This document shows positions 1-64,000 of a DNA stretch of 64,000 nt, one piece after another (positions within the stretch are counted from its first letter, which is position 1; each line of letters begins with the position of its first letter). The notes under the pieces were generated by a model, which was given only the letters and a program-made list of their open reading frames with translations, did not search any database and was not told the origin of the DNA. The translations under genes were made by a program, and so were the position numbers. Source of the DNA: Lachnospiraceae bacterium (GTDB lineage Bacteria; Bacillota; Clostridia; Lachnospirales; Lachnospiraceae); contig JAGAQG010000030.1 of NCBI GenBank assembly GCA_017622875.1, positions 211-64,210 of the forward strand, written 5' to 3'.

Positions 1-505
1 TTCATGGATATGCGGAGTAGCTTCATCAAGATGTAAAGCCCAGTCCAAAATATGAACATGAGAACCATATCGTTTATTAAATTCCTCAAAGTATTCCGCA
101 CTAATCTGAGCAAGCACATCAGCGGAAACTGTTCCGTCAATGTTGCCAAGCTGTAGCAAAGTTTCTTCCGGACACGTTTTATTATTTTCAAGAATACCGT
201 CAATAGATTTCACTCTGTCATAATGTCTTGCCTTTCTATTTCTTTCGTTCTGCCCGTCTACATGATCTGAATAATTCTCAACATAGTAGGCTTTCTCCAC
301 TTCCGAAAAAGTGAACCTTGCCCTTTCGTTCTCATCATTCGGCAGACTGTAACCCTGATAGCAGTCCCAATAGACATTGAATTTTGTCCTCTCTGCGTCA
401 ATATGCTCACTATTCTCCACATCAAATCTGCGGTCATTATGCTTAGCATCATAAGTCCCATGCTTACCTGATCTTCCATTGTGTCTGGTAGCTTTCATAA
501 CCATC
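1..505 (-). CDS. MobV / Mob_Pre family relaxase, N-terminal part (3' end runs off the window)
   Basis: Own reverse-strand translation from ATG 505 (or 499), preceded by GAAAGGAAAG: MVMKATRHNGRSGKHGTYDAKHNDRRFDVENSEHIDAERTKFN...HILDWALHLDEATPHIHE. It contains HN(D/E)R-like and HxDE..PHxH relaxase motifs. It is absent from the ORF track because it is open at the window edge. Confidence 0.8.
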
Positions 506-584
506 TTTCCTTTCATATTCTGACAAAAAAAGACCAAGTAAATTTCTCTACTCAGTCTGTTAATAGCAACAATATTTAATTATT

Positions 585-790
585 TTCCCGAAGGGAATTG
601 CAACGAAGTTGCCAAAACTTGTGAAGCTCTGCTACAAGTAATACCCAGTACTTAGTGGCGAAACGCCACTAACTGGGCAATGGTTGCACCCTTGACCGGC
701 TAAGGCGCTTCGCCCTTAACCCGAGCGGAGTCTTTCTCCTGCACCTTGCGTAAGGCTCTGCCTTTACAATCCGCCAGAGGTTGCACCTCT
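585..790. other. Hairpin-dense non-coding stretch upstream of mob; candidate oriT (RS_A-like)
   Basis: Stem-loops: TTCCC-GAA-GGGAA (585-597), GCAAC-GAA-GTTGC (600-612), ACTTGT-N11-ACAAGT (617-639), CCCAGTACTTAGTGGCG-AAA-CGCCACTAA-CTGGG (644-677). Direct repeat GGTTGCACC at 682-690 and 779-787. MobV oriT sites normally lie directly upstream of mob. Confidence 0.4.
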
Positions 791-916
791 GTACTCTGCT
801 CCAAAGAAATATATCCCTTCTTAATTCTATTTTTGATATAATCATAACGTCTTGAACGATTCGACAAACTGAAAGTTTCGCGTCTTTGACAAATTGGGAT
901 TTATAGACCTCATCCT

Positions 917-1498
917 TCAAAGGCCAAATGAAGCTACTATTGCTTTTATAATAAATACTACTCCTATTGCTATTGCACACGAAACAAATATTAATGCAAA
1001 TTTTGATATCTTACGATTTTTTCTGGCTTTCTCAATCGCTCCTGTTGTATAAAGCAAAATCGTGATTGGTGTAACAAAAACTAATGTAAGACTGTATGAT
1101 GATAAATACCTTAGCAATGTATGTTTTTCAGGCATTCCCCCAAAATCAAGGATGCAATATATCATCAACGCAATTACACCAATAATACTTTGACTTTGTA
1201 TTTTTTTAATGAGGTTCTCTTTTTCAAAGTCTGCATACGCTGATAATGTTTGTGCAACTTCTTTTACTTCTTCATTCATCTTCTCGTTTTTCCTTTCTCC
1301 ATTCACAATTTCAGGAATACTGATATCATAAAATTCTGCCAACTCAATCAGCAAACTAATGTCTGGCATATTATTTCCCGTCTCCCAACGAGATACCGTC
1401 CTCACTGAAACATTCAATTTCTCTGCAAGCATTTCTTGTGTGATACCTTTTTCTTTTCTAAGATTTTTCAAAAAGTTTCCAATCTTTTTTTGTTCCAT
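917..1498 (-). CDS. XRE-family HTH regulator with C-terminal transmembrane segments
   Basis: MEQKKIGNFLKNLRKEKGITQEMLAEKLNVSVRTVSRWETG is a Cro/C1-type HTH. The C-terminal half has 3-4 hydrophobic helices. RBS AAAGGAGGAAG precedes ATG 1498, so the upstream-extended ORF start at 1516 is rejected. Confidence 0.8.
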   Translation of the reverse strand: MEQKKIGNFLKNLRKEKGITQEMLAEKLNVSVRTVSRWETGNNMPDISLLIELAEFYDISIPEIVNGERKNEKMNEEVKEVAQTLSAYADFEKENLIKKIQSQSIIGVIALMIYCILDFGGMPEKHTLLRYLSSYSLTLVFVTPITILLYTTGAIEKARKNRKISKFALIFVSCAIAIGVVFIIKAIVASFGL

Positions 1499-1675
1499 CT
1501 TGCTTCCTCCTTTCACTTGCAGAATACTCTTTGTTGTTCATATATTACACGACACAAAACGAGAAAAATGCCATATTTAGTAATTAGACAACCTTGTCGG
1601 ATAAAAATATATGAATTTATCAATTCGTAAAATTCAAATCTTCAGTTGCTTCCAAACACTTCATAATCTTGGAAT

Positions 1676-1963
1676 TTATACGTCAGCTCCCATACCTTTG
1701 AGGGTGTTGACAAAACGCTTTCTGTTGAAAAACACCGCAAACTTGTATTCATTTCCATTTCGCATTTTTACCGTGACCGTTGGCAAAATAAAAAGCCACC
1801 CTTTCGTCACTTCACTAATATCTTCGTATTTCAATACTAAATGTCTGTATTCCTGGGATATTGTTAATTTACCTGTATGGTAAGTAATTGCTTCTGAATC
1901 TGCAACAATACCACCACCGAGAATTCCGTGTTTCACTAAACTAACAATAAAGTATTTCTTCAT
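1676..1963 (-). CDS. Small hypothetical protein, bacterial PH/GRAM-like
   Basis: 95-aa ORF from ATG 1963 with RBS GGTGGAGAA upstream. The fold assignment is only a pattern impression (beta-rich, ...GKLTISQEYRHLVLKYEDISEVTKG...). Confidence 0.5.
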   Translation of the reverse strand: MKKYFIVSLVKHGILGGGIVADSEAITYHTGKLTISQEYRHLVLKYEDISEVTKGWLFILPTVTVKMRNGNEYKFAVFFNRKRFVNTLKGMGADV

Positions 1964-2156
1964 GCGTATATTCTCCACCAACTTCCGATTTGTTGTTTTA
2001 AATTATACATCTACTAGCACGGAATATCTACCATTTTCAAAAGAATTTCCAGAACCTTTCCTAGAAATAAAATATATTAGGATACTGTATTGCATAAGCT
2101 CCCGCTTTTTCTCTTCAATTCTGCAACTACTGTACCGTAATAAAATACCATTCATT

Positions 2157-4547
2157 CTAGGCACTCTGTTCATTTTTCTTAGCATGATACGCTTCACGTC
2201 TCTTAGCCAAGGTCTTTTCATATCTCTCTTTTGCAATAGGATCTCCGTTTAATGCATCGTCACGCATTTTCCGATAACTCTTTACTGTGGCTCTAACCTG
2301 ATACTGTTTATGCTCTGCAAGCTGGCTCTGTGCTTCCTGATCTCCGGCTTCTGCCCGAGCCTTCAAAGTTTCTAACTGCTCCTTTCTTCTTGCGGTATGA
2401 CGTCTGTTATAGTCTGCATTTCTCTCTTCAAGATATTTTGCATATTCAGGATCATTTTCTGCTCTTAATTTGCGTTTTTCTGCTGATTTCCTAGAACGCT
2501 CCCTAGCAATAGCCCTACGCTCCTCTAGCTCTCTGATAGCTTCCTGATTGCCTTTCTCTGCCTGCTCCTTTAATTCTGCCAAAGCAACCTTTTTCTTCCT
2601 TGTAGCACGTTCCTGACGCTTCTTTTCCCTTTCCAAAGCCAAGCGTTCTTTCTCTTCCATCTTTGCCCGATATTCAGGGTCAGCCATTCTCAATTTACGC
2701 ATTTTTTCTGCTTGCTTACGATTGTTCTGCCTACCCTTTTCAAGAATTGCTTCATATTCTGCCTTTGCAATAGGATCTCCGGCTTCTGCCTTTGCCTTGA
2801 TTTCTGCTCGCTTCTGATTTCTTTTCTGCGTAGATTTCTTAGAAGAATTTCTCTTTCTTTCTGCAATCTCTTCCGCTCTGCGTGCTTCCTCTAACTGCAA
2901 GGCTTCCACTTCGTCCTCACTGAGTGGGAGAACGAAATTTCCAATGAAATTGAAGTAAATATCCACTTGCTGAGTGCGGTCTTTTGTTCTGCCACCCACA
3001 GCTTCATGAATTACAACCTTTTCAATAAAATCATTAAGCATAGGTGTTGTCAGTTCCTCAAAATCTCGGTATTTCTTGACCAGTCGCACAAATTTGTCAA
3101 TCTGCACTGCCTTAGTGGATATACGTTCTGTAGCAGTTTCAAGTTCTGAAATTCTCTGCTCTAGGTTACTTTGCTCGGTGTCATATTCTGTCATAAGACG
3201 GTTAAACTGTCTCTCAGGCAATCGTCCCAAAGTGAAATTTTCATATAATCCCTTTATCAGATCATCTAAATCTATCATACGACGCTTAGCTTCCAATAAC
3301 TCCCTTTTGTCATTGGTATTGTCCTTTTCACACTGTATTTCATACTGTGCCTTCAACTGTTCCACAAATTCCTTTTCATCATTCAGGACATACTGTGAAA
3401 CACGCTTAGTTGCCTGATAAATCAGCATTTCTACTGTACTTGCCTTAATATAATGACCAGTACATGAATGATATTTATTGTGATACCGGCTACATCGGAA
3501 TGCCTGATTACTGTCATAGGTCTTTCCATCTTTCGACTGAGAATTGATAAATGCCAGTCTGCTTCCACAATCCGCACAATAAAGCATTCCTGACAGCCTA
3601 TGTGTAGGCTTTTCACTGTTCCGTCTCGGAGAAACTCGTTTTCTCATTTTCTGTGCCTTATCATAAGTTTCCTGATCTATGATAGCTTCATGGGTATTAT
3701 AGAAAATAAGCAGCTCGTCCTCATTCACAACTCTTTTTCGTTTCGTCTTAAAACTGTCTTTTGCTGTCTTGCCAAGAATGGTATGCCCCAAATACTCACG
3801 TCTACTCAGAATATAGCCGACTGTTGTTGCATTCCATGTATAAGCATCATGGTATCTCGTACACTGGCAATCCTCAGGGTGGTTCTGTCTCGCATAAGCT
3901 GACGGAATAAGCACTTTATCCTCTGACAAGGTATCTGCTATTGCAGTTGCTCCCATTCCCTCGCAAGCAAGCTGAAAAATGCGTCTGACAACCGAAGCAG
4001 AAACTTCGTCAACATACAAGGTCTGCTTATCCTCAGGCTTTCTGTAATATCCATAAGGAACAGCACCGCTGACACGCTTTCCGTCTCTCATTCTAGCCTT
4101 AAATACTGCCTTGATTTTCTTACTCGTGTCCTTTGCATACCATTCATTCATAATATTCAGGAATGGTGTAAAGTCATTATCTGTAGGATTAGCACTGTCA
4201 ACTCCATTGTTAACTGCGATAAAACGGACACCTTTCTTTGGAAACATCATTTCAGTATAAAAACCTACTTGCAGATAGTTTCTGCCAAATCGTGACATAT
4301 CCTTGACAATCACTGTTCCAACTCTTCCGGCTTCAATCTCTGCCAAAAGTGCATTGAATGCTGGTCTGTTAAAATTTGTTCCTGAATATCCATCATCACT
4401 GAAATGCCGAATATTCTCGAAACCATTTTGTACCGCATAGTCTTCAAGATATTGCTTCTGATTTGTTATGGAGTTCGATTCTCCTTGAATCTCATCATCA
4501 CGAGACAGACGCTCATAAAGTGCTGTTATTCTGTTATCTTTAGCCAT
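2157..4547 (-). CDS. Large serine recombinase (TnpX/TndX-like) with about 250-aa repetitive K/E/R-rich C-terminal tail
   Basis: MAKDNRITALYERLSRDDEIQGESNSITNQKQYLE...VIVKDMSRFGRNY is a resolvase catalytic domain, followed by a recombinase domain and a zinc-ribbon domain (CADCGSRL...CSRY..H.C). RBS AAAGGAG lies 8 nt upstream of ATG 4547. Confidence 0.9.
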   Translation of the reverse strand: MAKDNRITALYERLSRDDEIQGESNSITNQKQYLEDYAVQNGFENIRHFSDDGYSGTNFNRPAFNALLAEIEAGRVGTVIVKDMSRFGRNYLQVGFYTEMMFPKKGVRFIAVNNGVDSANPTDNDFTPFLNIMNEWYAKDTSKKIKAVFKARMRDGKRVSGAVPYGYYRKPEDKQTLYVDEVSASVVRRIFQLACEGMGATAIADTLSEDKVLIPSAYARQNHPEDCQCTRYHDAYTWNATTVGYILSRREYLGHTILGKTAKDSFKTKRKRVVNEDELLIFYNTHEAIIDQETYDKAQKMRKRVSPRRNSEKPTHRLSGMLYCADCGSRLAFINSQSKDGKTYDSNQAFRCSRYHNKYHSCTGHYIKASTVEMLIYQATKRVSQYVLNDEKEFVEQLKAQYEIQCEKDNTNDKRELLEAKRRMIDLDDLIKGLYENFTLGRLPERQFNRLMTEYDTEQSNLEQRISELETATERISTKAVQIDKFVRLVKKYRDFEELTTPMLNDFIEKVVIHEAVGGRTKDRTQQVDIYFNFIGNFVLPLSEDEVEALQLEEARRAEEIAERKRNSSKKSTQKRNQKRAEIKAKAEAGDPIAKAEYEAILEKGRQNNRKQAEKMRKLRMADPEYRAKMEEKERLALEREKKRQERATRKKKVALAELKEQAEKGNQEAIRELEERRAIARERSRKSAEKRKLRAENDPEYAKYLEERNADYNRRHTARRKEQLETLKARAEAGDQEAQSQLAEHKQYQVRATVKSYRKMRDDALNGDPIAKERYEKTLAKRREAYHAKKNEQSA

Positions 4548-4585
4548 TTTCTCAGCTCCTTTCATAATGCTAAAAAATAAGAACA

Positions 4586-4626
4586 CACAGAAAATACTTC
4601 ATTTTTTAATGACATATTTTCTCTGT
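4586..4626. repeat. Imperfect inverted repeat at the recombinase-proximal transposon end
   Basis: CACAGAAAATA ... TATTTTCTCTG, lying between the recombinase start (4547) and the point where T4CP homology ends. Confidence 0.4.
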
Positions 4627-5168
4627 ATTCTTAAAATGTAACCCTTAGGGTCAGTCACAACATAACTGGAGTGCATTTGAAGCAAATTAGGCTTCAGCCA
4701 GAAACGGGTCTTACCGGAGCCGGAGCCGCCGATGATTAAGACGTTCTTGTTTCGGGCATTGGCAGGATTCTTCGGACGATTGGACATCATCAATCTCTCC
4801 GTCTTGGTGAGAATGATATTGTCCTCGAACTTCGGAGCCATGAACGGCTCAATATCCTTTGCCGTACCCCAGCGGGCTGAACCATACTCAACATTGTGTC
4901 GGTACTTTTTGGCGTTCTTTCCTTTAAGGTAGACTGCCAATCGCATCATACCGCCGCAGGCAATACCTACAAGCAGGTCTGATGGATGAAAGCTCGGCAA
5001 CGGATTGGAAAGTGCCACGGAGAAGGTACTAAAAAAGCCGAGGAGCTTTGCAGAAAAATCTGCGCCCTCGGCTAATCGCCACGCTTCACCTAAATTGGTT
5101 GCGAATAATCCCACAAGGAAATATGGGACATTCAGGATCAGGAGTCGTTTTATCTTTTTCTTGTCCAT
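4599..5168 (-). pseudogene. Truncated VirD4/TraG-type type IV coupling protein (first ~176 aa only)
   Basis: N-terminal TM helices, Walker A IIGGSGSGKT and ...SSYVVTDPKG, followed by 13 unrelated codons (YILRIQRKYVIKK) and a stop. Intact homologues are about 600 aa. Confidence 0.8.
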
Positions 5169-5644
5169 TACAGATCACGCTCCTGTTTCTTCTCTCTAAT
5201 TTTCTTCGGAATGGAAGCAACAACAGCTTTGAGCTTCTGAAGCTGTTTGAGTACACTTGGACGTTTTTCCTGATTCATGTGCTTCGCCATGTGTTCCTTG
5301 GTAATAGCGTCCAGAACATCAGCGTCTTTTGCTTTCACGAAGACGAGATAGCGGGGTGGATCTACTGATTTATCTTTCCTTACGGCAAAATCCACTCCGT
5401 ATTTTTTCGCCAATCGCTCAAAATCTTTGATTTCGCTCTTGTCGATTTCGGTGTTGGTAGCACCCTGGTTCTGTCCCAGAAGCTCTTTCACCGTCTGTTT
5501 ACCGTGAGGGCGTGTGTCTTTGTGTGCTTTGACCTTTTCCCGGTGTTGCAAATACTTGCGAATACCGGCGACGATACTTCGGCCTGTCAGCTTGGTCGTG
5601 CTGATGGCAAGATTTATCGTCCTGTTTTCAACTTCTTCCTGCAT
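5168..5644 (-). CDS. DUF3801 / PcfB-like conjugation accessory protein
   Basis: 158 aa with RBS AGGAGGTGA. It sits immediately upstream of, and overlaps, the T4CP start, as is typical in Firmicutes ICEs. The family was recalled from sequence pattern only. Confidence 0.65.
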   Translation of the reverse strand: MQEEVENRTINLAISTTKLTGRSIVAGIRKYLQHREKVKAHKDTRPHGKQTVKELLGQNQGATNTEIDKSEIKDFERLAKKYGVDFAVRKDKSVDPPRYLVFVKAKDADVLDAITKEHMAKHMNQEKRPSVLKQLQKLKAVVASIPKKIREKKQERDL

Positions 5645-5677
5645 GAATCATCACCTCCTGCAAGCAGTAGAATGAAA

Positions 5678-5989
5678 TCATCGTGCTGTATCCTTACGGT
5701 CGTAGTAAAGGTTGCCCTTTCCAACAGCAGCATGGCTGATAATCTTAATGTGACCGGCTTTCTGGTTTTCCAGAGCTTTCTTATACCCGAAATCACTCAG
5801 ATACAGGCGTGTTCTTTCGCCCTTCCATCCAACAGGGGAATCATGGGTCAGAACATCAAAAATAATCATGTGCTTTGTGTTTTCGTCAAAACGAGCCAAG
5901 TCCATATAGGTGTGTCCATGGTATTCCTTTGCACCGGCTTTCAGGCGCATTTCTTCCATCAACTCACCAATCGTTTTTCCACCAGCCAT
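5678..5989 (-). CDS. Hypothetical ICE protein (103 aa)
   Basis: ATG 5989 is preceded by AAGGTGG. It overlaps the upstream stop by 11 nt (coupled). No recognisable motif. Confidence 0.5.
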   Translation of the reverse strand: MAGGKTIGELMEEMRLKAGAKEYHGHTYMDLARFDENTKHMIIFDVLTHDSPVGWKGERTRLYLSDFGYKKALENQKAGHIKIISHAAVGKGNLYYDRKDTAR

Positions 5990-5999
5990 AGATGCCACC

Positions 6000-6641
6000 T
6001 TACAGCACATCCCTGTCAGGAGCAGACTTCTTGGGAGTCATATCTGCTTTTTCAGGAGCATCAGGCTTCTTCACTCGGTCATCGGGTACAGGCAGAGCCA
6101 TAAGGCTGCGTCCCATCTTCACGAACATTTCGGGCTGATGGAACATCTTCTCGAACTTCTGCATCTGTTCAGGTGTAAGCGAACCAAAGTCATCCTCTGT
6201 CAGACCGGTAATAAGAAAATCACCAGCGAGAATGTCGTAGATCTGACCTTCATCATCACGCAGACAACGGTTCAATTCACTGCCGTTGAGCTTACCTTCC
6301 TCGTTGCAGATAATCGCAACAGGGTCTTCAAACGGATACACAGCCTGAATGCAGCCACCGACAGCAGCCTGCAAGTCCTCTAACTCACAGCCAATCTGTA
6401 CCTGCTGGGGATACATACCGGGCTTCACCAGAAGAACATCCATAGTAGGTTTCTGTTCCTGCTGGATGTCACGTTCTGCCTGTGTGGTGAACTGAACACC
6501 GGTAAAGTTCTCAGCGTCCAGGACATGCTCCGAGTTGTAATAAGCCTTTTTGACTGCTTCTTCAGCGTCCTCACGAGATTCTGCATCCACCTTCACATTC
6601 TTTTCCAACGTTTCGGTGATTGTAACGTCATACTCTTTCAT
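6000..6641 (-). CDS. DpnD/PcfM-like N-terminal domain fused to a DUF3846 domain
   Basis: MKEYDVTITETLEKNVKVDAESREDAEEAVKKAYYNSEHVLDAENF... followed by LLVKPGMYPQQVQIGCELEDLQAAVGGCIQAVYPF. RBS GGAGG. The family was recalled, not searched. Confidence 0.6.
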   Translation of the reverse strand: MKEYDVTITETLEKNVKVDAESREDAEEAVKKAYYNSEHVLDAENFTGVQFTTQAERDIQQEQKPTMDVLLVKPGMYPQQVQIGCELEDLQAAVGGCIQAVYPFEDPVAIICNEEGKLNGSELNRCLRDDEGQIYDILAGDFLITGLTEDDFGSLTPEQMQKFEKMFHQPEMFVKMGRSLMALPVPDDRVKKPDAPEKADMTPKKSAPDRDVL

Positions 6642-6659
6642 GTTATCAAACCTCCAATC

Positions 6660-7589
6660 TTAAATATTTTCAAAAAGCCAGTTCGTCAGAATATCAAAAG
6701 TTTCTTCTGAACCGCCGCTTTTTTCTTCATGGAGCAGATCATGCCTTGCACCGGAAATCAGATACATCTGAATGTGCTTCATTCCTGCTTTTGACATGGA
6801 CTGCTTTACTCGCTGAACGCCTTTACCGAAGTCTCCGACAGGATCATCTTCGCCAGAAATCAAAAGAACGGGCATCTGCTTGTTCCACTTGCGGTAGGAA
6901 GCAGGCTTGCCCGTTCTTTTCATAGAGTCCAGCAACTGCCAGAACAGACCTGCGGAAATGGTCTTTCGACAGAGAGGATCACCTCGGTATTTGATTCTCT
7001 GTGCGGTGTCAGAGCAGAGCCAGTCGACAGAAGTCATATTGGGGGCGAACTTCTGATTGTAGGTCTCAAAAGACAACTTTTTGATTTTCTGTGTGGAACT
7101 ATCAAAGCCATGTGCCTTGATTTCTCGTTTCACAACAGGCATCAGCATACTTAGGACGGCCCCAGGCTGATGACCAGTTCCCATGATGATTGCTCCATCC
7201 ACCTTATCACGATACAGACTCAGGTAATCACGAAGCAGAAAGGAACCAAGCGAAAATCCTAACATGAAATGCGGGATATTAGGGAACTTGCTTTCCAGTT
7301 CCAAATAGAACAGGTGCATATCGTGAAGTGCGTAGTTCCAACCGCCCTCACCAAAAGATGCACACTGATTATCGCCGGGATTGTGACCATGCCCACGCAG
7401 ATCAAAACCGGCAACGGCAATGCCGTAGGCAGTCAACATATCTGCCAGTTCTTCATAACGTCCGATGTGTTCTGTCATGCCATGCGTTATCTGTACAACC
7501 ATTGTGGGACTGCACATCGGATACCAGATGATGCCGGGAAGGGAAACTCCGTTGGCACCGGTAAATCGAATTTCTTTAGCTTTCATCAT
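6660..7589 (-). CDS. Alpha/beta hydrolase (lysophospholipase / monoacylglycerol-lipase-like), ICE cargo
   Basis: HGMTEHIGRYEELADML..GFDLRGHGHN, nucleophile elbow GFSLGS, C-terminal GARHDL. RBS GGAGAAG precedes ATGATG at 7589. Confidence 0.8.
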   Translation of the reverse strand: MMKAKEIRFTGANGVSLPGIIWYPMCSPTMVVQITHGMTEHIGRYEELADMLTAYGIAVAGFDLRGHGHNPGDNQCASFGEGGWNYALHDMHLFYLELESKFPNIPHFMLGFSLGSFLLRDYLSLYRDKVDGAIIMGTGHQPGAVLSMLMPVVKREIKAHGFDSSTQKIKKLSFETYNQKFAPNMTSVDWLCSDTAQRIKYRGDPLCRKTISAGLFWQLLDSMKRTGKPASYRKWNKQMPVLLISGEDDPVGDFGKGVQRVKQSMSKAGMKHIQMYLISGARHDLLHEEKSGGSEETFDILTNWLFENI

Positions 7590-7634
7590 AACTTCTCCAT
7601 GCCTTGAAATGAAAAAAGCGACCATCCATAAGCC

Positions 7635-8159
7635 TTACGGCTCACAAACAGTCGCACGATTAAGTAGCTGAGCGAACATACAAGTATCATCCAGTGCGCA
7701 GATCAAATCTTCAGGCTCGAAGAAAACATCCTCCTCGGTTCGGATGGTCTTTACATGGCGGCGATACTCTGTAATGCAATCTGCATCCTCACCGTTCTTG
7801 GTCATCGTTCCCGCATACTGAACGATTGCGAAAGTCATGTCCTCCAGGAACCACAGCTCCGTGAAAGTAACTGTGCGCATCCGCTCATTTTCGATGATGC
7901 TTTCAGGATAAGATAGGAGAATCACGCCCCTGTGCTTGAAAAGCACTCTGCCGTTGTAGTCGATACCATCACCGACACGACACACCATACGGAACTCAGG
8001 AATCGTGCCGGCATTTTCGGTGAATGCCTTTGCCAGCCACTTGGGGGAGATGTCCTCGATTTCTTCATCATAGTTTTCATACAGATTCTCCATGACCTCT
8101 GCATCAAACAGGTCAAAGAGTTTCACCAGCGCATTTTCGATTTTCTTGGGTGTAAACAT
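7635..8159 (-). CDS. Acidic hypothetical protein (174 aa)
   Basis: My count is about 34 D+E against about 18 K+R. No recognisable domain. It is coupled within the ICE operon between parB and the hydrolase. Confidence 0.6.
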   Translation of the reverse strand: MFTPKKIENALVKLFDLFDAEVMENLYENYDEEIEDISPKWLAKAFTENAGTIPEFRMVCRVGDGIDYNGRVLFKHRGVILLSYPESIIENERMRTVTFTELWFLEDMTFAIVQYAGTMTKNGEDADCITEYRRHVKTIRTEEDVFFEPEDLICALDDTCMFAQLLNRATVCEP

Positions 8160-8170
8160 TGGGTGTTACC

Positions 8171-9088
8171 TTACCTTTCCATACTTCTCTCACGTTTTTT
8201 CTGCCATTGTTCAAGCAGCTGAATGATTTTATCCTCCATCTGCTTGCTGGTGTAAGATTTCGGGAAGTATTTTCTAAGTGAATCTGTTTTGAAAGTAACT
8301 CGGTCGAGTTCGCCCTTCTTTATTTCATTCATAATTTCACACATCGCATCAAGGGTACATTCACCGGACTGTGCCAGTTTCTTGATACGCTGTGCCTGGG
8401 AGAGAGAAGGGGCAGCCTGAGCATAATCCATAGCTTCCAGAAAGTCTTTCTGTTCTTCTCTTGCGAGATAGGAAAGCTCAACAGCGGGATTAAACTTAAT
8501 CTGTCCGTTATCGACCATATCCAGTAATTCGGGGATAAGCTCAGTCAGTCGGATATAGCGACGAACCGTGTCACCGCTAATACCTTCTTTCTGTCCAACC
8601 TCATCATCACTTCTCGACTTCGCCGCAAGTTGCGGCGAAGTTGTTTTGCCCTGATGCTTGATAGCATCCATCTTCATGCGATAGGCAAAAGCACGTTCAC
8701 TTGGCAGAAGCGTTTCTCTCTGCAAGTTGGAATCGACCATCAAGATGATTGCCGCATCATCATCCAGATCACGGACAATAACCGGCATGGTCTCTTTGCC
8801 CGCAAGCTCAGACGCATGGTGTCGCCTGTGACCGGAGATAATCTCATAGCCGCCATAGGGGTCAGGGCGAACAATAGCAGGTGTCAGAACGCCGTATTCC
8901 TTGACGCTCTCAACGGTTTTCGCCATCTCCTCATCGTCCACAACTCGGAAGGGGTGTCCCTCAAATGGATGGAGTTCAGAAAGAGGAATTTCCTGCACTC
9001 GCTCCTGTTGGGCTTCAGCTCTGCTTTCCTCCGTGGAGAAAAGATCATCGTACCCCTTCAAGTTGATGTTTGCGCCTTTTTTCGGCAT
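8171..9088 (-). CDS. parB: ParB/Spo0J-like partition protein (ParB N-terminal nuclease-like domain)
   Basis: PLSELHPFEGHPFRV...YGVLTPAIVRP...YEIISGHRRHHASELAG. RBS AAAGGAGGTG. Confidence 0.85.
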   Translation of the reverse strand: MPKKGANINLKGYDDLFSTEESRAEAQQERVQEIPLSELHPFEGHPFRVVDDEEMAKTVESVKEYGVLTPAIVRPDPYGGYEIISGHRRHHASELAGKETMPVIVRDLDDDAAIILMVDSNLQRETLLPSERAFAYRMKMDAIKHQGKTTSPQLAAKSRSDDEVGQKEGISGDTVRRYIRLTELIPELLDMVDNGQIKFNPAVELSYLAREEQKDFLEAMDYAQAAPSLSQAQRIKKLAQSGECTLDAMCEIMNEIKKGELDRVTFKTDSLRKYFPKSYTSKQMEDKIIQLLEQWQKKRERSMER

Positions 9089-9875
9089 TGTTTAACACCT
9101 CCTTTGTCAAAACACGATAAGCGTCTGCCACTTTACCTTTCGGATCGTGCTTGAAAATACTGGTTCCCTCGGCACTTATTTCTTCCGCACGGACAGAACG
9201 AGGGATGTCCGTCTTGTAGACCTTTAGCTTGCCACCGTAGCTCTCACGAATCAGGTTACTGATGTCCTTTGCGTAGTTGGTTCTGCTGTCTACCATCGTC
9301 AGAAGAATACCTTCGATTTTCAGCTTCGGATTAATTTGACGACGAACCTTGTTGATGGTCTGCAAAAGCTGTTCCAAGCCCTTTGCGGGAAGGTACTGTG
9401 CCTGCACCGGAATAAGAACGGTATCCGCAGCAGCAAGAGCATTCACGGTCAGCATACCCAGAGAGGGCATACAGTCCAGAAGAATGAAGTCATAGCTCTG
9501 CTTTACCGTATCCAGGTACTGACGGAGAATGGTCTCTCGGCTCATAGCGTTTACCAGAGATACCTCAAGACCGGAAAGCTCGATGTTGGAAGGCATCAGG
9601 TCGATGCCTTCAGGATGATGCAGGATACCTTCGCCCGGTTCAATGGGCTTTTCCATCATAACCTTTGCCATCATGTCAGAAAGCGTTGTGGGCAGTTCAT
9701 CGGGAACAGGATAACCAAGGCTGATTGTCAGCGATGCCTGCGGGTCTGTGTCTACGACCAGAACCTTTTTGCCCTCCATCGCCAAGCCGACACCAAGGTT
9801 TTCCGTGGTAGTTGTCTTGCCGGTACCGCCTTTCTGATTAACCACAGCCATGACGGTTGCTTTCTTTGCCACCAT
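9045..9875 (-). CDS. parA: ParA/Soj family ATPase
   Basis: Deviant Walker A VVNQKGGTGKTTTTENLG. It overlaps parB by 44 nt. Confidence 0.9.
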   Translation of the reverse strand: MVAKKATVMAVVNQKGGTGKTTTTENLGVGLAMEGKKVLVVDTDPQASLTISLGYPVPDELPTTLSDMMAKVMMEKPIEPGEGILHHPEGIDLMPSNIELSGLEVSLVNAMSRETILRQYLDTVKQSYDFILLDCMPSLGMLTVNALAAADTVLIPVQAQYLPAKGLEQLLQTINKVRRQINPKLKIEGILLTMVDSRTNYAKDISNLIRESYGGKLKVYKTDIPRSVRAEEISAEGTSIFKHDPKGKVADAYRVLTKEVLNNAEKRRKHQLEGVR

Positions 9876-9921
9876 TCATCACCTCGACTTTCTTATTGGG
9901 TTTCAAGTTTTATCACTCCTT

Positions 9922-10824
9922 TCAACGAAAAAAGCCCTCTGACATATCGTGACTTACCTTTGCTGTGTAGAAAGGGTCGATAGTAAGAGGGGCATTATAT
10001 ATCGCAGCAAGCAGATACTGCTTGACGTTGCGAACATCAGTTTTGTTTTCTTTGAAGCAGTCAATAACGAAACAGATATGGTCTGATTCCAACTTCATAA
10101 ATCTGCTTTTTACAATTTCAGCTGGCTTATCATCACTGGCGATACGAATCAGCTTGCGTCTGGTACATACTGTTTCAACGATCAAGTCCAAAATGGAATT
10201 AAGCAGATTGTGGTCGTATGGATACCTGGACAGCAGAATATCAAATTCAAGCTGTTCTCTGAAATAATCGTAATATTGTTTCCATTCTCCATTCCCTTCG
10301 GTTCCTTTTCCACAAAAACCGGAAGATAGGAAAGGATCAGTATCACTATAATCAGTATAATTAGTATCAGTATTATTTCCTCGTAGTTTTCCCGACTCCA
10401 CAATCGGGGTTTGTCCGACTCCAGAATCGTGATTTTCCCGACTCTTGAATCGTGATTCCACAATACTATCCACACCACTGACAAAGTTCTTCACATAGAT
10501 CAGGTTGGGTTTTCCAAGTCCCTGTCTTTTGCGTTCAATCAGGCCGCATTTCTTTTCCAATTCGTTATAGAGCTTCGTGGCCTTGTTATCACCACAGTTC
10601 AGCGCAGCCATCGTTTCTTCCAATGTGAATATGATATAGACACGACCGGCAGCATCCATCCAGCCGTTCCGGGCTGACAGATTCATGCGGTCAAGCAATA
10701 TACCATAGAGCAACTTTGCGTCGGTAGACACGTTCCAGAAACGATCATCGGTAAACAGCATCTTCGGTATTTTGTAAAAGGAGAACTGTTCTGCCTGCTG
10801 ACCGTAGAAATAATCAAATTCCAT
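9922..10824 (-). CDS. RepA_N-family replication initiator
   Basis: MEFDYFYGQQAEQFSFYKIPKMLFTDDRFWNVSTDAKLLYGILLDRMNLSARNGW.D..GRVYIIFT is a typical RepA_N N-terminus. RBS GGGAGGTGA. Confidence 0.75.
   Translation of the reverse strand: MEFDYFYGQQAEQFSFYKIPKMLFTDDRFWNVSTDAKLLYGILLDRMNLSARNGWMDAAGRVYIIFTLEETMAALNCGDNKATKLYNELEKKCGLIERKRQGLGKPNLIYVKNFVSGVDSIVESRFKSRENHDSGVGQTPIVESGKLRGNNTDTNYTDYSDTDPFLSSGFCGKGTEGNGEWKQYYDYFREQLEFDILLSRYPYDHNLLNSILDLIVETVCTRRKLIRIASDDKPAEIVKSRFMKLESDHICFVIDCFKENKTDVRNVKQYLLAAIYNAPLTIDPFYTAKVSHDMSEGFFR
10387..10466. repeat. 3.5 direct repeats of 23 bp inside the rep gene (candidate iterons / oriV)
   Basis: TTTTCCCGACTCCACAATCGGGG / TTTGTCCGACTCCAGAATCGTGA / TTTTCCCGACTCTTGAATCGTGA / TTCCACAATAC, starting at 10387, 10410, 10433 and 10456. 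Confidence 0.6.
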
Positions 10825-11056
10825 TTTTGCTCACCTCCCTCGGATGGAAGGGGTCGCTGACCAGAGGAGATTCCCTCAGTGTGCAGCCCTTGATTGCATA
10901 AGGACAACACACATAGTAACAGCTTCGATATTTCCACTTTGGCTGATGGAACTCACATTCTTTGCAGCTTCGTGGAGTCGTTCGCTTGGAGATCCGAGAG
11001 CCAGGAGCTTTTCTCAGTGTCCTTTCCATGGACTGAAATTTTTTGTCCTCACTCAT
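10814..11056 (-). CDS. Cysteine-rich small protein (Cys_rich_KTR-like)
   Basis: MSEDKKFQSMERTL...CKECEFHQPKWKYRSCYYVCCPYAIKGC. Its ATG overlaps the upstream stop (ATGA). Confidence 0.55.
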   Translation of the reverse strand: MSEDKKFQSMERTLRKAPGSRISKRTTPRSCKECEFHQPKWKYRSCYYVCCPYAIKGCTLRESPLVSDPFHPREVSKNGI

Positions 11057-11057
11057 A

Positions 11058-11282
11058 TTATCGGATGCCAAGCTCTCGCAGAATTTTCTTCGTACACCAC
11101 CCAATACAAGGGTGATCCCGCCCATAGGGACAGCCATCGCATTCTGACTGAACCTTTGGTGCTTCACGAATCAGGTAATAGCAATTACCTTTGCCCAGAC
11201 TGCAGCCCGACCATATTCCTTTCCAGAAATAGCACTTGCTGCATTCGCTTGGCTTGTCTGGAGCATACATTTCCTCTTGCAC
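11058..11282 (-). CDS. Cysteine-rich small protein (Cys_rich_VLP-like)
   Basis: GTG start 7 nt after GGAGG. ...CSKCYFW...GCSLGKGNCYY...CDGCPYGRDHPCIGWC. Proteins like this typically form the first gene pair of this ICE type. Confidence 0.6.
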   Translation of the reverse strand: MQEEMYAPDKPSECSKCYFWKGIWSGCSLGKGNCYYLIREAPKVQSECDGCPYGRDHPCIGWCTKKILRELGIR

Positions 11283-11328
11283 ATCCTAACCTCCAATCCT
11301 CAAATTTTTTCCGAGATGTTCGGAAATG

Positions 11329-11375
11329 AAAAAAGAGCGCTTACTCATCCCTCGAAAGGGGCGAATAAACGCTCT
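11329..11375 (-). terminator. Intrinsic-terminator-like hairpin about 50 nt upstream of the first ICE gene
   Basis: Minus strand: AGAGCG-(inner CCCT-TTCG-AGGG)-CGCTCT followed by TTTTTTC. A second hairpin, TTCCGA-N5-TCGGAA, lies at 11309-11325. Confidence 0.5.
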
Positions 11376-11444
11376 ATGTAAACACGATAATATTCAGTTT
11401 TATTTCCTATAACGTCGTAGCACTCAAAACATCCGCCTTTTGCA

Positions 11445-11540
11445 ATTAGCAAAAATTTTAGCCCGATTTTGGGGCTGATTAGCAGGAGGGGCATTTTCAT
11501 TAGCAAAAACAGCCCGTTTTCTGCTAAAAATTAGCTGGCG
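11445..11540. repeat. Cluster of TTAGCA/TTAGCT motifs, including two copies of a longer direct repeat
   Basis: ATTAGCAAAAA..AGCCCG(A)TTTT occurs twice (from 11445 and from about 11498). Also GATTAGCAGG, inverted TGCTAA (11522-11527) and TTAGCTGGCG (11531-11540). Confidence 0.5.
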
Positions 11541-11649
11541 ATTTTGTCTTATGACAGTAGTTCGATATTTTTTGGCGTGCAAAGAGTGACTCTCTAAGGT
11601 AAACTGTTCATTAAAAACAAACTAATTGACATTGCTATGTTTAGGTATG

Positions 11650-11687
11650 AAAAAAGCCGAAAACCCTTGAAAACAAAGGCTTTCGGC
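11650..11687 (-). terminator. Rho-independent terminator of tRNA-Arg
   Basis: Minus strand: GCCGAAAGCC-N12-GGTTTTCGGC followed by TTTTTT, 10 nt after the tRNA 3' end. Confidence 0.75.
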
Positions 11688-11696
11688 GTTGTTAGC

Positions 11697-11773
11697 TGGC
11701 GTCGCAAAAGGGACTTGAACCCCCGACCCCACGCTTAGGAGGCGTGTGCTCTATCCAACTGAGCTATTGCGAC
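11697..11773 (-). tRNA. tRNA-Arg(CCT): tRNA-Arg, anticodon CCT, CCA encoded
   Basis: Cloverleaf folded by hand: acceptor GTCGCAA/TTGCGAC, anticodon stem CACGC/GCGTG, loop CTCCTAA, T-loop TTCAAGT, 3' GCCA. Confidence 0.95.
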
Positions 11774-12134
11774 ATGGCTAATTTATATGATTAAGCCCGA
11801 AGAAACTCGAACTTGAATCCTGTATGAAGTTTTTGAGAGGTGAGCGTTGTAACGCCACCTTAGGAGGCCCTTATTATATCCATTTAACTAAGAGGACTTT
11901 TGCCTGCCTATTATAACATTTGTTCTTATATAAAATCAATAGTCATAAATATCTACTCTACATTATCAAATTAGACATTGCCGAGTATAAAAAATGCACA
12001 TAACAAATTGTTAAATTTTTACAAAAAAATAATAAAATATGTTTTTTTACTGTAAATTATTTATTTAATATTGAAGTTTAACTTCATATGTGCTAGAATT
12101 CAATGTAGCAAAACTAAGTAAAGGAGAGATTGAA

Positions 12135-13157
12135 ATGAAGAAATTAAACATTGCTGTTGTTGGTGCAGGTATTTATGGAAAAAACCATTTAGATGCATTT
12201 AGCACCAACCCAAATGTAAATCTTGTTGCAGTTTGTGATCTGAACAAAGAAATCACAGATCGGGTTTCTAAGGAATATGGAGTCAAAGGCTACAATGATA
12301 CAGAAGAAATGTTATTAAATGAAGACATTGATGCGGTAGTTGTAGCAACACCTGATCCTTATCACAAAGATCCAGTGATGACAGCGATTAAGTTTAAAAA
12401 AGATGTTTTGGTCGAAAAACCTCTGGCAACTACATCAGAAGATGCCTATGAAATTATTGAGGCTGCTGAAAAAGCAGGGGTTCGTGTTATGGTTGATTAT
12501 CATAAGCGTTGGGATCCGGCATCAATCGCAGTAAAGAACAAGCTTGCTAGTCCTGAAACAGGAAAACCAGTTCGTGGTTACATGAAAATGGATAATATTT
12601 ATGATGTAGCGCTTAACTGGTTGAAATGGTCCGGTAAATCCAGTCCGGTACATTTTGTAGGAACACATTGTTATGATCTTATTCGCTGGTACATGGGATG
12701 CGAAGTTACACAGGTATATGCGGTAGGACATAAAGGAATCCTTCAGTCAAAAGGTGTTGATACTTACGATAGTATTACAGCAATTTTGGAATTTGAAAAT
12801 GGATGTACATGGACAGTGGAAAATGCATGGATTATTCCAAATGGTTTCGCAAAAGCTGATGATGGACGTACAGAAATCTTATGTGAAAACGAAATGATTC
12901 GAGTAGATTCCCAGAAGCGAGGAGTAGAATTTTTTAATGATAATAAATTGTCAACGCCAAATATCTGCTTTATTCAAAGATATGAAGGAAGAGTATTAGG
13001 ATTTGGTATTGATCCAATGAATGATTTTGTTGACTGTATTTTAAATTACAAGCCATTTATGGCAAACTTGAAAGATGGGCTGGAAGCAGAACTGATTGCT
13101 GAAGCAGTACATAAGAGTGCAGATACTCATCAAGTTGTAAAAATTGAAAGAAGATAA
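12135..13157 (+). CDS. Gfo/Idh/MocA family oxidoreductase
   Basis: MKKLNIAVVGAGIYGKNH Rossmann N-terminus plus the EKPLA motif. RBS AAAGGAGAG. Confidence 0.85.
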   Translation: MKKLNIAVVGAGIYGKNHLDAFSTNPNVNLVAVCDLNKEITDRVSKEYGVKGYNDTEEMLLNEDIDAVVVATPDPYHKDPVMTAIKFKKDVLVEKPLATTSEDAYEIIEAAEKAGVRVMVDYHKRWDPASIAVKNKLASPETGKPVRGYMKMDNIYDVALNWLKWSGKSSPVHFVGTHCYDLIRWYMGCEVTQVYAVGHKGILQSKGVDTYDSITAILEFENGCTWTVENAWIIPNGFAKADDGRTEILCENEMIRVDSQKRGVEFFNDNKLSTPNICFIQRYEGRVLGFGIDPMNDFVDCILNYKPFMANLKDGLEAELIAEAVHKSADTHQVVKIERR

Positions 13158-13200
13158 AGTTCCCAGTGATACAAATAGGAACAGGAAAGGAGGATATATT

Positions 13201-13677
13201 ATGGGAAAAATAAAAATGGTTCGTATTGACTATAGAATGGTACATGGACAGATTGTAGCAAAATGGATTAAATTTCGGCCGGTTGACAGATTGATCCTTG
13301 CAGATGACGATCTTGTAAATGATCCATTTATGGGGGACATTTATCGGATGGCAGTTCCTGGAAGAGAAGTTGATATTGTAAAATTGACTGATATTCAGGC
13401 TGCAATCGACCGAAAGGACGATACCATACTGCTAATTTTTAAGGATGTTGATTCAGCTTATCAGGCATTCAAAGATGGTTTAGAGTTACCGGAGTTAAAT
13501 GTTGGTGCGGTTCAGAACAGTGCAAAACGTAAAACTGTAACTCAAGGCGTAGCACTTTCTGCAGATGAATACGCAAAGCTAAAAGAAATCAAAGCCGCAG
13601 GAGTAAATGTATTCCTGCAGCCAATTCCTGAAAAGGACGTAGTAAATCTTGAATCCGTAGAAAAGAAAATTAAGTAA
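13201..13677 (+). CDS. PTS mannose/sorbose-family EIIB
   Basis: VRIDYRMVHGQIVAKW motif. RBS GGAAAGGAGG. Confidence 0.85.
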   Translation: MGKIKMVRIDYRMVHGQIVAKWIKFRPVDRLILADDDLVNDPFMGDIYRMAVPGREVDIVKLTDIQAAIDRKDDTILLIFKDVDSAYQAFKDGLELPELNVGAVQNSAKRKTVTQGVALSADEYAKLKEIKAAGVNVFLQPIPEKDVVNLESVEKKIK

Positions 13678-13697
13678 AAGAGAGAAGGGGGATTCTT

Positions 13698-14462
13698 ATG
13701 AGTGGTTCACAATTAATTTTGATGGCTGTTATTATGGGACTTATGTATTGGATTGCCAGAGGTATGATCGGCGGATATTTCGCATTCTTCTTTGTAGCAA
13801 GCCCGATTGTAGTTGGCGTTGTTGCAGGTTTAATTTACGGTGATCTTACAACTGGTTTAATTCTTGGCGGTGGTATTGCAGCTGCTTTCGCAGGTATCAT
13901 TGCACCAGGTGGAAACTTACCTACAGACTCTGCACTTGCAGCAACGACGGTAATTCCTATTGCGTTAGCAACGGGGTTGACTGTTGAACAGGCAATCGCA
14001 TTTGCAGTTCCAATGGGTCTTGTTGGTTCTTTTGTTACCAATCTTCGTAAAATGGTTAACGTTATTTTCGTTCATAAAGCTGATGAATGTGCTGCAAAAG
14101 GAGACGAAAAAGGTCTCGCAAGATGTGCAGTTATTTATCCTCCATTAATCGAATTACCACTTTTGTTCCTGCCAGTATTTTTAGTAGTAATGTTTGGACA
14201 GGATGCAATGCTTGCATTTATGGAAGTAGTACCTGATTGGGTAATGCATGGTCTTGAAGTTGCCGGTGGTGTTATGCCAGCAATCGGATTTGCACTTATT
14301 ATGAACATGATCGGAAAACCACGAATGATTCCGTACACAATTATTGGATTTATCCTTGTAAAAGTTGTTGGATTAAATTCTCTGACAGCTGGTCTGATTG
14401 CAGGATGTATTGCAGTTCTTGTTATATTAGACAAACGTGAAAGAGCAAAGGAGGCGGCATAA
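13698..14462 (+). CDS. PTS mannose/sorbose-family EIIC
   Basis: Polytopic membrane protein between the IIB and IID genes. RBS AAGGGGGA. Confidence 0.8.
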   Translation: MSGSQLILMAVIMGLMYWIARGMIGGYFAFFFVASPIVVGVVAGLIYGDLTTGLILGGGIAAAFAGIIAPGGNLPTDSALAATTVIPIALATGLTVEQAIAFAVPMGLVGSFVTNLRKMVNVIFVHKADECAAKGDEKGLARCAVIYPPLIELPLLFLPVFLVVMFGQDAMLAFMEVVPDWVMHGLEVAGGVMPAIGFALIMNMIGKPRMIPYTIIGFILVKVVGLNSLTAGLIAGCIAVLVILDKRERAKEAA

Positions 14463-14463
14463 A

Positions 14464-15282
14464 ATGGCAGAATCAAGAAGAACTTTAACAACAAAAGATG
14501 TTAACAATGTCATTGCCAGATGGTATATTACCACAGAAATGTCATTAAACTATGAGCGTATGCAGTCAATTGCTTATACTTATGCTCTGATGCCAGCGCT
14601 CAAAAAATTATATCCTGATAAAGAACAATATAAAGAAGCTCTTCAAAGACATCTTGAGCTGTTTAATACGAATGCTACAGCTGGTGGTCTGATTCTTGGT
14701 ACAACACTGGCTATGGAAGAAGAAAAAGCAAATGATCCTGATGCAATTCCAGGCTCATCCATTATCGCTGTTAAAACAGGTTTGATGGGTCCTGTTGCTG
14801 CATTTGGCGATTCATTTAGTGCAGGTACTCTTACTACATTAGCAATCCTCGCTGCTTGCTCTTTGGCACAGGCAGGATCTATGGCAGGTTTCTGGGTACT
14901 GTTTTTAGGGACAATGATTACTCTTTGTGAATTGATTTTATTCACAAAATTAACTTACAAAAAAGGTAAATCTGTAATTAAAGATATCTTATCTTCAAGC
15001 CTTATGACAGACATTATCGAAGGTGCAAACATCCTCGGTATGACCATGATGGGTGCATTAACTGCTTCCATGGTAAGTCTTTCTGTTGCAATTACAGCAA
15101 ACTTTAATGAAGCTACATTAACTGTACAGGATAAACTGGATGCAATCATGCCTGGTATGCTTCCGATGGCTGTACTGTTCATTTACTACTATCTGATCAG
15201 CAAGAAACAGGTCAGCGTTGTAAAATTAGTATTATCAACCATTGTTATCGGCCTTGTTTGTGCATTGATTGGTTTGTTCTAA
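14464..15282 (+). CDS. PTS mannose/sorbose-family EIID
   Basis: RWYITTEMSLNYERMQSIAYTYALMPALKKLY is a typical IID N-terminus. RBS AAGGAGG. Confidence 0.85.
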   Translation: MAESRRTLTTKDVNNVIARWYITTEMSLNYERMQSIAYTYALMPALKKLYPDKEQYKEALQRHLELFNTNATAGGLILGTTLAMEEEKANDPDAIPGSSIIAVKTGLMGPVAAFGDSFSAGTLTTLAILAACSLAQAGSMAGFWVLFLGTMITLCELILFTKLTYKKGKSVIKDILSSSLMTDIIEGANILGMTMMGALTASMVSLSVAITANFNEATLTVQDKLDAIMPGMLPMAVLFIYYYLISKKQVSVVKLVLSTIVIGLVCALIGLF

Positions 15283-15295
15283 AAGGAGATCTTGT

Positions 15296-15706
15296 ATGAA
15301 AGGAATCATTTTGGCAAGTCATGGACGTCTTGCTGAAGGTATGCTGGATACATTGCAAATATTTTCTGATGGAGCAAAACAGATAGAAGCGCTTTGCCTG
15401 ATGCCTGGAGATGATGTTGCAGAATTTTTGGAGAAATTAAAAGAGGCGATTGACCATGTCGATACTGGAGATGGTGCGGTTATTTTCTGTGATCTTTTAT
15501 TTGGATCACCATGTAATTGCAGTGCCAGACTTTTAAATGATTCTCAGTATGCAGACAGAATTACTGTTATTACCGGAATGAACCTTCCTATGGTAATGGA
15601 ATATGAAGGTGCAAGAGCATTTGGGATGGAAAGCGAAGAAATGATGGAGACTGGAAAAAGTGGCATTATTGATTTTGGCGAGATGTTAAAATCAAATAAT
15701 CCATAA
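15296..15706 (+). CDS. PTS mannose-family EIIA
   Basis: MKGIILASHGRLAEGM, with the phospho-His near the N-terminus. RBS AAAGGAG. Confidence 0.85.
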   Translation: MKGIILASHGRLAEGMLDTLQIFSDGAKQIEALCLMPGDDVAEFLEKLKEAIDHVDTGDGAVIFCDLLFGSPCNCSARLLNDSQYADRITVITGMNLPMVMEYEGARAFGMESEEMMETGKSGIIDFGEMLKSNNP

Positions 15707-15723
15707 GCTATATTCTCCCCTAT

Positions 15724-15770
15724 ATTCCGTGGCGTCGGATTGTCTGAGCAATTGTCCGGCACCACGGAAT
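15724..15770 (+). terminator. Long stem-loop after the EIIA gene (possible terminator or processing site)
   Basis: ATTCCGTGG-N29-CCACGGAAT followed by TATATTTT. Confidence 0.4.
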
Positions 15771-15795
15771 TATATTTTAAAAAAGGAATGCGATT

Positions 15796-16194
15796 ATGAA
15801 AGAAGAAAAGATTAACGAAGTCCTGAAAAAGAATCAGATAGATGTAAAAGAGCATTCAACTATTTATGGTACAGTACAGGCAAGTACGGGTGCCTATAAC
15901 AATGGACTGGGTAATGTCATGCATACTATGAAAGATCATGTGATTCATATTAATCACCAGGGAGTTACAATTGTTCCCGTGGATGATAATCTTGGATCTT
16001 TAAAAGAAGACGAACTTGTATTTATTCCGCAGGAAAGAATTCAGATAATTAGAATGAACGTAAAATTTTTCTCATTTGGTTTGGAAATTCAGACAGATAA
16101 GGGAAAAATTATCTATAAAATCAGAAAAAATGCTCTTGGTTCTCCATGGCATAAAGAAAACTTGTCTTATTTACTATTAAGCATGACTCAATAG
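15796..16194 (+). CDS. Hypothetical protein (132 aa), PH-like impression
   Basis: RBS AAAGGAATG. No motif recognised. Located within the PTS locus. Confidence 0.55.
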   Translation: MKEEKINEVLKKNQIDVKEHSTIYGTVQASTGAYNNGLGNVMHTMKDHVIHINHQGVTIVPVDDNLGSLKEDELVFIPQERIQIIRMNVKFFSFGLEIQTDKGKIIYKIRKNALGSPWHKENLSYLLLSMTQ

Positions 16195-16207
16195 AGGGAG
16201 GAATTTT

Positions 16208-16858
16208 ATGAAGTCCGGTGCTATTTTTGATATGGATGGCTTGTTATTTGACACAGAGATATTGTATAATAACATGTGGGGAAAAGTGGCAGAAACCCAT
16301 GGATTAAAGCTAGATGGGAAGATGCTGGATGAGATGAGAGGTACGGGCAGAGAGGCTATGTACAAGATTATTAACAGGTACTGGCCGACGGTTGACGCTC
16401 CAAAAATCAGAGAAGAATTATTTGAAGAAGCACGAAAAGAATTATTAAAGAACGTTCCGATAAAACAGGGAGTTATAGAAATCCTGGAGTACTTAAAAAA
16501 TAATGGAGTAAGATTAGCTGTAGCTAGCGGCTCACCACTCGAATCAGTAAAAAACAACTTAAAAGTCGCACGTATTGATTCTTATTTTGATGTTGTTGTA
16601 AGTGGCGAGCAGGTTTCCTTTGGAAAGCCGGCTCCAGATATTTTTTTGCTGGCTGCCAGTAAGCTGGGACTGGGTGCGGAAGATTGTTATGTCTTTGAAG
16701 ACGCTCCAAATGGGGTATATGCAGGAGTGAAAGCTGGATGTAAAACAATTATGATTCCGGATATGTTAAGTCCTACGGAAGATTTGTATGAGATAGTTGT
16801 AGGGATTTATCCAAATCTTATAGAGGCTCTGGAGGGTATTAAGAGAGGAGAATGTTAA
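16208..16858 (+). CDS. HAD-IA hydrolase (beta-phosphoglucomutase / sugar-phosphatase-like)
   Basis: AIFDMDGLLFDTE motif I and the GKPAPDIF motif. RBS GAGGGAGG. Confidence 0.85.
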   Translation: MKSGAIFDMDGLLFDTEILYNNMWGKVAETHGLKLDGKMLDEMRGTGREAMYKIINRYWPTVDAPKIREELFEEARKELLKNVPIKQGVIEILEYLKNNGVRLAVASGSPLESVKNNLKVARIDSYFDVVVSGEQVSFGKPAPDIFLLAASKLGLGAEDCYVFEDAPNGVYAGVKAGCKTIMIPDMLSPTEDLYEIVVGIYPNLIEALEGIKRGEC

Positions 16859-16907
16859 TATTCCCTTTATACAGCATCTGAGATGGTACGGGTGTAAGGG
16901 GAGGTTT

Positions 16908-17801
16908 ATGCAGGTAAAGAATTTAATATCCAGATTAGAGCAGATGATGCCCTTCATGTCAGAAAAAGAAAAAAGAATTGCCAGATTTGTTTTGGAAAAC
17001 AGACAACAAGTACTATCATTGACATTGAAAGAGATTTCTACAAAGACAGAAGTTAGTGAAGCGACGATTATTCGATTTGCACGAAAGATTGGCTGTGATG
17101 GATATGCGGATTTTAAAATTGCATTGTCTGCGAGTTTATCCACAAATTCCGTAAATGAAAAATCGGATCCAATGTTTCGAACGATTCAGCAGACGGATTC
17201 ACCAGGGGTAATTTTAGAAAAAATTAGTGCGCTGACAATTAGTTCTATATATTCTACGATTGATATTATTGATAAGCAGCAATTAGCAGAGGCGGTGAAG
17301 TTGATACGTAAGACTCATGAAAGCCATCATAGAATTTATTTGAGTGGAAGTGGAGCCAGTGCTGGTCCGGTAAAGGAAATGATTATCAAATTCATGAGAT
17401 TGAATATTCCAGTTATTTATCATGAGGATAGTCATATTCAGTTGGAATCTAATCTGAATATGGAAGAAAATGATTTGCTGATTTGTTTTACTACATTGGG
17501 GAGGTCTATTCAGTCGCATCAATACATTGATATTGCAAATCAAAAGAAGGCAAAAGTGATTTTAATTACTCAATTTGGAAATTTAGAGCTGGAAAAGAAG
17601 GCGACAGTTACATTATCCGTAGCATCTTTGGAAGATAGAAGACGATTAGTAAGCCAGACAGCACTTATTGTTCAGTCGTTGATTGTAAACACATTATTTA
17701 CGTCTTTAGCGCTTGAAAAGTTACCAGAACTTGAAAATAAGATTGAAGAAAAGAATATCATATTTGATGAACTTGGATATATTGCAGGGGATCACAGATA
17801 G
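16908..17801 (+). CDS. MurR/RpiR family transcriptional regulator (HTH_6 + SIS)
   Basis: EKRIARFVLENRQQVLSLTLKEISTKTEVSEATIIRFARKIGCDGYADFK followed by an SIS-like half. Confidence 0.85.
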   Translation: MQVKNLISRLEQMMPFMSEKEKRIARFVLENRQQVLSLTLKEISTKTEVSEATIIRFARKIGCDGYADFKIALSASLSTNSVNEKSDPMFRTIQQTDSPGVILEKISALTISSIYSTIDIIDKQQLAEAVKLIRKTHESHHRIYLSGSGASAGPVKEMIIKFMRLNIPVIYHEDSHIQLESNLNMEENDLLICFTTLGRSIQSHQYIDIANQKKAKVILITQFGNLELEKKATVTLSVASLEDRRRLVSQTALIVQSLIVNTLFTSLALEKLPELENKIEEKNIIFDELGYIAGDHR

Positions 17802-17859
17802 TTGGTAGAAAAAAAGAATTAGCAATTTTGTATATAAGGTTTAGTTTAAAACTATAACA

Positions 17860-17895
17860 AAGAAGAAAGCAGGTGAAACAACCTGCTTTCTTCTT
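17860..17895 (+). terminator. Rho-independent terminator
   Basis: AAGAAGAAAGCAGG-TGAAACAA-CCTGCTTTCTTCTT, a 14-bp perfect stem with a U-rich 3' arm. Confidence 0.65.
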
Positions 17896-17988
17896 TGTTG
17901 AAAAAATACACAAAATCACATATGATATTTATGGGGAAATTTTGATTTTAAGAATTACTTTATATATAGAAGCGAGAGGTATTTTAGT

Positions 17989-19014
17989 ATGGCAGTAACG
18001 ATAAAAGATGTGGCAGCGTTAGCAGGGGTTTCGCCATCCACAGTATCAAGAACTTGCAAGGATAATCCATCCATCAGCAAGGAAACGAAAGAAAAAGTAA
18101 GAAAGGCAATGATTCAGCTTGGCTACGAGCCAAACTTTCAGGCAAGCAATCTGGCGAGTCAGAATTCCAAGACTATCGGTATTATTTTGCCGCCGTCTGC
18201 AAGAGAGACTTTCGAAAATCCGTTCTTTTTAGAGACCATCCGAGGCATCAGCCAGTTCTGTAATGGAAGACAGTACATCAGTACCATTGTCACTGGTCAG
18301 AATAGCGAAGAGCTTTTAGGAGCTATCCGCACCATGGTGCGAAGCGGTCAGGTAGACGGATTTATTATGCTCTATTCCAAAGAAGATGACGCTATTATTG
18401 AATATTTGAATGAAGAAGGTCTTCTTTATGTATTGATCGGTAAGGCGCAGCAATTTGCGAACCTGACAATTTACATTGATAATGACAATGTTCTGGCAGG
18501 AAAAGAAGCAACAGATTATTTATATAAGTTAGGACATCGAAAGATTGCGTATCTTGGAAGCGAAAGTATTAAGCTGTTTTCAGCAGACCGTAAAACAGGA
18601 TATCAGCTTTCCATGCTTCAGAATGACCTGGCGGTAAACAGCGACTATATCATTGAGGTGGAGGGTGTTTATCTGGATGAATGCGAACCGCTCCAAAGAT
18701 TGCTGACCTCAGAAGACCGTCCGACTGCCATCGTGGTAAGTGATGACATCTTAGCGGTTTCACTGGAACGTGTATGTATTTTATGTGGTCTGTCGATTCC
18801 AGAGGATCTGTCGATTATATCATTTAATGATTCGCTGTTCGCACGACTGACTCATCCGCCATTGACTTCCATTGACGTGAATTCTTGTCAGCTTGGTATC
18901 GAGGCAGCATCACAGCTCATTAACCACATTGAAAATCCAAATCTTGTGGCAACAAAGATTATTGTACCTCATTCTCTGGTAGAGAGAGAAAGCTGCCGAC
19001 AGATTACAGAATAA
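17989..19014 (+). CDS. LacI family transcriptional regulator
   Basis: MAVTIKDVAALAGVSPSTVSRTCKDNPSISKETKEKV HTH plus a periplasmic-binding-like core. Confidence 0.9.
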   Translation: MAVTIKDVAALAGVSPSTVSRTCKDNPSISKETKEKVRKAMIQLGYEPNFQASNLASQNSKTIGIILPPSARETFENPFFLETIRGISQFCNGRQYISTIVTGQNSEELLGAIRTMVRSGQVDGFIMLYSKEDDAIIEYLNEEGLLYVLIGKAQQFANLTIYIDNDNVLAGKEATDYLYKLGHRKIAYLGSESIKLFSADRKTGYQLSMLQNDLAVNSDYIIEVEGVYLDECEPLQRLLTSEDRPTAIVVSDDILAVSLERVCILCGLSIPEDLSIISFNDSLFARLTHPPLTSIDVNSCQLGIEAASQLINHIENPNLVATKIIVPHSLVERESCRQITE

Positions 19015-19029
19015 AGAAGGAGAAGACCA

Positions 19030-20385
19030 ATGAAAAAGAATCATAACAGATGGACCTACGGACTTGGAACTGTGGGACGTGATATGGTGTATACACTGAT
19101 CAGTATGTATTTAATGTTTTATTTGACAGATGTTTTACATTTGCCGGATGGAGTGCTTTGGTGGGTAACAGCCATTATTATGGCAGCCAGAGTGTTTGAT
19201 GCGTTTAATGATCCATTTATGGGTGTGATCGTAGACAATACCCACACAAAATATGGAAAATTTAAGCCATGGATCTGCATTGGATCTGTACTGTCCAGTA
19301 TTTTAACAGTTTTATTATTTACAGATTTTGGACTCTCCGGCGGTGCGTTCATTGTAGTATTTGGAATTATCTACGTTTTATGGGGAATTACATATACAAT
19401 GCATGACATTTCCTACTGGTCTATGATGCCTACATTGAGTCAGGACCAGAGAGAGCGTGAGCAGATTGGTTCTGTGGCACGTATTTGCGCAAGTGTCGGG
19501 CTTTTTGCAGTGGTTTCACTGATCGTTCCGGTAACAGAAGCGATTGGAAATGCAGTAGGAAGCCTTCAGAAAGGTTACTTTATTCTTGCAATCGTACTTG
19601 TGACAATTATGTTGGCATTTTTATGCTTCACTGTATTTGGTGTAAAAGAACCGAAGCTGGAAAGCCAGAAGAAAGAACATACTTCTGTAAAAGAACTGGT
19701 GCGTATTATTTTCCAGAATGATCAGCTTCTTGTAACAGCCATTGCCATGGCGTTATTTATGATTGGATATTGTACGACCACAAGTTTTGGTCTGTACTAT
19801 TTTAAATATGTATATGGTGATGAAGGAATGTATTCTATCTTTGCATTGATTCTAGGTGTTTCTCAGATCTTTGCATTGTCTATTTTCCCAATGCTTGGCA
19901 AGCGTTTTCCGAGAAAGAAATTATATGCATTTGCCACAGCAATGGTAGTGGCAGGATATATTATTTTCTTCTTTGCACCGACAAATACCATGTTATTTAT
20001 CGGAATCGCAGGTCTGATTCTGTTTATTGGGCAGGCATTTATTCAGGTCATGACACTGATGTTCTTAACAGACAGTGTGGAATATGGTGAGTGGAAATTT
20101 GGTAAGAGAAATGACAGCGTTACTTTTTCTTTGCAGCCATTTATCAATAAAATGGGCGGTGCAGTAGGAAGCGGTGTGGTAGGTGCCATTGTAATTGTTT
20201 CCGGTATGAGCCAGGCCCAGAGTGCTGCGGATATGACAGCTTCGGGAATCTTTATTTTGAAAATGGCCATGATGGTGTTTCCGCTGATTTGTATTTTAGT
20301 AGGATTTTTGGTTTACCGTTCAAAATACATTTTAGATGAAGAAATGTATGCAAAGATTGTGAGGGAACTCAATGAACGAAAATAA
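19030..20385 (+). CDS. GPH-family glycoside:cation symporter (MFS)
   Basis: 12-TM profile. YGLGTVGRDMVYTLISMYLMFYLTDVL is a typical MelB/GPH N-terminus. Confidence 0.85.
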   Translation: MKKNHNRWTYGLGTVGRDMVYTLISMYLMFYLTDVLHLPDGVLWWVTAIIMAARVFDAFNDPFMGVIVDNTHTKYGKFKPWICIGSVLSSILTVLLFTDFGLSGGAFIVVFGIIYVLWGITYTMHDISYWSMMPTLSQDQREREQIGSVARICASVGLFAVVSLIVPVTEAIGNAVGSLQKGYFILAIVLVTIMLAFLCFTVFGVKEPKLESQKKEHTSVKELVRIIFQNDQLLVTAIAMALFMIGYCTTTSFGLYYFKYVYGDEGMYSIFALILGVSQIFALSIFPMLGKRFPRKKLYAFATAMVVAGYIIFFFAPTNTMLFIGIAGLILFIGQAFIQVMTLMFLTDSVEYGEWKFGKRNDSVTFSLQPFINKMGGAVGSGVVGAIVIVSGMSQAQSAADMTASGIFILKMAMMVFPLICILVGFLVYRSKYILDEEMYAKIVRELNERK

Positions 20386-22216
20386 AAAACTGACACTGAA
20401 TAGTAAAGTAGGCGAACTTTATGAAACACCAGTGGGACATGATACCATCGCGAAGGTTCTTATGCAGCTGGGATTACCTGAGAAGGCTATTACAAACTTT
20501 TTTGTGTCAAATTTAAAGTTAAAGACCCTCGCGGTGCTGACAAAGCCGAAGCTTGGAGAAGGATTTTTTGATGCGCTTCTTCATCTGATCAACAGCGAAA
20601 AAGATGTACCGTTCGTATCTCGCGGACCGATCACAAAGAAATGGTGGAAGGAAGCGGTATTTTATCAGATTTATCCGAGAAGCTTTTATGATACCAATGG
20701 AGATGGCATCGGTGATCTTCCGGGAATCATTGAAAAGCTGGATTATTTGAAAGATTTAGGTGTAGATGCTCTTTGGCTTTCTCCGATCTATGATTCTCCA
20801 AATGATGATAATGGCTATGATATCCGGGACTATCGCAAGATTATGGAAGAATTTGGAACCATGGAGGACTTTGATAAGCTGCTCTTGGAAGTTCATAAGC
20901 GGGATATGCGGCTGATCATGGATTTGGTCGTGAATCATACTTCTGATGAACATGAATGGTTCAAAAAAGCACTGGAAGATCCGGACTCTAAATATAGAGA
21001 TTACTATTATTTTAGAAAAGATGATGGCAGTAAGAAAGAACCAAATAACTGGAATTCTTTTTTTGCAGGTCCTGCATGGAACTATTACGAGAAATCCGAT
21101 TCATGGGCGCTGCATTTATTTTCTAAAAAGCAGATGGATTTGAATTGGGAAAATCCGGAGGTACGTACAGAAGTCATCGATATGGTAAACTGGTGGCTGG
21201 ATAAGGGCGTGGATGGTTTCCGTATGGATGTCATCAATTACATTTCCAAGGAAGAGGGTCTTCCGCAGGGAAATGAAGTGATCGGTCAGATGATGGGCTA
21301 TTATGGAATCGAGCATTATTATTATGGTCCAAAGCTTCATCAGTTCTTACATGAGATCCATGAAAAGGCATTTGCGCCTCATGATGCATTCTCTGTAGGT
21401 GAAACACCGGGAATTGGAATGAAAATGTGTCAGCTGGTGACAGGAGAAGAGAGAAAAGAGCTGGATATGGTATTTTCTTTCGATCATCTGGAGACACCGG
21501 GGCATGTGCGTATGGATAGTTACGAATATGACCTGAATTATTACAGAGATTATATGATTGACTGGCTGACAAATTATGGAAATAACTGTTGGATGTCGGT
21601 ATTTTATAATAATCATGACAATCCTCGTATGGTCAATAAAATCACAGAAGATACGAAGTACCATGAAGCCATTATGAAACTGCTGGCAGTCATGCAGCTG
21701 ACTTTAAAGGGGACACCTTTTATTTTCCAGGGAGATGAAATGGGATTGGTAAATTATCAATTTACTTCCATGGATCAGATAACGGACGTAGAGGCAAAAG
21801 GCTATTATGCAGAATATCTGGAAAAAATGTCAGAGAAAGATGCCTTTTTAAAGATTTTAGCAGGTACGAGAGAACATACTCGTGTACTTCTGCCTTGGAA
21901 TGAAAAACTTCCGGATTATCATAAAGGATTAAAGCAGAATATCAGAGAAAATATTACAAAAGTTTATAAAGAACTGATCAAGCTGCGTCATTCAGATTTG
22001 ACATTTATTTATGGAGAATTTGATGTATTAAATAAGGAAAAAGACCGGTTTGTATATAAACGTTCTCTGGATGGTGCAGAATACATTGTGGACTGTAATC
22101 TTGGAAAAGAAACAAAGAAAGCATATAGAAATAAAGAATTTGAATGTATTTTTACTACAGGAAATATAGAGGATACATTAGGTGCGTATGAAGCGCGTAT
22201 CTGGAAAAAGAAGTAA
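20372..22216 (+). CDS. GH13 alpha-glucosidase / oligo-1,6-glucosidase with about 85-aa N-terminal extension
   Basis: WWKEAVFYQIYPRSFYDTNGDGIGDLPGI, GVDALWLSPIY, DLVVNHTSDEH, GFRMDVINY, NHDNPR. It overlaps the transporter stop by 14 nt. Confidence 0.9.
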   Translation: MNENKKLTLNSKVGELYETPVGHDTIAKVLMQLGLPEKAITNFFVSNLKLKTLAVLTKPKLGEGFFDALLHLINSEKDVPFVSRGPITKKWWKEAVFYQIYPRSFYDTNGDGIGDLPGIIEKLDYLKDLGVDALWLSPIYDSPNDDNGYDIRDYRKIMEEFGTMEDFDKLLLEVHKRDMRLIMDLVVNHTSDEHEWFKKALEDPDSKYRDYYYFRKDDGSKKEPNNWNSFFAGPAWNYYEKSDSWALHLFSKKQMDLNWENPEVRTEVIDMVNWWLDKGVDGFRMDVINYISKEEGLPQGNEVIGQMMGYYGIEHYYYGPKLHQFLHEIHEKAFAPHDAFSVGETPGIGMKMCQLVTGEERKELDMVFSFDHLETPGHVRMDSYEYDLNYYRDYMIDWLTNYGNNCWMSVFYNNHDNPRMVNKITEDTKYHEAIMKLLAVMQLTLKGTPFIFQGDEMGLVNYQFTSMDQITDVEAKGYYAEYLEKMSEKDAFLKILAGTREHTRVLLPWNEKLPDYHKGLKQNIRENITKVYKELIKLRHSDLTFIYGEFDVLNKEKDRFVYKRSLDGAEYIVDCNLGKETKKAYRNKEFECIFTTGNIEDTLGAYEARIWKKK

Positions 22217-22299
22217 GTCTGTTTTTGTGATGTTATCACTGATAAGATGAAAAATCAGGTTATAATAAAATATAGAACAAAAGTACAGGAGGAATGATT

Positions 22300-22608
22300 A
22301 TGGCAGTTATTGATATTACAAAAAATAATTTTAAAGAAGAAGTAGCGGAATATAAAGGAACTGTTCTTTTGGATTTCTGGACAGTGTGGTGTGGACCATG
22401 CCGCATGGTTTCTCCGATTATAGATGAAATTGCGGAAGAAAGAACAGATATTAAAGTAGGTAAGGTCAATGTAGATGACCAGATGGAGCTTGCAAGAATC
22501 TTTAAGGTTGTTAACATTCCTACATTAGTAGTGATTAAGGACGGCAAAGTTGTGGCACAGCAGATTGGAGCTGTTCCTAAGGAAAAAATCTTAGAATTAT
22601 TAGCATAG
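22300..22608 (+). CDS. trxA: Thioredoxin
   Basis: WCGPC active site. AGGAGG lies 7 nt before ATG 22300. The ORF-track start at 22294 is only 1 nt after the SD sequence. Confidence 0.9.
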   Translation: MAVIDITKNNFKEEVAEYKGTVLLDFWTVWCGPCRMVSPIIDEIAEERTDIKVGKVNVDDQMELARIFKVVNIPTLVVIKDGKVVAQQIGAVPKEKILELLA

Positions 22609-22627
22609 ATAGCAGTATTTTGGTGTT

Positions 22628-23593
22628 ATGAATTATATTATTTTAGATTTGGAATGGAACCAGTCAGCAAAGGGCAAAAATTTTGAAAAAAAGGAGCTGC
22701 CCTTTGAAATAATTCAGATTGGTGCAGTAAAATTAAATGAAAAAGGAGACGTACAGGACATTTTTAATTGTGTTGTACGTCCTTCTGTGTATAAAAAATT
22801 GCATTCGGCGGTAAAAGAAGTCGTTGCTCTAAGTGATGAGGATTTAAAGAATGGTGTTTCTTTTCAGGAAGCATTTATGCATCTGATGCAGTTTTGCGAG
22901 GATGATTATGTTTTCTGCACCTGGGGTTCTCAGGATCTTTGGCAATTGCAGCAGAATATGCAGTATTATCAGATTGAAAATGCATTTCCTAAAGTCATGA
23001 AATATTATGACGTGCAGAAAATCTTCTCCATTGTTTTTGAGGACGGAAAGCTACGAAGAACAGTAGAACATGCGGTAGACGTATTTGAATTTGAAAAAGA
23101 TTTAATGTTCCACAGTGCGGTCAATGATGCACGTTATGTGGCAAGGATTTTCCAGAGACTTCTCGAAAATAAAGAAGCCATGGAACGGGTGTCTGTAGAT
23201 TACTATAAACCTCCATTGACGAAAAAGGATGAGGTTTGTTTGAGATTTAAGACTTACAGCAAATATGTTTACAGGGTTTTCCCTTCCAAGGAAGAGGCTA
23301 TGGAGGATAAGAGCGTCTGTTCTATCAAATGTCCAATCTGCAGAACTGCCCTTCGTAAAAAGGTCATGTGGTTTACAGGAAATTCCAAGAAATATTACTG
23401 TGTGGCTAAATGTCCGTTTCACGGATTTGTGCGTGGAAAGATTCAGATGAAAAAATATGCGGGTGACCCACATATGGTTTTTCCAATCAAGATTGTAAAA
23501 CCAATTTCCGAGGAAGATGTGGAAAAAATCTGTGAGATGAAAAAACAAGTTGCGGAAAAGCGCAGATTAAAACGCATGAAACAAGGCTCCTAA
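22628..23593 (+). CDS. DEDDh-type 3'-5' exonuclease domain protein with Cys-rich C-terminal domain
   Basis: IILDLEWN (ExoI), FCTWGSQDL and HSAVNDARY motifs. C-terminal CPICRT...CVAKCPFHG. Confidence 0.7.
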   Translation: MNYIILDLEWNQSAKGKNFEKKELPFEIIQIGAVKLNEKGDVQDIFNCVVRPSVYKKLHSAVKEVVALSDEDLKNGVSFQEAFMHLMQFCEDDYVFCTWGSQDLWQLQQNMQYYQIENAFPKVMKYYDVQKIFSIVFEDGKLRRTVEHAVDVFEFEKDLMFHSAVNDARYVARIFQRLLENKEAMERVSVDYYKPPLTKKDEVCLRFKTYSKYVYRVFPSKEEAMEDKSVCSIKCPICRTALRKKVMWFTGNSKKYYCVAKCPFHGFVRGKIQMKKYAGDPHMVFPIKIVKPISEEDVEKICEMKKQVAEKRRLKRMKQGS

Positions 23594-23629
23594 AGCGTAA
23601 GCTTTAAGAGCCTTATTTTAGATCATTAA

Positions 23630-24823
23630 TTAATCTGTTGTGTAGTTATCAAAGTATCCCTGGATGAGAATAATTGGTGTACCCTTATCTCCGGAACCGG
23701 ATGTTAAGTCACACAGAGAACCAAGAAGGTCTGTTAACTGTCTAGGGGTTGTACCCTGAGAAGCCATGTTGCCTACTAAGTTATCCTGTTTTGCTTTGAT
23801 ACTGTTAGAGATTGCTTCTTTTAATTCTGCGCCGCTAAGGTTTGCAAAATCATTGTCAGCAAGGTATTTTAATTTTAATTCGTTTGGTGTACCAATGAGA
23901 CCATCTGTAAATGCTGGAGAAACAACAGGGTCTGCAAGTTCCCAGATTTTACCCTGAGGATCTTTGAAAGCACCATCGCCGTATACCATAACTTCGATGA
24001 GTTTGCCTGTTTTTTCTAACAGTTTGTTCTGGATAGCAACTACTAAATCCTTACATTCCTGTGGGAAGAGTTTGATCTTTCCTTCAGTTGCTTTGTTAGA
24101 TCCTAAAAGACCATATTTTTCATTGTATCCACTGCCGTTTACTGGAGCATTCATAATATCATCAAGACCAAGTACAACTTTTGCACCATTTTCTTTTAAG
24201 ATGCGTTTTGTACGTACTCTTGTGTGGATGTCACAGTTGATAACGCAGTCTGTGTAGTTTAAAATTGTTTTTGCCTGATTAGCAAATACGATTTCTACAT
24301 CAGCGCCTGCTTCACGTACGAGGCTTGCATAGTAGTCTACATAATCAACACCTGTAAATTCATGTACGTTTGAGCCGAATAATTCGCGATATTTTTCTAA
24401 TGATAAAACATCTGAATATGGGTTGATTCCTGCATCGTCTAACTGATCATAAGTAAGTAATGCATTACCTACTTCATCGCTTGGATAGCTGAGCATGAGA
24501 ACTACTTTTTTGCATCCCATTGCAATACCTTTTAAGTTGATTGCAAAACGGTTTCTGGAGAGGATTGGGAAAATAACACCAACGGTTTCTCCACCTGTTT
24601 TTGCTTTTACATCTGCTGCAATGTCTTCAACAGTTGCGTAGTTACCCTGTGCACGGGCTACGATAGATTCTGTAATACCGATTACATCACGGTTTCTAAG
24701 CTCGAATCCTTCACTTTCAGCTGCTTCCATAACGCTGGTTACTACGATATCTACAAGATTATCTCCTTCACGAATAATAGGGCAGCGAACGCCCCTTGAT
24801 ACTGTACCGATTTTTCTTTCCAT
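23630..24823 (-). CDS. CofE-like (F420-0:gamma-glutamyl ligase family) protein
   Basis: N-terminal GVRCPIIREGDNLVDIVV...DVIGITESIVARAQGNY pattern recalled from CofE-family proteins. Not searched. Confidence 0.55.
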   Translation of the reverse strand: MERKIGTVSRGVRCPIIREGDNLVDIVVTSVMEAAESEGFELRNRDVIGITESIVARAQGNYATVEDIAADVKAKTGGETVGVIFPILSRNRFAINLKGIAMGCKKVVLMLSYPSDEVGNALLTYDQLDDAGINPYSDVLSLEKYRELFGSNVHEFTGVDYVDYYASLVREAGADVEIVFANQAKTILNYTDCVINCDIHTRVRTKRILKENGAKVVLGLDDIMNAPVNGSGYNEKYGLLGSNKATEGKIKLFPQECKDLVVAIQNKLLEKTGKLIEVMVYGDGAFKDPQGKIWELADPVVSPAFTDGLIGTPNELKLKYLADNDFANLSGAELKEAISNSIKAKQDNLVGNMASQGTTPRQLTDLLGSLCDLTSGSGDKGTPIILIQGYFDNYTTD

Positions 24824-24994
24824 ACCTTTTATCCCACCTTTGGTAAATTAAATACATAAATACTATATCATATTTCGATAAAAAATAAATATATTATTCT
24901 TACTAAAATGCCTGTTTTTTATGAAAAATCCTTATAAAATAAGGGAAAATCACTTATGATTCTCCCTTAAGTACTGTTATGTATACAATTGATT

Positions 24995-25855
24995 TTAATC
25001 CACATCTTCAATCTTCTTATCAAGCGGTTTTTCCAGAGAGGATGGATTCTGCATAAATCTGCGCAGTTTACGAAGAGATAATGCAAAGTAAAGCCCATCA
25101 CAGAATCGTTCGTCGCAGACCAGTCCAAATCCCATCTCTTTTTGTGCAATGACGGTATTGCCCTGTACAGAAGCAACCTGTTTCTCTTTTCCCATGGCAA
25201 AGAATAATCCGGTAGTTCCAAACTCATATACATGATGGTAAATGTGATTGATCCCAAGTGATTTCAGGTTGGTAATAAAAAAGGATGTATGGAATGGGCT
25301 TAATTCCACAATTGCTTTTGGAAGAATATTGTGCTTGTCCATCCAGAGCAATGTATTGACTACCAGTTTGATGAGTGGTCCGGGAATCTTTTTCATCAAT
25401 GTGCGAAGAAGTTTATCAGTATCGTTTTCTCCGGTACGCCCTACGGTTTCCTTCTCGATTGCTTTGTTAATGGTTTCAGCAATCTCTAAAATAGTTTCTG
25501 TTCCTTCAAAGCAGAGCTTGATGGTAGTTCCTACACTTTCATTTCGAAGGGTTGGATGTACGACAAAGCTTACCCAGATTTTTGGTCTGGCGTAAATCTT
25601 TCCGTTCATACAGAAACGGTTCAGCTGTGGTCTTAAAGCAATGAGGCGAACAATTGCGGCAATGATAATGTGCATATAACTTAAATTGATACCTTCTGAG
25701 GCTTTTTCTTTAATATAAGCATCCATAGGATCACAGACAAAAGTATCTTCGTACATATTCATAGAATCGGTACGAGTCTTCATAACATAAGGCATGATCA
25801 TCTGCATTGGTTCCAGGTTTTGAATGGCACGGCCATCAGGTCGTTGATTAAGCAT
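24995..25855 (-). CDS. Stand-alone 2-oxoacid-dehydrogenase-type acyltransferase catalytic domain protein
   Basis: C-terminal CDERFCDG resembles the DHRxxDG catalytic motif. GGGGGA lies 5 nt before ATG 25855; alternative starts at 25882 and 25867. Confidence 0.55.
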   Translation of the reverse strand: MLNQRPDGRAIQNLEPMQMIMPYVMKTRTDSMNMYEDTFVCDPMDAYIKEKASEGINLSYMHIIIAAIVRLIALRPQLNRFCMNGKIYARPKIWVSFVVHPTLRNESVGTTIKLCFEGTETILEIAETINKAIEKETVGRTGENDTDKLLRTLMKKIPGPLIKLVVNTLLWMDKHNILPKAIVELSPFHTSFFITNLKSLGINHIYHHVYEFGTTGLFFAMGKEKQVASVQGNTVIAQKEMGFGLVCDERFCDGLYFALSLRKLRRFMQNPSSLEKPLDKKIEDVD

Positions 25856-26004
25856 AAATTCCCCCATCTTATTATAATTCATTTTTTATTTATAAAATTT
25901 ATAAAAATTTTAGATTCTTTCAAATTATAGGGGATAACCATAAAATAAACAAGAGAAATGTTAAAAAATGGCGAAAAATAAAGGTTTTTAATCATTTTTA
26001 CAGA

Positions 26005-26038
26005 ACAAAAAGAGGATGAATCCAAAGCGGATTCATCC
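26005..26038 (-). terminator. Rho-independent terminator of the rubrerythrin gene
   Basis: GGATGAATCC-N5-GGATTCATCC followed on the minus strand by TCTTTTTG. Confidence 0.75.
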
Positions 26039-26105
26039 CTTCCATTTAAGAGGCTATTATGTTTTACTTATTAAAACGTCAGTTTCAATAAGGGTGGACC
26101 AGTTC

Positions 26106-26648
26106 TTATCCAAAGTATCTTTCTAAAAGACCCTGGAATGCTTTGCCGTGTCTTGCTTCATCGCGTGCCATTTCATGAACTGTATCATGGATAGCGTCGA
26201 GGTTTAATTCTTTTGCACGTTTTGCAAGATCAAATTTACCAGCTGTAGCACCGTTTTCTGCTGCAACTCTCATTTCGAGGTTCTTCTTTGTGCTTGCTGT
26301 AACAACTTCGCCTAATAATTCAGCAAATTTAGCTGCGTGTTCTGCTTCTTCATAAGCTGCTTTTTCCCAGTATAAACCGATTTCTGGATATCCTTCTCTG
26401 TGAGCTACTCTAGCCATAGCAAGGTACATACCAACTTCTGAGCATTCGCCTTCGAAGTTTGCTCTTAAGTCCATAATGATGTCTTCTGGAGCGCCTTCAG
26501 CTACACCAACGATGTGTTCAGCTGCCCAAGACATTGTTCCTTCCTGTTTTGTGAATTTTTCTGCTGGAACCTTACATACTGGACATACTTCTGGAGCAGA
26601 ATCTCCTTCGTGAACGTAACCGCATACTGAACATACATATTTTGCCAT
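26106..26648 (-). CDS. Reverse rubrerythrin (N-terminal rubredoxin-like domain + diiron ferritin-like domain)
   Basis: CSVCGY...CPVC at the N-terminus, then E..E.H diiron ligand motifs ([24 protein letters not shown]). Confidence 0.9.
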
Positions 26649-26705
26649 AATTTGTTTCTCCTTTTTATATATATTTTTTAAAATTCTTTGGTAGTTAGTA
26701 ATAAT

Positions 26706-26752
26706 AGTAATTATTACTGATTTAAGTATATCATATTTTATTTGGTTGTCAA
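26706..26752 (-). promoter_or_regulatory. SigA-type promoter plus Fur-family (PerR-like) box of the rubrerythrin gene
   Basis: Minus strand: TTGACA (26747-26752)-N16-TATACT (26725-30), then the inverted repeat AGTAAT-T-ATTACT at 26706-26718. Confidence 0.65.
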
Positions 26753-26768
26753 TACTATTTTTATGATT

Positions 26769-27155
26769 TTAAGATTTTTTTATACATGCTTCGCAGGTAC
26801 CGTTAAAGTCTAAGTTTATCTGTTCAATGATACCACTAAAGTTCATAGGGAGTACCCCTGAGAAGTCGGGTGCCTGTTCAAATTCCAAATCCTCTACACT
26901 TCCGCAGCAGTTACAGGTAAAGTGGTAGTGAGGCATGGTATTTGCATCAAATCTGTCTGGTCCGTTACAGGTAATCTTTCTGATCTCACCGATTTCTGAG
27001 AGAAGAGATAAATTTCTGTAAACTGTGCCGAGGCTGATATGAGGAAATTCTTCTCTTACATGGGCGTATACCATGTCGGCAGTGGGGTGATCGTGTCGTC
27101 CAATGAGAAATTCTTTAATGCAGTCTCGTTGGCGGCTGTGCTTTAATGCGGCCAT
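26769..27155 (-). CDS. Fur family transcriptional repressor, PerR-like by context
   Basis: ...HPTADMVYAHVREEFPHISLGTVYRNL winged helix. C-terminal CxxC...CxxC. Adjacent to rubrerythrin. Confidence 0.85.
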   Translation of the reverse strand: MAALKHSRQRDCIKEFLIGRHDHPTADMVYAHVREEFPHISLGTVYRNLSLLSEIGEIRKITCNGPDRFDANTMPHYHFTCNCCGSVEDLEFEQAPDFSGVLPMNFSGIIEQINLDFNGTCEACIKKS

Positions 27156-27182
27156 GGTTCATCCTTTCTTAAATTCAAAAAC

Positions 27183-27230
27183 AATAATTATTACTGATAT
27201 TAGTATAAAATAAAAAAGGGGAATTTGCAA
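27183..27230 (-). promoter_or_regulatory. SigA-type promoter plus the same Fur-family box in front of the regulator gene
   Basis: Minus strand: TTGCAA (27225-30)-N17-TATACT (27202-07), then AATAAT-T-ATTACT at 27183-27195, at the same spacing as at 26706. Confidence 0.6.
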
Positions 27231-27246
27231 CCCCTTTTTTAATATT

Positions 27247-28077
27247 TTAGCTTAATTTATATAGAATTTCCTCAAAGCACACACCGTCAGTCAGCGGGAT
27301 ATCCAGTTCAATAGATTTCACGATACATTTTTTTATAAATAAAGAAGCTTTTCGTACAGAGGTATAAAATTCCACGTCATTGACTGCATCGGCAGCAACA
27401 ATGGAGGAAAAAATGTCTCCGGTACCACAACGGGAAGTTCCTACCTTGTGTGTTTTTATAATAGAAGGTTCTCTGCCGGACTCATAGCAGTAATTTGCCA
27501 CATAGGAGCCTTGTGGGATACCAGTGATCACGATTTTTGCAGGTCCCATTTTTTCAAGTTTTTCTGTCAATTCCCGAAGTTCTTTTAACTTCCAGCGCTT
27601 TTTATATGGTGTATCTGTCAGAATACAGGCTTCTGTCAGATTTGGCGTGATAATGTCGGCATAAGGAACCAGATGCTTCATTTTCTGGCACAGCTCATCG
27701 GTATAGGTGGCATAAGGCTTTCCATCATCTCCCATAATAGGATCCAGAATTACAATGGTATCTTCTGATTTAAAGTGTTTGAAAAAATTTTGTACAATCT
27801 CAATCTGTCTGGCAGAACCAAGAAAACCGGAACAGATTCCGTCAAATTTCAGATCAAGTTTTTTCCATTCTTCAATATAAGGAACCATCTGCTCTGTGAA
27901 ATCTTCAAAAAAGAAGCTGTCATAGCCAGTATGATTGCTGAAAATGGAAGTGGGGATCGGACAGCACTGTACTTTCATATGAGAAATAATAGGAAGCTCC
28001 ACTGCAATTGAGCAGCGGCCAAAGCCGGACATATCGTTAATAATTGCAATTTTTTTTTGTCTGTTGCGGTCAGCCAT
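27247..28077 (-). CDS. Pyridoxal/pyridoxamine kinase (PdxK/PdxY-like)
   Basis: KKIAIINDMSGFGRCSIAVELPIISHMKVQCCPIPTSIFSNHTGY is a typical N-terminus. GTGD near the C-terminus. Confidence 0.8.
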   Translation of the reverse strand: MADRNRQKKIAIINDMSGFGRCSIAVELPIISHMKVQCCPIPTSIFSNHTGYDSFFFEDFTEQMVPYIEEWKKLDLKFDGICSGFLGSARQIEIVQNFFKHFKSEDTIVILDPIMGDDGKPYATYTDELCQKMKHLVPYADIITPNLTEACILTDTPYKKRWKLKELRELTEKLEKMGPAKIVITGIPQGSYVANYCYESGREPSIIKTHKVGTSRCGTGDIFSSIVAADAVNDVEFYTSVRKASLFIKKCIVKSIELDIPLTDGVCFEEILYKLS

Positions 28078-28176
28078 AGCAGAATTCCTTTCTGTAGTTT
28101 GCGATAAGAGTAGTATAGAAAAAAACTGGCTTTTTGAAAATAGCTAATTTAGGATTCTGGTAATTTTTACAATCGG

Positions 28177-28205
28177 TTGACAATAATAGACATAATTGTT
28201 ATAGT
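28177..28205 (+). promoter_or_regulatory. Near-consensus SigA promoter
   Basis: TTGACA-N17-TATAGT with TG at -15/-14, 56 nt before the start codon. Confidence 0.7.
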
Positions 28206-28260
28206 AAATGTAATATTTTTGTAATAAAACGTATTATATTTTTAAAAAATTGAGGTACAC

Positions 28261-29349
28261 ATGAAAAATAAATTTCTGATATATACATTGGCAGCAGTGG
28301 CAGTGCTCTCTTTTGGAAGCATGGAGTCCAAGGCTGCAGCTTTAAGTCTGGGAAGCAGTGCTGGGATTGCCTCCGCGCTGGAAGCCTACGAAGCAAATAC
28401 CATTAATGCAGATAAAAAGATTATGGAATATCTTGATACTGCAGCAACAAACAAGAACCTTTGTATCGCGAAGGTCAATGATTATGTGAATGTAAGAAAA
28501 GGACCAAGCGAAGAGGAAGAGATCGTAGGGAAGTTATACGATAAATCTGCAGGACAGGTTTTGGAAGAAGTAGATGGATGGTATAAAATTTCCTCCGGTT
28601 CCATTTCTGAAGGATATGTAAAAAAGGAATATGTAGTTGTAGGAGAAGAAGCACAGGAACTTGCAAAAGAAGTTGGTACAAGATTTGCTACAGTCATCAC
28701 AGAGACACTCCGTGTACGTGAAGATGCAACTACAGAAAGCTCTATCTTAGGTCTCGTTCCGGAAGGTGAAGAGCTGGTCGTAAAGGAAGAAGTGGAAGGC
28801 TGGGTCAAAGTATCCATCGAAGAAGGTGAAGGCTGGGTTTCCATTGATTATGTAATGCTTCATACTGAATATGTACAGGCAGAGTCAAAAGAAGAAGAGG
28901 CAGCACGTCTTGCAAAAGAAGAGGCAGCAAGAAAGGCAGCCAATGCAGCAGCAGCGAAGAAGTCAGGTTCCGGCAGTCAGGTGGTTGGAAATTCTGCAGG
29001 ATCTTCTTCCGGACAGGCGGTTGCAAATTTTGCAAGCAGATTTGTGGGTAATCCATACGTTTATGGAGGAACAAGCTTAACAAACGGTGCAGACTGCTCT
29101 GGATTTGTTATGAGTGTATATGCGAACTTCGGTGTATCATTACCACACTCTTCAAGTGCTTTGAGAAATGTAGGATATGGAGTATCTTTAAGTCAGGCAC
29201 AGCCAGGTGATATTATTTGTTACTCAGGTCACGTTGGAATTTATGTTGGTAATAATACAATCGTTCATGCAAGTACAGCAGCAACAGGTATTAAATATAC
29301 TTCTCCGGTAACTTACAGACAGGTTCTTGCAGTAAGACGTATTTTCTAA
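28261..29349 (+). CDS. Secreted cell-wall hydrolase: SH3b repeats + C-terminal NlpC/P60 domain
   Basis: Signal peptide. Two VNVRKGPS / LRVREDAT SH3-like units. GADCSGFV catalytic Cys and GHVGIY His. Confidence 0.85.
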   Translation: MKNKFLIYTLAAVAVLSFGSMESKAAALSLGSSAGIASALEAYEANTINADKKIMEYLDTAATNKNLCIAKVNDYVNVRKGPSEEEEIVGKLYDKSAGQVLEEVDGWYKISSGSISEGYVKKEYVVVGEEAQELAKEVGTRFATVITETLRVREDATTESSILGLVPEGEELVVKEEVEGWVKVSIEEGEGWVSIDYVMLHTEYVQAESKEEEAARLAKEEAARKAANAAAAKKSGSGSQVVGNSAGSSSGQAVANFASRFVGNPYVYGGTSLTNGADCSGFVMSVYANFGVSLPHSSSALRNVGYGVSLSQAQPGDIICYSGHVGIYVGNNTIVHASTAATGIKYTSPVTYRQVLAVRRIF

Positions 29350-29396
29350 ACGGTGTTCGTTAACAGTAGATTTTAAACAAAATATTTAAAATGATT

Positions 29397-29440
29397 ACAG
29401 GATTGACAGGAAAACAGGTCAGTCCTGTATTTTATTTTTC
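29397..29440 (+). terminator. Rho-independent terminator
   Basis: ACAGGATTGAC-N10-GTCAGTCCTGT followed by ATTTTATTTTT. Confidence 0.7.
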
Positions 29441-29487
29441 AAAAAAATCAGGTAAAATAGCCGTAAGAAAACAATGGAGGAAAGATT

Positions 29488-30336
29488 ATGAGACAAGTAA
29501 AACTAATTGCGTTAGATATGGATGGAACATTGTTTAATAGTCAGGGAGAAATTTCTGAAAAAGATAAAGATACCTTAAAAAGAGCCACGGAGGCAGGCGT
29601 TGCAGTAGCTGTGGCCACTGGAAGAGCTTATTCAGAGCTGCCGATAGAAATGCTTTATGAAATCGGCGTTCGCTATGCTATTACGGGAAATGGTTCTGGT
29701 GTCTATAAACTTCCGAATATGGAATGCGTATTTTCAGATTGCCTGGATCATGAGGTGGTATGTACCATTATTGAGGAATTGAAAAAGCTGGATGTGTATT
29801 ATGATGTTTATATTGAGGGACTTGTATATTGTCCAAGGTCAGTCTGTCATAATATCAGAAAAATGGATATGCCGGAGTCTTTGTATGAGCATATTGAAAA
29901 AACGAGAATCGTAGTGGATGATCTGCCGGAATATATTAAGGGCACCGGGAAGCAGGTAGAAAAGGCAACGATCAATTTTGCGTTATTAGAGGACGGTACT
30001 TATCTTGACCGCGACCGCACAACAGAGATTTTAGAGCGTTATCCACAGGTGCAGTATCTGTGCGGCGGATTTCATAACTGGGAATTTACAAGAGCAGGTG
30101 TTACGAAAGGCACTGGCTTAAGATTTCTGGCAGAACGCATAGGTGTGGATATGGATCAGACGATGGCCTGTGGAGACTCTGAAAATGACTTATTTATGTT
30201 AAAGGAAGCTTATGTGGCGGTAGCGATGGAAAATGCAACAGAACAGATTAAGCAAACAGCAAATTACGTGACCCTTTCTAATGATGAGAGCGGTGTGGCA
30301 TATGCTGTGGAGCGGTTTGTATTTGGTAAGAACTAG
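29488..30336 (+). CDS. Cof-type HAD-IIB hydrolase
   Basis: LIALDMDGTLFNS motif I and the GDSENDLFML motif. Confidence 0.85.
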   Translation: MRQVKLIALDMDGTLFNSQGEISEKDKDTLKRATEAGVAVAVATGRAYSELPIEMLYEIGVRYAITGNGSGVYKLPNMECVFSDCLDHEVVCTIIEELKKLDVYYDVYIEGLVYCPRSVCHNIRKMDMPESLYEHIEKTRIVVDDLPEYIKGTGKQVEKATINFALLEDGTYLDRDRTTEILERYPQVQYLCGGFHNWEFTRAGVTKGTGLRFLAERIGVDMDQTMACGDSENDLFMLKEAYVAVAMENATEQIKQTANYVTLSNDESGVAYAVERFVFGKN

Positions 30337-30338
30337 GC

Positions 30339-30771
30339 AGTGGATAAGTTATCCCCAATTATCCACATTTTCCACATAGGGGGTGTGGATAAAAAATGTG
30401 GAAGAAAAAGTGAAAATCAGCAGTTTGCACAATCAAATTTTTTTGTCGAAAAAAAATGCCCAAACTTTTAAAAAGCAAAAAAAAGTTATCCACATCTAAA
30501 AATGTGGGAAATATGGAAAAATCCAACTTATCAACCGAGTTATCCACTTCGTCCACATAAAATTTTAGGATTTTCCACGGTTTACATAGTTTTTTTCGAA
30601 ACAAATGTTTTGTGACATTTTGATAAAGTTCACAAATGTGGATAGATTTTTTGAAAAAAATGTTGACTTTTGGAATGTCAAAAAATAGAAAATACCGTTG
30701 TAAATTGTCAGAAAATTCAGAATAATATCAACACTTTTCAAGTGAGAGGATTTGTTGTAGAATGTGGATAG
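30339..30771. promoter_or_regulatory. DnaA-box cluster (3 perfect plus 6 one-mismatch TTATCCACA boxes) with one Spo0A box
   Basis: Perfect boxes: 30359-67 (+), 30384-92 (-), 30486-94 (+). One mismatch: 30339-47, 30349-57, 30368-76, 30540-48, 30637-45, 30763-71. TGTCGAA at 30444-50 sits inside TTTTTTTGTCGAAAAAAAA. Confidence 0.75.
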
Positions 30772-30792
30772 TCAAATTATAAGGAGAAAATC

Positions 30793-31437
30793 ATGCGATT
30801 AAGAAATATTAAGGGCTCCAGAGAGGTCATTGGGGCGAGCGATTACGTGGTACATGAAGAGGAGACAAAGGCCGGAACATGGCATGAGATTTTTGGAAAT
30901 GATCATCCAATCTATATTGAAGTAGGGATGGGAAAGGGTCAGTTTATTATGGCACTGGCAAAGCGTCATCCGGAAAACAATTATGTGGGAATTGAAAAAT
31001 ACAGCAGTGTGCTGCTTAGAGCATTGGAGAAAATGGATAAAGAGGAAGAGCCGCTTCCAAACCTGGTATTTATCCGTATGGATGCAGAAAATATTGAAAA
31101 AGTATTTGCAGAAGGAGAGGTTGATGGTATCTACTTGAATTTCTCTGATCCATGGCCAAAGGATCGTCATGCAAAAAGACGTCTGACAAGCACCACATTT
31201 TTCGGACGCTATAACAAGATTCTGAAAAAAGACGGGAAAGTAGAGTTTAAGACAGATAATCGTCCGCTGTTTGAATTTTCTTTAGAATCTGTAAAGGAAG
31301 CTGGATGGAATCTGGTGGCACATACCTTTGATCTTCACCATAATGAGGAGATGAATGAGGGAAATATTATGACGGAATATGAGGAGAAATTTTCCTCTCA
31401 GGGGAATCCGATTTGTAAGCTGATTGCTGACCGATAA
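30793..31437 (+). CDS. trmB: tRNA (guanine46-N7)-methyltransferase
   Basis: Length and motifs match (EVGMGKGQF SAM site, FSDPWPKDRHAKRR). RBS AAGGAGAA. Confidence 0.9.
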   Translation: MRLRNIKGSREVIGASDYVVHEEETKAGTWHEIFGNDHPIYIEVGMGKGQFIMALAKRHPENNYVGIEKYSSVLLRALEKMDKEEEPLPNLVFIRMDAENIEKVFAEGEVDGIYLNFSDPWPKDRHAKRRLTSTTFFGRYNKILKKDGKVEFKTDNRPLFEFSLESVKEAGWNLVAHTFDLHHNEEMNEGNIMTEYEEKFSSQGNPICKLIADR

Positions 31438-31455
31438 AAAAATTAAAAAAAGTAC

Positions 31456-31484
31456 TTGCATTTTTTGATGCAACTGTATATAAT
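31456..31484 (+). promoter_or_regulatory. SigA promoter of tRNA-Lys
   Basis: TTGCAT-N17-TATAAT, 30 nt before the tRNA 5' end. Confidence 0.7.
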
Positions 31485-31513
31485 AACTCTTGCGTTGAAA
31501 AATGCATAGAGAT

Positions 31514-31586
31514 GCACCTTTAGCTCAGTTGGTAGAGCACCTGACTCTTAATCAGGGTGTCCAGGGTTCGAGCCCCTGAAGGTGCA
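31514..31586 (+). tRNA. tRNA-Lys(CTT): tRNA-Lys, anticodon CTT, CCA not encoded
   Basis: Acceptor GCACCTT/AAGGTGC, anticodon stem CCTGA/TCAGG, loop CTCTTAA, T-arm CAGGG-TTCGAGC-CCCTG. Confidence 0.95.
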
Positions 31587-31713
31587 CTGGAAGTACTGTT
31601 TTTGAGGTTCAGCCTTGGGGACGGTGCTTTTTTTGTGCAGAAAGATATACTTTATGATACACTAAAAAAACGTGTGAAAATTAAGAAGAATTAAGAAAGA
31701 AGCAGGTGAGAAA

Positions 31714-33078
31714 ATGCAGGAAGAAGTAAGACAGGAAAATAAGATGGGCGTTATGCCTGTCCCGAAACTAATCATTACTATGTCTTTGCCAATCATGGCA
31801 TCCATGCTGGTACAGGCATTATACAACATTGTAGACAGCATATTCGTTGCGCAGATCAGCGAAAACGCGCTGACAGCAGTTTCTATGGCGTTTCCGCTGC
31901 AGAATCTGATGATTGCAGTTGCTACTGGTACTGCAGTAGGTGTCAATGCGCTCCTTTCCAGAAACCTGGGAGCAAAGGATTTTAAAAAAGTAAATAAAAT
32001 TGCCAACCATGCAATTTTCCTTGCAGTGGCAAGTTATCTGGTGTTTTTGATCATTGGATGGTTTGGTTCAGAACCTTTTTTCAGAAGTCAGACAGATATT
32101 GAGGAAATTGTGATTTATGGAACAGAGTATACAAAGATCTGTTGCTGTTTGAGTTTGGGTGTATTTATTTCCATTTTCTGTGAACGTATGCTTCAGGCAA
32201 CGGGCAGAACCGTATATTCTATGGTAACACAGGGACTTGGAGCGATTACAAACATCATCCTTGACCCAATTTTGATCTTTGGTATGTTCGGGTTTCCGAA
32301 AATGGGTGTTGCAGGTGCAGCGCTTGCTACGGTGATTGGTCAGTTCGTTGGTGCGATTGCAGGTTTTATTTTAAATAAGAAAAAGAATAAGGAAATTGAT
32401 ATTCACTTAAGAGAATTTCGTCCGGATTTTGCATTGATCAAACAGATTTATGCAATCGGGGTTCCATCAATTGTTATGGCATCTATCGGTTCCGTGATGA
32501 ATTATGGTATGAACCGTATTCTGTTAGGATTTACGTCCACAGCGGCAGCGGTATTTGGTGTTTACTTTAAGCTTCAGAGTTTTATCTTTATGCCGGTGTT
32601 TGGATTGAACAATGGGGTAATTCCGGTTGTTGCTTACAATTATGGAGCTGGAAACAGAGAACGTGTGAAAAAGGCGATTAAGACAAGTATTATTATTGCA
32701 GTATGTATCATGATTGTGGGACTTATCGTATTCCAGACAATCCCGGATGTGCTGTTAAAGATGTTCGATGCTTCTGAGACAATGCTGTTTATTGGTGTTC
32801 CGGCACTTCGTGTGATCAGCTTAAGCTTTGTATTTGCAGGCTTTTGTATCGCATGCTCCAGTATATTCCAGGCACTAGGCCATGCATTCTACAGTATGAT
32901 CATGTCTGTCGCAAGACAGCTTCTGGTTCTTTTGCCGGTGGCGTATCTTTTTGCACTGAGCGGGGAAGTCAGACTGGTATGGTTTGCATTTCCGATTGCC
33001 GAGTTTGCATCTTTGATAGCAAGTATTGTATTTATGATTCGTTTAAATAAGAATGTGATTTCCAAAATTGGAGAATAA
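31714..33078 (+). CDS. MATE family efflux transporter
   Basis: 12-TM protein. The N-terminal PKLIITMSLPIMASMLVQALYNIVDSIFVAQ pattern is typical of MATE/NorM transporters. Confidence 0.9.
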   Translation: MQEEVRQENKMGVMPVPKLIITMSLPIMASMLVQALYNIVDSIFVAQISENALTAVSMAFPLQNLMIAVATGTAVGVNALLSRNLGAKDFKKVNKIANHAIFLAVASYLVFLIIGWFGSEPFFRSQTDIEEIVIYGTEYTKICCCLSLGVFISIFCERMLQATGRTVYSMVTQGLGAITNIILDPILIFGMFGFPKMGVAGAALATVIGQFVGAIAGFILNKKKNKEIDIHLREFRPDFALIKQIYAIGVPSIVMASIGSVMNYGMNRILLGFTSTAAAVFGVYFKLQSFIFMPVFGLNNGVIPVVAYNYGAGNRERVKKAIKTSIIIAVCIMIVGLIVFQTIPDVLLKMFDASETMLFIGVPALRVISLSFVFAGFCIACSSIFQALGHAFYSMIMSVARQLLVLLPVAYLFALSGEVRLVWFAFPIAEFASLIASIVFMIRLNKNVISKIGE

Positions 33079-33095
33079 AAGAACGTAAAAAGATT

Positions 33096-33129
33096 CCCTA
33101 TGAACAATGAAGTTTCATAGGGAGTTTTT
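33096..33129. terminator. Bidirectional terminator between convergent genes
   Basis: CCCTATGAA-N8-TTCATAGGG flanked by an A-run and a T-run. Confidence 0.7.
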
Positions 33130-33135
33130 ATGTAT

Positions 33136-33540
33136 TTATTCAATTTCTAACAGTTTGTTAATCTCACCTTGAGCATAGGAGAGATCTCCCATTTTATTGG
33201 AAGCGTCGTCCATTTGATTTTTGGAACGTTCTAAAAGTTCATTGTCATTTTCCTGTAGTGCAAGCTTATAGTCGACAGCAGCTTCATAGTACCTTGCAAT
33301 GGCGTAACATTCTTCCATGGTCTTAGTTGTTTTTGCATCAGAGACAATGTTTCTGTGGTAATCAGACACCAGATCACCGTATCGTCCATCTTCCAGTGCG
33401 TAGAGCATGGAGTCTTCAGAAACTGTATAGACCCTCATCCCATCAGCCATTTCAAAGATTCCCATTCCTGTAAAAAGAATGATGAGGAAGGCAAGAACAA
33501 TGATGACAATGTTTGTGACTATGTGAAAAGTCTTACTCAT
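33136..33540 (-). CDS. Membrane-anchored hypothetical protein, short paralogue of the two upstream genes
   Basis: N-terminal TM helix. LEDGRYGDLVSDY motif shared with neighbours. RBS AAGGAGG. Overlaps the upstream stop. Confidence 0.6.
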   Translation of the reverse strand: MSKTFHIVTNIVIIVLAFLIILFTGMGIFEMADGMRVYTVSEDSMLYALEDGRYGDLVSDYHRNIVSDAKTTKTMEECYAIARYYEAAVDYKLALQENDNELLERSKNQMDDASNKMGDLSYAQGEINKLLEIE

Positions 33541-34285
33541 GTTCTGCGTACCTCCTTTCGATAAATACCTGTTTTTCCGCCGGAGAGAATTCTCTGAATG
33601 TCTCCATTTCTTCTTCGGTGATGGAGAAAGTCAGCTGCAGCAGATTTTCAATTTTTTCCGTAATGCGTTCTACAGCATCCAAATGTCTCTGATCATAAGC
33701 CCCGATTTCGTAGTAGTAATCATAAGGCTCCCGTTCTGCAGCCTCGTAATAATAATTAAGAGATTGGCATAAATATTTCAATGCATCATCATGAGAACCT
33801 TCCCAGGGTTCTTCTTCCAGTAGTCTGGTGATGTAGTTAAAAATATTAGTGTAATTGGATGCAGCATTGTAGACATATCGATATTCCTCGTAGGCATCTG
33901 CTCCGTACAGGGATTTCTGGTCGTACAATGCAGCGAAAGAGAGAAAATCGCCTTCTTCTTCATATTGATCTAACATTGCGCAGTATTTTTCGCTGTTAGT
34001 GGCGGCCTGCAATTTTGTAATACTGTATGCAATATTCCAACTAAAACCTAAGAATAAAAAACTTAGGATCAATAGAATTACCATGATACAAAGAATTATA
34101 ATGCGCATGGATTTCTGTGCATTTTCCCCTGCAGTTCTTAAGACCGAGGATTGGGTTCTTTCAAATTCTCCGGAAAAACGATTCATTTCCTGACGATGCT
34201 TTATGGCGTCCGGATTTGGTGTCCCGCAATATGGACATTTTTCATCTTCTAAAGACAGAGGGGCGTTACATGACTGACATCTCAT
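33533..34285 (-). CDS. Zinc-ribbon / single-TM protein of unknown function
   Basis: CQSCNAPL..CPYCGTPNP, a TM helix, then a Tyr/acidic-rich domain (DQYEEEGDFLSFAALY). Confidence 0.65.
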   Translation of the reverse strand: MRCQSCNAPLSLEDEKCPYCGTPNPDAIKHRQEMNRFSGEFERTQSSVLRTAGENAQKSMRIIILCIMVILLILSFLFLGFSWNIAYSITKLQAATNSEKYCAMLDQYEEEGDFLSFAALYDQKSLYGADAYEEYRYVYNAASNYTNIFNYITRLLEEEPWEGSHDDALKYLCQSLNYYYEAAEREPYDYYYEIGAYDQRHLDAVERITEKIENLLQLTFSITEEEMETFREFSPAEKQVFIERRYAEHE

Positions 34286-34296
34286 AGGCAGTCCTC

Positions 34297-35055
34297 CTAG
34301 TATATTCTTTTATAGACCTTTTGGCTGAATTTATCGATATCAGACCAGGATGGATATTCGTTTGCATTTAGAAGGTCGTTGAACTCTTTGAGTTCTTCTT
34401 CCGTCAGAGAAAGGCTGTCAATGACCGCTTCCATTTCTTCTTCAAAGGAAGAGACCAGTTCCTGGTCGGCTTTCTCCATAGGATATCCTTTTTGATAATA
34501 ATGATTGGAGATATAGCAGTAGAGCAGCTCCTGCATATCGTAGTCAGAAAAGTTATCCGTGTCCAATTTCTCTGCTGCATCTCGGAAAAAGGTTAAATTT
34601 TCGTAGCAGATTAAAAATGCATAATGATCCCAACTGTAAAAGTCTGCATTTTCATTTTCGGACATAGAGGTGTGATAAAAGGTCAAAAGTCCTTCATAAT
34701 CCCCTGCTTCGTAATATTCATCTGCCACAGGGTATGCCTCTTTTGTAAAAAGAAGTACCTGTTTTTCATCTCTGGAGCTAAAGGAATCTAAATGAAAGCA
34801 CATGAAAAACAAAAGCATCAGTACAGCCAGAATACTTATGATGATCAGAACAATTTTTCGTACATGTTTTACCTGCGTTTTTAGTTCGTTAGTATACATT
34901 TGGGGAACAGATTTTTCCAGGGTATCCAGATTTTCTTTCATGTTCTCCAGTTTATCCATATATTCTTTCTGAGCACCGGCATAATGAAAGTCACCACAGT
35001 AAGGACACTTTGGAAGATCATCATCAAAATGAGCACCACAGTTGTTGCAAATCAT
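34297..35055 (-). CDS. Zinc-ribbon / single-TM protein of unknown function (paralogue)
   Basis: CNNCGAHF..CPYCGDFHY, a TM helix, then DEYYEAGDYEGLLTFY. RBS AAAGGAG. Confidence 0.65.
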   Translation of the reverse strand: MICNNCGAHFDDDLPKCPYCGDFHYAGAQKEYMDKLENMKENLDTLEKSVPQMYTNELKTQVKHVRKIVLIIISILAVLMLLFFMCFHLDSFSSRDEKQVLLFTKEAYPVADEYYEAGDYEGLLTFYHTSMSENENADFYSWDHYAFLICYENLTFFRDAAEKLDTDNFSDYDMQELLYCYISNHYYQKGYPMEKADQELVSSFEEEMEAVIDSLSLTEEELKEFNDLLNANEYPSWSDIDKFSQKVYKRIY

Positions 35056-35164
35056 GGAAATCTCCTTTATATTTTAATTTATGTGCGGGAGATGAACTCT
35101 CGCAGTCTTTGGAATGAGTATATCATATCCGGGACAGCAAAAGAAAACTTTTAGGAGAAATGTT

Positions 35165-36094
35165 ATGAGAAAAGAACAAATGAAGAACAGTCTGCTGCTG
35201 CTTTTGACAGCATTCATCTGGGGTGTTGCTTTTGTGGCACAGAGCGTAGGCGGTGAGGCGGTAGGCTGCTTTACCTTTAATGGAGTACGAAGTCTCATTG
35301 GTGCCATCGTGCTGATTCCGGTCATTTTTTTTCTGGATGGACAGAAGAAAAAGGAGCTTGGAGAGGAGAAATTTTTAGAACAGAAAGGTGATAAAAAAAC
35401 GCTGATTTTGGGCGGCATCTGTTGTGGTGTTATGCTTTGTATCGCAAGCAATTTTCAGCAGTTTGGCATTTCCTTTACTACGGTCGGAAAAGCTGGATTT
35501 ATCACTGCAATGTATATTTTGATCGTACCAGTTTTTGGACTTTTTATGAAGAAAAAAGTCGGAGCCAAGGTGTGGATTGGCGTTGTGCTGGCGACCATCG
35601 GCCTTTACATGCTCTGTATGACCAGTGAAAGCTTTTCCTTGTCAAAAGGTGATTTTCTGGTGCTGATTTGCGCACTGTTTTTCTCCTTGCATATTTTGAT
35701 CATTGATTATTTTTCACCAAGGGTGGATGGGGTACGCATGAGCTGCATTCAGTTCTTTGTGTGTGGAGTAATCTCTACTGCAATTGCATTTGTTACAGAA
35801 TCCCCAAGTCTTCACAGCATTTTAAGCGGCTGGCTTCCAATCCTTTATGCGGGGGTGCTTTCCTGCGGAGTTGCATATACCCTGCAGATCGTCGGACAGA
35901 AAAATATGGACCCGACAGTTGCTTCGCTGATTTTGAGCTTAGAGAGTGTATTTTCTGTGCTGGCAGGCTGGGTGATCTTAAATCAGACCTTAAGCGGCCG
36001 GGAAATTTTGGGCTGTATACTGATGTTTTTGGCTATTATTCTGGCACAGCTTCCGGAAAAACAAAAGAATCCATTGTTTTTTCGGAAAAACTAA
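35165..36094 (+). CDS. DMT superfamily (EamA-type) transporter
   Basis: 10-TM profile with two EamA-like halves. AGGAG precedes ATG 35165. Confidence 0.85.
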   Translation: MRKEQMKNSLLLLLTAFIWGVAFVAQSVGGEAVGCFTFNGVRSLIGAIVLIPVIFFLDGQKKKELGEEKFLEQKGDKKTLILGGICCGVMLCIASNFQQFGISFTTVGKAGFITAMYILIVPVFGLFMKKKVGAKVWIGVVLATIGLYMLCMTSESFSLSKGDFLVLICALFFSLHILIIDYFSPRVDGVRMSCIQFFVCGVISTAIAFVTESPSLHSILSGWLPILYAGVLSCGVAYTLQIVGQKNMDPTVASLILSLESVFSVLAGWVILNQTLSGREILGCILMFLAIILAQLPEKQKNPLFFRKN

Positions 36095-36156
36095 GGTATT
36101 ATTAAAATTAGAAAAATTTTATTCGGACACTAATATTTTATATGGGGGAAAGTTCA

Positions 36157-37608
36157 ATGAAAAAGATCTTATTCGCAACATCCGAATGCGTACCATTCAT
36201 CAAAACCGGTGGACTTGCCGACGTAGCAGGTGCCCTTCCAAAAGCATTTAATAAAGATGAATTTGATGTACGCGTGATCCTGCCAAACTATCTTTGTATT
36301 CCTGAAAGATACAGAAATGAATTCGAATACCTGGGACATTTCTATTTAGGACTTGGCGGAAAATTTGCTGATACCCATTGTGGTGTTATGCGCTACGTAT
36401 TAGACGGAATCACATACTACTTCATCGATAACTTATTCTACTTCGGTGGAGAAAAACCATATGGCGATATCAGAGGAGACGTTGAAAAATTCACATTCTT
36501 CTCTAAAGCAGTATTATCTGTATTAAAAACGATTGACTTCAGACCAGATCTCATTCACTGCCATGACTGGCAGACAGGTTTCATTCCAGTGTATCTGAAG
36601 AACCAGTTTGCAGATGACCCATATTTCCACAACATCAAAACAGTATTCACAATCCATAACTTAAAATTCCAGGGTATCTGGGATATTAAGACAATGCAGG
36701 AAATCAGTGGATTTGGCGATTACTTATTCGTACCAGATAAACTGGAATACAAACATGATGCAAATATGTTAAAAGGCGGTCTCACATACTCAGACTACAT
36801 CACAACTGTATCTGAAACTTATGCACAGGAAATCCAGACAGCTGAATACGGCGAAGGCATGGAAGGTCTGTTACAGTCCCGTCATTTTGATATGCAGGGT
36901 ATCGTAAACGGTATTGATTACGATGTATACAACCCGGCAACAGATGGAAATATTTATGTAAACTACAGTGCGGCTGACTGGAGAGAAAAGAAAGTTCAGA
37001 ACAAACTGAAACTTCAGGAAGAATTAGGACTCCCGGTAGACCCTAATAAATACATGATCGGACTTGTATCCCGTCTGACAGACCAGAAGGGGTTGGATCT
37101 TATCAATGCAGTGATGGAAGGTATTGTGGATGACAATACACAGCTGGTTGTTATCGGTACAGGTGAAGGACGTTATGAAAACATGTTCCGTCACTATGCT
37201 TGGACAAGACCAGGCCAGGTATCTGCAAACATCTGCTATTCTAACAACCTTGCACAGAAATTATATGCAGCAGCAGATGCATTCTTAATGCCATCAAGAT
37301 TCGAACCATGCGGACTTACTCAGTTAATTTCCTTCCGCTATGGTACAGTACCAATCGTTCGTGAAACAGGTGGTCTGAAAGATACAGTCATTCCTTATAA
37401 TGAATACGAAAGCACAGGTGACGGATTCTCCTTCACAAACTATGATGCTGGAGATATGTTAAATGTCATTAACTACTCTAAGAAGGTCTACTTCGAACAG
37501 AGAGATAAATGGAATGAAATGGTTGACAGAGGAATGGCGAAAGACTTCTCATGGAGTGTTTCTTCTGAAAAATATGCAGGAATCTATCGCTGGTTAATTG
37601 GATGGTAG
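36157..37608 (+). CDS. glgA: Glycogen/starch synthase
   Basis: MKKILFATSECVPFIKTGGLADVAGALP (KTGGL motif) plus a GT5 C-terminal domain. Confidence 0.9.
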   Translation: MKKILFATSECVPFIKTGGLADVAGALPKAFNKDEFDVRVILPNYLCIPERYRNEFEYLGHFYLGLGGKFADTHCGVMRYVLDGITYYFIDNLFYFGGEKPYGDIRGDVEKFTFFSKAVLSVLKTIDFRPDLIHCHDWQTGFIPVYLKNQFADDPYFHNIKTVFTIHNLKFQGIWDIKTMQEISGFGDYLFVPDKLEYKHDANMLKGGLTYSDYITTVSETYAQEIQTAEYGEGMEGLLQSRHFDMQGIVNGIDYDVYNPATDGNIYVNYSAADWREKKVQNKLKLQEELGLPVDPNKYMIGLVSRLTDQKGLDLINAVMEGIVDDNTQLVVIGTGEGRYENMFRHYAWTRPGQVSANICYSNNLAQKLYAAADAFLMPSRFEPCGLTQLISFRYGTVPIVRETGGLKDTVIPYNEYESTGDGFSFTNYDAGDMLNVINYSKKVYFEQRDKWNEMVDRGMAKDFSWSVSSEKYAGIYRWLIGW

Positions 37609-37624
37609 GATTTTAATCCACGAA

Positions 37625-37665
37625 TACCAAAAAAGAGCTTGTGAAAACAAGCTCTTTTTTGGTAT
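37625..37665. terminator. Bidirectional terminator (glgA / kinase convergent pair)
   Basis: ATACCAAAAAAGAGCTTGT-GAAA-ACAAGCTCTTTTTTGGTAT perfect palindrome. Confidence 0.8.
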
Positions 37666-37695
37666 TGGAAAACATGAAACAATCTGTTGATAAAT

Positions 37696-38364
37696 TTAAA
37701 ATGAGAGAGGCAGGCTGATTAGGACGGTCGTACCTGCCCCTTCTCTGGAATCTATGGACAGCTTTCCGCCGTGAGATGAAATGATTCGTTTCACGATAGG
37801 TAAGCCAAGTCCCGTACCGTAGGATTTGGTGGTATGAAAAGGTTCAAAGATCTTATCCATCTGTTCCTTGCTCATACCACAGCCATGGTCTGCGACGCAG
37901 ATATGGAGCGTGGTTTCATCCGCAGTAATGCGAAGCTCGATGGGGCTTCCTGCTTCAGAGCTTTCTGCAGCATTCTTTAAAAGATTAATGATTGCCTGGC
38001 GAAGCTTCACTTCGTCAGCAGGAAAATCAAGATCCAGAATGTCACAGGTCAGCGTTAGCGGCGTCCCGGTCTCTAAAAGAAATCCGGCGGTGGATTCTAA
38101 AAGATCTTCTGTAAAATCAAAGAGGTTGATGGTTGTAATATTTAGCACATTTCCTTTTTGAAAGGAAGATAATTCGTCAATCAGTCCCCGAAGATTTTTT
38201 AGATCTTCCATGGTCTGATTCCAGAAGCGAAAGGTCTTTACTTCTGGATGATCGCTTTCAATCAGCTGCAGGGAGCTGTTTATTAGAGTAAGAGGATTTT
38301 TTATTTCATGGAACATTTTAGAAAGTTCAAGAGATTCCTCTGATAGATTGTTTACATTGGACAT
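37696..38364 (-). CDS. Sensor-less orphan histidine kinase (DHp + CA only, 222 aa, no TM)
   Basis: H-box FHEIKNPLTLI, N-box LLKNAAES, G1 DHGCGM, G2 GTGLGL. AGAGGTGA precedes ATG 38364. No response-regulator gene is adjacent. Confidence 0.85.
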   Translation of the reverse strand: MSNVNNLSEESLELSKMFHEIKNPLTLINSSLQLIESDHPEVKTFRFWNQTMEDLKNLRGLIDELSSFQKGNVLNITTINLFDFTEDLLESTAGFLLETGTPLTLTCDILDLDFPADEVKLRQAIINLLKNAAESSEAGSPIELRITADETTLHICVADHGCGMSKEQMDKIFEPFHTTKSYGTGLGLPIVKRIISSHGGKLSIDSREGAGTTVLISLPLSF

Positions 38365-38422
38365 AGGTATCACCTCTAGGGAAAATCGTAACATTGATTT
38401 CTGTAAAATAACAGAAAAATCG

Positions 38423-38439
38423 TTCGACAGATTTCGACA
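38423..38439. promoter_or_regulatory. Two perfect Spo0A (0A) boxes phased 10 bp apart
   Basis: TTCGACAGATTTCGACA: boxes at 38423-29 and 38433-39, reading TGTCGAA toward the kinase gene. They lie 59-75 nt upstream of its ATG. Confidence 0.6.
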
Positions 38440-38528
38440 AAGGTGCGAAAAAGTAAAGTAGGCAAAATTGCTTTACCGTGATAAAATGAAAAAACGTAAA
38501 TGCATTTTGGAAAAGGAGAATGAAAAAA

Positions 38529-38936
38529 ATGAGAGATGCAAATTGTGTATTTTGCAAAATTTTAGATGGAGTGATTCCATCCACAAAATTATACGAAGAT
38601 AATGATTTTGCTATTATTTTAGACATTGGTCCGGCCACATTTGGACATGCGCTGGTAATTCCGAAAAATCATTATGCAAACATTTATGAAATGCCGGAAG
38701 AAATGCTTTCCAAATCCATCTGCCTGGCAAAGGTATGGGGAGAAAAGCTTGTAAAGGCATTCCATGCAGACGGTCTGAACCTTGTACAGAACAATGGGCT
38801 GGCAGCAGGTCAGACGGTGTACCACTATCATTTACATTTAATTCCACGTTACGATGGAGACGGTGTGGGTGATCTCTGGACACCAGGCTCTCTGAGTGAT
38901 GAGCAAAGAAAAGAAATTTTAGAAAAACTTGCATAA
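38529..38936 (+). CDS. HIT family (histidine triad) protein
   Basis: CVFCKI N-terminus and HYHLHLIP triad. The SD GGAG lies 10 nt before ATG 38529 and only 1 nt before the ORF-track ATG 38520. Confidence 0.85.
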   Translation: MRDANCVFCKILDGVIPSTKLYEDNDFAIILDIGPATFGHALVIPKNHYANIYEMPEEMLSKSICLAKVWGEKLVKAFHADGLNLVQNNGLAAGQTVYHYHLHLIPRYDGDGVGDLWTPGSLSDEQRKEILEKLA

Positions 38937-38953
38937 TGTGAGAGATACAAAAG

Positions 38954-39496
38954 ATGAGTCAAAAACTGGATAGATTTCATAAATACCTGAATCTTTATCA
39001 GAAGCTGGTAAAGGTAAATGCAGGCAAGATCGTCGATGACCAGTTGGCAGAAGATGTAGCACAGGAAACATTTATTAAGATGTATGAGCATCTGGACTTT
39101 CTGGAAGACGATACAGTGAAGCAGTGGCTGATTGTTGTATCTGGAAATATTGCAAAAGATTATGCAAAGAAAGGCGGAAGCGTAGAGCTTCATTCCATGG
39201 ACCCTTGTGAATTGGTAGAACAGATAGAAGGTGCCTGCGAATCCGCAGAGGAGTGTTTTGAGAAAGAGGCAAAACAAAAGGCAGCCCGCGAACTTGTACG
39301 GACTGCCTGCAGTCTTCTCTATGAAAAGAATCCAAACTGGTATTATATATTGATTGACTCCTGCATCGTGGGAATGACAAGTTCACAGATTGCCAAGGTG
39401 TTAAATACAACACCCGGAAATGTGGATGTTATGAAATCCAGAGCAAGAGCCTATTTGAAAAAGAAGATTGGTCAGCAATATTATGATTTTTTCTGA
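38954..39496 (+). CDS. ECF-type sigma-70 family RNA polymerase sigma factor
   Basis: Region 2 (AEDVAQETFIKMYEHL) and region 4 (MTSSQIAKVLNTTPGNVDVMKSRARAYLKKK). Confidence 0.8.
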   Translation: MSQKLDRFHKYLNLYQKLVKVNAGKIVDDQLAEDVAQETFIKMYEHLDFLEDDTVKQWLIVVSGNIAKDYAKKGGSVELHSMDPCELVEQIEGACESAEECFEKEAKQKAARELVRTACSLLYEKNPNWYYILIDSCIVGMTSSQIAKVLNTTPGNVDVMKSRARAYLKKKIGQQYYDFF

Positions 39497-40557
39497 GCCG
39501 CCAATTCTTCTAAAAGGCCAGTGATTGTTTCGATGGAATTGCCCATCGGGCTGGTTGCCATGGCATTTACGTATGAATCACGATTTTCCCAGAGTGCGCT
39601 TAAGGCTTCATAGAGGGTATCGCCATTTAACTGTTCTTCTTCAAGAACTGCGGCATAGCCTTGCTTTTCAAAGGAACGGGCATTTAAGATCTGGTCTCCG
39701 CGGCTTGCAGCTGCTGAGAGAGGAATCAGAAGTGCCGGTTTTCGAAGTGCTAAGAACTCACAGATGGAGTTTGCACCTGCACGGGAAATTACAATATCGG
39801 AAAGTGCGAACAGATCCTTCAGTTCGTCGGAAATGTACTCATACTGTACGTAACCGTTCATTGCGGTTAAGGTATGATCTAATTTGCCCTTTCCGCACAG
39901 ATGAATGATTTCAAATTTTTTAAGAAGCTTTGGCAAAATGCTTCGAACAGCTTCGTTTACAACAACAGATCCCAAAGAACCGCCGATAATTAAGAGCACA
40001 GGTTTTTCTCCCGTAAGACCGGTAAACTGTAAGGCTTTTTTTCGGTCGCCGGATAAGAGCTCCTGACGGATTGGCGAGCCGGAAAGAACTGCTTTTTCCT
40101 TAGGAAGATGGTTCATCGTTTCCGGGAAGTTGCAGCATACTTTGGATGCGGCTGGGATAGAGAGTTTGTTGGCAAGCCCCGGTGTCATATCAGATTCGTG
40201 AATGATGACCGGAATGCGGTGCTGTTTGGCAGCGATTACAACCGGTACGGATACAAAACCACCTTTAGAAAATACAACATCAGGCTTCAATTTTTTGAGC
40301 AATTTAGAGGCTTCAGAAAAGCCTTTTAACACTTTAAAAGGATCTGAGAAGTTCTTCAGATCAAAATAACGGCGAAGCTTTCCGGAGGAGATTCCATAGT
40401 ATGGAACACCGCAGGCTTCGATCAGAGTTTTTTCGATTCCATTATAGGAACCGATATAATGAACATCATAGCCAAGCTCGCGAAGCTTTGGCAGCAATGC
40501 AATATTTGGGGTAACGTGGCCGGCTGTACCACCGCCGGTTAATACAATTCGTTTCAT
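39481..40557 (-). CDS. murG: UDP-GlcNAc:lipid I GlcNAc transferase
   Basis: MKRIVLTGGGTAGHVTPNIAL plus a GT28 C-terminal domain. GGAGG precedes ATG 40557. Confidence 0.9.
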   Translation of the reverse strand: MKRIVLTGGGTAGHVTPNIALLPKLRELGYDVHYIGSYNGIEKTLIEACGVPYYGISSGKLRRYFDLKNFSDPFKVLKGFSEASKLLKKLKPDVVFSKGGFVSVPVVIAAKQHRIPVIIHESDMTPGLANKLSIPAASKVCCNFPETMNHLPKEKAVLSGSPIRQELLSGDRKKALQFTGLTGEKPVLLIIGGSLGSVVVNEAVRSILPKLLKKFEIIHLCGKGKLDHTLTAMNGYVQYEYISDELKDLFALSDIVISRAGANSICEFLALRKPALLIPLSAAASRGDQILNARSFEKQGYAAVLEEEQLNGDTLYEALSALWENRDSYVNAMATSPMGNSIETITGLLEELAAQKKS

Positions 40558-40655
40558 AGAAACCTCCATAGGGTTGATTGGGCGATAAAATACCTCTTAA
40601 AATATTATGATACGCAGAAAAGTAAAAGTCAACGAAAACAAAAAAAGGAAATTTT

Positions 40656-41417
40656 ATGAAACAAAAAGAATTTTTTGATTTGGCCGATGAGATGGAAAAG
40701 GAGTGCGGCGATTGGGAGAATTCGGAAGGGATGTCGAAGGAGTCTTATGACGCGCTGATTTCGAAGGTCGAGAGGATGGACCGTGAGGCAGAGGCGGCGA
40801 AAGAGATAAGGACAGAGAAAAAGACCGGGACAAGACGGTTTCGGCTGAGGAAGCGGTATGTCGTGGTGTTGGCGGCTGCACTGGTACTTTTGATGGGTAC
40901 GGGGGTAGTTGGCGACAGGGCATGGATTGCGGAGAGTAATGACCTGGAGAGGGTCAGTGAGGTAACGACGAAGGTCAATAATGAGGAGAAGGATAGTATT
41001 CTGCTGGAAGAGGAGGCGATTTATCAGGAAATTGCGGATAAGTTGGGAATTGCACCGATGAGGCTGGGGTATATTCCGAATGGAATGGAACTGGACAGTT
41101 ATTCAATTATTGAGGATACTGGATGGGCATATGTGAATTATTTGTATGATGAAAAGATTATTTCAATAAAAATGGTAAAAGACAATATTGAAGTGTCCAG
41201 CAATATACAGTGGGATGGTCAAGCTAAAAAAATAGAAAATATAGATAATATTCATGGATATTCTGAAAATATTGAAGCATATTGTGTGGATGAGGAAAAT
41301 AAAAACTATGCTGCAAATATAAAATATGGAAACGGATATTATAATATTTTGGGGTCATTTTCCTCTGATGAAGAATTTTTAGAAATTTTAAATGGAATTT
41401 ATTTCAAAAACCTGTAA
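40656..41417 (+). CDS. Putative anti-sigma factor-like membrane protein (DUF4367-like)
   Basis: Acidic cytoplasmic N-terminus, single TM (YVVVLAAALVLLMGTGVV) and an extracellular domain. The family was recalled from pattern only. Confidence 0.5.
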   Translation: MKQKEFFDLADEMEKECGDWENSEGMSKESYDALISKVERMDREAEAAKEIRTEKKTGTRRFRLRKRYVVVLAAALVLLMGTGVVGDRAWIAESNDLERVSEVTTKVNNEEKDSILLEEEAIYQEIADKLGIAPMRLGYIPNGMELDSYSIIEDTGWAYVNYLYDEKIISIKMVKDNIEVSSNIQWDGQAKKIENIDNIHGYSENIEAYCVDEENKNYAANIKYGNGYYNILGSFSSDEEFLEILNGIYFKNL

Positions 41418-41487
41418 GGTTTTTGCTGCTGAATCGTATTTATAGTGTAAGGCTTACAAATACGAGAAAGAAAGGAGAGAGAAACCA

Positions 41488-41970
41488 ATGAAGAAACTGT
41501 TGAGTGTAACCTTAAGTGTTTTCTTACTTTTGGGATGTTTTCATCTGAATGTATCTGCTGCAGAAGCAGTATATCCAAAAGTAAGTCACGCTTATACAAC
41601 GACAGAAGACTTTGCAAGCGATGAATGGTCAGTGGCTCAGCGAGGGGCCTATTTGGGTAGTGGAACCTCAACCATTGCCCGTGCAGACAGTACTCATATT
41701 CATATCTCAGGTGACACAACTGCAATGCAGACCTGCGATAAAGTGAGATTAACATTGTATGTGGAACAGTCGGAGTCTTATGCAACGGGATATTCTACTT
41801 ATAAGACTTATTCCTATTCCGCAGAGAATGTATATCAGCTTGTAAAAGGAATTTCAAACATTTCCGTGGAACGTGGCTACTATTACAGGGTGAAAGGCGT
41901 CCATTCTGTAACTGAAGGCAGTGTCACGGAAACCACAGACAGCGTAACCGATCCAATCGATTATCGCTAA
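41488..41970 (+). CDS. Secreted hypothetical protein
   Basis: Signal peptide MKKLLSVTLSVFLLLGCFHLNVSAAEA. RBS AAAGGAGAG. Confidence 0.6.
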   Translation: MKKLLSVTLSVFLLLGCFHLNVSAAEAVYPKVSHAYTTTEDFASDEWSVAQRGAYLGSGTSTIARADSTHIHISGDTTAMQTCDKVRLTLYVEQSESYATGYSTYKTYSYSAENVYQLVKGISNISVERGYYYRVKGVHSVTEGSVTETTDSVTDPIDYR

Positions 41971-42514
41971 ACAATAACACGTACATCATATTAAACAAAC
42001 AAAATTAAAAAACAAAAAATTAAAACATGTGTATTTCCCCTGGCCATCCATCGGTCAGGAAGACAATGAAAACCAAAAAAACGTATTTTATTCAAAACTA
42101 ACTTTTGAACTCTTAAATACAAACATTTAATGTGTTCCCTCTTTGAACAGCCGAAATGTTCTTCTATGGCTCCTTTTGAAGGGTTTTCGGATAATCAAAG
42201 AAAATAAAACAACATTAAGGAAATTTTTAAAAATCATATGATATTGTAGATGTCTTTTCCGACAAAAGAAAATAATATCAACACCAAAAAACATTCATTT
42301 AAATTTATCAGGCAATCGTAAGAAAACAAAATTTAAAAAACAAAAGATGAAAAACTAAATATTGCTTTATTACGAAACTAAAAAACAAAATCAACAAATT
42401 TAAGTCACTACGCAGTTTTATTTACACATAAAATGCTTAGAACTCTCCAAGATTCACTTCCAAAGTCAGTAAAATAAAAAAATCAAAATAAACGGAGAAA
42501 GCTTAAATTTATAA

Positions 42515-42545
42515 GGACGAGAAATCCCAAGTTCTCGTCCTTTTT
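42515..42545 (+). terminator. Rho-independent terminator closing the A-rich spacer
   Basis: GGACGAGAA-N8-TTCTCGTCC followed by TTTTT. Confidence 0.75.
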
Positions 42546-42583
42546 CAATGTCGAAAAAATGTGATAGGCGCAATTTCTGTTGG

Positions 42584-42612
42584 TTGCGAAGAGTTTGTAA
42601 ATAGAATATAAT
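42584..42612 (+). promoter_or_regulatory. SigA promoter of mtnN
   Basis: TTGCGA-N17-TATAAT, 31 nt before the ATG. Confidence 0.7.
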
Positions 42613-42642
42613 AAGTTCATTAAACGTAAGGAGAAGAACAGG

Positions 42643-43341
42643 ATGTCAGTAATTGGAATTATCGGCGCTATGGAAGAGGAAGTAGCAGCTTTAAAAGAAA
42701 AAATGCAGATCAGCGGAGTCTTAAAAAAAGCCTCCATGGAATTTTATAAGGGAACCTTACAGGGAAAACCGGTCGTTGTGGTAAGAAGCGGTATCGGTAA
42801 AGTGAATGCTGGACTTTGTACCCAGATTCTTGTAGATGTGTTTGGTGTCAGTAAAGTCATTAATACAGGAATCGCAGGCTCTTTGGATACACGTATTGAT
42901 ATCGGAGATATTGTAGTGTCTACAGAAGCAGTGCAGCATGATATGGATGCCACTCAGTTCGGTTACCCATTGGGACAGATTCCTCGTATGGAAACCTTTG
43001 CCTTTCCGGCAGATGAAGCTATGGTAAAGACAGCGAAGGAAGCATGCGAAAAGGTAAATCCGGAAATCAGTGTATTTACCGGTCGTGTGGTAACTGGAGA
43101 CCAGTTTGTAGCAAGCAAAGAAGTAAAAGATCACATTAAGACGAACTTTGATGGTCTTTGCACAGAGATGGAGGGCGCAGCCATCGCTCAGGCCGCATGG
43201 CTAAACAATGTTCCGTTTGTTATTATCCGTGCCATCTCGGATAAAGCAGATGACAGTGCAGAAATGGATTATCCGACTTTTGAGCGTCAGGCTATCATCC
43301 ACAGCGTACGTCTGACAGAAGAAATGATCCGCCGCCTGTAA
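42643..43341 (+). CDS. mtnN: 5'-methylthioadenosine / S-adenosylhomocysteine nucleosidase
   Basis: IGIIGAMEEEV N-terminus, CTEMEGAAIAQ and IRAISD motifs. Confidence 0.9.
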   Translation: MSVIGIIGAMEEEVAALKEKMQISGVLKKASMEFYKGTLQGKPVVVVRSGIGKVNAGLCTQILVDVFGVSKVINTGIAGSLDTRIDIGDIVVSTEAVQHDMDATQFGYPLGQIPRMETFAFPADEAMVKTAKEACEKVNPEISVFTGRVVTGDQFVASKEVKDHIKTNFDGLCTEMEGAAIAQAAWLNNVPFVIIRAISDKADDSAEMDYPTFERQAIIHSVRLTEEMIRRL

Positions 43342-43382
43342 AATATGACGAATTTTTAACGACACATTTTTCGTTTCAGAAA

Positions 43383-43435
43383 AGCCCTTTTTCACTATAA
43401 TGCCTGTACAGACCTATGGTGAAAGGGGGCTTTTT
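43383..43435 (+). terminator. Long-loop hairpin plus T-run after mtnN
   Basis: AGCCCTTTTTCAC-N23-GTGAAAGGGGGCT (two G-U pairs) followed by TTTTT. The 3' arm contains the only SD-like sequence of the following small ORF. Confidence 0.5.
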
Positions 43436-43759
43436 ATGCTAATGCAGATCATGAAAATTGAAAACCTGATTTTCTACATACTGGCAGCGGAAGTGTTTTT
43501 TCTTTTGCTGATTCAGCTTCGGACAAACAGTCTTTTAAAGAAAACTTTAAGGCTGAGGGGACAGAAAAAAGAGAATTTAAAAAAACTGAAAGAGGAAGTC
43601 AAAAACGGGCCTTCCGAAATTCCGGTGGTAAAGTTTGAGAATGAAAAACATAAAAATAAAGCACCAGAGGAGCGTAAAGCGGAGAAACCGAAAAAAGGAA
43701 CCTATGATGCAGCAGAAATGGCGGTTCTGCAGGAAATGATGACGGAATTCTTTGGATAA
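43436..43759 (+). CDS. Small hypothetical membrane protein (107 aa), lysine-rich tail
   Basis: One TM helix (IFYILAAEVFFLLLIQL). Coding status is uncertain. Confidence 0.4.
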   Translation: MLMQIMKIENLIFYILAAEVFFLLLIQLRTNSLLKKTLRLRGQKKENLKKLKEEVKNGPSEIPVVKFENEKHKNKAPEERKAEKPKKGTYDAAEMAVLQEMMTEFFG

Positions 43760-43838
43760 AATGCATTTTTTCTTGCGAATAGAAACCGCATTTGTTATGC
43801 TTTGAGTAAGGGTTAAAATACAAAGGAGGTATTTATTA

Positions 43839-44219
43839 ATGTTAACAAACTATGTAACAGGATATGACCATATTGGTGTTCCAACAAACGATATGGATGC
43901 TACAACAAAATTTTATGAAGCCATTGGATTTAAAATGGTTCATGAAAAGGAAAACAACGGAATCGTAAGATTCTTCCAGTATGGAGACATCATTATCGAG
44001 ACTTATGAAAAACATGGGGAAGCAACTGGCAAAAGAGGTGCCATCGACCATATCGCTCTTCGCGTGACAGATGTGGAAGCATGCGCAAAGGAAGCTGCAG
44101 AACAAGGCTTTAAGATCGTGGAAGGTCCGAATACACTTCCATTTTGGGAAAATGGAATCCGCTATGTATGTATCGAAGGCCCGAATACAGAAATTGTAGA
44201 GTTTTTACAGAAGCTGTAG
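43839..44219 (+). CDS. VOC / glyoxalase-family protein
   Basis: YDHIGVPTNDMDATTKFYEAIGF...AIDHIALRV pattern. RBS AAAGGAGG. Confidence 0.8.
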   Translation: MLTNYVTGYDHIGVPTNDMDATTKFYEAIGFKMVHEKENNGIVRFFQYGDIIIETYEKHGEATGKRGAIDHIALRVTDVEACAKEAAEQGFKIVEGPNTLPFWENGIRYVCIEGPNTEIVEFLQKL

Positions 44220-44329
44220 GAAAATCAGACAGGATTCTTGAATTCAAAAATATTTAATAGTATAATGGCTTCAGTTGACGGTATTTGGGGGACGGAAAAT
44301 TACAATTCAGAATAAGGGAGGATTCCATC

Positions 44330-45910
44330 ATGGTTACATGGAAGAATTTAGATACGCTTGCTTCGTATCAGGAACTTGAAAAGGTTGAAAAAGTGAATCT
44401 TGCAGAAGTAATGTCCGGTGAAAACGGTGCAGAACGTGTAAAGAATTACAGCATTCCGATGGGTGCAGGCCTTGTTTATAACTATGCTGCAAAAAAAGTG
44501 GATGACAATGTACTCGCAGCACTTGCAAAGCTTGCAGAAGAAGCACAGCTTACAGAAAAATTTGAAGCACTCTATAATGGAGAAGTGGTAAATACAGGTG
44601 AAAAACGTCTCGTTCTTCATCATATGTGCCGCGGACAGCTGGGTGAGGCTGTAAACGCTGACGGTGTTGATAAACGTACATTCTACACAGGCGAGCAGAC
44701 AAAGATCGCTGAATTCGCAAAAAAAGTTCATTCCGGTGAAATTGCAAACGCAGCAGGTGAAAAATTCACAACAGTTGTTCAGATCGGTATCGGCGGTTCT
44801 GACTTAGGCCCAAGAGCAATCTACCTTGCACTGGAAAACTGGGCAAAGAAAAATGATACATTAAAGATGGAAGCAAAATTCATCAGCAACGTTGACCCGG
44901 ATGATGCTGCAGCAGTTTTAAATTCTATCGATGTTGCGCATTCCCTTTTCGTACTTGTTTCCAAATCAGGTACAACACTGGAAACATTAACAAATGAATC
45001 TTTCGTAAAAGATGCATTAAAGAACGCTGGATTAGATGCTTCTAAACATATGGTAGCAGTTACAAGTGAAACTTCTCCACTTGCTAAGAGCGCTGATTAT
45101 TTAGCTGCATTCTTTATGGATGATTACATTGGCGGACGTTTCTCTTCAAGCTCTGCAGTAGGCGGTGCAGTTTTATCTCTGGCATTTGGTCCGGAAGTAT
45201 TTGCACAGTTCCTCGATGGTGCAGCAGAAGCAGATGCACTTGCTAAAAATACAGAATTAACAAAGAACCCTGCAATGTTAGATGCCCTCATCGGTGTTTA
45301 CGAACGCAACGTACTTGGACATCTTTGCACAGCAGTTCTTCCATATTCTCAGGCACTGAGCCGTTTCCCGGCACATTTACAGCAGCTTGATATGGAATCT
45401 AACGGTAAATCCGTAAACCGTTTTGGAGAACCTGTAAATTATGTAACAGGTCCGGTGATCTTTGGTGAACCAGGAACAAACGGACAGCATTCCTTCTATC
45501 AGTTATTACATCAGGGAACAGATATCGTACCATTACAGTTCATCGGATTTAAGAACAATCAGTGCGGTATGGATGTTGATATTCAGGGAAGCACAAGCCA
45601 GCAGAAACTTTGCGCAAATGTGGTTGCTCAGATCGTCGCTTTTGCATGCGGTAAGGATGATGAAAACCTGAATAAGAAATTTGATGGCGGACGCCCATCC
45701 AGCATTATCATTGGTGATCAGCTGACACCAGCTTCTATGGGAGCACTTCTTGCTCATTTTGAAAATAAGATTATGTTCCAGGGATTCACATGGAATGTAA
45801 ACAGCTTTGATCAGGAAGGTGTACAGCTTGGTAAAGTGTTAGCAAAACGTGTACTTGCTCATGAAACAGATGGTGCATTAAAGGTATACAGCGATTTATT
45901 GAACATCTAA
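44330..45910 (+). CDS. pgi: Glucose-6-phosphate isomerase
   Basis: IGIGGSDLGP, SKSGTTLET and GEPGTNGQHSFYQL motifs. GGGAGG precedes ATG 44330. Confidence 0.9.
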   Translation: MVTWKNLDTLASYQELEKVEKVNLAEVMSGENGAERVKNYSIPMGAGLVYNYAAKKVDDNVLAALAKLAEEAQLTEKFEALYNGEVVNTGEKRLVLHHMCRGQLGEAVNADGVDKRTFYTGEQTKIAEFAKKVHSGEIANAAGEKFTTVVQIGIGGSDLGPRAIYLALENWAKKNDTLKMEAKFISNVDPDDAAAVLNSIDVAHSLFVLVSKSGTTLETLTNESFVKDALKNAGLDASKHMVAVTSETSPLAKSADYLAAFFMDDYIGGRFSSSSAVGGAVLSLAFGPEVFAQFLDGAAEADALAKNTELTKNPAMLDALIGVYERNVLGHLCTAVLPYSQALSRFPAHLQQLDMESNGKSVNRFGEPVNYVTGPVIFGEPGTNGQHSFYQLLHQGTDIVPLQFIGFKNNQCGMDVDIQGSTSQQKLCANVVAQIVAFACGKDDENLNKKFDGGRPSSIIIGDQLTPASMGALLAHFENKIMFQGFTWNVNSFDQEGVQLGKVLAKRVLAHETDGALKVYSDLLNI

Positions 45911-45940
45911 TTAAATGAAATAGACAGAAATTGTTGATGC

Positions 45941-45967
45941 GGGACGGAGGAGACTCCGTCCCGTTTT
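45941..45967 (+). terminator. Rho-independent terminator of pgi
   Basis: GGGACGGAG-GAGA-CTCCGTCCC followed by GTTTT. Confidence 0.8.
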
Positions 45968-45992
45968 GCAAAGATTTTATAGGAGTGAAATT

Positions 45993-46952
45993 ATGAAAAT
46001 TTCGATTTTAGAGAGGGACAGCCTTGGCATTGATGTGGATATGTCTGAAATTGACAAACTTGGTGAAGTGACGGTATATCCGGCGACGACAGCGGGGAAT
46101 GCAGTGGAGCACATCGGGGATGCGGATATTTTGATCGCAAATAAGCTGCCATTGAATGAAAATACATTAAAAGAAGCGAAAAATCTGAAATTTGTGGCCC
46201 AGACTGCCACCGGCACGAACAATGTGGATTTTAACTATACAAATTCCCGCGGGATTAAAGTAGCAAATGTGCCGAGCTATTCTACAGACTCCGTAGCACA
46301 GCATACCTTTGCGCTGCTTTTGTATCTCGTGGAGAAAATGCGTTTTTTTGATGATTATGTAAAGAATGGAACCTACAGCAGAAGCAATTGCTTTTCCTGT
46401 CTTGAAATGATCTATCCGGAAATCGCGGGGAAGACATGGGGCATCATCGGGATGGGGGCCATCGGTCAAAAAGTGGCACAGATTGCGACGGTATTTGGAT
46501 GTAAAGTGATTTGCTATTCGGCATCTGGAAGAACCTATGACATGCCTTATGAGCAGGTGGATTTTGATACATTGTTAAGCAGTTCAGATATTGTTTCTGT
46601 TCATGCACCATTAAATGAACATACAAAAGATTTGATGAATTACGAAGCATTTGTAAAGATGAAAGAAAGTGCTTATTTTATCAATGTAGGACGCGGTCCG
46701 ATCGTAGTAGAAGAGGATCTGGCAAGAGCATTGGAAGAAGGACAGATTCGTGCCGCTGGATTAGACGTTCTGCGCATTGAACCGATGAATGCAGATAATC
46801 CGCTTTTAAAGATTCAGGACAGCCAGAAACTGATCATTACACCTCATGTTGCATGGGCTACCAGCGAGGCACGTCAGAGATGCGTGGACGTGGTGGCAGA
46901 GAATATTAAGGCATTTTTGCGCGGCGAAGAGCAGAACATTGTCAGAGGATAA
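45993..46952 (+). CDS. D-isomer-specific 2-hydroxyacid dehydrogenase (glycerate dehydrogenase-like)
   Basis: GIIGMGAIGQKVA NAD site, NVGRGPIV and TPHVAW motifs. AGGAGTG precedes ATG 45993. Confidence 0.85.
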   Translation: MKISILERDSLGIDVDMSEIDKLGEVTVYPATTAGNAVEHIGDADILIANKLPLNENTLKEAKNLKFVAQTATGTNNVDFNYTNSRGIKVANVPSYSTDSVAQHTFALLLYLVEKMRFFDDYVKNGTYSRSNCFSCLEMIYPEIAGKTWGIIGMGAIGQKVAQIATVFGCKVICYSASGRTYDMPYEQVDFDTLLSSSDIVSVHAPLNEHTKDLMNYEAFVKMKESAYFINVGRGPIVVEEDLARALEEGQIRAAGLDVLRIEPMNADNPLLKIQDSQKLIITPHVAWATSEARQRCVDVVAENIKAFLRGEEQNIVRG

Positions 46953-46954
46953 TT

Positions 46955-47620
46955 ATGGGATTAAATATTATTTTTGAAGATGAGCAGATCTTAGTGGTAA
47001 AGAAAGATGCGGGGATTCCGGTACAAGCCGGGAAACTGCGTATCATGGATCTGCAGGGGCTCATCAAAAATGAATTATACAAACGGAATCGCAGTGGCGG
47101 AGAGCCCTATTTGGGGCTTGTTCACAGACTTGATCAGCCGGTGGAAGGGGTAATGGTGTTTGCAAAAACTCCCCAAGCAGCCGCGGATTTAAGTAAACAG
47201 GTCACAGATGGCCGCATGAAAAAGTATTATCTGGCTCTTTTATGTGGAAAACCTGCTGAAAAGAAGGGTACTCTTGTGGATTATCTTTTAAAAGATGGCC
47301 GAACGAATACTTCTTCCGTCACAGCAAAAGGAGTAAAGGATGCAAAACGTTCAGAATTGAATTATCAGGTATTAAAAGAGAATGATGAGACTGCCCTTGT
47401 AGAAGTGGAGCTGCTTACCGGACGCCATCACCAGATTCGTGTGCAGATGGCAAATGCAGGCTGGCCGCTTTACGGTGATACAAAATATAATCCGCAGTTT
47501 CAGGAGACGACAGAGTACGTGCAGACAGCTCTTTGTGCCTATAAGCTGCAGTTTGTGCATCCAAAGACAAAAAAAGTGATGAAATTTTGTATAGAACCGG
47601 ATAATTCCCTGCTAAAGTAA
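46955..47620 (+). CDS. RluA-family pseudouridine synthase (lacks an S4 domain)
   Basis: HRLDQPVEGVMVFAKT catalytic Asp motif and GRHHQIRVQM. Confidence 0.85.
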   Translation: MGLNIIFEDEQILVVKKDAGIPVQAGKLRIMDLQGLIKNELYKRNRSGGEPYLGLVHRLDQPVEGVMVFAKTPQAAADLSKQVTDGRMKKYYLALLCGKPAEKKGTLVDYLLKDGRTNTSSVTAKGVKDAKRSELNYQVLKENDETALVEVELLTGRHHQIRVQMANAGWPLYGDTKYNPQFQETTEYVQTALCAYKLQFVHPKTKKVMKFCIEPDNSLLK

Positions 47621-47739
47621 GGGTAACTTTCTTGACGGAATTCATGGGTTTGTTATAGAATGGGAGTTAAGCTAAAATGAGTAGTATTGTGGAATTTTAT
47701 TTCCGCATGAAAAACAAATTGAAATAGAGGAGAGAAATT

Positions 47740-49176
47740 ATGGCAAAGGATAAGAAGCTCGTAGAAGGCATTACTTCTATGGATGTTGATTTTGCCCAGT
47801 GGTACACAGACGTTGTAAAAAAAGCAGAACTCTGTGATTACACAAGTGTCAAAGGCTGCATGGTCATTAAGCCAGCCGGATACGCAATCTGGGAAAATAT
47901 TCAGAAAGAATTGGACAGAAGATTTAAGGAAACAGGCGTACAGAACGTATACCTTCCAATGTTCATTCCAGAAAGTCTTCTTGAGAAAGAAAAAGATCAC
48001 GTAGAAGGTTTCGCACCGGAAGTAGCCTGGGTTACTCATGGCGGATTAGAACCACTTCAGGAAAGAATGTGTGTAAGACCTACTTCTGAAACATTATTCT
48101 GTGATTTCTATGCAAAAGAAATTCAGTCTCACAGAGATTTACCAAAGGTATATAACCAGTGGTGTTCAGTTGTACGTTGGGAAAAGACAACCCGTCCTTT
48201 CTTACGTTCCAGAGAATTCTTATGGCAGGAAGGCCACACAGCTCATGCAACAGCAGAAGAAGCTGAAGAAAGAACAGTACAGATGTTAAACGTATACGCT
48301 GATTTCTGTCAGGATGTTTTAGCAATCCCTGTTGTAAAAGGTGTTAAGACTGATAAGGAAAAATTCGCAGGTGCACTTAGAACTTACACCATCGAATCCT
48401 TAATGCATGATGGTAAGGCTCTGCAGTCCGGTACAAGCCATAACTTTGGCGATGGATTTGCAAAAGCGTTCGGCATTCAGTATACAAATAAAGAAAATAA
48501 ATTAGTGCCTGTACACCAGACTTCCTGGGGTATGACAACTCGTATGATCGGTGCGATCATCATGGTTCATGGCGATGATTCAGGTCTTGTATTACCACCA
48601 AGAATTGCACCAATCCAGACAATGATCGTTCCAATCGCTATGCATAAGGAAGGCGTTCTGGAAAAAGCAGCAGAACTTAAGAATAAGCTTGGCGAACTTT
48701 ACAGCGTTGCTTTAGATGATTCTGACAAATCTCCAGGATGGAAATTCTCCGAACAGGAAATTAAAGGTATCCCAACTCGTATTGAAATGGGACCAAAAGA
48801 TATCGAAAACAACCAGTGTATCGTTGTTCGTCGTGATACAAGAGAAAAGATCGTTGTTTCTTTAGATGACATTGAAACAAAGCTTGGCGAAATCTTAGAA
48901 CAGATGCAGGAAGATATGTTCCAGAGAGCACTTGCTCACAGAGAATCACATACTTACGATGCAACTGAATTTGAAGAATTCTGCAAGATTGCAGAAGAAA
49001 AACCAGGATTTATCAGAGCAATGTGGTGTGGAGATCAGGCATGCGAAGATAAGATCAAAGAAGAAGCAGGCTGCACAAGCCGTTGTATGCCATTTGAACA
49101 GGAAGAACTTTCTACAAAATGTATCTGCTGCGGCAGACCAGCGAAGAAGATGGTTTACTGGGGTAAAGCATACTAA
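47740..49176 (+). CDS. proS: Proline--tRNA ligase (archaeal/eukaryote-like short type)
   Basis: 478 aa with class II motifs (FRDE-like [20 protein letters not shown]) and a C-terminal Zn-binding CxxC. RBS GAGGAGAG. Confidence 0.9.
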
Positions 49177-49183
49177 AATTTAC

Positions 49184-49208
49184 GGGACGGCAGATGCCGT
49201 CCCTTTTT
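49184..49208 (+). terminator. Rho-independent terminator of proS
   Basis: GGGACGGC-AGAT-GCCGTCCC followed by TTTTT. Confidence 0.85.
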
Positions 49209-49237
49209 GAATCCATAAAAGAATTAAGGTGGAAGTA

Positions 49238-50581
49238 ATGAGGGATATTAAAATTGAAATGCCGCAGGCGGTGAAGGAAATTATCGAACGTCTGGAAAGT
49301 GCAGGGTATGAAGCATTTGCAGTGGGCGGATGCGTTCGTGATGCGGTTTTGGGCCGCGTTCCGGCAGACTGGGACATTACGACTTCCGCTATGCCGGAGG
49401 AAGTGAAAGGTCTCTTTAGTCGAACCATTGATACGGGAATTCAGCACGGTACGGTAACGGTCATGAAAGACCATGTAGGTTATGAAGTTACTACTTATCG
49501 CATTGATGGAGAATATGAAGATGCCCGTCATCCAAAGGAAGTATCTTTTACCTCTAATTTGGTAGAAGACTTAAAGCGCCGTGACTTTACCATCAATGCG
49601 ATGGCTTATAATGACAGGGTAGGTATTGTGGATGAATTTGACGGGATCGAAGATTTGGAAAAAGGGATCATTCGCTGTGTCGGAGAGGCAAAGGACCGCT
49701 TTGGAGAAGATGCACTGCGTATGCTTCGTGCTGTTCGTTTTTCAGCTCAGCTGGGATTTAAAATTGATGAGACAACAAAAGAAGCGATCAATGAGCTGGC
49801 ACCTAATCTGGAAAAAATCAGTGCAGAGCGCATTCAGGCAGAGCTTGTGAAGCTTCTTGTATCGGACCATCCGGAGTATCTTCGGGAGGCTTACGAAACA
49901 GGGATTACAGCAGTGGTATTACCGGAATTTGATGATATCATGAAGCAGGAGCAGAATGATGCGTTTCATGAAAATACGGTAGGAGAGCATACCTTAAGGA
50001 GCCTTTTGCAGGTCGAGAATGATAAGGTACTTCGACTGACTATGCTTTTCCATGATGTTGGAAAACCGATGACCTACTCAAGAACTGAGGAGGGAGTTAC
50101 CAGATTTTTCGGACATCCTGATATCAGCTCTGATATGTCTAGAGAAATTATGCGTCGTCTGAAGTTTGATAATGATACCACGGATAAAGTGAAAAAACTG
50201 ACAGCTGTGCATGATCTTTTTATCAAAAATGCGCCGAATCGAGTACGCCGTGCCATGTCAAAGGTTGGGAAGGAGTTATTTCCATATTTTTTAAAGGTGC
50301 GCAAGGCGAATATTCTTGCATGGAAAGAGGATGCGCAGGAAAAAGCATTGGCAGATTTAAAAGAACTTACAGACATTTATGAGGGCATTTTAGAGCGTGG
50401 AGAATGCGTTTGCATTAAGGAACTTGTGGTCGATGGAAAAGATTTAATTGCTGCTGGTGTGCAGCAGGGCAAACAGATTGGGGAAATCTTAAACGAGCTT
50501 TTGGAAATCGTACTGGAAGAACCGGAAAAGAATAAGAAAGAAACTCTTTTAAATTACGTGAAAGAAACATACCTTTCATAA
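49238..50581 (+). CDS. cca: CCA-adding tRNA nucleotidyltransferase (PolyA_pol head + HD domain)
   Basis: VGGCVRDAVLGRVPADWDITT and DFTINAMAY motifs. AAGGTGGAAG precedes ATG 49238. Confidence 0.85.
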   Translation: MRDIKIEMPQAVKEIIERLESAGYEAFAVGGCVRDAVLGRVPADWDITTSAMPEEVKGLFSRTIDTGIQHGTVTVMKDHVGYEVTTYRIDGEYEDARHPKEVSFTSNLVEDLKRRDFTINAMAYNDRVGIVDEFDGIEDLEKGIIRCVGEAKDRFGEDALRMLRAVRFSAQLGFKIDETTKEAINELAPNLEKISAERIQAELVKLLVSDHPEYLREAYETGITAVVLPEFDDIMKQEQNDAFHENTVGEHTLRSLLQVENDKVLRLTMLFHDVGKPMTYSRTEEGVTRFFGHPDISSDMSREIMRRLKFDNDTTDKVKKLTAVHDLFIKNAPNRVRRAMSKVGKELFPYFLKVRKANILAWKEDAQEKALADLKELTDIYEGILERGECVCIKELVVDGKDLIAAGVQQGKQIGEILNELLEIVLEEPEKNKKETLLNYVKETYLS

Positions 50582-50644
50582 ATTGCACCGGGATGTTCAA
50601 AATGGAAATGGACATTTCGGTGCTATTTTTATGCCCGTTTTCAT

Positions 50645-51685
50645 ATGATGAAAAGAATATGGAAAAAGCATAGGAAACGGGGGATTCTTTTGAACGAAAA
50701 AGCATTAGAGGTTCTGGAACAATATGATCTGGAAATCTTGCGCACATGGAAAGGGCGCGGGGTCTACTTTTTAGATACTTCCAAAGGTTTACATATGTTA
50801 AAGGAATATCGGGGATCGGAGGAAAAGTCTGAAAAGATCTGGCAGCTATTAACTTCGCTGGAAAACGTGCAGTTTTTTAAGACAGATCTTCCGGTCAGGA
50901 CAAAGGAAGGAAATTTTATCACGAAGGACAGTGAGGATACCACCTATCTTTTAAAACGTTGGAGAGAGGGCAGGGAATGCGACCCAAGAAGTGAGCTGGA
51001 TGTATGCAGATGTATGGAAGGACTTGCAATCTTTCATACTGCTGCGAAAGAGATCTGGGAATTTGAGACCCCGCAGGAACGTGAGAAATATGAGGGGACA
51101 AATTTGATCACAGAAATGGAAAAGCGGACGAGGGAATTAAGAAAGGTTCAGACCTTCATCAGAAAAAAACAGAAAAAAAGTGAATTTGAGTCGGCTTACC
51201 TTGAGGTGATTCCGCAGTTTTTAAAAGAAGCGACTGAGATTACAGGAAAAATGCAGGAGAGTGCATATGATGACCTTCGCAAAGAGGCTATTGAGACGGG
51301 GAAAATCTGCCATGGAGAGTATATGCAGCATAATGTACTGTTTGACCGTTCGAAATTGATTATGACAAACTTTGAACATGCACATCTGGATCTGCAATGT
51401 GTGGACGTTTCTTTGTTTCTTAGAAAGATCATGGAAAAACAGGGCTGGAGAGTTGCCCAGGGAGAAAAATTCTTACGTTCCTATGAAATTGTTCATTCGT
51501 TAAATGACGAAGAACGAACAATTCTGGCATTGCGGCTGTCCTATCCAGAGAAATTGTGGAAGCTTGCAAATCATTATTATCATACAAATAAAGCGTGGAT
51601 TCCTGCGAAAAATTTGGAGAAGCTGAAAATTTTTGTAAATCAGCAGAAAGAGCGGGAACGCTTTGTAAAGAGAGTTATTTTGTAA
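50645..51685 (+). CDS. CotS-family spore-coat protein / phosphotransferase-fold
   Basis: ALEVLEQYDLEILRTWKGRGVYFLDTSKGLHMLKEY and ICHGEYMQHN (kinase-like HGD/N). A TTG at about 50690 is an alternative start. Confidence 0.7.
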   Translation: MMKRIWKKHRKRGILLNEKALEVLEQYDLEILRTWKGRGVYFLDTSKGLHMLKEYRGSEEKSEKIWQLLTSLENVQFFKTDLPVRTKEGNFITKDSEDTTYLLKRWREGRECDPRSELDVCRCMEGLAIFHTAAKEIWEFETPQEREKYEGTNLITEMEKRTRELRKVQTFIRKKQKKSEFESAYLEVIPQFLKEATEITGKMQESAYDDLRKEAIETGKICHGEYMQHNVLFDRSKLIMTNFEHAHLDLQCVDVSLFLRKIMEKQGWRVAQGEKFLRSYEIVHSLNDEERTILALRLSYPEKLWKLANHYYHTNKAWIPAKNLEKLKIFVNQQKERERFVKRVIL

Positions 51686-51759
51686 GATTCCAATATTTTT
51701 ACTGAATTATGTTATAATACAAAAGAAATGAAGAAATTGACGTTTGAGAGGAAATCAGG

Positions 51760-52179
51760 ATGGAAAAATATACGTATGAACAGTTATTAAATATTATTGC
51801 GGAGCTTCGAAGTGATCATGGCTGTCCATGGGACCGTGCCCAAACCCATGAGTCCATGATTCCGTGCTTCTATGATGAGTGTGATGAGGTGGTGGAAGCC
51901 ATCAAAAATAAGGATGATGAAAATTTATGTGAAGAGCTTGGAGATGTATTTCTGCAGGTTCTTCTTCATGCTCAGATTGCAAGAGAAGAAGGACGCTTTG
52001 ACATGAGTGATGTTATTGACGGGCTTGCCAAAAAGATGATTCGAAGACATCCCCATGTGTTTGGAGATGCCCCGCAGGCACAGTCGGAAGAGGAAGGTCT
52101 GGCAAGATGGAAAGAGATTAAAGCACAGGAAAAAGCGGAGAAAGAAAGGCGGGCGAAAGAACGCAAAGAAAATAATTAA
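51760..52179 (+). CDS. MazG-type nucleoside triphosphate pyrophosphohydrolase
   Basis: LRSDHGCPWDRAQTHESM...ECDEVVEAI...ELGDVFLQV, an EExxE/D-type motif. Confidence 0.8.
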   Translation: MEKYTYEQLLNIIAELRSDHGCPWDRAQTHESMIPCFYDECDEVVEAIKNKDDENLCEELGDVFLQVLLHAQIAREEGRFDMSDVIDGLAKKMIRRHPHVFGDAPQAQSEEEGLARWKEIKAQEKAEKERRAKERKENN

Positions 52180-52279
52180 GATTTCGCTAAATTCCTTGAC
52201 AAACATTGGGAAAAACGCTATAACAGAAGTCAGCATGTTAAGTGCATTGCAGACTAGATTATTATAGGAGGAGTTATCC

Positions 52280-52555
52280 ATGAATAAGACAGAATTAATC
52301 GCAGCTATCGCTGAAAAAACAGAATTATCTAAAAAAGACGCTGAAAAAGCTTTAAAAGCATTTGCTGATGTAGTAGCAGAAGAATTACAGAAAGGTGAAA
52401 AAGTTCAGTTAGTTGGCTTTGGTACATTCGAAGTTTCTGAAAGAGCTGAAAGAGAAGGAAGAAATCCTCAGACAGGCGAAACAATGAAGATCGCTGCTTG
52501 CAAAGCTCCTAAATTCAAAGCAGGAAAAGCTTTAAAAGACGCTATCAACGCTTAA
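52280..52555 (+). CDS. hup: HU family DNA-binding protein
   Basis: [25 protein letters not shown]...[22 protein letters not shown]. Confidence 0.9.
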
Positions 52556-52562
52556 TCCTGGT

Positions 52563-52802
52563 ATGCGGTTGGACAAGTACCTGAAAGTTTCCAGACTGAT
52601 CAAGCGCCGCACCGTAGCAAATGAAGCCTGTGATGCAGGAAGGGTTTTGATTAATGATAAGGTGGCGAAGGCATCCACAAACGTGAATGTGGGTGATATC
52701 ATCGAGATTGGTTTTGGAACAAGAAGTGTAAAGGTCGAGGTTCTGGATGTGCAGGAAACGACCAAGAAGGATGAAGCAAAAGATTTATTTAAATATTTGT
52801 AA
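52563..52802 (+). CDS. S4-domain RNA-binding protein (YabO/Hsp15-like)
   Basis: MRLDKYLKVSRLIKRRTVA S4 motif. Its position matches B. subtilis yabO. Confidence 0.8.
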   Translation: MRLDKYLKVSRLIKRRTVANEACDAGRVLINDKVAKASTNVNVGDIIEIGFGTRSVKVEVLDVQETTKKDEAKDLFKYL

Positions 52803-52866
52803 GAAGTCTAAAACACAAAGCCTCTTAATATACTTTCTTAGGAATGTATCTTAGGAGGTTTTTTAT

Positions 52867-53151
52867 ATGGAAGAAAAGCAGTATTCAAAAGCACATAAAT
52901 TAATGCTGTCCAACCGTCGGACAGGCACGGTCACAGGGGTATCGGATGTGATTTCCTTTGATATTACAGAGGTGCTTTTAGAGACAGAGCAGGGAATGCT
53001 TATGATCAAAGGAGCGGACCTTCATGTGAACCGTCTGACGTTAGAAAAAGGGGAAATTGACATTGAGGGCAGAATTGACTCTCTTGCCTATTCTGATGTG
53101 ACGTCCTACCAGAAACAGGGAGAATCTTTGATCGGAAGACTGTTCAAATGA
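52867..53151 (+). CDS. yabP: Sporulation protein YabP
   Basis: HKLMLSNRRTGTVTGVSDVISFD...MLMIKGADLHV, plus synteny. Confidence 0.8.
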   Translation: MEEKQYSKAHKLMLSNRRTGTVTGVSDVISFDITEVLLETEQGMLMIKGADLHVNRLTLEKGEIDIEGRIDSLAYSDVTSYQKQGESLIGRLFK

Positions 53152-53633
53152 TGAGTCAGGTTATTTTAGGGGAACTTCGGGCAGCAGGCGTTGCTTTTCT
53201 TAGCGGTGCGGTAATTACCATTGTCTATGATCTTCTGCGTATTTTCAGAAGAGTCATTTCTCACGGTAATTTCTGGATTGGTGTGGAAGATCTGATTTTC
53301 TGGATGTGGACCGCGGTATGGACGTTTTCTGTATTGTATCGGGAGAATGATGGGAATCTTCGGATGTATACCATGCTCTTTATGGCAGTGGGGATGATTC
53401 TTTATCATGTAACGATCAGTGAACCTGCGGTAGAGGTTTTGGGAAAAATTTTGAAAAGGATTTTCAGAATTATACTCTATCCCCTAAAATTGTTAAAAAT
53501 TTACATAATATTTTTCGGAAAAAAATTGAAAAAGCTGATATCTGGGATTATAATAAAGTTAATTCATAATCGCAGATTGCGCCTCTGGAGGAAAAACGAT
53601 GGCAACAAAAATGAATCGAAGAAAAAGACTTAG
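53148..53633 (+). CDS. yabQ: Spore cortex biosynthesis protein YabQ
   Basis: Multi-TM protein. ATGA overlap with yabP, plus synteny. Confidence 0.65.
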   Translation: MMSQVILGELRAAGVAFLSGAVITIVYDLLRIFRRVISHGNFWIGVEDLIFWMWTAVWTFSVLYRENDGNLRMYTMLFMAVGMILYHVTISEPAVEVLGKILKRIFRIILYPLKLLKIYIIFFGKKLKKLISGIIIKLIHNRRLRLWRKNDGNKNESKKKT

Positions 53634-53904
53634 AAGACATTTAGGCTCTTTTGCAATCGCAGGAGTCGTTCTTTTGCTGCTCGTTTTTGTTTCGGCAGCA
53701 TCCTTAAGTCTTCGTGTTTCCAATTCGAACAAGCAGGATCGAATCGCAGAACTGGAAGCTCAGATTGAAGCAGAAGAAAAAAGAGCAGAAGAAATCGAAG
53801 AGTATGGAAAATACGTTCAGACAAAGAAATATGCAGAAGAGGTTGCCAAGGAAAAATTAGGGCTTGTTTACGAGGATGAGATCATCTTCAAGGCGGAAGA
53901 TTAA
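53599..53904 (+). CDS. divIC: Septum formation initiator (DivIC/FtsB family)
   Basis: Basic N-terminus, single TM, coiled coil, ...EKLGLVYEDEIIF, plus synteny. Confidence 0.7.
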   Translation: MATKMNRRKRLRRHLGSFAIAGVVLLLLVFVSAASLSLRVSNSNKQDRIAELEAQIEAEEKRAEEIEEYGKYVQTKKYAEEVAKEKLGLVYEDEIIFKAED

Positions 53905-53927
53905 AATTTTGATAAAGAAACTTAGCA

Positions 53928-53956
53928 GGCTGTCACGAAGGTGACAGTCTTTTTTT
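53928..53956 (+). terminator. Rho-independent terminator after divIC
   Basis: GGCTGTCAC-GAAG-GTGACAGTC followed by TTTTTTT. Confidence 0.8.
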
Positions 53957-54021
53957 GTCTAAAACTCTAGGGAACATGAAATCTTATTTTGACAAAAAAA
54001 TAATCTGCTCACAGATATAGT
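53956..54021 (+). promoter_or_regulatory. spoIIE promoter with 21-bp spacer and 0A-box-like elements
   Basis: TTGACA (53989-94)-N21-TATAGT (54016-21). TGTCTAA at 53956-62 has one mismatch to TGTCGAA. The -35 region is embedded in TTTGACA (one mismatch to TTCGACA). Confidence 0.55.
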
Positions 54022-54056
54022 AGTCCCTACCAAAAACGAACAGGAGGGATATTTAT

Positions 54057-55496
54057 ATGATTGGAATGTTTTGGGCAGAAAAATATGCCATGGTAACGGG
54101 ACTGACACTGGTGGTACGAAAGCTTTTTAAACCAAAGGGTACAAAGGATATGTGGGTAAGTGCATTGACGGCAGGGACGGCACTGATTTCCATGAATCTT
54201 GGGGCGGGACTTCTGTATCCTTATACAACAGAACAATATTTGTTTGGTGTGGCAGAAGGAATCTTTGCGGGCAGTACGATTCTGATGCTGTGGATGCTTG
54301 GAAAAAAGATGTTTGTAAAGAAGCCTGTGGCGGCAGAGGAGAATTTTTCTCCTGGAGAAGAACGAATCGAGCATTATACAAAAGCATTTACGGATCTTGC
54401 AAGAACCTTTTTAAGCGTGCCCTCGGGAGGTACCTATGCGGTGGTGGGCATGGATGATTACCAGAAAGTTCACGCCGCGTGGAATGCAAGAATGGACGAA
54501 CAGAGGGTGGCGGTGGCAACTCAGCTTACAGAAATATCCGAGATCATGGAAGGAGCCATACGAAGGGCATACGACACAAAGGAAGATACTTCTCTGGAGA
54601 GGCAGCTAAAAAGGCTTTTGCATAAAAAGGGCATTTTGCTGAAAAAGGCATTTGTATATGACAATGAAGAGCAGAGAAAGGAGGTTTATCTTACCATTCG
54701 CACACGAAAGAAGAGCTGTATTTCCAATAAGGAGGCGGCGGAATGTTTATCAGAGGTGCTGGGGATGGCTATGATGCCATCCCGTGAAGCCAGAGCTTTT
54801 GTAAGAAATGAATATATGAATACCTGCTTTGTGGAGCGCACCAATTTTGAGGTGATTTATGCAGTGGAGCGATGTGTGGGAGATTATCAGCAGATTTCCG
54901 GTGACAGCTTTTCCTTTTTGCATAAAGAAGAAGGACAGTTTTTGGCAAGCCTGTCAGATGGTATGGGTACCGGGTTAAATGCATATCAGGAAAGTGAAAA
55001 GGTGGTAGATTTGCTGGAACAGTTTTTAGAAGCTGGATTTTCCAAGGAGACGGCAGTGAAGATGATCAATTCAGCACTGGTGCTGCGTTCTGACGGTAAG
55101 ACCTTTTCCACCATTGATATCAGCTCCATTGACCTTTACAGTGGTGTCTGTGAATTTTTAAAGATTGGTGCAGCTACCTCTTTTATCCGAAGGGGGAACT
55201 GGGTAGAGACCATCACCTCTACCAGCCTGCCTGCAGGTATTTTTCAGCAGACTGATCTTGAAAAGACCTGCAGAAAGCTTTATGACGGGGATATGGTGGT
55301 GATGGTGACAGACGGGGTACTGGATGTACTGCCTGTGGAGCATCAGGAAAAGCTGATGAAAGACATTATTTTGGAGCATCCGACGAATAATCCCAAGGAA
55401 TTGGCGGATTATATACTAAGCAGAGTCAGACAATATAAGAACGGGCGGTTCTGTGATGACATGACGGTTTTAGTGGTGGGAATCTGGAAGCGATAG
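54057..55496 (+). CDS. spoIIE: Stage II sporulation protein E (PP2C phosphatase), short form with about 3 TM helices
   Basis: ISGDSFSF...LSDGMGTGLNA...MVTDGVLD...DDMTVLVVG PP2C motifs. AGGAGGG precedes the ATG. Synteny with tilS-hpt-ftsH. Confidence 0.8.
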   Translation: MIGMFWAEKYAMVTGLTLVVRKLFKPKGTKDMWVSALTAGTALISMNLGAGLLYPYTTEQYLFGVAEGIFAGSTILMLWMLGKKMFVKKPVAAEENFSPGEERIEHYTKAFTDLARTFLSVPSGGTYAVVGMDDYQKVHAAWNARMDEQRVAVATQLTEISEIMEGAIRRAYDTKEDTSLERQLKRLLHKKGILLKKAFVYDNEEQRKEVYLTIRTRKKSCISNKEAAECLSEVLGMAMMPSREARAFVRNEYMNTCFVERTNFEVIYAVERCVGDYQQISGDSFSFLHKEEGQFLASLSDGMGTGLNAYQESEKVVDLLEQFLEAGFSKETAVKMINSALVLRSDGKTFSTIDISSIDLYSGVCEFLKIGAATSFIRRGNWVETITSTSLPAGIFQQTDLEKTCRKLYDGDMVVMVTDGVLDVLPVEHQEKLMKDIILEHPTNNPKELADYILSRVRQYKNGRFCDDMTVLVVGIWKR

Positions 55497-55586
55497 CCTT
55501 GATTTTTTCGGGTAAGTTCATTATAGTTGAAGCAGTAAACCTTACAAATTGATCGTTTTGAAGGGTAACGAAAGAGAGGGTGGCAC

Positions 55587-56966
55587 ATGCTCCAAAAAAC
55601 ACAAAAATTTATGAAAGAGCATCAGATGGGAGAGCCGAAAGAGAAGCTGGTCATCGGATTGTCCGGCGGAATGGATTCCGTGTGTCTGTTTCATATCTTA
55701 AAGGATCTTGGATTTTCGCTGGAGGCGGTACATGTGCATCATGGAATTCGGGGAGAGGAAGCCGACAGAGATGAAGCGTTTGCAAGAGCGCTTTGTGAGA
55801 GGTACAACATTCCTTTTCATGGATACCGGTTTGATGTGCCAAAAATCAGCAGAGAATCTCATTTATCGGAAGAAGAAGCCGGAAGAATGGTAAGAAAACA
55901 GGCTTTTTTTGAGGTACAAAAGGCATGCGGTGCGAAATACATTGCCCTGGCGCATCATGCGAATGACCGGGCGGAAACGTTCTTGTTTCATCTGAGCCGG
56001 GGAACTGGAGTGAAAGGGCTTGGAGCCATGAAGCCGGTGCAGGGAGAGATCATCCGGCCGCTTTTGTGGGCAAAAAGAGAAGAAATCGAAAAATATGTAA
56101 ATGCAAATGCATATGATTTTGTAGAGGATGGAACCAATAAGTTAAATCAGTATACGCGCAATCGAATCCGCCATCAGGTACTGCCTATTCTGGAAGAGGT
56201 AAATTCAAGAAGTGTGGAACATATTTGTAATGCAGCGGAAAAATTAAGTGCGGTGGGTGCATACATTGACAGAGAAGCAGAAAAGTTATGCCGCTTAAGC
56301 GCAGTGATGTACGAAAAAGAGGTACAGATCTTTAAGTTTGTTTTTTGTCAGGGGGATGCGGTGCTTCGCATTCCAGTGCTGCAAAAATGTGTGGAATATT
56401 TATGCGGTTCTTTGGCGAATATTACAGAAGAGCATTTACAGGCGATTTTAGCACTGTTTGAGATGCAGACGGGGAAAGAGATTCATTTGCCTTATGGTCT
56501 TGTGGCTGTGCGTACCTATGAAGGAATCCGCATGTTCTTTAGAGAAGAAATAAGACGGACAGAACCTGTAGAGATTACAGGGGAAGGGTCTTATGAATTT
56601 GGCGGTCTGGCCTTTTTGGTAAGCGTAGAACCATGGGATGAGAGGAAAATCTTTCCGATAAAGAACTATACGAAATGCTTTGATTATGATAAAATAACAG
56701 AAAATGTTTTCTTAAGAACAAGGGAATCCGGGGATTATCTGGAAATCAATAAAGACCACGGAAGAAAGTCGCTGCAGGACTATCTGGTCAATGAGAAGGT
56801 ACCGAAGGAGGAAAGAGACAGGGTGATGCTGCTTTGCGATGGCAGCCATGTACTCTGGGTTGTAGGAAAACGAATCAGCGAATATTATAAAGTAACGAAA
56901 GATACGAAAAAAGTTTTAAAAGTACAGGTATGTGGAGGAAACGTACATGAAGAAATTTACGGTTGA
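55587..56966 (+). CDS. tilS: tRNA(Ile)-lysidine synthetase
   Basis: PP-loop LVIGLSGGMDS and ALAHHANDRAET. Confidence 0.9.
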   Translation: MLQKTQKFMKEHQMGEPKEKLVIGLSGGMDSVCLFHILKDLGFSLEAVHVHHGIRGEEADRDEAFARALCERYNIPFHGYRFDVPKISRESHLSEEEAGRMVRKQAFFEVQKACGAKYIALAHHANDRAETFLFHLSRGTGVKGLGAMKPVQGEIIRPLLWAKREEIEKYVNANAYDFVEDGTNKLNQYTRNRIRHQVLPILEEVNSRSVEHICNAAEKLSAVGAYIDREAEKLCRLSAVMYEKEVQIFKFVFCQGDAVLRIPVLQKCVEYLCGSLANITEEHLQAILALFEMQTGKEIHLPYGLVAVRTYEGIRMFFREEIRRTEPVEITGEGSYEFGGLAFLVSVEPWDERKIFPIKNYTKCFDYDKITENVFLRTRESGDYLEINKDHGRKSLQDYLVNEKVPKEERDRVMLLCDGSHVLWVVGKRISEYYKVTKDTKKVLKVQVCGGNVHEEIYG

Positions 56967-57477
56967 GGAATTAATTTCACAGGAAAAAGTGGAAGCGAGA
57001 ATTAAAGAGCTTGCGGCACAGATCAGTAAGGATTACGAAGGAAAGGCAGTACAGCTTGTATGTATTTTAAAGGGAAGCATTTTCTTTACAACAGAGCTTG
57101 CAAAATATATCACTGTGCCGGTAGTTATTGACTTTATGCAGTGCTCAAGCTATGGAGCAGACACAAAGTCAAGCGGTGTGGTAAAGCTTGCAAAGGATTT
57201 GGATGAACCGATTACAGGAAAACACGTGATCATTATTGAAGACATTATTGACTCTGGAAGAACTTTGAGTCATCTGGTAAAACTTCTTGGACAGAGACAG
57301 CCTGCAAGCTTAGAGCTTTGTACTTTATTAGATAAACCGGAAAGACGTGTAGTGGAAGTTCCGGTAAAATACACAGGATTTGAGATTCCGGACGAATTCG
57401 TGGTAGGATATGGCCTTGACTATGACCAGCAGATGCGTAACCTTCCATATATCGGAGTTGTAAAATTCGAGTCATAG
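56947..57477 (+). CDS. hpt: Hypoxanthine phosphoribosyltransferase
   Basis: VIIIEDIIDSGRTL PRPP motif. GGAGGAA precedes ATG 56947. It overlaps tilS by 20 nt. Confidence 0.9.
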   Translation: MKKFTVEELISQEKVEARIKELAAQISKDYEGKAVQLVCILKGSIFFTTELAKYITVPVVIDFMQCSSYGADTKSSGVVKLAKDLDEPITGKHVIIIEDIIDSGRTLSHLVKLLGQRQPASLELCTLLDKPERRVVEVPVKYTGFEIPDEFVVGYGLDYDQQMRNLPYIGVVKFES

Positions 57478-57489
57478 GAGGAGTTATTA

Positions 57490-59292
57490 TTGAAAAAACA
57501 ATATCAGGGAATTTTGGTGTACTTTGCCCTAATGCTCGGATTTATGTGGATTTTCGGCCAGTTTTCCGAAAAGCAGCAGGCGAGCACCGCTTATTCCTTT
57601 ACCCAGTTTGTGGAGGCAGTGGAAGCAGGGAATGTGACAAAAGCGCAGATCTCTCAGAATAAGGAAGTACCGACAGGGAAGGTTGCCTTTACATTAGAGA
57701 ACGGAGAACAGAAAACTACCAATCTGCCAGATGTAAATAAGGCAGAGGAAACCATGAGAGCTTACGGTATAGATGTAACCTTTGGAGACGTGGAGGAAGA
57801 AAATCTTCTGGTCACGATCGGGCTGCCATTTCTGCTTTCGCTGGTTGTGGTATTTGTACTGTTTACATTAATGAACCGTCAGGCCGGCGGTGGCGGTAAA
57901 ATGGCTGACTTTGGAAAGAGTAAGGCTCAGATGATGGGAAAGGGTCAGGTAGAGACTACTTTTGACAATGTAGCAGGACTTCAGGAAGAAAAAGAGGATC
58001 TACAGGAAATCGTGGATTTCTTGAAAAATCCATCCAAATATATGCAGGTAGGTGCAAGAATTCCAAAGGGTGTTCTTTTGGAGGGACCTCCTGGAACCGG
58101 TAAGACACTGATGGCAAAAGCGATTGCGGGAGAAGCGGGTGTACCATTCTTCAGTATTTCAGGTTCCGATTTTGTGGAAATGTTCGTCGGTGTAGGTGCT
58201 TCCCGTGTTCGTGACCTTTTTGGGGAAGCGAAAAAAAATGCACCATGTATTGTTTTTATTGATGAAATTGATGCAGTGGCGAGACGCCGTGGTACTGGGA
58301 TGGGCGGCGGTCATGATGAAAGAGAGCAGACGCTGAACCAATTGTTGGTAGAAATGGATGGTTTTGGTGTGAATTCCGGAATCATTGTTTTGGCAGCTAC
58401 AAACCGTGTGGATATTTTAGACCCGGCAATCTTAAGACCAGGACGATTTGACCGTAAGATCGGCGTTGGACGTCCGGATGTACGCGGACGTGAGGAAATC
58501 TTAAAGGTCCATGCGAAGAACAAACCGTTGGGCGACGATGTGGATTTAAAACAGATTGCCCAGACAACTGCAGGATTTACAGGGGCTGACCTTGAAAACC
58601 TGTTAAATGAGGCGGCGATTTTTGCGGCACAGGAAGAGAGAGCTTATCTGTTACAGAAGGATATTAAGAGGGCTTTTGTAAAGGTAGGCCTTGGTGCAGA
58701 AAAGAAGAGCCGCGTGGTATCTGAAAAAGAAAAGAAGATTACTGCTTACCATGAAGCAGGCCATGCGCTTTTATTTCATCTGCTGCCGGATGTGGGACCG
58801 GTATACAGTGTTTCTATTATCCCGACAGGTGTTGGAGCAGCAGGTTACACCATGCCGCTTCCAGAGAAGGATGAAATGTTTTTGACAAAAGGCAAGATGC
58901 TGCAGGAAATTATGGTAGATTTGGGCGGACGTATTGCGGAAGAGCTTGTGTTTGATGATATTACTACGGGGGCATCCCAGGATATCCGTCAGGCTACAGC
59001 GGTTGCCAGAAATATGGTAACAAAGTACGGTATGTCTGATACACTTGGTCTTGTGAATTACGACAGTGATCAGGATGAAGTCTTTATCGGAAGAGATCTG
59101 GCCCATACAAAGAGCCACAGCGAACAGATAGCAGGTACCATTGATGCCGAGATTAAACGAATTGTAGATGAATGCTACGCAAAAGCGAAGACGATCATTT
59201 TAGAACACAAGCATATCTTAGAGGCTTGTGCTGAGCTGTTATTAGAGAAAGAAAAAATTTCAAGAGAAGAATTTGAAGGCTTATTTGTATAG
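57490..59292 (+). CDS. ftsH: ATP-dependent zinc metalloprotease FtsH
   Basis: TTG start after AGGAGGAG. Walker [12 protein letters not shown], and HEAGHA zinc site. Confidence 0.95.
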
Positions 59293-59388
59293 TTTGCATG
59301 ATTGGATTTGTGCAAAACTACCAAAAAGTCATTGTAAATTTTGGAAACTTTGTGAACACTTATTTGTATGGGTTTGCTACAATACAAA

Positions 59389-59417
59389 TTGTAAAAACCC
59401 CCAATACATTATATAGT
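59389..59417 (+). promoter_or_regulatory. Orphan SigA-like promoter in the ftsH-GH13 spacer
   Basis: TTGTAA-N17-TATAGT. Confidence 0.45.
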
Positions 59418-59423
59418 TTTTGC

Positions 59424-59491
59424 TATACCCCCCAAAATTATTTAATGAAATACCTTCTCCAAAAAGACAGCAGTTCGACCGCTGTCTTTTT
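59424..59491 (+). ncRNA. Candidate small RNA (about 70 nt) with C-rich / anti-SD motifs
   Basis: Bounded by the promoter above and the terminator AAAGACAGC-N9-GCTGTCTTT+TT (59463-59491). It contains ACCCCCCAAAA and CCTTCTCC. Purely predicted. Confidence 0.3.
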
Positions 59492-59512
59492 ACCTTTAAA
59501 AAACAATGAAAC

Positions 59513-59554
59513 AACTCACAAAGGAACCTATGGCGACTTTGTGGGTTGTTTTTT
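59513..59554 (+). terminator. Second terminator-like hairpin
   Basis: AACTCACAAAG-N13-CTTTGTGGGTT followed by GTTTTTTG. Confidence 0.55.
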
Positions 59555-59575
59555 GTTGTTTTATGGACAGTTATG

Positions 59576-59604
59576 TTGTCAAATTAGCCAAATTATTGTA
59601 AAAT
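59576..59604 (+). promoter_or_regulatory. SigA promoter of the GH13 gene
   Basis: TTGTCA-N17-TAAAAT, 25 nt before the ATG. Confidence 0.6.
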
Positions 59605-59628
59605 AGGTAATCGAGGTGAAATTGTGTT

Positions 59629-61665
59629 ATGACAAATGTCAGTTTAATCGGATTACATAGTGATGAGACAGCGTATTATCACTCGCCTCTGGAACCAAAG
59701 GCCGGAGACATCGTGACAATTAGATTTCGAACAGCAAAAGATGATGTAGACGAAGTTGTTCTCATTTGCAAAGAACAGAAAATTATTTTAGAAAAAGAGA
59801 CAAGTGCCGAGGTATTTGATTATTATAAAACTGAAATTGTAGCGGAGAATGAAACGATTCGCTATTATTTTGAGGTACGCAAAAACGAGGAAGTAATCAT
59901 TTATAATAGAAGAGGCGTATTTAACGATACAAGAGAACAGTATCAGTTTGCCATCGTGCCGGACTTTGAGACACCGGACTGGGCAAAGGGTGCGGTGATG
60001 TATCAGATTTATACAGACCGTTTCTGCAATGGCGACAAGAGCAATGATGTGCAGACAAATGAATATTTCTATATTAATGATACTGTAAAAAGAGTAGATG
60101 ACTGGACAGAGATTCCTGCAACACTGGATGTTGGACGTTTTTATGGCGGTGATCTTCAGGGCGTATGGGATAAGTTGGATTATCTGCAGGCTTTGGGGAT
60201 TGAAGTACTGTATTTCAATCCGTTGTTTGTATCTCCTTCCAACCATAAATATGACTGTCAGGATTATGAGCACATTGATCCGCATTTAACAGTCATTAAA
60301 AATGATGGGGGAGAGGTTCTTCCGGCAGGGTGTAAGGATAATATGCAGGCAAGCAAATACATTGCAAGAACTGCAAATCTGGAAAATCTGGAAGCAAGCA
60401 ATGAGTTTTTTGCAAGATTCTGTGAAGAATTACACCGCAGAGGTATGAAGATTATTATTGATGGTGTATTTAACCACAGTGGATCCTTCAACAAATGGAT
60501 GGACAGAGAACGCATTTATGAAGGACAAGAAGGGTTTGCGAAGGGGGCTTTTGTGGATAAGGAAAGCCCATATCATACATTCTATCAGTTTAACGAAGAT
60601 GCATGGCCATATAACAAAAGCTATGATGGATGGTGGTCCAATGATACACTTCCGAAGTTAAACTATGAATCTTCGCCGATGCTTGAAGATTATATTATTA
60701 AAATTGGTAAAAAATGGGTGTCCCCTCCATATAATGTGGATGGATGGCGTCTTGATGTGGCGGCAGATCTGGGACACAGCGCAGAATATAACCATCACTT
60801 CTGGAAGAGATTCCGTAAGGCAGTAAAAGAGGTCAATCCAAACGTGATGATTTATGCAGAGCATTACGGGGATGCCAGCAGCTGGATGCAGGGTGATCAG
60901 TGGGATACTGTTATGAATTATGATGCGTTCATGGAGCCTCTGACATGGTTTATGACGGGTATGGAAAAGCACAGCGATGCATATAAAGAAGAATATTACC
61001 GTAATGGAGAGTTTTTTAGAGACTGTATGAGTCATCATATGACAGCGATGCATATGCCATCGTTGATGACATCGATGAATCAGTTGAGCAACCATGATCA
61101 TTCCCGTTTCTTAACACGTACGAATCATGTGGCAGGACGTTTGGCGACAGCCGGCGCAGAAACTGCCGAAAAGGGCGTGAAAAAGAATATCATGGAGATT
61201 GCAGTTGCGTTTCAGATGACATGGATTGGTGCACCGACTTTATATTATGGAGATGAAGCGGGTGTTTGTGGATTTACAGATCCGGATAATCGAAGAACTT
61301 ACCCGTGGGGCAGAGAGGATTTTGAGCTCATTGAGTTCCATAGAGATATGATTGCGATTCACAGAAGAAATCCGGTGCTGAAATTTGGCTCTACGAAGAT
61401 TTTGCTTGCTGAGAAGGCATTGATTGCATTTGCGAGATTTGATGAGGAAGACCAGATGGTGACAGTCATCAATATGTCTGATGAAAACCATAAGGTCAGC
61501 CTTCCGGTGTGGTCAGCTAATGTGCCAAAGAATGCAGTGATGGAAAGACTGATGAAGGTAACAGAAAAGCGTTATAATGTGGGCCATGTGCAGTATGCAG
61601 TAAATGATGGTATGTTGGAGCTTAACATGGAGCCGATGTCGTGTAAGGTTTTAAAGAGAGTTTAG
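59629..61665 (+). CDS. GH13 alpha-amylase-family enzyme with N-terminal E-set/CBM34-like domain (neopullulanase / cyclomaltodextrinase-like)
   Basis: GAVMYQIYTDRFCNGD, DGVFNHSG, GWRLDVAADL, YAEHYGD, LSNHDHSRF conserved regions. Confidence 0.85.
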   Translation: MTNVSLIGLHSDETAYYHSPLEPKAGDIVTIRFRTAKDDVDEVVLICKEQKIILEKETSAEVFDYYKTEIVAENETIRYYFEVRKNEEVIIYNRRGVFNDTREQYQFAIVPDFETPDWAKGAVMYQIYTDRFCNGDKSNDVQTNEYFYINDTVKRVDDWTEIPATLDVGRFYGGDLQGVWDKLDYLQALGIEVLYFNPLFVSPSNHKYDCQDYEHIDPHLTVIKNDGGEVLPAGCKDNMQASKYIARTANLENLEASNEFFARFCEELHRRGMKIIIDGVFNHSGSFNKWMDRERIYEGQEGFAKGAFVDKESPYHTFYQFNEDAWPYNKSYDGWWSNDTLPKLNYESSPMLEDYIIKIGKKWVSPPYNVDGWRLDVAADLGHSAEYNHHFWKRFRKAVKEVNPNVMIYAEHYGDASSWMQGDQWDTVMNYDAFMEPLTWFMTGMEKHSDAYKEEYYRNGEFFRDCMSHHMTAMHMPSLMTSMNQLSNHDHSRFLTRTNHVAGRLATAGAETAEKGVKKNIMEIAVAFQMTWIGAPTLYYGDEAGVCGFTDPDNRRTYPWGREDFELIEFHRDMIAIHRRNPVLKFGSTKILLAEKALIAFARFDEEDQMVTVINMSDENHKVSLPVWSANVPKNAVMERLMKVTEKRYNVGHVQYAVNDGMLELNMEPMSCKVLKRV

Positions 61666-61719
61666 ACAGTTTGCTAGTGGATGACGAAATGGCAAACGAT
61701 AAGTTTTTAAAAAAAGTTA

Positions 61720-61748
61720 TTGCACATTTAAAAAAAGTGTGTTATAAA
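61720..61748 (+). promoter_or_regulatory. SigA promoter of the tRNA-Tyr/tRNA-Leu pair
   Basis: TTGCAC-N17-TATAAA with an upstream TG, 30 nt before tRNA-Tyr. Confidence 0.6.
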
Positions 61749-61777
61749 TATCTAGTCGGTTAAACGACGAAATAAAT

Positions 61778-61859
61778 GGATGGGTTCCCGAGTGGCCAAA
61801 GGGGGCAGACTGTAAATCTGTTAGCAACGCTTTCGGTGGTTCGAATCCACCTCCATCCA
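61778..61859 (+). tRNA. tRNA-Tyr(GTA): tRNA-Tyr, anticodon GTA, long variable arm, CCA not encoded
   Basis: Acceptor GGATGGG/TCCATCC, anticodon loop CTGTAAA, T-arm GGTGG-TTCGAAT-CCACC. Confidence 0.95.
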
Positions 61860-61864
61860 TTAAT

Positions 61865-61950
61865 GCCGGCGTGGCGGAACTGGCAGACGCACAGGACTTA
61901 AAATCCTGCGGGACTTACCTCCCGTACCGGTTCGATTCCGGTCGCCGGCA
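61865..61950 (+). tRNA. tRNA-Leu(TAA): tRNA-Leu, anticodon TAA, CCA not encoded
   Basis: Acceptor GCCGGCG/CGCCGGC, anticodon stem CAGGA/TCCTG, loop CTTAAAA, long variable arm, T-arm CCGGT-TCGATTC-CGG. Confidence 0.95.
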
Positions 61951-61965
61951 TTAAGTGATTATGAG

Positions 61966-62004
61966 AGAGAAATGTTGAAAAATCAACGTTTCTCTTCTTT
62001 TTTT
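61966..62004 (+). terminator. Rho-independent terminator after tRNA-Leu
   Basis: AGAGAAATGTTGA-AAAA-TCAACGTTTCTCT followed by TCTTTTTTT. Confidence 0.8.
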
Positions 62005-62089
62005 GTTTCCGAGAATTTTAACTCGTTTTATAAAACATCCCTTGGAGCATCCCTCCAAAAAATGAAATAAAAAAGTGCTTGAAAAGATG

Positions 62090-63367
62090 CTAACTTGCAG
62101 AAATATTAGGTAATATACCTATAATGGCATTTGCAGACTGGACTTTATTCTTGTAGTCAAGATGGGTATAGATGTTTAGGGTAGTTGAAATATTGCTATG
62201 TCCTAACCATTCTTGGATGGCTTTCATATCTACACCATTCTCATAAAGGAGAGTAGCACAGCTGTGTCTCAAATCATGAAAGCGAATGTGTTTCAATTTG
62301 TGTTTATCGCAAACATATCGAAAATGTTGAGATACATAACCTGGCTTAATTAGTTGTCCAGTGGCAGTAACAAAAATATAGTCATTAAATTCGTTGCAAT
62401 ATGATTTGCCACAAGCAATGCGATTATTTTCTTGCCTTTCAAGTAATTGATAAAGTAACTGCTCAAATTGTGGTACCAAAGGTAATGAGCGGGTACTTGC
62501 CTTCGTTTTTGTGCGGTTCTTTTTTATTAATTTGTATTTTCCATCAACTGTGGCTTGAGTAACTACGTGCCTGATGGTAATCGTCTTCCTTTCGAAGTCA
62601 ATGCTGCTCCATTTTAATCCAATAACCTCGCTTCTTCTTAATCCATAAAAACTTGCAAAATATATTGCAGCTTCCAATGGATCACCTTTGAAAATCTGGA
62701 ATAAACTGCTCAGTTCATTTTGGTTGTAAACAGATGACTGAAAGGTGTCTAATTTGGGCTTTGTAAGTCTATCGGCTGGATTGCTTTTTATAAGTCCAAT
62801 CTTAAAAGCGTCTTGAAGCGCTTTCCTGATATTTGCATGTCGGTGATTAACTGTATTAGCTGAAATACCATAAGTTTCTGCTTCATAGTCGTAATAGGAT
62901 TGAATTAAAAAAGGCTGTTCTTCTATTTCTGCAAGAGAATACCCTTTATCGGAGAAGAATGGATAAATTCTGTTTTCTATCGCATATTGATAGCCGGAAT
63001 AAGTGTCTTCTCCAAGATTTTTTCGTGAAGATTGTAACCAATAGAGCATATAGTCGCAAAATCGGATTTGCTCTTTGGGAAGTAATAAAAGTGATGAATC
63101 AACACTTGGTAATATTTTAACGTTTTGGTTAGGTAGGCGAACCGAAGATGATTTGTTGTAACTTGCCTCCCTTCTGTATAGCGACTCCATATTGGGAATC
63201 TGAAAATCTTTTCTCGCTGTTTGTAACATACGTTCAGCTTTTCGGGCGTTTCCTTTTACAGTAAGACCTGTGGAAATAGATTTCGTTTTTCTTTTTCCAT
63301 CACAGTCTTTGTAACTTAAAATCATTTGATAAATACCGTTTTGCACACGCAGATGACCTGCAACCAT
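62090..63367 (-). CDS. Tyrosine-type site-specific integrase
   Basis: SAM-like N-terminal domain. C-terminal ...RRSEVIGLKW..., HDLRHSCATLL and LGHSNISTTLNIYTH (R-H-R-Y signature). RBS AAGGAGG. Confidence 0.9.
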   Translation of the reverse strand: MVAGHLRVQNGIYQMILSYKDCDGKRKTKSISTGLTVKGNARKAERMLQTARKDFQIPNMESLYRREASYNKSSSVRLPNQNVKILPSVDSSLLLLPKEQIRFCDYMLYWLQSSRKNLGEDTYSGYQYAIENRIYPFFSDKGYSLAEIEEQPFLIQSYYDYEAETYGISANTVNHRHANIRKALQDAFKIGLIKSNPADRLTKPKLDTFQSSVYNQNELSSLFQIFKGDPLEAAIYFASFYGLRRSEVIGLKWSSIDFERKTITIRHVVTQATVDGKYKLIKKNRTKTKASTRSLPLVPQFEQLLYQLLERQENNRIACGKSYCNEFNDYIFVTATGQLIKPGYVSQHFRYVCDKHKLKHIRFHDLRHSCATLLYENGVDMKAIQEWLGHSNISTTLNIYTHLDYKNKVQSANAIIGILPNISAS

Positions 63368-63447
63368 AAATATCCTCCTTATCTGGTGAGCCTACATCTG
63401 CCATGACAAAGCGGGATTTTACCATAAATCTGAAAAAATGCAAATTT

Positions 63448-63642
63448 TTAATATGGTATTCCTAAATAGTCCAATACAAATATTTTTGGTATTTTATAGG
63501 TTCGTCCGATTGTTATGGATTTGATTTCTTGACTTTTGACGAGCTTATAAGCGGTTTTTGTACTTATGCCGAGCATAGTCGAAAGTTGATCGATAGAAAC
63601 TACGTCTGGATAATCGGCAAAAATCTTATTTGCATTCTTCAT
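63448..63642 (-). CDS. Excisionase-family / MerR-like HTH DNA-binding protein
   Basis: 64 aa. VSIDQLSTMLGISTKTAYKLVKSQEIKSITIGRTYKIPK is a typical excisionase-family HTH. Confidence 0.75.
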   Translation of the reverse strand: MKNANKIFADYPDVVSIDQLSTMLGISTKTAYKLVKSQEIKSITIGRTYKIPKIFVLDYLGIPY

Positions 63643-63759
63643 GATAAAATCCTTTGCTTAGTCACTTGGCTGACAAGTGCTTTTTTATGAGAAGGACTCA
63701 AATGGAAGTCAAAAATTTATAAATTATCTATTAAATTTTAATAGTGTTTCTTCTATATA

Positions 63760-63796
63760 AAAACAGTTGCTATCGCTGAATGATAGCAACTGTTTT
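63760..63796. terminator. Perfect 15-bp inverted repeat (bidirectional terminator-like)
   Basis: AAAACAGTTGCTATC-N7-GATAGCAACTGTTTT. Confidence 0.65.
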
Positions 63797-63838
63797 CAAT
63801 AAATATTGTGGACTCCATTTGTGCCTGTCGTTTTGCTC

Positions 63839-63860
63839 CGCAGAGTAAGTCGCAGAGTAA
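63839..63860. repeat. Tandem direct repeat CGCAGAGTAA x2 (2-bp spacer)
   Basis: CGCAGAGTAAGTCGCAGAGTAA, upstream of the xis/int module. Confidence 0.5.
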
Positions 63861-64000
63861 AATATTAAAAATAGTTTTTTAAGAATTACCTCGAACATCA
63901 AAATTAAGTAAAATATTACCTTGATTTTTCAAGGAATTTCTGATATTTTATATTAGTATTCGATGCACGTCATTACACTCAAAGTAGTGTTCGGGACGCA

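Follow-up and report, generated by a model that had tools for sequence, protein, structure and literature searches.

A serine-recombinase/Mob element within the coupling-protein gene of a Tn1549-type ICE in a Lachnospiraceae genome

A minus-strand open reading frame on a Lachnospiraceae contig begins as a VirD4-type coupling protein, leaves that sequence after 176 codons and stops shortly afterwards, and a large serine recombinase gene follows on the same strand. This raises the question of whether the reading frame is a short protein in its own right, a product of assembly, or a conjugation gene split by a second mobile element, and, if the last, whether the split is permanent. We analysed the locus in the window, meaning the whole 64,000-nucleotide stretch of DNA to which all coordinates below refer, and compared it with related loci.

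The break in the coupling-protein gene

Translation of ORF 4599-5168 (minus strand; 189 aa) gives 176 coupling-protein codons followed by 13 foreign codons, YILRIQRKYVIKK, and a stop. The coupling-protein part, a 5' fragment of a CD1115-family VirD4-type gene (codons 1-176; 4641-5168), encodes two hydrophobic N-terminal segments, a Walker A box (GGSGSGKT) and the sequence VVTDPKG. The break sits in the conserved TDPKG motif, about 20 residues past the Walker A box, and the Pfam T4SS-DNA_transf match is limited to aa 138-176. Intact CD1115-family VirD4 homologues are 583 aa long, are 98-99% identical to the fragment and match NF045973 (CD1115 family) with 566 bits; with one of them (P0002), tblastn covers aa 1-179 at 98.9%. 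Alignment to intact coupling-protein genes had been proposed in a sequence-only reading of this DNA as the way to place the breakpoint, and homology to the intact Tn1549-type ICE loci L003 and L004 indeed stops at 4642, inside codon 176, at the GG of the Gly176 codon (4643-4642). From comparison of attL with attR in 11 two-ended relatives, we infer that this GG is the crossover dinucleotide and that the third base of the codon (T, 4641) comes from the element. The same reading had described about 176 coupling-protein residues followed by 13 unrelated codons, a 796-aa recombinase gene about 50 bp further along the same strand (the gap after the stop is 51 bp), and the insertion of a serine-recombinase/Mob element into the coupling-protein gene of an ICE. 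This layout is confirmed, and the insertion is supported by the intact homologues and by the loss of homology within codon 176. ORF 4599-5168 is a disrupted coupling-protein gene inside an ICE, with the element at a precise and widely reused site.

The visible part of the host ICE (5168-11696, minus strand) has a Tn1549-type backbone, as judged from Pfam matches and from L003 and L004, which align to window positions 4642-11868 at 93% nucleotide identity with the same gene lengths. Its genes encode RepA_N/DUF6017, ParA, ParB, a 174-aa product without a known family, an alpha/beta hydrolase, and DpnD-PcfM/DUF3846, DUF5720 and DUF3801 (PcfB-like) proteins; all are co-oriented with the coupling-protein gene, and the ICE adjoins a tRNA-Arg gene. 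In L003 and L004 the conjugation module runs in full as pcfB(DUF3801)-virD4-maff2-virB6(TrbL_2)-virB3(PrgI)-virB4, the order given in Table 3 of PMC12084326; in the window it consists of DUF3801 and then the virD4 fragment only. Mean GC is 0.387 for 1-4641, 0.466 for 4642-11868, 0.398 for the rest of the window and 0.404 for the genome. An earlier suggestion that the three regions differ in GC thus holds for the ICE backbone, which stands out, but not for the inserted element, which has chromosome-like GC.

The assembly consists of 69 contigs and is 87.7% complete, and the contig carrying the window (C14) ends inside the mob gene. Searches of the 69 contigs with Pfam PF02534 and with an intact homologue by tblastn found the window fragment alone and no 3' part of the coupling-protein gene. 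Neither attR, at the far end of the element, nor the remainder of the element, sought as the CHC2, VapE-like and TnpW-like proteins of relative L017, was found in the assembly. A search for the remainder of the ICE returned only a divergent T4SS set on contig C18 (42-67% identity) and an NlpC fragment on C46, which cannot be assigned to the window's ICE.

Composition of the inserted element

The left, recombinase-proximal end of the element (4599-4640, minus strand) is an attP-derived half-site defined by the end of homology, and the same end sequence is present in relatives L005, L017 and L019. This end supplies the 13 foreign codons and the stop to the truncated gene. It contains a -10-like TACATT (4640-4635) and an inverted-repeat arm, AATACAGAGA (4629-4620); the right ends of the same three relatives bear the complementary arm TCTCTGTATT together with TTGACA. 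The recombinase gene (2157-4547, minus strand) starts at an ATG at 4547, 93 bp inside the left end and behind the ribosome-binding site GAAAGGAG. Its 796-aa product is a large serine recombinase with the Pfam domains Resolvase, Recombinase, Zn_ribbon_recom and DUF4368, a catalytic-type motif (YERLSRDD) close to the N-terminus and a long K/E/R/A-rich tail, and copies 96-97% identical to it occur in isolates and MAGs. We did not assign it to CcrB or XisF because its scores fall far below those NCBIfam cut-offs. A tblastn search for annotated TnpX in plasmids gave unnamed recombinases as best matches, at no more than 51% identity. Between the coupling-protein fragment and the recombinase gene, a simple consensus scan of the minus strand detected no promoter-like or terminator-like site.

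Downstream of the recombinase gene lies a variable cargo slot of 1.3 kb (777-2088, minus strand) with conserved flanks, the contents of which are replaced in L005, L017, L019 and L024; in L017, for example, an ORF without a known family and a methyltransferase gene take their place. The window's slot holds a small ORF (1676-1963, minus strand), read from its translation, and a gene (917-1498, minus strand) for a 193-aa XRE-type HTH regulator (HTH_3, E = 8e-19) with hydrophobic C-terminal segments. The sequence-only reading was right that both genes are present but had their order reversed, as the small ORF comes first and the XRE gene second, and its label of "PH-like" for the small ORF has no support in Pfam or NCBIfam, neither of which gave a match.

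Homology with the same four relatives restarts at 776, where a hairpin-dense non-coding stretch upstream of the relaxase gene (520-776, minus strand) is kept together with the mob gene and forms a candidate oriT. As single-stranded DNA, 520-800 of the minus strand folds at -52.5 kcal/mol (z = -5.3, with 0 of 200 shuffles as good), so the hairpin-dense spacer seen earlier lies far beyond what shuffled sequence gives. An Rfam search over 1-12200 left the hairpin region empty and returned tRNA-Arg and one chance-level match only.

The 5' part of the relaxase gene occupies 1-498 (minus strand). It begins at an ATG at 498 rather than a TTG at 537 and leaves the contig 210 bp past the window, so that 236 of about 407 codons are on the contig and 166 in the window; over this length the product and the 407-aa L017 protein (aa 1-236) share 99% identity. 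NCBIfam gave no family for this protein or the small ORFs. Because phmmer against PDB sequences returned nothing meaningful for the Mob protein, a family profile and a fold search were required. Pfam PF01076 (Mob_Pre) scored 19.1-22.5 bits for the window protein and its full-length twin, below the gathering score of 25.5, and 27 of the 39 members of the relaxase family matched it at E <= 0.01 (best, 2.7e-9). The best PDB match of the family profile was MobM (4lvi), aligned on KHN(D/E)R and HLDExTPHxH; in the window protein, KHNDR and HLDEATPHIH align with KHNER and HLDESTPHMH of MobM. When an AlphaFold2 model (pLDDT 88) was searched with Foldseek, the top six matches were all MobM, with probability 1.00 and a TM-score by target of 0.57-0.64. 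As judged from this model, the protein is a distant member with a MobV-like fold, in agreement with the earlier call of a MobV relaxase leaving the window.

Reuse of one site by related elements

In 51 of 59 related recombinase loci, an N-terminal coupling-protein fragment that breaks off at the same codon precedes the recombinase gene, with less than 200 bp between the two. The gene resumes (aa 172 onward) 3.5-11.8 kb downstream in 11 loci, so that in relatives with the same or related recombinases its remainder lies beyond the far end of the element, where the earlier reading had proposed to look for it. These 11 two-ended loci share a CCNAARGG core with GG at both ends, and their attL matches the half-site of the window's element. 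Excision at the GG was simulated for five loci and in each of them gave an open frame again, of 489-615 aa, one of the five frames being cut by the end of its locus at 523 aa. Recombinases down to 50% identity use one codon, the Gly of TDPKG; a few look-alike secondary sites exist besides the coupling-protein gene, and in relatives that gene contains a second insertion site at about aa 318. Recombinase and coupling-protein identities are discordant (96% versus 54% in L009, 55% versus 88% in L067), which argues for independent insertions rather than a single inherited event.

The two ends of these elements also carry the two halves of a promoter. A TAnnnT hexamer directly follows the Gly codon in 46 of 55 loci. 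Joining the two ends as in a circle places TTGAC(A/G) 17-18 nt ahead of TAnnnT in 11 of 11 two-ended loci. Circularization of the window's element would create a TTGACA-17-TAnnnT promoter in front of the recombinase gene, of which the window holds only the -10 half (the TACATT at the left end of the element). We found no description in the literature of a conserved split-promoter architecture for such elements.

The same junction, to the base, is present in dozens of records, including isolates of Oribacterium sp., Roseburia hominis An869 and Blautia sp. Public databases also contain many shortened coupling-protein entries, 176-202 aa long, with this N-terminal part, and their tails past TDPKG differ (YTWRG, YNNIGQRK..., YILRIQRK...) and are element-derived.

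Known counterparts and the fate of the split gene

It is very likely that window positions 1-4641, with their TnpX-like recombinase gene, cargo slot, candidate oriT and distantly MobV-like relaxase gene, are the left part of an IME, and that this IME is a site-specific and putatively excisable guest in the coupling-protein gene of a Tn1549-type ICE. IMEs in traG/virD4 of Tn5252-superfamily and Tn1549-family ICEs have been published (PMC5357655, PMC5704250, PMC7168690, PMC12084326); they include IME_Sco1050_traG_site1 and site2, the Tn1549_traG IMEs of S. suis, and IME_..._traG of Faecalibacterium and Roseburia. For Tn6104, which lies within Tn6103 of C. difficile R20291, excision has been demonstrated; its recombinase is related to TnpX and its repeat is 2 bp long (PMC3158075). 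The window's element resembles IME_traG and Tn6104 in that one large serine recombinase, related to TnpX, is encoded at one end, in having a relaxase of its own, and in occupying a fixed internal site in an ICE coupling-protein gene. It probably also resembles them in lacking T4SS genes, which are absent from the complete relative L017, in its very short repeats, to judge from the GG at both ends in relatives, and in a host ICE of pcfB-virD4-maff2-virB6-virB3-virB4 order, as in L003 and L004. The two sites per gene of IME_traG are matched by the aa 318 site of our relatives. Tn6104 measures 15.6 kb and carries two-component, ABC-transporter and sigma-factor genes and a mobA/mobL-type relaxase, whereas the cargo in the window is an XRE regulator and a small ORF without a known family, and its relaxase is a distant MobV; these comparisons are by published description, not by exact insertion codon. 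Nestings of this kind are already on record from gut and oral Firmicutes, and the window adds one more case.

The sequence-only reading had filed the element under the Tn4451/Tn4453 type. It shares with that type a terminal large serine recombinase with a DUF4368 region (likened by domain set), a MobV-type Mob protein with a candidate oriT upstream and a predicted 2-bp crossover. A small TnpW-like ORF lies at the far end of the complete relative L017, scoring 24.6 bits where the cut-off is 25. A recombinase promoter assembled across the circle joint, predicted here, would be a further likeness; such a promoter in Tn4451 features in the title of Lyras & Rood 2000 (cited in PMC13023037). However, Tn4451 has a GA crossover and numerous insertion sites (PMC5704250, Table 1), whereas the window's element uses GG in a CCNAARGG core and targets the coupling-protein gene site-specifically. 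In addition, catP, TnpV and TnpY were not found in the window's element, and a CHC2 zinc-finger protein and a VapE-like protein are encoded in its complete relatives. The layout of the Tn4451 type thus stands, as probably does the joint promoter, but the GA core and low target specificity do not; given its GG core and its site specificity, the element fits better under the IME_traG/Tn6104 type.

These features suggest how the pair might operate. In the integrated state, the recombinase gene would lack a promoter of its own and lie downstream of, and co-oriented with, the ICE operon, so that transcription would reach it solely as run-through from the ICE genes; what points to run-through is that the simple scan detected no consensus signals. 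The recombinase would excise the element as a circle via a conservative 2-bp exchange that rebuilds the coupling-protein gene and joins the right-end -35 box to the left-end -10 box as a strong recombinase promoter. The relaxase may then nick oriT, and the circle could be mobilized through the restored ICE pore and re-integrate at the same motif of a resident or co-transferred ICE. We infer this order of events, and activity of the window copy, from the comparison with its relatives. Counted against it are a Mob_Pre score below the gathering threshold, a relaxase gene cut by the contig end and an assembly that lacks attR and the 3' two-thirds of the coupling-protein gene. This assembly covers only the left part of the window copy, which may or may not be complete and excisable, and the disruption is compatible with reversibility. 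We tentatively suggest, at somewhat under even chances, that the arrangement is not damage but works as a regulated two-way switch, in which ICE induction would lead to run-through, excision, coupling-protein repair and transfer of both elements, a hypothesis already published (Coluzzi 2017). This suggestion stems from the docking of distant lineages at the same Gly codon, the orientation with the ICE operon, the promoterless integrated state and the split promoter completed in the circle.

A real insertion may instead have become a dead end, the nested pair having decayed without excision and ICE transfer being permanently inactivated. The far end is absent from the assembly, laboratory transfer of Tn6103 with such inserts failed in C. 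difficile (PMC3158075), and for S. suis no excision of IMEs residing in ICEs was seen in the laboratory and many decayed copies were reported (PMC7168690); permanent inactivation retains some weight because of these S. suis and Tn6103 results. However, all visible genes are intact and of the same length as in intact loci, the attL half-site matches that of two-ended relatives, and the recombinase is 96-97% identical to copies whose coupling-protein targets reach only 54-70% identity, a sign that the lineage has been active recently. We regard a dead end as rather unlikely. A chimeric contig joining an ICE fragment to an unrelated metagenomic element might be suspected in an incomplete 69-contig assembly whose contig ends in the mob gene and which lacks the remainders of both elements, but it is highly improbable given a base-identical junction in dozens of independent records, cultured isolates among them, and in the many truncated public entries. 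Least credible, to the point of being negligible, is a natural short coupling-protein paralogue: many database proteins of 176-202 aa do have this N-terminal part, but their tails are element-derived and differ, nucleotide homology to intact genes stops inside a codon, and most of the ATPase domain (aa 117-548 in the NF045973 model) is missing from the fragment. Both the paralogue and the chimera were rejected on these grounds.

A putatively excisable guest in the coupling-protein gene has parallels in skin/sigK, SPbeta/spsM and prophage "regulatory switches" with serine recombinases, where an interrupted gene is rebuilt by precise excision; the analogy to excision-dependent split genes was drawn by Coluzzi et al. 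(PMC5357655). Here, unlike in those systems, the interrupted gene belongs to another mobile element and not to the host, and regulated excision is conjecture. That excision restores transfer has already been hypothesized for traG IMEs (PMC5357655, PMC5704250, PMC7168690, PMC12084326). Our comparative data, namely one reused codon, a GG core, a split promoter and a second hot spot at about aa 318, sharpen this hypothesis to a testable form. Such nested elements shape gene flow in gut Firmicutes, as a guest that splits its carrier's DNA-export gene either blocks the carrier or ties its transfer to guest excision. When metagenomes are annotated, short "VirD4" ORFs of 176-202 aa or about 323 aa are best taken as attL junctions and not as genes.

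The disrupted coupling-protein gene and its surroundings

The left part of the window is organized on the minus strand. Genes for RepA_N/DUF6017, ParA, ParB, an unknown 174-aa ORF, an alpha/beta hydrolase, and DpnD-PcfM/DUF3846, DUF5720, and DUF3801 proteins (11167 to 5168) are followed by a 189-aa ORF (5168-4599); a 796-aa large serine recombinase with Resolvase, Recombinase, Zn_ribbon_recom, and DUF4368 domains (4547-2157); a small ORF with zero family matches (1963-1676); an XRE-type regulator with hydrophobic segments at its C terminus (1498-917); a hairpin-rich non-coding stretch (about 800-520); and a Mob ORF that begins at 498 and leaves the contig, which extends 210 bp left of the window and no further. 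The sequence-only reading of this region had described these genes correctly except on two points: it reversed the order of the small ORF and the XRE gene, and its "PH-like" label for the small ORF is unsupported by any family match. The recombinase ATG lies 51 bp past the stop of the 189-aa ORF and is preceded by a good ribosome-binding site. The C-terminal tail of the recombinase (about 250 aa, 2157-2920, minus strand) is composed nearly entirely of K, E, R, and A residues and contains internal repeats.

The 189-aa ORF translates as 176 codons of coupling protein (...GGSGSGKT...VVTDPKG) and 13 further codons (YILRIQRKYVIKK) before the stop, as the earlier reading had noted. A protein search returned thousands of relatives among longer proteins. 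The closest of these are 583 aa long, share 98-99% identity with the ORF across the first 179 residues, and bear TrwB_AAD_bind, T4SS-DNA_transf, and TraG-D_C domains; one scores 566 bits against NCBIfam NF045973 ("VirD4-like conjugal transfer protein, CD1115 family"). Two metagenome loci encoding an intact protein of this type, L003 and L004, have the window's gene order and continue beyond the coupling protein with maff2, TrbL_2 (VirB6-like), PrgI (VirB3-like), a VirB4-like ATPase, NlpC/P60, and DUF4315, the order tabulated for the Tn1549-family conjugation module of Faecalibacterium ICEs (PMC12084326). Window positions 4642-11868 are 93% identical to these loci at the nucleotide level. The alignment ends after ...GAC CCT AAG GG, where the intact genes read C AGT ATC GTC... 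and the window reads T TAC ATT TTA AGA ATA CAG AGA.... Foreign DNA thus begins with the last base of the Gly176 codon, some 20 residues past the Walker A box. This alignment, which the earlier reading had proposed as a check, sharpens the breakpoint to the GG of that codon (4643-4642). Together, the intact 583-aa homologues and the end of homology within the Gly176 codon indicate that the disruption is real and that an element is inserted in the coupling-protein gene of an ICE, as that reading had interpreted it.

Homology to the intact ICE loci passes through a tRNA-Arg gene (anticodon CCT; 11697-11773, minus strand) at the ICE-chromosome border, up to 11868, so the tRNA gene's 3' end probably borders the ICE. 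Elsewhere in the assembly, two short contigs (C18:137-6388 and C46:2-577) carry Tn1549-type T4SS genes, namely, a maff2 fragment, TrbL_2, PrgI, VirB4-like, and NlpC/P60. These are only 42-67% identical to the genes of intact relatives of the window's ICE and belong either to another ICE or to a mosaic extension of the window's own.

Attachment sites and a predicted split promoter

A search of the assembly (69 contigs, 87.7% complete) yielded neither a second piece of the coupling-protein gene nor the remainder of the inserted element. Because the far end was missing, the recombinase was sought in other genome records, yielding 80 loci with relatives at 49-98% protein identity; cultured carriers of the window's element, such as Roseburia hominis An869 and an Oribacterium isolate, underlie L017/L005. 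Both ends of the element are present in 11 of the loci, with element lengths of 3.5-11.8 kb. In these 11 loci, the recombinase-side junction (attL) reads CCN AAG GGy followed directly by TAnnnT..., and the far junction (attR) reads ...TTGAC(A/G)-N11-CCN AAA GGn followed by the coupling-protein gene from codon 177 onward. L005, L017, and L019 belong to the window's own element lineage. In these loci and the window, attL has AAG as its Lys codon, derived from the ICE, and attR has AAA, derived from the element; the last base of the Gly codon is T throughout at attL (element derived) and variable at attR (ICE derived). This pattern places the exchange within the intervening GG, and, on these base differences, the crossover must fall in a non-palindromic 2-bp GG core (window 4643-4642). 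Large serine recombinases use a non-palindromic 2-bp core. The GG is flanked by ten-base inverted arms, TCTCTGTATT and AATACAGAGA.

Joining attL and attR in silico at the GG reopened frames of 489-615 aa (...TDPKG-T...) in four loci (L025, L026, L033, and L065); in L032, the joined frame is interrupted only by the end of the locus. For the window's copy, the right end is predicted to read ...TTGACAAAACGCTTCC(G/T)AAAGG before codon 177 onward, and excision would leave the empty site ...CCTAAGGGN-AGT/ACN....

The predicted circle joint places TTGAC(A/G), 17 nt (18 in two loci), and TAnnnT directly before the recombinase gene in all 11 two-ended loci; for the window's copy, it would read TTGACA-17 nt-TACATT. 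The TAnnnT hexamer immediately follows the Gly codon at 46 of 55 attL junctions and is TACATT (4640-4635) in the window. When the element is integrated, coupling-protein codons that bear no resemblance to TTGACA take up the -35 position, and a consensus scan of the minus strand from the coupling-protein fragment to the recombinase gene detected neither promoter-like nor terminator-like sites. The integrated gene would be read by run-through from the ICE operon.

Reuse of the site and published relatives

The recombinase N terminus and at least 400 bp upstream are present in 59 loci; 51 of these carry, on the same strand and less than 200 bp before the recombinase gene, a coupling-protein fragment ending at aa 174-194. 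Recombinases of L005, L009, and L017 are 96-97% identical to the window's, with host coupling-protein genes only 54-70% identical; in L067, the recombinase is 55% identical and the coupling-protein gene 88%. Such uncoupled identities point to repeated site-specific integration and would not arise from one ancient insertion passed down with the ICE. Of the eight exceptions, seven occupy core-like sites, six with AARGG or a one-base variant (L010, L015, L037, L043, L048, and L076) and L035 loosely (CAAGG); no core-like sequence was found in the eighth, L054. In the first six of these loci (L010 at 9850-10001), no coupling-protein gene precedes the recombinase; one of the sites, for example, reads GACCAAGCCAAAGGG followed by TTAGATT. 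By their sequence, these sites look like secondary integration sites with an AARGG-like core.

Public protein data agree with such reuse of the site: they contain many 176-202-aa clusters that stop a few codons past TDPKG with differing tails, and another set of about 323 aa ending in ...KLAAG-DICSK. On two Kurthia plasmids (NZ_CP147848.1 and NZ_CP126690.1), genes for 43%-identical recombinases have as their immediate neighbor a gene annotated as [quoted passage not shown]; these gene pairs suggest that plasmid-borne coupling-protein genes may be targeted likewise.

Related arrangements have been published. Tn6103 of C. difficile R20291, described by Brouwer et al., is a CTn5-like ICE in which Tn6104 and Tn6105 lie within a single ORF; Tn6104, with its TnpX-related serine recombinase and 2-bp repeat, was shown to excise, and the composite did not transfer (PMC3158075). 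Serine-integrase IMEs of Tn5252-superfamily ICEs were catalogued by Coluzzi et al. and Guédon et al., who list them in traG (VirD4), which holds two IME sites, and in maff2 and snf2, and who proposed that ICE induction sets off IME excision and thereby restores the conjugation module (PMC5357655, PMC5704250). IMEs also occupy "Tn1549_traG" in S. suis (PMC7168690), and named IME_..._traG elements exist in Faecalibacterium and Roseburia hominis (PMC12084326). The window's element is a further member of this described kind. Tn4451, in contrast, recombines at a GA core and shows low target specificity (PMC5704250, Table 1); the window's element has neither trait, so the earlier comparison with Tn4451/Tn4453-type transposons does not extend to strict family membership. 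The possible novelty is comparative: recombinases as little as 50% identical have one codon, one orientation, and the predicted split promoter in common.

The same coupling-protein gene contains a second insertion hot spot (L017:17845-20287; also L005 and L019). In these loci, the gene resumes at aa 172 past the first element and stops again at about aa 318, where a second DUF4368 serine recombinase gene begins (629 aa, 41% identical to the first). The ...KLAAG-DICSK ends of the public proteins mark this site, which is probably the published "traG site 2." The site-2 recombinase of L017 lacks the K/E/R/A tail.

Mobilization module and cargo slot

Residues 1-236 of a 407-aa protein of L017 match the ORF that starts at 498 with 99% identity. 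The ORF matches Pfam Mob_Pre only below threshold; its family comprises 2213 representative clusters at E <= 0.001, and Mob_Pre matches 27 of 39 aligned members. The top PDB match of the family profile is the MobM relaxase, with KHNDR aligned to KHNER and HLDEATPHIH to HLDESTPHMH; the catalytic histidine of MobM sits in KHNER. The six best Foldseek matches of an AlphaFold2 model (pLDDT 88) are all MobM chains at probability 1.00. The profile alignment and model comparison thus indicate that this ORF is a distant MobV relaxase.

The 250 bp upstream of the relaxase gene are conserved jointly with it and fold as single-stranded DNA far better than shuffles (z = -5.3). This hairpin-rich region fits a candidate oriT. 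Between it and the mob start codon lies a 12-pair AT-rich hairpin with a T-run (531-558, minus strand), the sole terminator-like minus-strand site detected in a scan of 1-5700. A second MobV-like relaxase homologue (46-49% identity) lies near a contig end at C15:39322-40517; it spans two reading frames, implying a frameshift or sequencing error, and no recombinase of the window's family lies beside it.

Between the recombinase module and the candidate oriT is a replaceable cargo slot (777-2088), which in L017 holds an unknown ORF and a methyltransferase gene. Past mob, L017 encodes a CHC2 zinc-finger protein, a VapE-like protein, and a TnpW-like ORF.

What the first reader, a model, noticed from the sequence alone, without database searches (positions are those of the whole stretch)
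30339..30771. Dense DnaA-box cluster with an embedded Spo0A box, away from dnaA and upstream of trmB
Seen:
- A 433-bp spacer with no credible gene holds three perfect TTATCCACA boxes (30359, 30384 reverse, 30486) and six one-mismatch boxes, plus several two-mismatch boxes.
- Roughly 0.5 perfect 9-mers would be expected by chance on both strands of the whole 64-kb window, assuming equal base frequencies.
- Between the boxes lies an A/T-rich tract, TTTTTTTGTCGAAAAAAAATGCCCAAACTTTTAAAAAGCAAAAAAAAG, that contains a perfect 0A box (30444-50).

Established: B. subtilis has several DnaA-box clusters outside oriC that titrate DnaA or make DnaA act as a transcription factor. E. coli datA does similar. 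Spo0A-P binds 0A boxes overlapping DnaA boxes at oriC.

Inference: this is a DnaA titration or regulatory locus, possibly under dual DnaA/Spo0A control. A cryptic or second origin is less likely.
Basis: partly seen in the sequence, partly recalled or inferred. Interest (0 to 1): 0.7.

Follow-up and report, generated by a model that had tools for sequence, protein, structure and literature searches.

The report
Conserved DnaA–Spo0A box module, not origin
The spacer before trmB is one copy of a fixed-layout, roughly 380-bp non-coding module, packed with binding sites for the replication initiator DnaA and flanked by sporulation-regulator (Spo0A) sites, that many uncultured gut Clostridia share; it is not a replication origin and most likely ties replication status to gene control.

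Summary
The 433-bp spacer holds 3 perfect, 6 one-mismatch and 9 two-mismatch DnaA boxes, against 0.02, 0.22 and 1.7 expected from the rest of the window.

It is not specific to trmB. It is one member of a conserved non-coding module with fixed spacing:
- TGCACAA
- a 0A box
- box A
- three tandem boxes (B, C, D)
- TTTACATA
- an [A/G]AAC-N4-GTTT palindrome at +60
- a 0A box in many members (not this window)
- TTGAC(T/A)
- a CodY-like box

I found 35 distinct copies in Lachnospiraceae-type contigs. The upstream side is usually NlpC/P60 or TrxB. The downstream gene varies: trmB, inverted trmB, hpf-secA, DUF1858/mecA, or the end of a V-ATPase operon.

It is not oriC. GC skew keeps its sign across it, no dnaA or dnaN is nearby, and the DnaA-trios that follow the same tandem boxes in true origins are absent.

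Exact 0A boxes are strongly enriched at fixed module positions (36 observed, 1.6 expected). This supports dual DnaA/Spo0A control, although one box in this window alone is at chance level.

Best reading: a non-origin DnaA-box cluster that acts as a multi-regulator control region and DnaA sink. No binding data exist, and every carrier found is uncultured.

The parts
28261..29349 (+). NlpC/P60 + SH3 cell-wall hydrolase gene. It is the conserved, co-oriented upstream neighbour of the module in most lineages.
   Evidence: Pfam SH3_3 and NLPC_P60. A homologous gene ends 150-530 bp upstream of the module in about 20 of 35 distinct module loci.
29488..30336 (+). HAD/Cof-type hydrolase gene, lying between NlpC/P60 and the module only in the window's close relatives.
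   Evidence: Pfam Hydrolase_3. Present in L001-L011 and L091 and absent in L093, where NlpC/P60 abuts the module.
30339..30405 (.). Upstream block of six DnaA boxes, specific to this clade: 30339- (1 mismatch), 30349+ (1), 30359+ (perfect), 30368+ (1), 30384- (perfect), 30397- (2).
   Evidence: Kept in L011, L091 and L093. Replaced by other sequence in more distant modules.
30426..30432 (+). TGCACAA motif with no assigned binding protein.
   Evidence: Present in 32 of 33 modules against 2.6 expected in total. It sits at -104, -114 or -125 from box C, that is, in steps of one helical turn.
30444..30450 (+). Perfect 0A box TGTCGAA (-96 from box C). It also reads as a 2-mismatch DnaA box on the minus strand.
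   Evidence: The same position (-84 to -103) carries an exact 0A box in L091, L093 and many non-trmB modules.
30486..30494 (+). DnaA box A (perfect), within the conserved AAAGTTATCCACA.
   Evidence: Invariant or nearly so in every module, always 54 bp before box C.
30528..30557 (+). Three head-to-tail DnaA boxes: B TTATCAACC (2 mismatches), C TTATCCACT (1) and D TCGTCCACA (2). Offsets are 12 and 9 bp.
   Evidence: The family consensus is AGTTATnCACaAAGTTATCCACATTATCCACA. The same C-D pair occurs in true dnaA-dnaN origins, where DnaA-trios follow it.
30581..30588 (+). Conserved TTTACATA motif with no assigned binding protein.
   Evidence: Alignments.
30599..30610 (.). Palindrome AAAC-AAAT-GTTT at a fixed +60 from box C, one mismatch from the clostridial LexA operator GAACnnnnGTTT.
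   Evidence: [A/G]AAC-N4-GTT[T/C] is present in 11 of 12 modules found through TrmB. The exact GAAC-N4-GTTT form is in 8 of 33. The operator consensus is from PMC4234289.
30637..30645 (-). Reverse DnaA box CTATCCACA (1 mismatch).
   Evidence: Kept in L011, L091 and L093.
30663..30682 (+). TTGACT (-35-like) followed by TGTCAAA (a 0A-like box with one mismatch). Together they form an imperfect palindrome.
   Evidence: TTGAC(T/A) lies at +121 to +125 in 31 of 33 modules. None has a -10-like hexamer at 16-18 bp. A -10-like hexamer is common at 19-22 bp instead: GAAAAT at 30688-30693 here, and TATAAT, TAGAAT or TACAAT in other lineages. The second half is an exact TGTCGAA in L099, L124 and L157.
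30703..30717 (.). CodY-box-like palindrome AATTGTCAGAAAATT, one mismatch from AATTTTCWGAAAATT.
   Evidence: It is the only match with one mismatch or fewer in the window. Matches with three mismatches or fewer recur at +152 to +192 in the modules: 20 observed, 3.0 expected.
30735..30763 (+). Proximal trmB promoter: TTTTCA, 17 bp, TAGAAT.
   Evidence: The CTTTTCA...TGTAnAAT motif at about -60 to -67 from the ATG is also present before trmB in loci that lack the module, such as L019, L024, L033 and L087. It is therefore the gene's own promoter.
30763..30771 (-). Reverse DnaA box CTATCCACA overlapping the -10 and transcription start of the proximal promoter.
   Evidence: Among the loci examined, found only in the window and the identical metagenome copies L001-L010; absent in L011, L091 and L093.
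30793..31437 (+). trmB (tRNA m7G46 methyltransferase), the downstream gene in this lineage.
   Evidence: Pfam Methyltransf_4. Homologues are named TrmB by their sources.

Best explanation
The spacer is a chromosomal DnaA-box cluster that is not an origin. It belongs to a conserved module of about 380 bp, and I saw one copy per locus.

**Inferred mechanism**
- DnaA-ATP nucleates on four co-oriented boxes: A, then the tandem B, C and D. In this clade it also binds six extra upstream boxes and two reverse boxes.
- This builds an oligomer on double-stranded DNA, so the site holds many DnaA molecules and acts as a sink.
- The array sits inside a control region flanked by Spo0A (0A) boxes. It is followed at fixed distance by a LexA-type palindrome, then by a -35-like TTGAC with an over-long spacer (the kind of promoter that needs an activator), then by a CodY-like box.
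- All of these point with the replication direction into the downstream gene, which here is trmB. trmB also has its own ordinary promoter.
- The module would therefore make rightward transcription depend on replication status (DnaA), entry into sporulation (Spo0A~P), and probably DNA damage and nutrient state.

**Shown:** the boxes, their significance, their conservation, their fixed geometry, and the non-origin status.

**Inferred:** who binds, the direction of regulation, and the sink effect.
For: - **Enrichment.** The DnaA-box excess is strong at all three mismatch levels.
- **Independent conservation.** The array is kept in loci found through the TrmB protein alone, so independently of any DNA motif. 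It persists at 65-97% TrmB identity with four different upstream genes.
- **Fixed geometry.** Box A lies at -54, the palindrome at +60 (within 1 bp), and TGCACAA at -104, -114 or -125.
- **Single copy.** nhmmer finds one full-length copy in the 64-kb window, E = 8e-32.
- **Not an origin.** Skew is positive on both sides in the window and in 12 other loci. The module faces along the G-rich strand in 33 of 34 loci. No dnaA or dnaN is near. An NTN run of 3 or more follows the tandem boxes in only 15% of modules, against 42% of shuffles, whereas true origins with the same tandem boxes show runs of up to 7.
- **0A boxes.** 36 observed against 1.6 expected, position-specific, and in either orientation at +97.
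- **Sporulation genes.** spoIIE lies in the window, so this is a sporulation-gene carrier.
- **Promoter geometry.** No -10-like hexamer lies 16-18 bp from TTGAC in any of 31 modules; one is common at 19-22 bp.
- **Precedent.** B. subtilis sda is controlled by a DnaA-box cluster together with LexA.
Against: - There are no binding or transcription data for any factor.
- In about a third of lineages the next gene is convergent (end of a V-ATPase operon, mecA after a small DUF1858 gene, an IS, or inverted trmB). A role as the promoter of a particular gene therefore cannot be the conserved function.
- In the trmB subfamily only 4 of 12 modules keep an exact 0A box, and the -10-like element after TTGACT is weak.
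- The LexA-like site does not overlap a recognisable promoter.
- 0A boxes are also 2-mismatch DnaA boxes.
- The metagenome set was selected on boxes C-D and on the +60 motif, so those two features are conserved there by construction.
- The modules are homologous, so the counts are not independent events.
Confidence: 0.55

Rival explanations
1. It is a dedicated DnaA-control locus in the manner of E. coli datA or DARS, or a pure titration site. The fixed array plus accessory-protein sites would change DnaA availability or nucleotide state, with Spo0A~P modulating it at sporulation. Transcription into the neighbouring gene would be incidental.
For: - The module persists where the downstream gene is convergent or replaced.
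- The geometry is fixed and spacing variants differ by one helical turn.
- Orientation relative to replication is constant in 33 of 34 loci.
- B. subtilis DBCs restrain initiation even when moved elsewhere (PMC3245932).
Against: - A conserved -35-like element and a CodY-like box at the 3' end look like promoter parts.
- No IHF-type site can be claimed.
- No catalytic DnaA-control locus is known in Firmicutes.
- Nothing here measures DnaA state.
Confidence: 0.22
2. It is the promoter region of an unrecognised small RNA or micro-protein, an Sda-like checkpoint output. That product would be encoded just after TTGAC and controlled by DnaA, LexA and Spo0A.
For: - The regulatory logic resembles that of B. 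subtilis sda, which combines DnaA and LexA control.
- The module stands alone before convergent genes in several lineages.
Against: - In the window only about 100 bp separate TTGACT from the trmB promoter, and they hold no ORF or terminator.
- The sequence after +160 is not conserved between subfamilies.
- There is no Rfam match.
Confidence: 0.08
3. It is a replication origin: the true oriC displaced from dnaA, a second origin, or a decayed relic of one.
For: - The DnaA boxes are dense, and they include the same tandem pair used in true dnaA-dnaN origins.
- The stretch after the boxes is 60-83% A+T.
- 0A boxes occur in B. subtilis oriC (own knowledge).
Against: - GC skew has the same sign on both sides in every locus tested.
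- Genes on both sides run mostly the same way.
- No dnaA or dnaN is nearby.
- DnaA-trio runs are rarer than in shuffles.
- The A+T-rich stretch is occupied by conserved, protein-site-like motifs.
- Nothing similar was found in the plasmid or phage collections.
Confidence: 0.04
4. It is a chance accumulation of box-like words in A+T-rich spacer DNA, or the sites belong to another factor with a similar motif.
For: The spacer is 70% A+T against 59.5% for the window.
Against: - Poisson P is 1e-6 to 1e-7.
- No shuffle reaches the observed counts.
- The boxes are the best-conserved columns in loci chosen without reference to DNA motifs.
- The motif is the exact DnaA consensus.
Confidence: 0.02

Closest known systems
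Non-origin DnaA-box clusters (DBCs) of Bacillus subtilis, especially DBC[yqeG-sda], the sda promoter region
   Same: - Intergenic clusters of consensus DnaA boxes outside oriC.
- They bind DnaA stably, regulate neighbouring genes and restrain initiation (PMC3245932).
- sda combines DnaA control with LexA repression and feeds into Spo0A activation (PMC11925247 and PMC8203912).
- This module combines DnaA boxes with a LexA-type palindrome and 0A boxes.
   Different: [quoted passage not shown]
- This module keeps one layout and one upstream neighbour across lineages with 65-100% TrmB identity while the downstream gene changes.
- No sda-like gene follows it.
- Closeness to the origin could not be established.
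- DnaA binding is untested.
E. coli datA and DARS1/DARS2
   Same: Non-coding chromosomal loci away from oriC. Each has a defined arrangement of DnaA boxes plus sites for accessory DNA-binding proteins, and each acts on DnaA rather than on a gene (PMC3245932 introduction; titles and abstracts).
   Different: - There is no sequence relationship.
- The accessory sites here look like 0A, LexA and CodY sites rather than IHF or Fis sites.
- Firmicutes are not known to have such loci.
- A promoter-like 3' end is present.
- Function is untested.
oriC basal unwinding system (tandem DnaA boxes 6 and 7, DnaA-trios, A+T-rich element)
   Same: The same head-to-tail pair TTATCCACATTATCCACA, in the same orientation, is found in genuine dnaA-dnaN spacers retrieved by the same scan: L137, L139, L151 and L174.
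   Different: - In those origins a GC cluster and CTA-type trios follow within 16 bp (PMC8287927).
- The modules have no such runs.
- They also lack a skew switch and any dnaA or dnaN neighbour.
Spo0A-activated sigma-A promoters with over-long spacers (spoIIG and spoIIE type), and 0A boxes within B. subtilis oriC
   Same: - 0A boxes lie next to a -35-like hexamer whose -10 partner sits at about 19-22 bp rather than 17.
- 0A boxes overlap weak DnaA boxes.
   Different: - The 0A box positions relative to the putative start site do not match the spoIIG layout.
- The -10 is weak in the window's own subfamily.
- No transcription data exist.

Membership tests
Non-origin DnaA-box cluster (DBC) | Several consensus or near-consensus DnaA boxes clustered in an intergenic region, beyond chance | tested here: met
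   The spacer holds 3 perfect, 6 one-mismatch and 9 two-mismatch boxes in 433 bp. P is 1.4e-6, 1.2e-7 and 7e-5.
Non-origin DnaA-box cluster (DBC) | Lies outside oriC | tested here: met
   No skew switch, no dnaA or dnaN, and no DnaA-trios.
Non-origin DnaA-box cluster (DBC) | Stable DnaA binding in vivo (ChIP) | not testable with these tools
   Only conservation of the boxes was available as a proxy.
Non-origin DnaA-box cluster (DBC) | Deletion alters initiation timing or neighbouring-gene expression | not testable with these tools
   This needs genetics in a carrier. All carriers found are uncultured.
Non-origin DnaA-box cluster (DBC) | Usually close to the origin | tested here: inconclusive
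   The spoIIE-tilS-hpt-ftsH block, which is origin-proximal in B. subtilis (own knowledge), lies 24-29 kb downstream on the leading strand. No closed genome carrying the module could be retrieved.
Chromosomal origin (oriC with a basal unwinding system) | At least three DnaA-trios (3'-NAN-5', preferably GAT) within 16 bp of the tandem boxes | tested here: not met
   The window's best run is 2. Only 5 of 33 modules reach 3, against 42% of shuffles. True origins with the same boxes reach 3-7. The criteria are from PMC8287927.
Chromosomal origin (oriC with a basal unwinding system) | GC-skew sign change and divergent gene orientation | tested here: not met
   Skew is +0.10 and +0.11 either side in the window, and positive on both sides in nearly all of the 12 loci. 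Cumulative skew rises from 12 to 64 kb.
Chromosomal origin (oriC with a basal unwinding system) | Adjacent to dnaA and/or dnaN, as is usual in Firmicutes | tested here: not met
Chromosomal origin (oriC with a basal unwinding system) | A+T-rich unwinding element next to the boxes | tested here: inconclusive
   The 60 bp after box D are 73% A+T here. However, they consist of motifs conserved in sequence and position, and no helical-stability calculation was run.
Spo0A-bound site (0A box) | TGNCGAA consensus present | tested here: met
   TGTCGAA at 30444-30450.
Spo0A-bound site (0A box) | More frequent than chance | tested here: inconclusive
   Not in the window, with 7 found against 8.0 expected. 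Strongly so in the module family: 36 against 1.6, position-specific, and C-variant over G-variant by 20:3 and 11:2. Only 4 of 12 trmB-type modules keep an exact box.
Spo0A-bound site (0A box) | The host has the Spo0A pathway | tested here: inconclusive
   spoIIE is in the window. spo0A itself was not seen in the 64 kb.
LexA (SOS) operator, clostridial form GAACnnnnGTT[T/C] | Palindrome matching the consensus | tested here: inconclusive
   The window has AAAC-AAAT-GTTT, one mismatch. The match is exact in 8 of 33 modules, and [A/G]AAC-N4-GTT[T/C] is in 32 of 33, partly by construction. The consensus is from PMC4234289.
LexA (SOS) operator, clostridial form GAACnnnnGTT[T/C] | The operator overlaps the regulated promoter | tested here: not met
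   It lies about 60 bp upstream of TTGACT, and no sigma-A promoter overlaps it.
CodY box | 15-bp palindrome AATTTTCWGAAAATT | tested here: inconclusive
   One mismatch at 30703-30717. At two mismatches or fewer the window count is at chance level, 2 against 1.4. In the family, matches with three mismatches or fewer number 20 against 3.0, at +152 to +192.
Known RNA family | Match to an Rfam covariance model | tested here: not met
   Only the tRNA-Lys after trmB matched. Nothing credible was found in the spacer at E <= 1.

The most novel reading that the evidence does not exclude
The module could be a cis-acting checkpoint hub of spore-forming gut Clostridia, which are not known to have Sda. In this reading it is a fixed nucleoprotein platform on which DnaA, Spo0A~P, and probably LexA and CodY, meet. 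It would couple replication initiation and DNA integrity to the decision to sporulate. It could do this by sequestering or remodelling DnaA, as datA and DARS do, or by gating an activator-dependent promoter. It would be kept at one chromosomal place and in one orientation relative to the replication fork.
Probability: 0.2. Interest if true: 0.8.

Novelty: new variant of a known kind. Interest (0 to 1): 0.62.

Why it matters
How Clostridia couple chromosome replication to sporulation is open. As far as I know they lack the Bacillus phosphorelay and Sda.

A conserved, fixed-geometry DNA element that joins DnaA boxes to Spo0A boxes, and perhaps to LexA and CodY sites, gives that question a concrete target for mutation. 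The element is found in many abundant but uncultured gut Lachnospiraceae.

It also shows that non-origin DnaA-box clusters can be conserved as modules with their own architecture, not only as loose and species-specific box clusters.

There is a practical point too. Dense perfect DnaA boxes of this kind could mislead origin-prediction tools working on MAGs.

Tried and rejected
- **Skew switch near 12 kb as an origin.** Rejected. Bases 1-11.3 kb are an integrated element (RepA_N/DUF6017 protein, higher G+C) ending beside tRNA-Arg.
- **Structured RNA.** No Rfam match in the spacer.
- **Mobile or plasmid origin.** blastn of the spacer found nothing in the plasmid or phage collections.
- **Small ORFs in the spacer (43 aa on +, 81 aa on -).** Rejected. 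Relatives differ by indels that are not multiples of three, and one region varies in steps of 10-11 bp.
- **Rex-like or CRP-like TGTGA...TCACA at 30611-30635.** It is only in the window's own lineage and has the wrong spacing.
- **TTGAC as an ordinary sigma-A -35.** No -10 lies at 16-18 bp in any module.
- **The module as a trmB-specific regulator.** Rejected after the metagenome scan showed other downstream genes.
- **Flanking AATTGTCAG repeats as ends of a mobile element.** The motif is not repeated beyond chance in the window, 3 against 0.95 expected. nhmmer finds a single module copy.
- **Placing the module on a closed genome.** The aim was to measure distance from dnaA and to name a cultured carrier. 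The GTDB scan, a look-up of the window's TrmB, and homologue searches with NlpC/P60 and V-ATPase D returned only MAG or metagenome contigs. For module carriers these were at most about 200 kb.
Full report
**1. The observation**

The spacer lies between a HAD/Cof hydrolase gene (29488-30336, +) and trmB (30793-31437, +).
- It holds perfect TTATCCACA boxes at 30359 (+), 30384 (-) and 30486 (+). The whole window has six, against 0.68 expected.
- It also holds six one-mismatch boxes and nine two-mismatch boxes.
- Judged against the density in the rest of the window, Poisson P is 1.4e-6, 1.2e-7 and 7e-5.
- The 0A box TGTCGAA is at 30444-30450. As a lone 7-mer it is at chance level in the window, with 7 found and 8.0 expected.
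- Neither dnaA nor dnaN is in the 64 kb.

**2. The host and its surroundings**

TrmB is 97% identical to that of an uncultured 'Lachnoclostridium' MAG, and all related loci are Lachnospiraceae-type.
- Bases 1-11.3 kb are an integrated element beside tRNA-Arg. This explains the skew reversal near 12 kb.
- From 12 to 64 kb cumulative GC skew rises steadily. Plus-strand genes show about +0.2 and minus-strand genes about 0 on both sides of the spacer. The plus strand is therefore the leading strand throughout.
- spoIIE, tilS, an hpt-sized ORF that was not scanned, and ftsH lie 24-29 kb downstream.

**3. Conservation at trmB**

Loci were retrieved through the TrmB protein alone.
- The array is present in 5 of the 80 GTDB loci returned by the genome scan (up to 97% TrmB identity) and in 6 of 7 closer metagenome or MAG relatives with 75-92% identity.
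- Where present, it sits upstream of trmB even though the upstream gene differs: HAD, NlpC/P60, rubrerythrin or a CofE-like gene.
- Box positions are kept relative to one another: box A, 54 bp, then tandem boxes C and D at a 9-bp offset.
- In the alignments the boxes are the best-conserved columns.
- The proximal CTTTTCA-N17-TGTAnAAT promoter also occurs before trmB in loci that lack the boxes. It is therefore the gene's own promoter, and the box array is an added unit.

**4. A wider module**

A metagenome scan used the 19-mer AGTTATCCACATTATCCAC and returned 120 stretches. They fall into three classes.
- **True origins.** These are dnaA-dnaN spacers in which a GC cluster, CTA-type trios and A+T-rich DNA follow the tandem boxes (L137, L139, L151, L174).
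- **Replication-gene promoters.** Two copies of the tandem pair lie between murC and a gene pair that looks like dnaD and a dnaI-like helicase loader. I read this from the protein sequences and a weak DnaA-like AAA+ match. No Pfam scan was run on them.
- **The present module.** About 30 loci carry it.

The module layout, relative to the start of box C (window 30540), is:

| Element | Position relative to box C |
|---|---|
| TGCACAA | -104, -114 or -125 |
| 0A box or boxes | -143 to -84 |
| Box A | -54 |
| Box B | -12 |
| Boxes C and D | 0 to +17 |
| Often a reverse TGTGGAA | +26 |
| TTTACATA | about +40 |
| [A/G]AAC-N4-GTT[T/C] palindrome | +60 (within 1 bp) |
| 0A box, either orientation | +97 to +99 |
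| TTGAC(T/A) | +121 to +125 |
| Sometimes an exact 0A box | +135 |
| CodY-like palindrome | +152 to +192 |

nhmmer with the core profile finds one full-length copy in the window (30481-30678, E = 8e-32). Among the GTDB trmB loci it finds only the five already known.

Two caveats apply.
- In the metagenome set, boxes C-D and the +60 motif are conserved by construction. The other features were not used for selection, and the TrmB-anchored set is free of this bias.
- The modules are homologous, so counts are not independent events.

**5. Gene context**

I counted 35 distinct modules.
- **Upstream.** The co-oriented neighbour is usually NlpC/P60 (about 20 loci) or thioredoxin reductase. A Fur-family gene and rubrerythrin lie further up, as in the window.
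- **Downstream.** The gene varies: trmB (+), trmB inverted (L157), hpf-secA, a small DUF1858 gene followed by a convergent mecA, the convergent end of a V-ATPase operon, an IS transposase, and others.

The module is therefore a positional orthologue tied to its upstream flank, not to trmB. In about a third of lineages it has no co-directional gene to drive.

**6. Not an origin**

- GC skew has the same sign on both sides in the window and in the 12 loci with enough flank.
- The module points along the G-rich strand in 33 of 34 loci.
- No module locus carries dnaA or dnaN.
- NTN runs of 3 or more after box D occur in 15% of modules, against 42% of shuffles. The longest run in the window is 2. 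True origins that share the tandem pair reach 3-7. The criteria are from PMC8287927.
- No similar DNA is present in the plasmid or phage collections.

**7. The Spo0A question**

- Exact TGTCGAA occurs 36 times in 23 of 33 modules, against 1.6 expected. The largest count in 200 shuffles was 5.
- At -150 to -80, TGTCGAA outnumbers TGTGGAA 20 to 3. At +90 to +105 it does so 11 to 2. At +26 to +27 only the DnaA-type G-variant occurs. The flanking sites therefore have a specificity distinct from degenerate DnaA boxes.
- At +97 the box occurs in both orientations, which suggests turnover under selection.
- In the trmB subfamily only 4 of 12 modules keep an exact box, the window among them. The closest relative, L011, has lost it.

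**8. Other conserved parts**

- **LexA-type palindrome.** The +60 palindrome equals the clostridial LexA operator GAACnnnnGTTT in 8 modules. In most others, including the window (30599-30610), it is the symmetric one-mismatch form AAAC-N4-GTTT (consensus from PMC4234289).
- **TTGAC element.** TTGAC(T/A) never has a -10-like hexamer at 16-18 bp (0 of 31). One is common at 19-22 bp, and in several lineages it is TATAAT, TAGAAT or TACAAT. That is the geometry of activator-dependent promoters such as spoIIG (own knowledge).
- **CodY-like box.** AATTGTCAGAAAATT (30703-30717) is one mismatch from the CodY consensus. It is the only such site in the window. Weaker versions recur at the same place in the family, 20 against 3.0 expected.
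- **TGCACAA.** It varies in distance by about one helical turn, which suggests phased protein contacts.

None of these assignments is proven.

**9. Interpretation**

The best-supported reading is a non-origin DnaA-box cluster of the kind known from B. subtilis (PMC3245932). Here it is conserved as a fixed multi-factor module.
- DnaA would oligomerise on four co-oriented boxes, plus eight more in this clade.
- Spo0A~P sites flank the array.
- A LexA-type site, an activator-dependent promoter and a CodY-like site follow, all pointing with the replication fork into the next gene.
- The nearest precedent in logic is the sda control region, which combines a DnaA-box cluster with LexA and feeds into Spo0A.

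Because the downstream gene is not conserved, part of the selected function is probably independent of transcription. It may be DnaA sequestration or remodelling, as with datA and DARS. I give that purer version 0.22 and the combined regulatory-plus-sink version 0.55.

**10. Limits**

- There are no binding, transcription or replication data.
- All carriers found are uncultured. The contigs carrying the module are at most about 200 kb, so distance from oriC and copy number per genome are unknown.
They still recovered true dnaA and dnaN loci at E values down to 1e-132.

Noticed in passing
window 1-11773: An integrated element on the minus strand. It has a RepA_N/DUF6017 replication-initiator-like protein (9922-10824), higher G+C (0.44-0.48) and reversed GC skew. 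It ends beside tRNA-Arg(CCT) at 11697-11773. This boundary, not an origin, explains the skew switch near 12 kb.
   Followed up: partly
window 38423-38429 and 38433-38439 (minus strand): Two exact 0A boxes lie 10 bp apart, 29-45 bp upstream of a small HATPase_c protein gene (37696-38394, -), in the spacer shared with a HIT-family gene. The homologues of this gene in L099 and L102 also carry weak HisKA hits. It may be a Spo0A-controlled kinase-like gene.
   Followed up: no
window 54057-59292: spoIIE, tilS, an ORF of hpt size (56932-57477, not scanned) and ftsH lie in the same order and on the leading strand, as in the origin-proximal region of B. subtilis (own knowledge). This hints that the window is near the origin.
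   Followed up: partly
window 30039-30047 and 30144-30152: A fourth perfect DnaA box and a one-mismatch box lie inside the HAD hydrolase coding sequence, just upstream of the spacer. The perfect one is also present in the 97% relative L011 (at -755 from trmB). It could belong to the cluster or simply reflect coding conservation.
   Followed up: partly
L110, L117, L142, L146, L154, L161, L162, L181 (two copies) and L182 (one exact copy plus a variant): The tandem pair TTATCCACATTATCCACA occurs twice, about 120 or 180 bp apart. In L142 and L182 it lies between murC and what look like a DnaD-type gene followed by a dnaI/dnaC-like helicase-loader gene, read from the sequences and a weak DnaA-like AAA+ match, with no Pfam scan. 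This is probably a DnaA-controlled replication-gene promoter in gut Clostridia.
   Followed up: partly
L137, L139, L151, L174: These are genuine dnaA-dnaN origins that share the same tandem box pair. L174 shows a textbook unwinding system: CCCC, five tandem CTA trios followed by TTA and ATA, then an (AT)n tract. They served as positive controls for the trio test.
   Followed up: yes
L157 (module at about 2822): trmB lies immediately downstream of the module but on the opposite strand, converging on it. This suggests a local inversion of trmB relative to the module.
   Followed up: partly
window 31514-31587: tRNA-Lys(CTT) lies 77 bp after the trmB stop codon on the same strand. It may be co-transcribed with the tRNA methyltransferase gene.
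   Followed up: no
L195 (270-1982 from box C, minus strand): An IS-type DDE transposase gene sits directly after the module in one lineage. This fits the idea that the downstream edge of the module is a rearrangement hot spot.
   Followed up: no

Follow-up and report, generated by a model that had tools for sequence, protein, structure and literature searches.

The kinase gene considered here occupies positions 37696..38364 on the minus strand of a 64-kb stretch of Lachnospiraceae DNA (the window, to which all coordinates refer), where its open reading frame, Pfam matches and homologues describe a monocistronic gene for an orphan histidine kinase of 222 amino acids plus stop. Its ATG (38364-38362) is preceded, at 5 nt, by the ribosome-binding site GAGGTGA (38370..38376, minus strand), of which GAGGT is invariant in an alignment of 7 orthologous loci, and an identical 222-aa protein is present in the database. 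Downstream, between the kinase gene and the convergent glgA, lies a hairpin with A-run and T-run flanks (37622..37667), which can be read from its sequence as a putative bidirectional terminator; Rfam hits in this region were sub-threshold and of the hairpin type only. Upstream, the kinase gene shares its spacer with two divergent plus-strand genes, one for a HIT-family protein (38520-38936) and one for an ECF-type sigma-70 factor (38954-39496), for which a promoter scan returned a promoter-like site, TAGGCA-17-TAAAAT with TG (38459..38487, plus strand). An Rfam search of the spacer gave no riboswitch and no small RNA, and on the kinase strand the consensus promoter scan gave nothing resembling a sigma-70 site, the kinase promoter being recovered solely by comparison with relatives. 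The alignment and a promoter model place a putative weak −35, TGTTAT (CTGTTA if shifted by 1 nt), at 38408..38413 (minus strand), in the slot of TTGTCA or TTGCCA in relatives, and a putative extended −10, TGt TACGAT, at 38385..38393 (minus strand), in columns that are invariant across the 7-locus alignment and where relatives have TGcTAGGAT or TGnTATATT. Transcription would then start near 38378, and a −35 this weak in the window would fit an activator-dependent promoter.

The protein consists of a DHp and a catalytic ATP-binding (CA) domain only, as a preliminary description of this DNA had read it, and both Pfam and an alignment to KinB bear this out. The HATPase_c domain spans residues 117-220 (37705..38016, minus strand) with a Pfam score of 101 bits, and the DHp/HisKA domain spans residues 13-70 (38155..38328, minus strand), with H-box FHEIKNPL, His19 codon at 38308-38310 and specificity residues TLSSQL; its HisKA score of 24.4 bits is slightly under the 26.9 cut-off, and the KinB alignment spans the DHp. 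The N box, the G1 box (DxGCG), the F box and the G2 box (GTGLGL) are all preserved, and the catalytic residues are invariant in the family alignment. The best solved-structure match is the sporulation kinase KinB (3D36, E 1.3e-24), over residues 16-221, a match only about as good as those to ThkA and ZraS and thus not diagnostic; the best partial NCBIfam matches are AtoS and KinD, and we took none of these five matches to assign a pathway. The cores of sporulation kinases have likewise been described as not diagnostic (PMC6136694).

The same description had noted that the kinase has no transmembrane segment, sensor domain or partner regulator, and here the evidence agrees throughout. A search by 19-residue hydropathy gave no membrane segment (maximum 0.93), just 12 residues precede the DHp, with no sensor or input domain among them, and nearly all of the 120 closest homologs are 220-230 aa long, with one of 260 aa. 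No receiver domain was found within ±10 kb of the kinase in relatives, nor in any of ~90 family loci, and the sensor-less, orphan state holds across the kinase family. Unlike a classical two-component sensor kinase, the protein has neither an N-terminal input domain nor a cognate regulator in its operon.

Upstream of this gene, the minus strand at 38423-38439 reads TGTCGAAatcTGTCGAA toward the kinase (plus strand, TTCGACAgatTTCGACA) and holds two heptads that each match the 0A core TGTCGAA exactly (7/7), with starts 10 bp apart and a 3-bp gap between them. The distal box (38433..38439, minus strand), which is kept in orthologous promoters, lies at about −61 to −55, and the proximal box (38423..38429, minus strand) at about −51 to −45, relative to the putative transcription start. 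The coordinates confirm what had been claimed for the pair, namely two exact boxes at 10-bp spacing, 59-75 nt 5' of the kinase ATG at 38364. It had also been argued that single heptads should occur about eight times by chance and a perfect phased pair should not, and the counts are in keeping with this: 7 single exact boxes were seen in the 64-kb window against 8.0 expected, and the exact pair occurs once, with ~5e-4 expected per window at the 10-bp offset. A chance origin of the exact pair is excluded. Pairs with up to 2 mismatches are expected 0.48 times per window, and one such near-tandem (4405-4421, 2 mismatches) lies within a recombinase gene and was taken as chance.

The TGTCGAA core is the Spo0A box, which the DNA-binding domain of Clostridioides difficile Spo0A binds (PMC3485338), and footprinted Spo0A sites comprise two boxes separated by 3 bp (PMC2731898). 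Sequence and geometry thus support the pair as a Spo0A dimer site, at which Spo0A would be expected to bind. In a scan of public genomes, perfect triple boxes were found immediately 5' of spo0A (5 cases, all full-length), adjoining ComK genes (15) and membrane histidine kinases (5), and with one SipL neighbour in a Lachnospiraceae MAG, a set of neighbours that supports the motif as a Spo0A operator; comK is a known Spo0A target (PMC3297582).

It is very improbable that the repeat instead serves another heptad-repeat regulator, such as a CtsR-like repressor or an OmpR/WalR-type protein. CtsR, whose targets are clp and heat-shock genes, has the consensus (A/G)GTCAAA-NAN-(A/G)GTCAAA, and its operator has the identical 7-3-7 direct-repeat layout; some MAGs listed as Mollicutes or Tenericutes likewise contain perfect triple TGTCGAA arrays, which would suit such a regulator. 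The heptads, however, match the 0A core at all positions and differ from CtsR at positions 1 and 5, their spacing is unlike that of WalR (TGTWAH-N5) or PhoP boxes, and the same arrays stand at the promoters of spo0A and comK, known targets of Spo0A.

As to the regulator itself, spo0A was not found in the 64-kb window by signature peptide, nor in the fetched family loci by tblastn, in which the matches were unrelated receiver domains beside non-family kinases. The window does contain sporulation genes (those for a CotS-family protein, YabP, YabQ and SpoIIE), and from these, together with published predictions that assign a Spo0A to each of the seven Lachnospiraceae in which an orphan kinase is listed (PMC6136694, Table S5), we infer a spo0A gene elsewhere in this genome. 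Boxes at the spoIIE promoter, in the window and in 9 relatives, have 1 mismatch only, which is consistent with Spo0A control and not decisive.

Beyond the window, we sampled kinase loci from 80 Lachnospiraceae species, at 35-81% identity. At least one exact forward box lies upstream of the kinase in 48/80 loci, an exact 10-bp tandem in 20/80, and a tandem with no more than 1 mismatch in 31/80, with up to four boxes in 10-bp phase at some loci. Upstream DNA of the family loci holds 71 boxes in 17.4 kb, and the remaining 785 kb of the same loci holds 20 boxes and no exact tandem. The position relative to the promoter is also kept: at 35 loci exactly 9 nt separate the proximal box from a sigma-A-type −35 downstream of it, and in one clade the gap is 29 nt, that is, 9 plus two helical turns. 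Across the 7 orthologous loci (66-81% protein identity), boxes, −10 and ribosome-binding site are the sole blocks without variation, the remainder of the spacer having diverged, and T1 and G5 of the box are conserved family-wide. These comparisons support the pair as a conserved and functional cis-element that belongs with the kinase promoter and, judged by sequence conservation, make the module a feature of a Lachnospiraceae kinase family rather than a peculiarity of the window genome. An upstream scan found several family clades without boxes, including that of the spore-former Robinsoniella, so the link between box and kinase is not obligatory.

The preliminary description had pointed out that the spacer also precedes the HIT and ECF-sigma genes, which is correct, and the spacing singles out the kinase as the primary target of the boxes. 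In the window, the −35 of the HIT operon begins 19 nt past the distal box; in the 7-locus alignment, the HIT promoter blocks are themselves conserved and their distance from the boxes varies between 15 and 23 nt, whereas that to the kinase −35 is fixed at 9 nt. The boxes therefore belong to the kinase promoter, with the kinase as primary target in this clade, and co-regulation of the HIT-sigma genes by the same boxes is possible. We assign a negligible probability to the reverse arrangement, in which the boxes serve mainly the HIT-ECF sigma operon, with the kinase only a bystander. One spacer does serve both, the HIT gene being the divergent neighbour at 71 of the 80 loci of the family and a sigma homolog being present somewhere in 71, and in short-spacer clades the distal box, read as its reverse complement (TCGACA), could act as a HIT −35. 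Against this stand, besides the constant distance to the kinase −35, the orientation of the boxes, which always point toward the kinase, and a family locus (L003) at which they abut the HIT ribosome-binding site and leave no space for a HIT promoter between.

For the regulator that such a kinase would serve, the specificity residues were compared with a direct-class signature, defined as N-[VIL]-S-[AST]-Q-[VLI] or S/A-x-G-[LA]-Q-L. The window residues, TLSSQL, are similar to those of clostridial kinases verified as direct partners of Spo0A: 4/6 are identical to those of CD1579 (NLSSQV) and CD2492 (NVSSQL), with T rather than N at position 1, and 5/6 to TLSSQA, from the sole orphan kinase of a sporulating segmented filamentous bacterium, with T at position 1; CA_C0903, a third verified direct partner, has NISAQL. 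Most verified direct kinases have N at position 1, where the window kinase has T, and TLSSQL is without the G-F pair of Spo0F-directed kinases (T-x-G-F-Q-L). The statement that Clostridia lack the phosphorelay, from which the preliminary description had set out, proves too broad, since many Clostridia are predicted to have one, although for the listed Lachnospiraceae direct phosphorylation is predicted (PMC6136694). Two species listed as sporulating in a table of the same work, L. phytofermentans and L. symbiosum (PMC6136694), have no orphan kinase with this signature, and the kinase family is thus not required for sporulation throughout Lachnospiraceae.

It is distinctly unlikely that the gene belongs to the Spo0A regulon and its kinase acts elsewhere, on another orphan regulator or in a later sporulation or stationary-phase pathway, in which case no loop would exist. 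Partner assignment draws on six residues only, some family members carry TLGFQL or TLSFQL signatures, nearer other kinase classes, and the conserved divergent HIT-ECF sigma operon hints at a different functional link; against these points, receiver genes are absent from the ~90 family loci, and the TLSSQL signature groups with direct Spo0A partners and does not have the G-F/G-Y pair of most other listed orphan kinases. That the kinase shares a module with the ECF sigma factor and the conserved divergent HIT protein, whose family hydrolyses P-N bonds, is speculative.

We posit, with belief slightly outweighing doubt, that Spo0A~P controls a minimal kinase that feeds back directly on Spo0A. The direct repeat would be the operator for a head-to-tail dimer of Spo0A~P, some 45 to 61 bp ahead of the transcription start. 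The promoter there would be of the sigma-A type, its −35 weak and its −10 extended, and it would drive a monocistronic gene whose product, a cytoplasmic histidine kinase, comprises DHp and ATPase domains only. Since a kinase without an input domain should have an output that depends mainly on the amount made, Spo0A~P would set the kinase level, most probably by activating the promoter, and the kinase would most probably exchange phosphate directly with Spo0A, so that the start of sporulation would be under direct transcriptional feedback. A feedback loop of this kind had been proposed beforehand and is now partly supported, by the conserved operator at the kinase promoter, the geometry of a Spo0A dimer site and the sensor-less orphan kinase; binding by Spo0A and the sign of the regulation are inferred, as is Spo0A as the partner, from the specificity residues.

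A loop of negative sign, in which Spo0A~P would induce a Spo0A~P phosphatase, or repress a kinase that feeds Spo0A, and so limit or pulse the response rather than latch it, we consider fairly unlikely. The H-E-x-x-N motif has a phosphatase role in HisKA kinases, and the H-box here has its phosphatase-competent E and N residues. The closest signatures (N-x-S-S-Q-x) are moreover those of C. difficile sporulation-inhibiting kinases, three orphan histidine kinases of that species being reported as inhibitors of sporulation. Repression would also fit the largest clade of the family, in which the core promoter is near-consensus (TTGCCA-17-TGnTATATT), and so should do without an activator, and in which degenerate boxes in reverse orientation overlie the −35 and the spacer, and it has a precedent in phi29 A2b, where Spo0A sites just upstream of the −35 can repress (PMC2731898). 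Conservation of all ATP-binding motifs, on the other hand, suggests that autokinase activity is maintained, and the poor −35 in the window argues for activation.

Among known systems, the tandem 0A operators of B. subtilis abrB, spoIIG and spo0A, phage phi29/Nf, and C. difficile spo0A, spoIIE and further genes share with the window pair the TGTCGAA core, the head-to-tail arrangement, the 3-bp gap and a place in the promoter region (PMC3485338, PMC2731898), whereas most characterised targets are degenerate (PMC3485338) and both window boxes are perfect, with a histidine kinase gene as target. Standing at a constant 9 nt ahead of a sigma-A promoter with normal spacing, the window site is also unlike spoIIG/spoIIE and abrB. 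The spoIIG and spoIIE promoters are of the long-spacer type, and at abrB the 0A boxes lie downstream of the transcription start. On the side of the protein, the clostridial direct kinases (CA_C0323, CA_C0903, CA_C3319; CD1492, CD2492, CD1579; CPR0195; among others) are likewise orphans with a HisKA + HATPase_c core (PMC11210211) and have similar specificity residues (x-L/V/I-S-S/A-Q-L/V), but they are far longer, with membrane and/or PAS input where the window kinase has neither, and belong to Clostridium and Clostridioides rather than Lachnospiraceae. KinB of Geobacillus stearothermophilus (PDB 3D36) is alike over DHp and CA, with H-box HEIRNPLT, and unlike the window kinase has a membrane sensor region and Spo0F as target (TxGFQL class). 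In B. subtilis, Spo0A~P feeds back to kinA and kinB indirectly, via AbrB and sigma-H and a four-step phosphorelay, and commitment is timed by the level of the kinase (PMC3269414); the likeness is that the master regulator raises its own kinase, and the wiring in the window would be direct at both steps. Separately, the perfect 0A arrays seen at other kinase genes point toward recurrent direct control of kinases by Spo0A in Firmicutes.

A literature search gave no account of 0A boxes in Lachnospiraceae or at the genes of orphan kinases, an absence that is no proof, and a 2024 review treats 0A boxes generally, with none at kinase genes (PMC11210211). The arrangement is a real, conserved and apparently undescribed variant of a known circuit. 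Tentatively, and with less confidence than we place in the loop itself, it may represent a minimal latch in much of the gut Lachnospiraceae, in which Spo0A~P switches on a constitutive, input-less kinase that phosphorylates Spo0A, with direct control by Spo0A of its own kinase genes recurring, and so far overlooked, across Firmicutes; such a latch, if true, would replace both the indirect AbrB/sigma-H loop and the phosphorelay of Bacillus.

Activation of Spo0A is the least understood step of sporulation beyond Bacillus and a few Clostridium species, and for the abundant spore-forming gut Lachnospiraceae a conserved, sensor-less orphan kinase behind perfect boxes is a concrete candidate for an activating kinase. 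The circuit logic that it suggests is one of expression level as the signal, plus direct autoregulation, and, if true, it would mean that feedback from master regulator to kinase, indirect in Bacillus, can be hard-wired directly. In practical terms, Spo0A activity in gut commensals could be followed with the kinase promoter as a compact reporter, and the kinase itself may offer a handle on the sporulation and transmission of gut Lachnospiraceae.

The paired 0A boxes (TGTCGAA, a 7-bp Spo0A site) at 38423–38439 (forward strand TTCGACAgatTTCGACA, minus strand TGTCGAAatcTGTCGAA) are an exact match to the tandem arrangement, forming a direct repeat of two exact 7-bp boxes that are separated by a gap of 3 bp and face the kinase ATG at 38364. 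As the preliminary description had cautioned, single boxes are uninformative here, with 7 exact copies observed in the window versus 8.0 expected by shuffling; the exact pair occurs once, with ~5e-4 exact pairs at that offset expected per window. Permitting up to two mismatches added one further site in the window, inside a recombinase gene (0.48 expected). Single exact boxes, at chance frequency, were also seen at 42549–42555, 88 nt upstream of a PNP_UDP_1 (MTA/SAH nucleosidase-like) gene, and at 40732–40738, within a DUF4367 gene. By sequence and geometry, the paired site is an ordinary Spo0A operator, with binding predicted: the TGTCGAA core is a defined Spo0A box bound by the C. difficile Spo0A DNA-binding domain, which needs G2, C4, and G5 (PMC3485338), and Spo0A sites mapped by footprint consist of two boxes with 3-bp separation (PMC2731898).

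The gene facing these boxes (37696–38364, minus strand) starts at an ATG after GAGGTGA and encodes a 222-aa protein, for which an identical database record exists. The protein is a HisKA kinase core of the ordinary type, with HATPase_c at residues 117–220 (Pfam, 101 bits), HisKA at residues 13–70 (Pfam, 24.4 bits, slightly below the cut-off), and, as its closest solved structure, the catalytic core of the Geobacillus sporulation kinase KinB (3D36, E 1.3e-24, residues 16–221). Its earlier designation as a sensor-less orphan holds, since only 12 residues precede the phospho-acceptor (DHp) helix, a hydrophobicity search for a membrane span found no sufficiently hydrophobic stretch, and no response regulator was found near the kinase, either within 10 kb in two well-annotated relatives or in any locus of the family (homologs gathered by profile search from 80 Lachnospiraceae species, 35–81% identity). 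Among orthologs, neither the phospho-acceptor histidine nor the N, G1, F, and G2 boxes vary. Because almost all of the 120 nearest homologs measure 220–230 aa (one has 260 aa) and the loci are without a response regulator, the sensor-less form is a stable layout and not a truncated one. In most family members, the DHp is preceded by an extra N-terminal helix of 25–30 residues (MLTYDEQEKMERL...), which is lost in the window's clade (window 38329–38364).

The window kinase gene is monocistronic: glgA converges on it with a hairpin terminator between the two, and a HIT gene, with an ECF-type sigma gene behind it, diverges from it. HIT is the divergent neighbor in 71/80 species, and an ECF-type sigma homolog is present in 71 loci (L046–L125), synteny so deep that it hints at a functional tie of the kinase to the HIT-sigma operon. 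Beyond an inverted murG, an anti-sigma-like DUF4367 protein and a DUF6147 protein are encoded in the window (38520–41970) and in two close relatives. Judged by eye from translations, the left end of the window (1–11000) is mobile-element-like, with a large serine-recombinase-like ORF (2157–4586) and ParA/ParB-like ORFs (8171–9875), and an integrase-like ORF (62090–63367) lies near the right end.

Kinase orthologs with 66–81% identity and the same gene order occur in uncultured 'Lachnoclostridium' and Lachnospiraceae MAGs. When eight upstream regions were aligned, the spacer proved to have diverged almost wholly save for four conserved blocks: both boxes, a hexamer resembling a −35, a TG-extended −10, and the ribosome-binding site. 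The proximal box kept a constant distance to the kinase −35 across the aligned orthologs, whereas the distal box lay a variable 15 to 23 nt from the blocks conserved in the divergent HIT promoter; the boxes are thus a component of the kinase promoter. In one species, the HIT ribosome-binding site directly adjoins the boxes.

The family spans, among other genera, Hominiventricola, Faecalimonas, Blautia, Bariatricus, Robinsoniella, and Lactonifactor. Upstream of the kinase, 48/80 species have one or more exact forward boxes, 20/80 an exact 10-bp tandem, and 31/80 a tandem with no more than one mismatch, counts that share ancestry and are not independent events, although between clades the flanking spacer is unalignable and the kinases are only 40–45% identical. 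In several species, the 10-bp phasing extends over three or four boxes. The 17.4 kb of DNA upstream of the kinases holds 71 boxes, versus 20 boxes and zero exact tandems in the other 785 kb of family loci (both strands), a roughly 160-fold enrichment. The register is also fixed: in 35 loci, the proximal box sits exactly 9 nt 5' of TTGCCA or TTGTCA, followed after a 17–18-nt spacer by TGnTATATT or TGcTAGGAT, and in a Blautia-like clade one exact box lies at 29 nt upstream, i.e., two helical turns farther. Boxes are absent in some clades (Robinsoniella, Bariatricus, Hominisplanchenecus). Box-less clades (L056, L057, L060, L062, L075, L079, L082, L097, L098) share a different conserved element, TGTCAATAAT(A/T)..., adjoining the kinase −35, which would be a site that has diverged or one used by some other regulator.

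As an unbiased control for the motif, a genome collection was scanned for three perfect phased boxes, yielding at least 120 matches with ~0.3 expected by chance; proportions refer to a sample, the matches listed. A sizeable minority of those listed were, by eye from spacer and GC content, GC-rich 10-bp microsatellites in non-Firmicutes. Among the matches listed, full-length spo0A genes encoding canonical HEIGVPAHIKGYQYLREAI and SRVERAIRHAIEVAW helices lay directly downstream in five AT-rich Firmicutes, ComK was the divergent gene in 15 (Pfam 163 bits), the sporulation gene sipL was downstream in one Lachnospiraceae MAG, and membrane HisKA kinases of 407–419 aa, with specificity residues AVGYDM, stood behind five (L143, L154, L217, L252, L256). 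Two more listed arrays (L186, L261) front kinase-like proteins with HATPase_c intact and the acceptor histidine changed to Q or R. Both sets are additional instances of 0A boxes at kinase-type genes beyond the family. Triple arrays at spo0A, ComK, sipL, and kinases argue that, in gut Firmicutes, phased perfect boxes flag known genes of the Spo0A circuit, with kinase genes recurrent among them. Competence expression in B. subtilis is reportedly tied to Spo0A~P (PMC3297582). The ComK arrays (L145, L147, L165, L174, L182, L199, L214, L216, L224, L227, L231, L239, L248, L260, L262) come from uncultured Bacilli, 'Mollicutes', and 'Tenericutes' MAGs, and place the boxes just 5' of ComK and the middle box 22 nt ahead of a TG-extended −10, a geometry like that of spoIIG. 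In L213, a Lachnospiraceae MAG, and in L241, the gene behind three to four perfect boxes encodes a conserved 150-aa protein that matches no Pfam family (MEGQELPEDRDRLAEY...).

Sporulation genes within the window encode a CotS-family protein (above the NCBIfam cut-off), YabP, YabQ, and SpoIIE; spo0A was sought in the 64-kb window and is absent from it, and we infer that Spo0A is encoded in the window's genome. The window SpoIIE (54057–55496) is only 479 aa long, lacks the greater part of the N-terminal membrane region, and matches TIGR02865 only over model positions 421–763; since this short form is kept full-length in 9 related species (L126–L134, 67–89% identity), it is a clade trait rather than a pseudogene. 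Its promoter (53956–54021) combines TTGACA, a 21-nt spacer, and TATAGT with a conserved TGTC(A/T)AA 27 nt upstream, and resembles the spoIIE and spoIIG promoters of B. subtilis, which are long-spacer and Spo0A-dependent.

A predicted Spo0A is present in all seven orphan-kinase-bearing Lachnospiraceae of Table S5 in PMC6136694, and the six DHp specificity positions defined there (H+7, +8, +11, +12, +14, +15) bear on the kinase partner. The window kinase reads TLSSQL and the family mostly T-[LY]-S-S-Q-[LW], as compared with T-x-G-F-Q-L in Spo0F-feeding kinases, NVSAQV (CA_C0323), NISAQL (CA_C0903), NLSSQV (CD1579), NVSSQL (CD2492), and NISTQI (Clo1313_1942) in direct Spo0A partners, and TLSSQA in the sole orphan kinase of a sporulating segmented filamentous bacterium. 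This comparison with tabulated kinases is suggestive of a place for TLSSQL in the direct Spo0A class, except for the T at position one, kinase cores being non-diagnostic (PMC6136694). The Table S5 orphan kinases of Blautia hansenii (TLSFQL) and Dorea formicigenerans (TLSTQM) are probably family members. As a further limit on the partner assignment, L. phytofermentans and L. symbiosum, both sporulating per PMC6136694, show no orphan kinase that carries the TLSSQL signature.

With a transcription start placed near 38378, the boxes would lie at approximately −45 to −51 and −55 to −61. The window kinase promoter has a poor −35 (TGTTAT or CTGTTA) and a TG-extended TACGAT as −10, and is thus of the type requiring an upstream activator. 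Here we infer Spo0A binding, the sign of regulation, and the kinase partner, and activation of the input-less kinase gene by Spo0A~P, via predicted binding, appears most likely: a head-to-tail Spo0A~P dimer on the boxes would boost transcription, kinase activity would track kinase concentration, and a direct positive loop would result if the kinase phosphorylates Spo0A. By contrast, the kinA/kinB loop of B. subtilis is indirect, via AbrB and sigma-H (PMC3269414). The main rival is a negative loop, because the largest clade (TYSSQW, L052–L091) has a near-consensus core promoter, repression is possible by Spo0A sitting just 5' of a −35 (PMC2731898), the H-E-x-x-N motif of the kinase would allow phosphatase activity, and C. 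difficile proteins of the most similar signature are reported to inhibit sporulation. Degenerate reverse boxes (TTTGCCA-nnn-TTTGACA), at roughly −50 to −34 relative to the ATG, also overlap the −35 and spacer in that same largest clade and could repress at high Spo0A~P.

A 2024 review of clostridial orphan kinases (PMC11210211) treats 0A boxes only in general terms and leaves Lachnospiraceae unmentioned, and our literature search for 0A boxes in combination with either orphan kinases or Lachnospiraceae found nothing relevant. New here are a family of input-less orphan kinases spread across the Lachnospiraceae and the perfect Spo0A boxes conserved in fixed register at their promoters, with direct wiring both ways, from Spo0A to kinase and back, implied. 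The kinase offers a testable candidate for how Spo0A is activated in abundant spore-formers of the gut.
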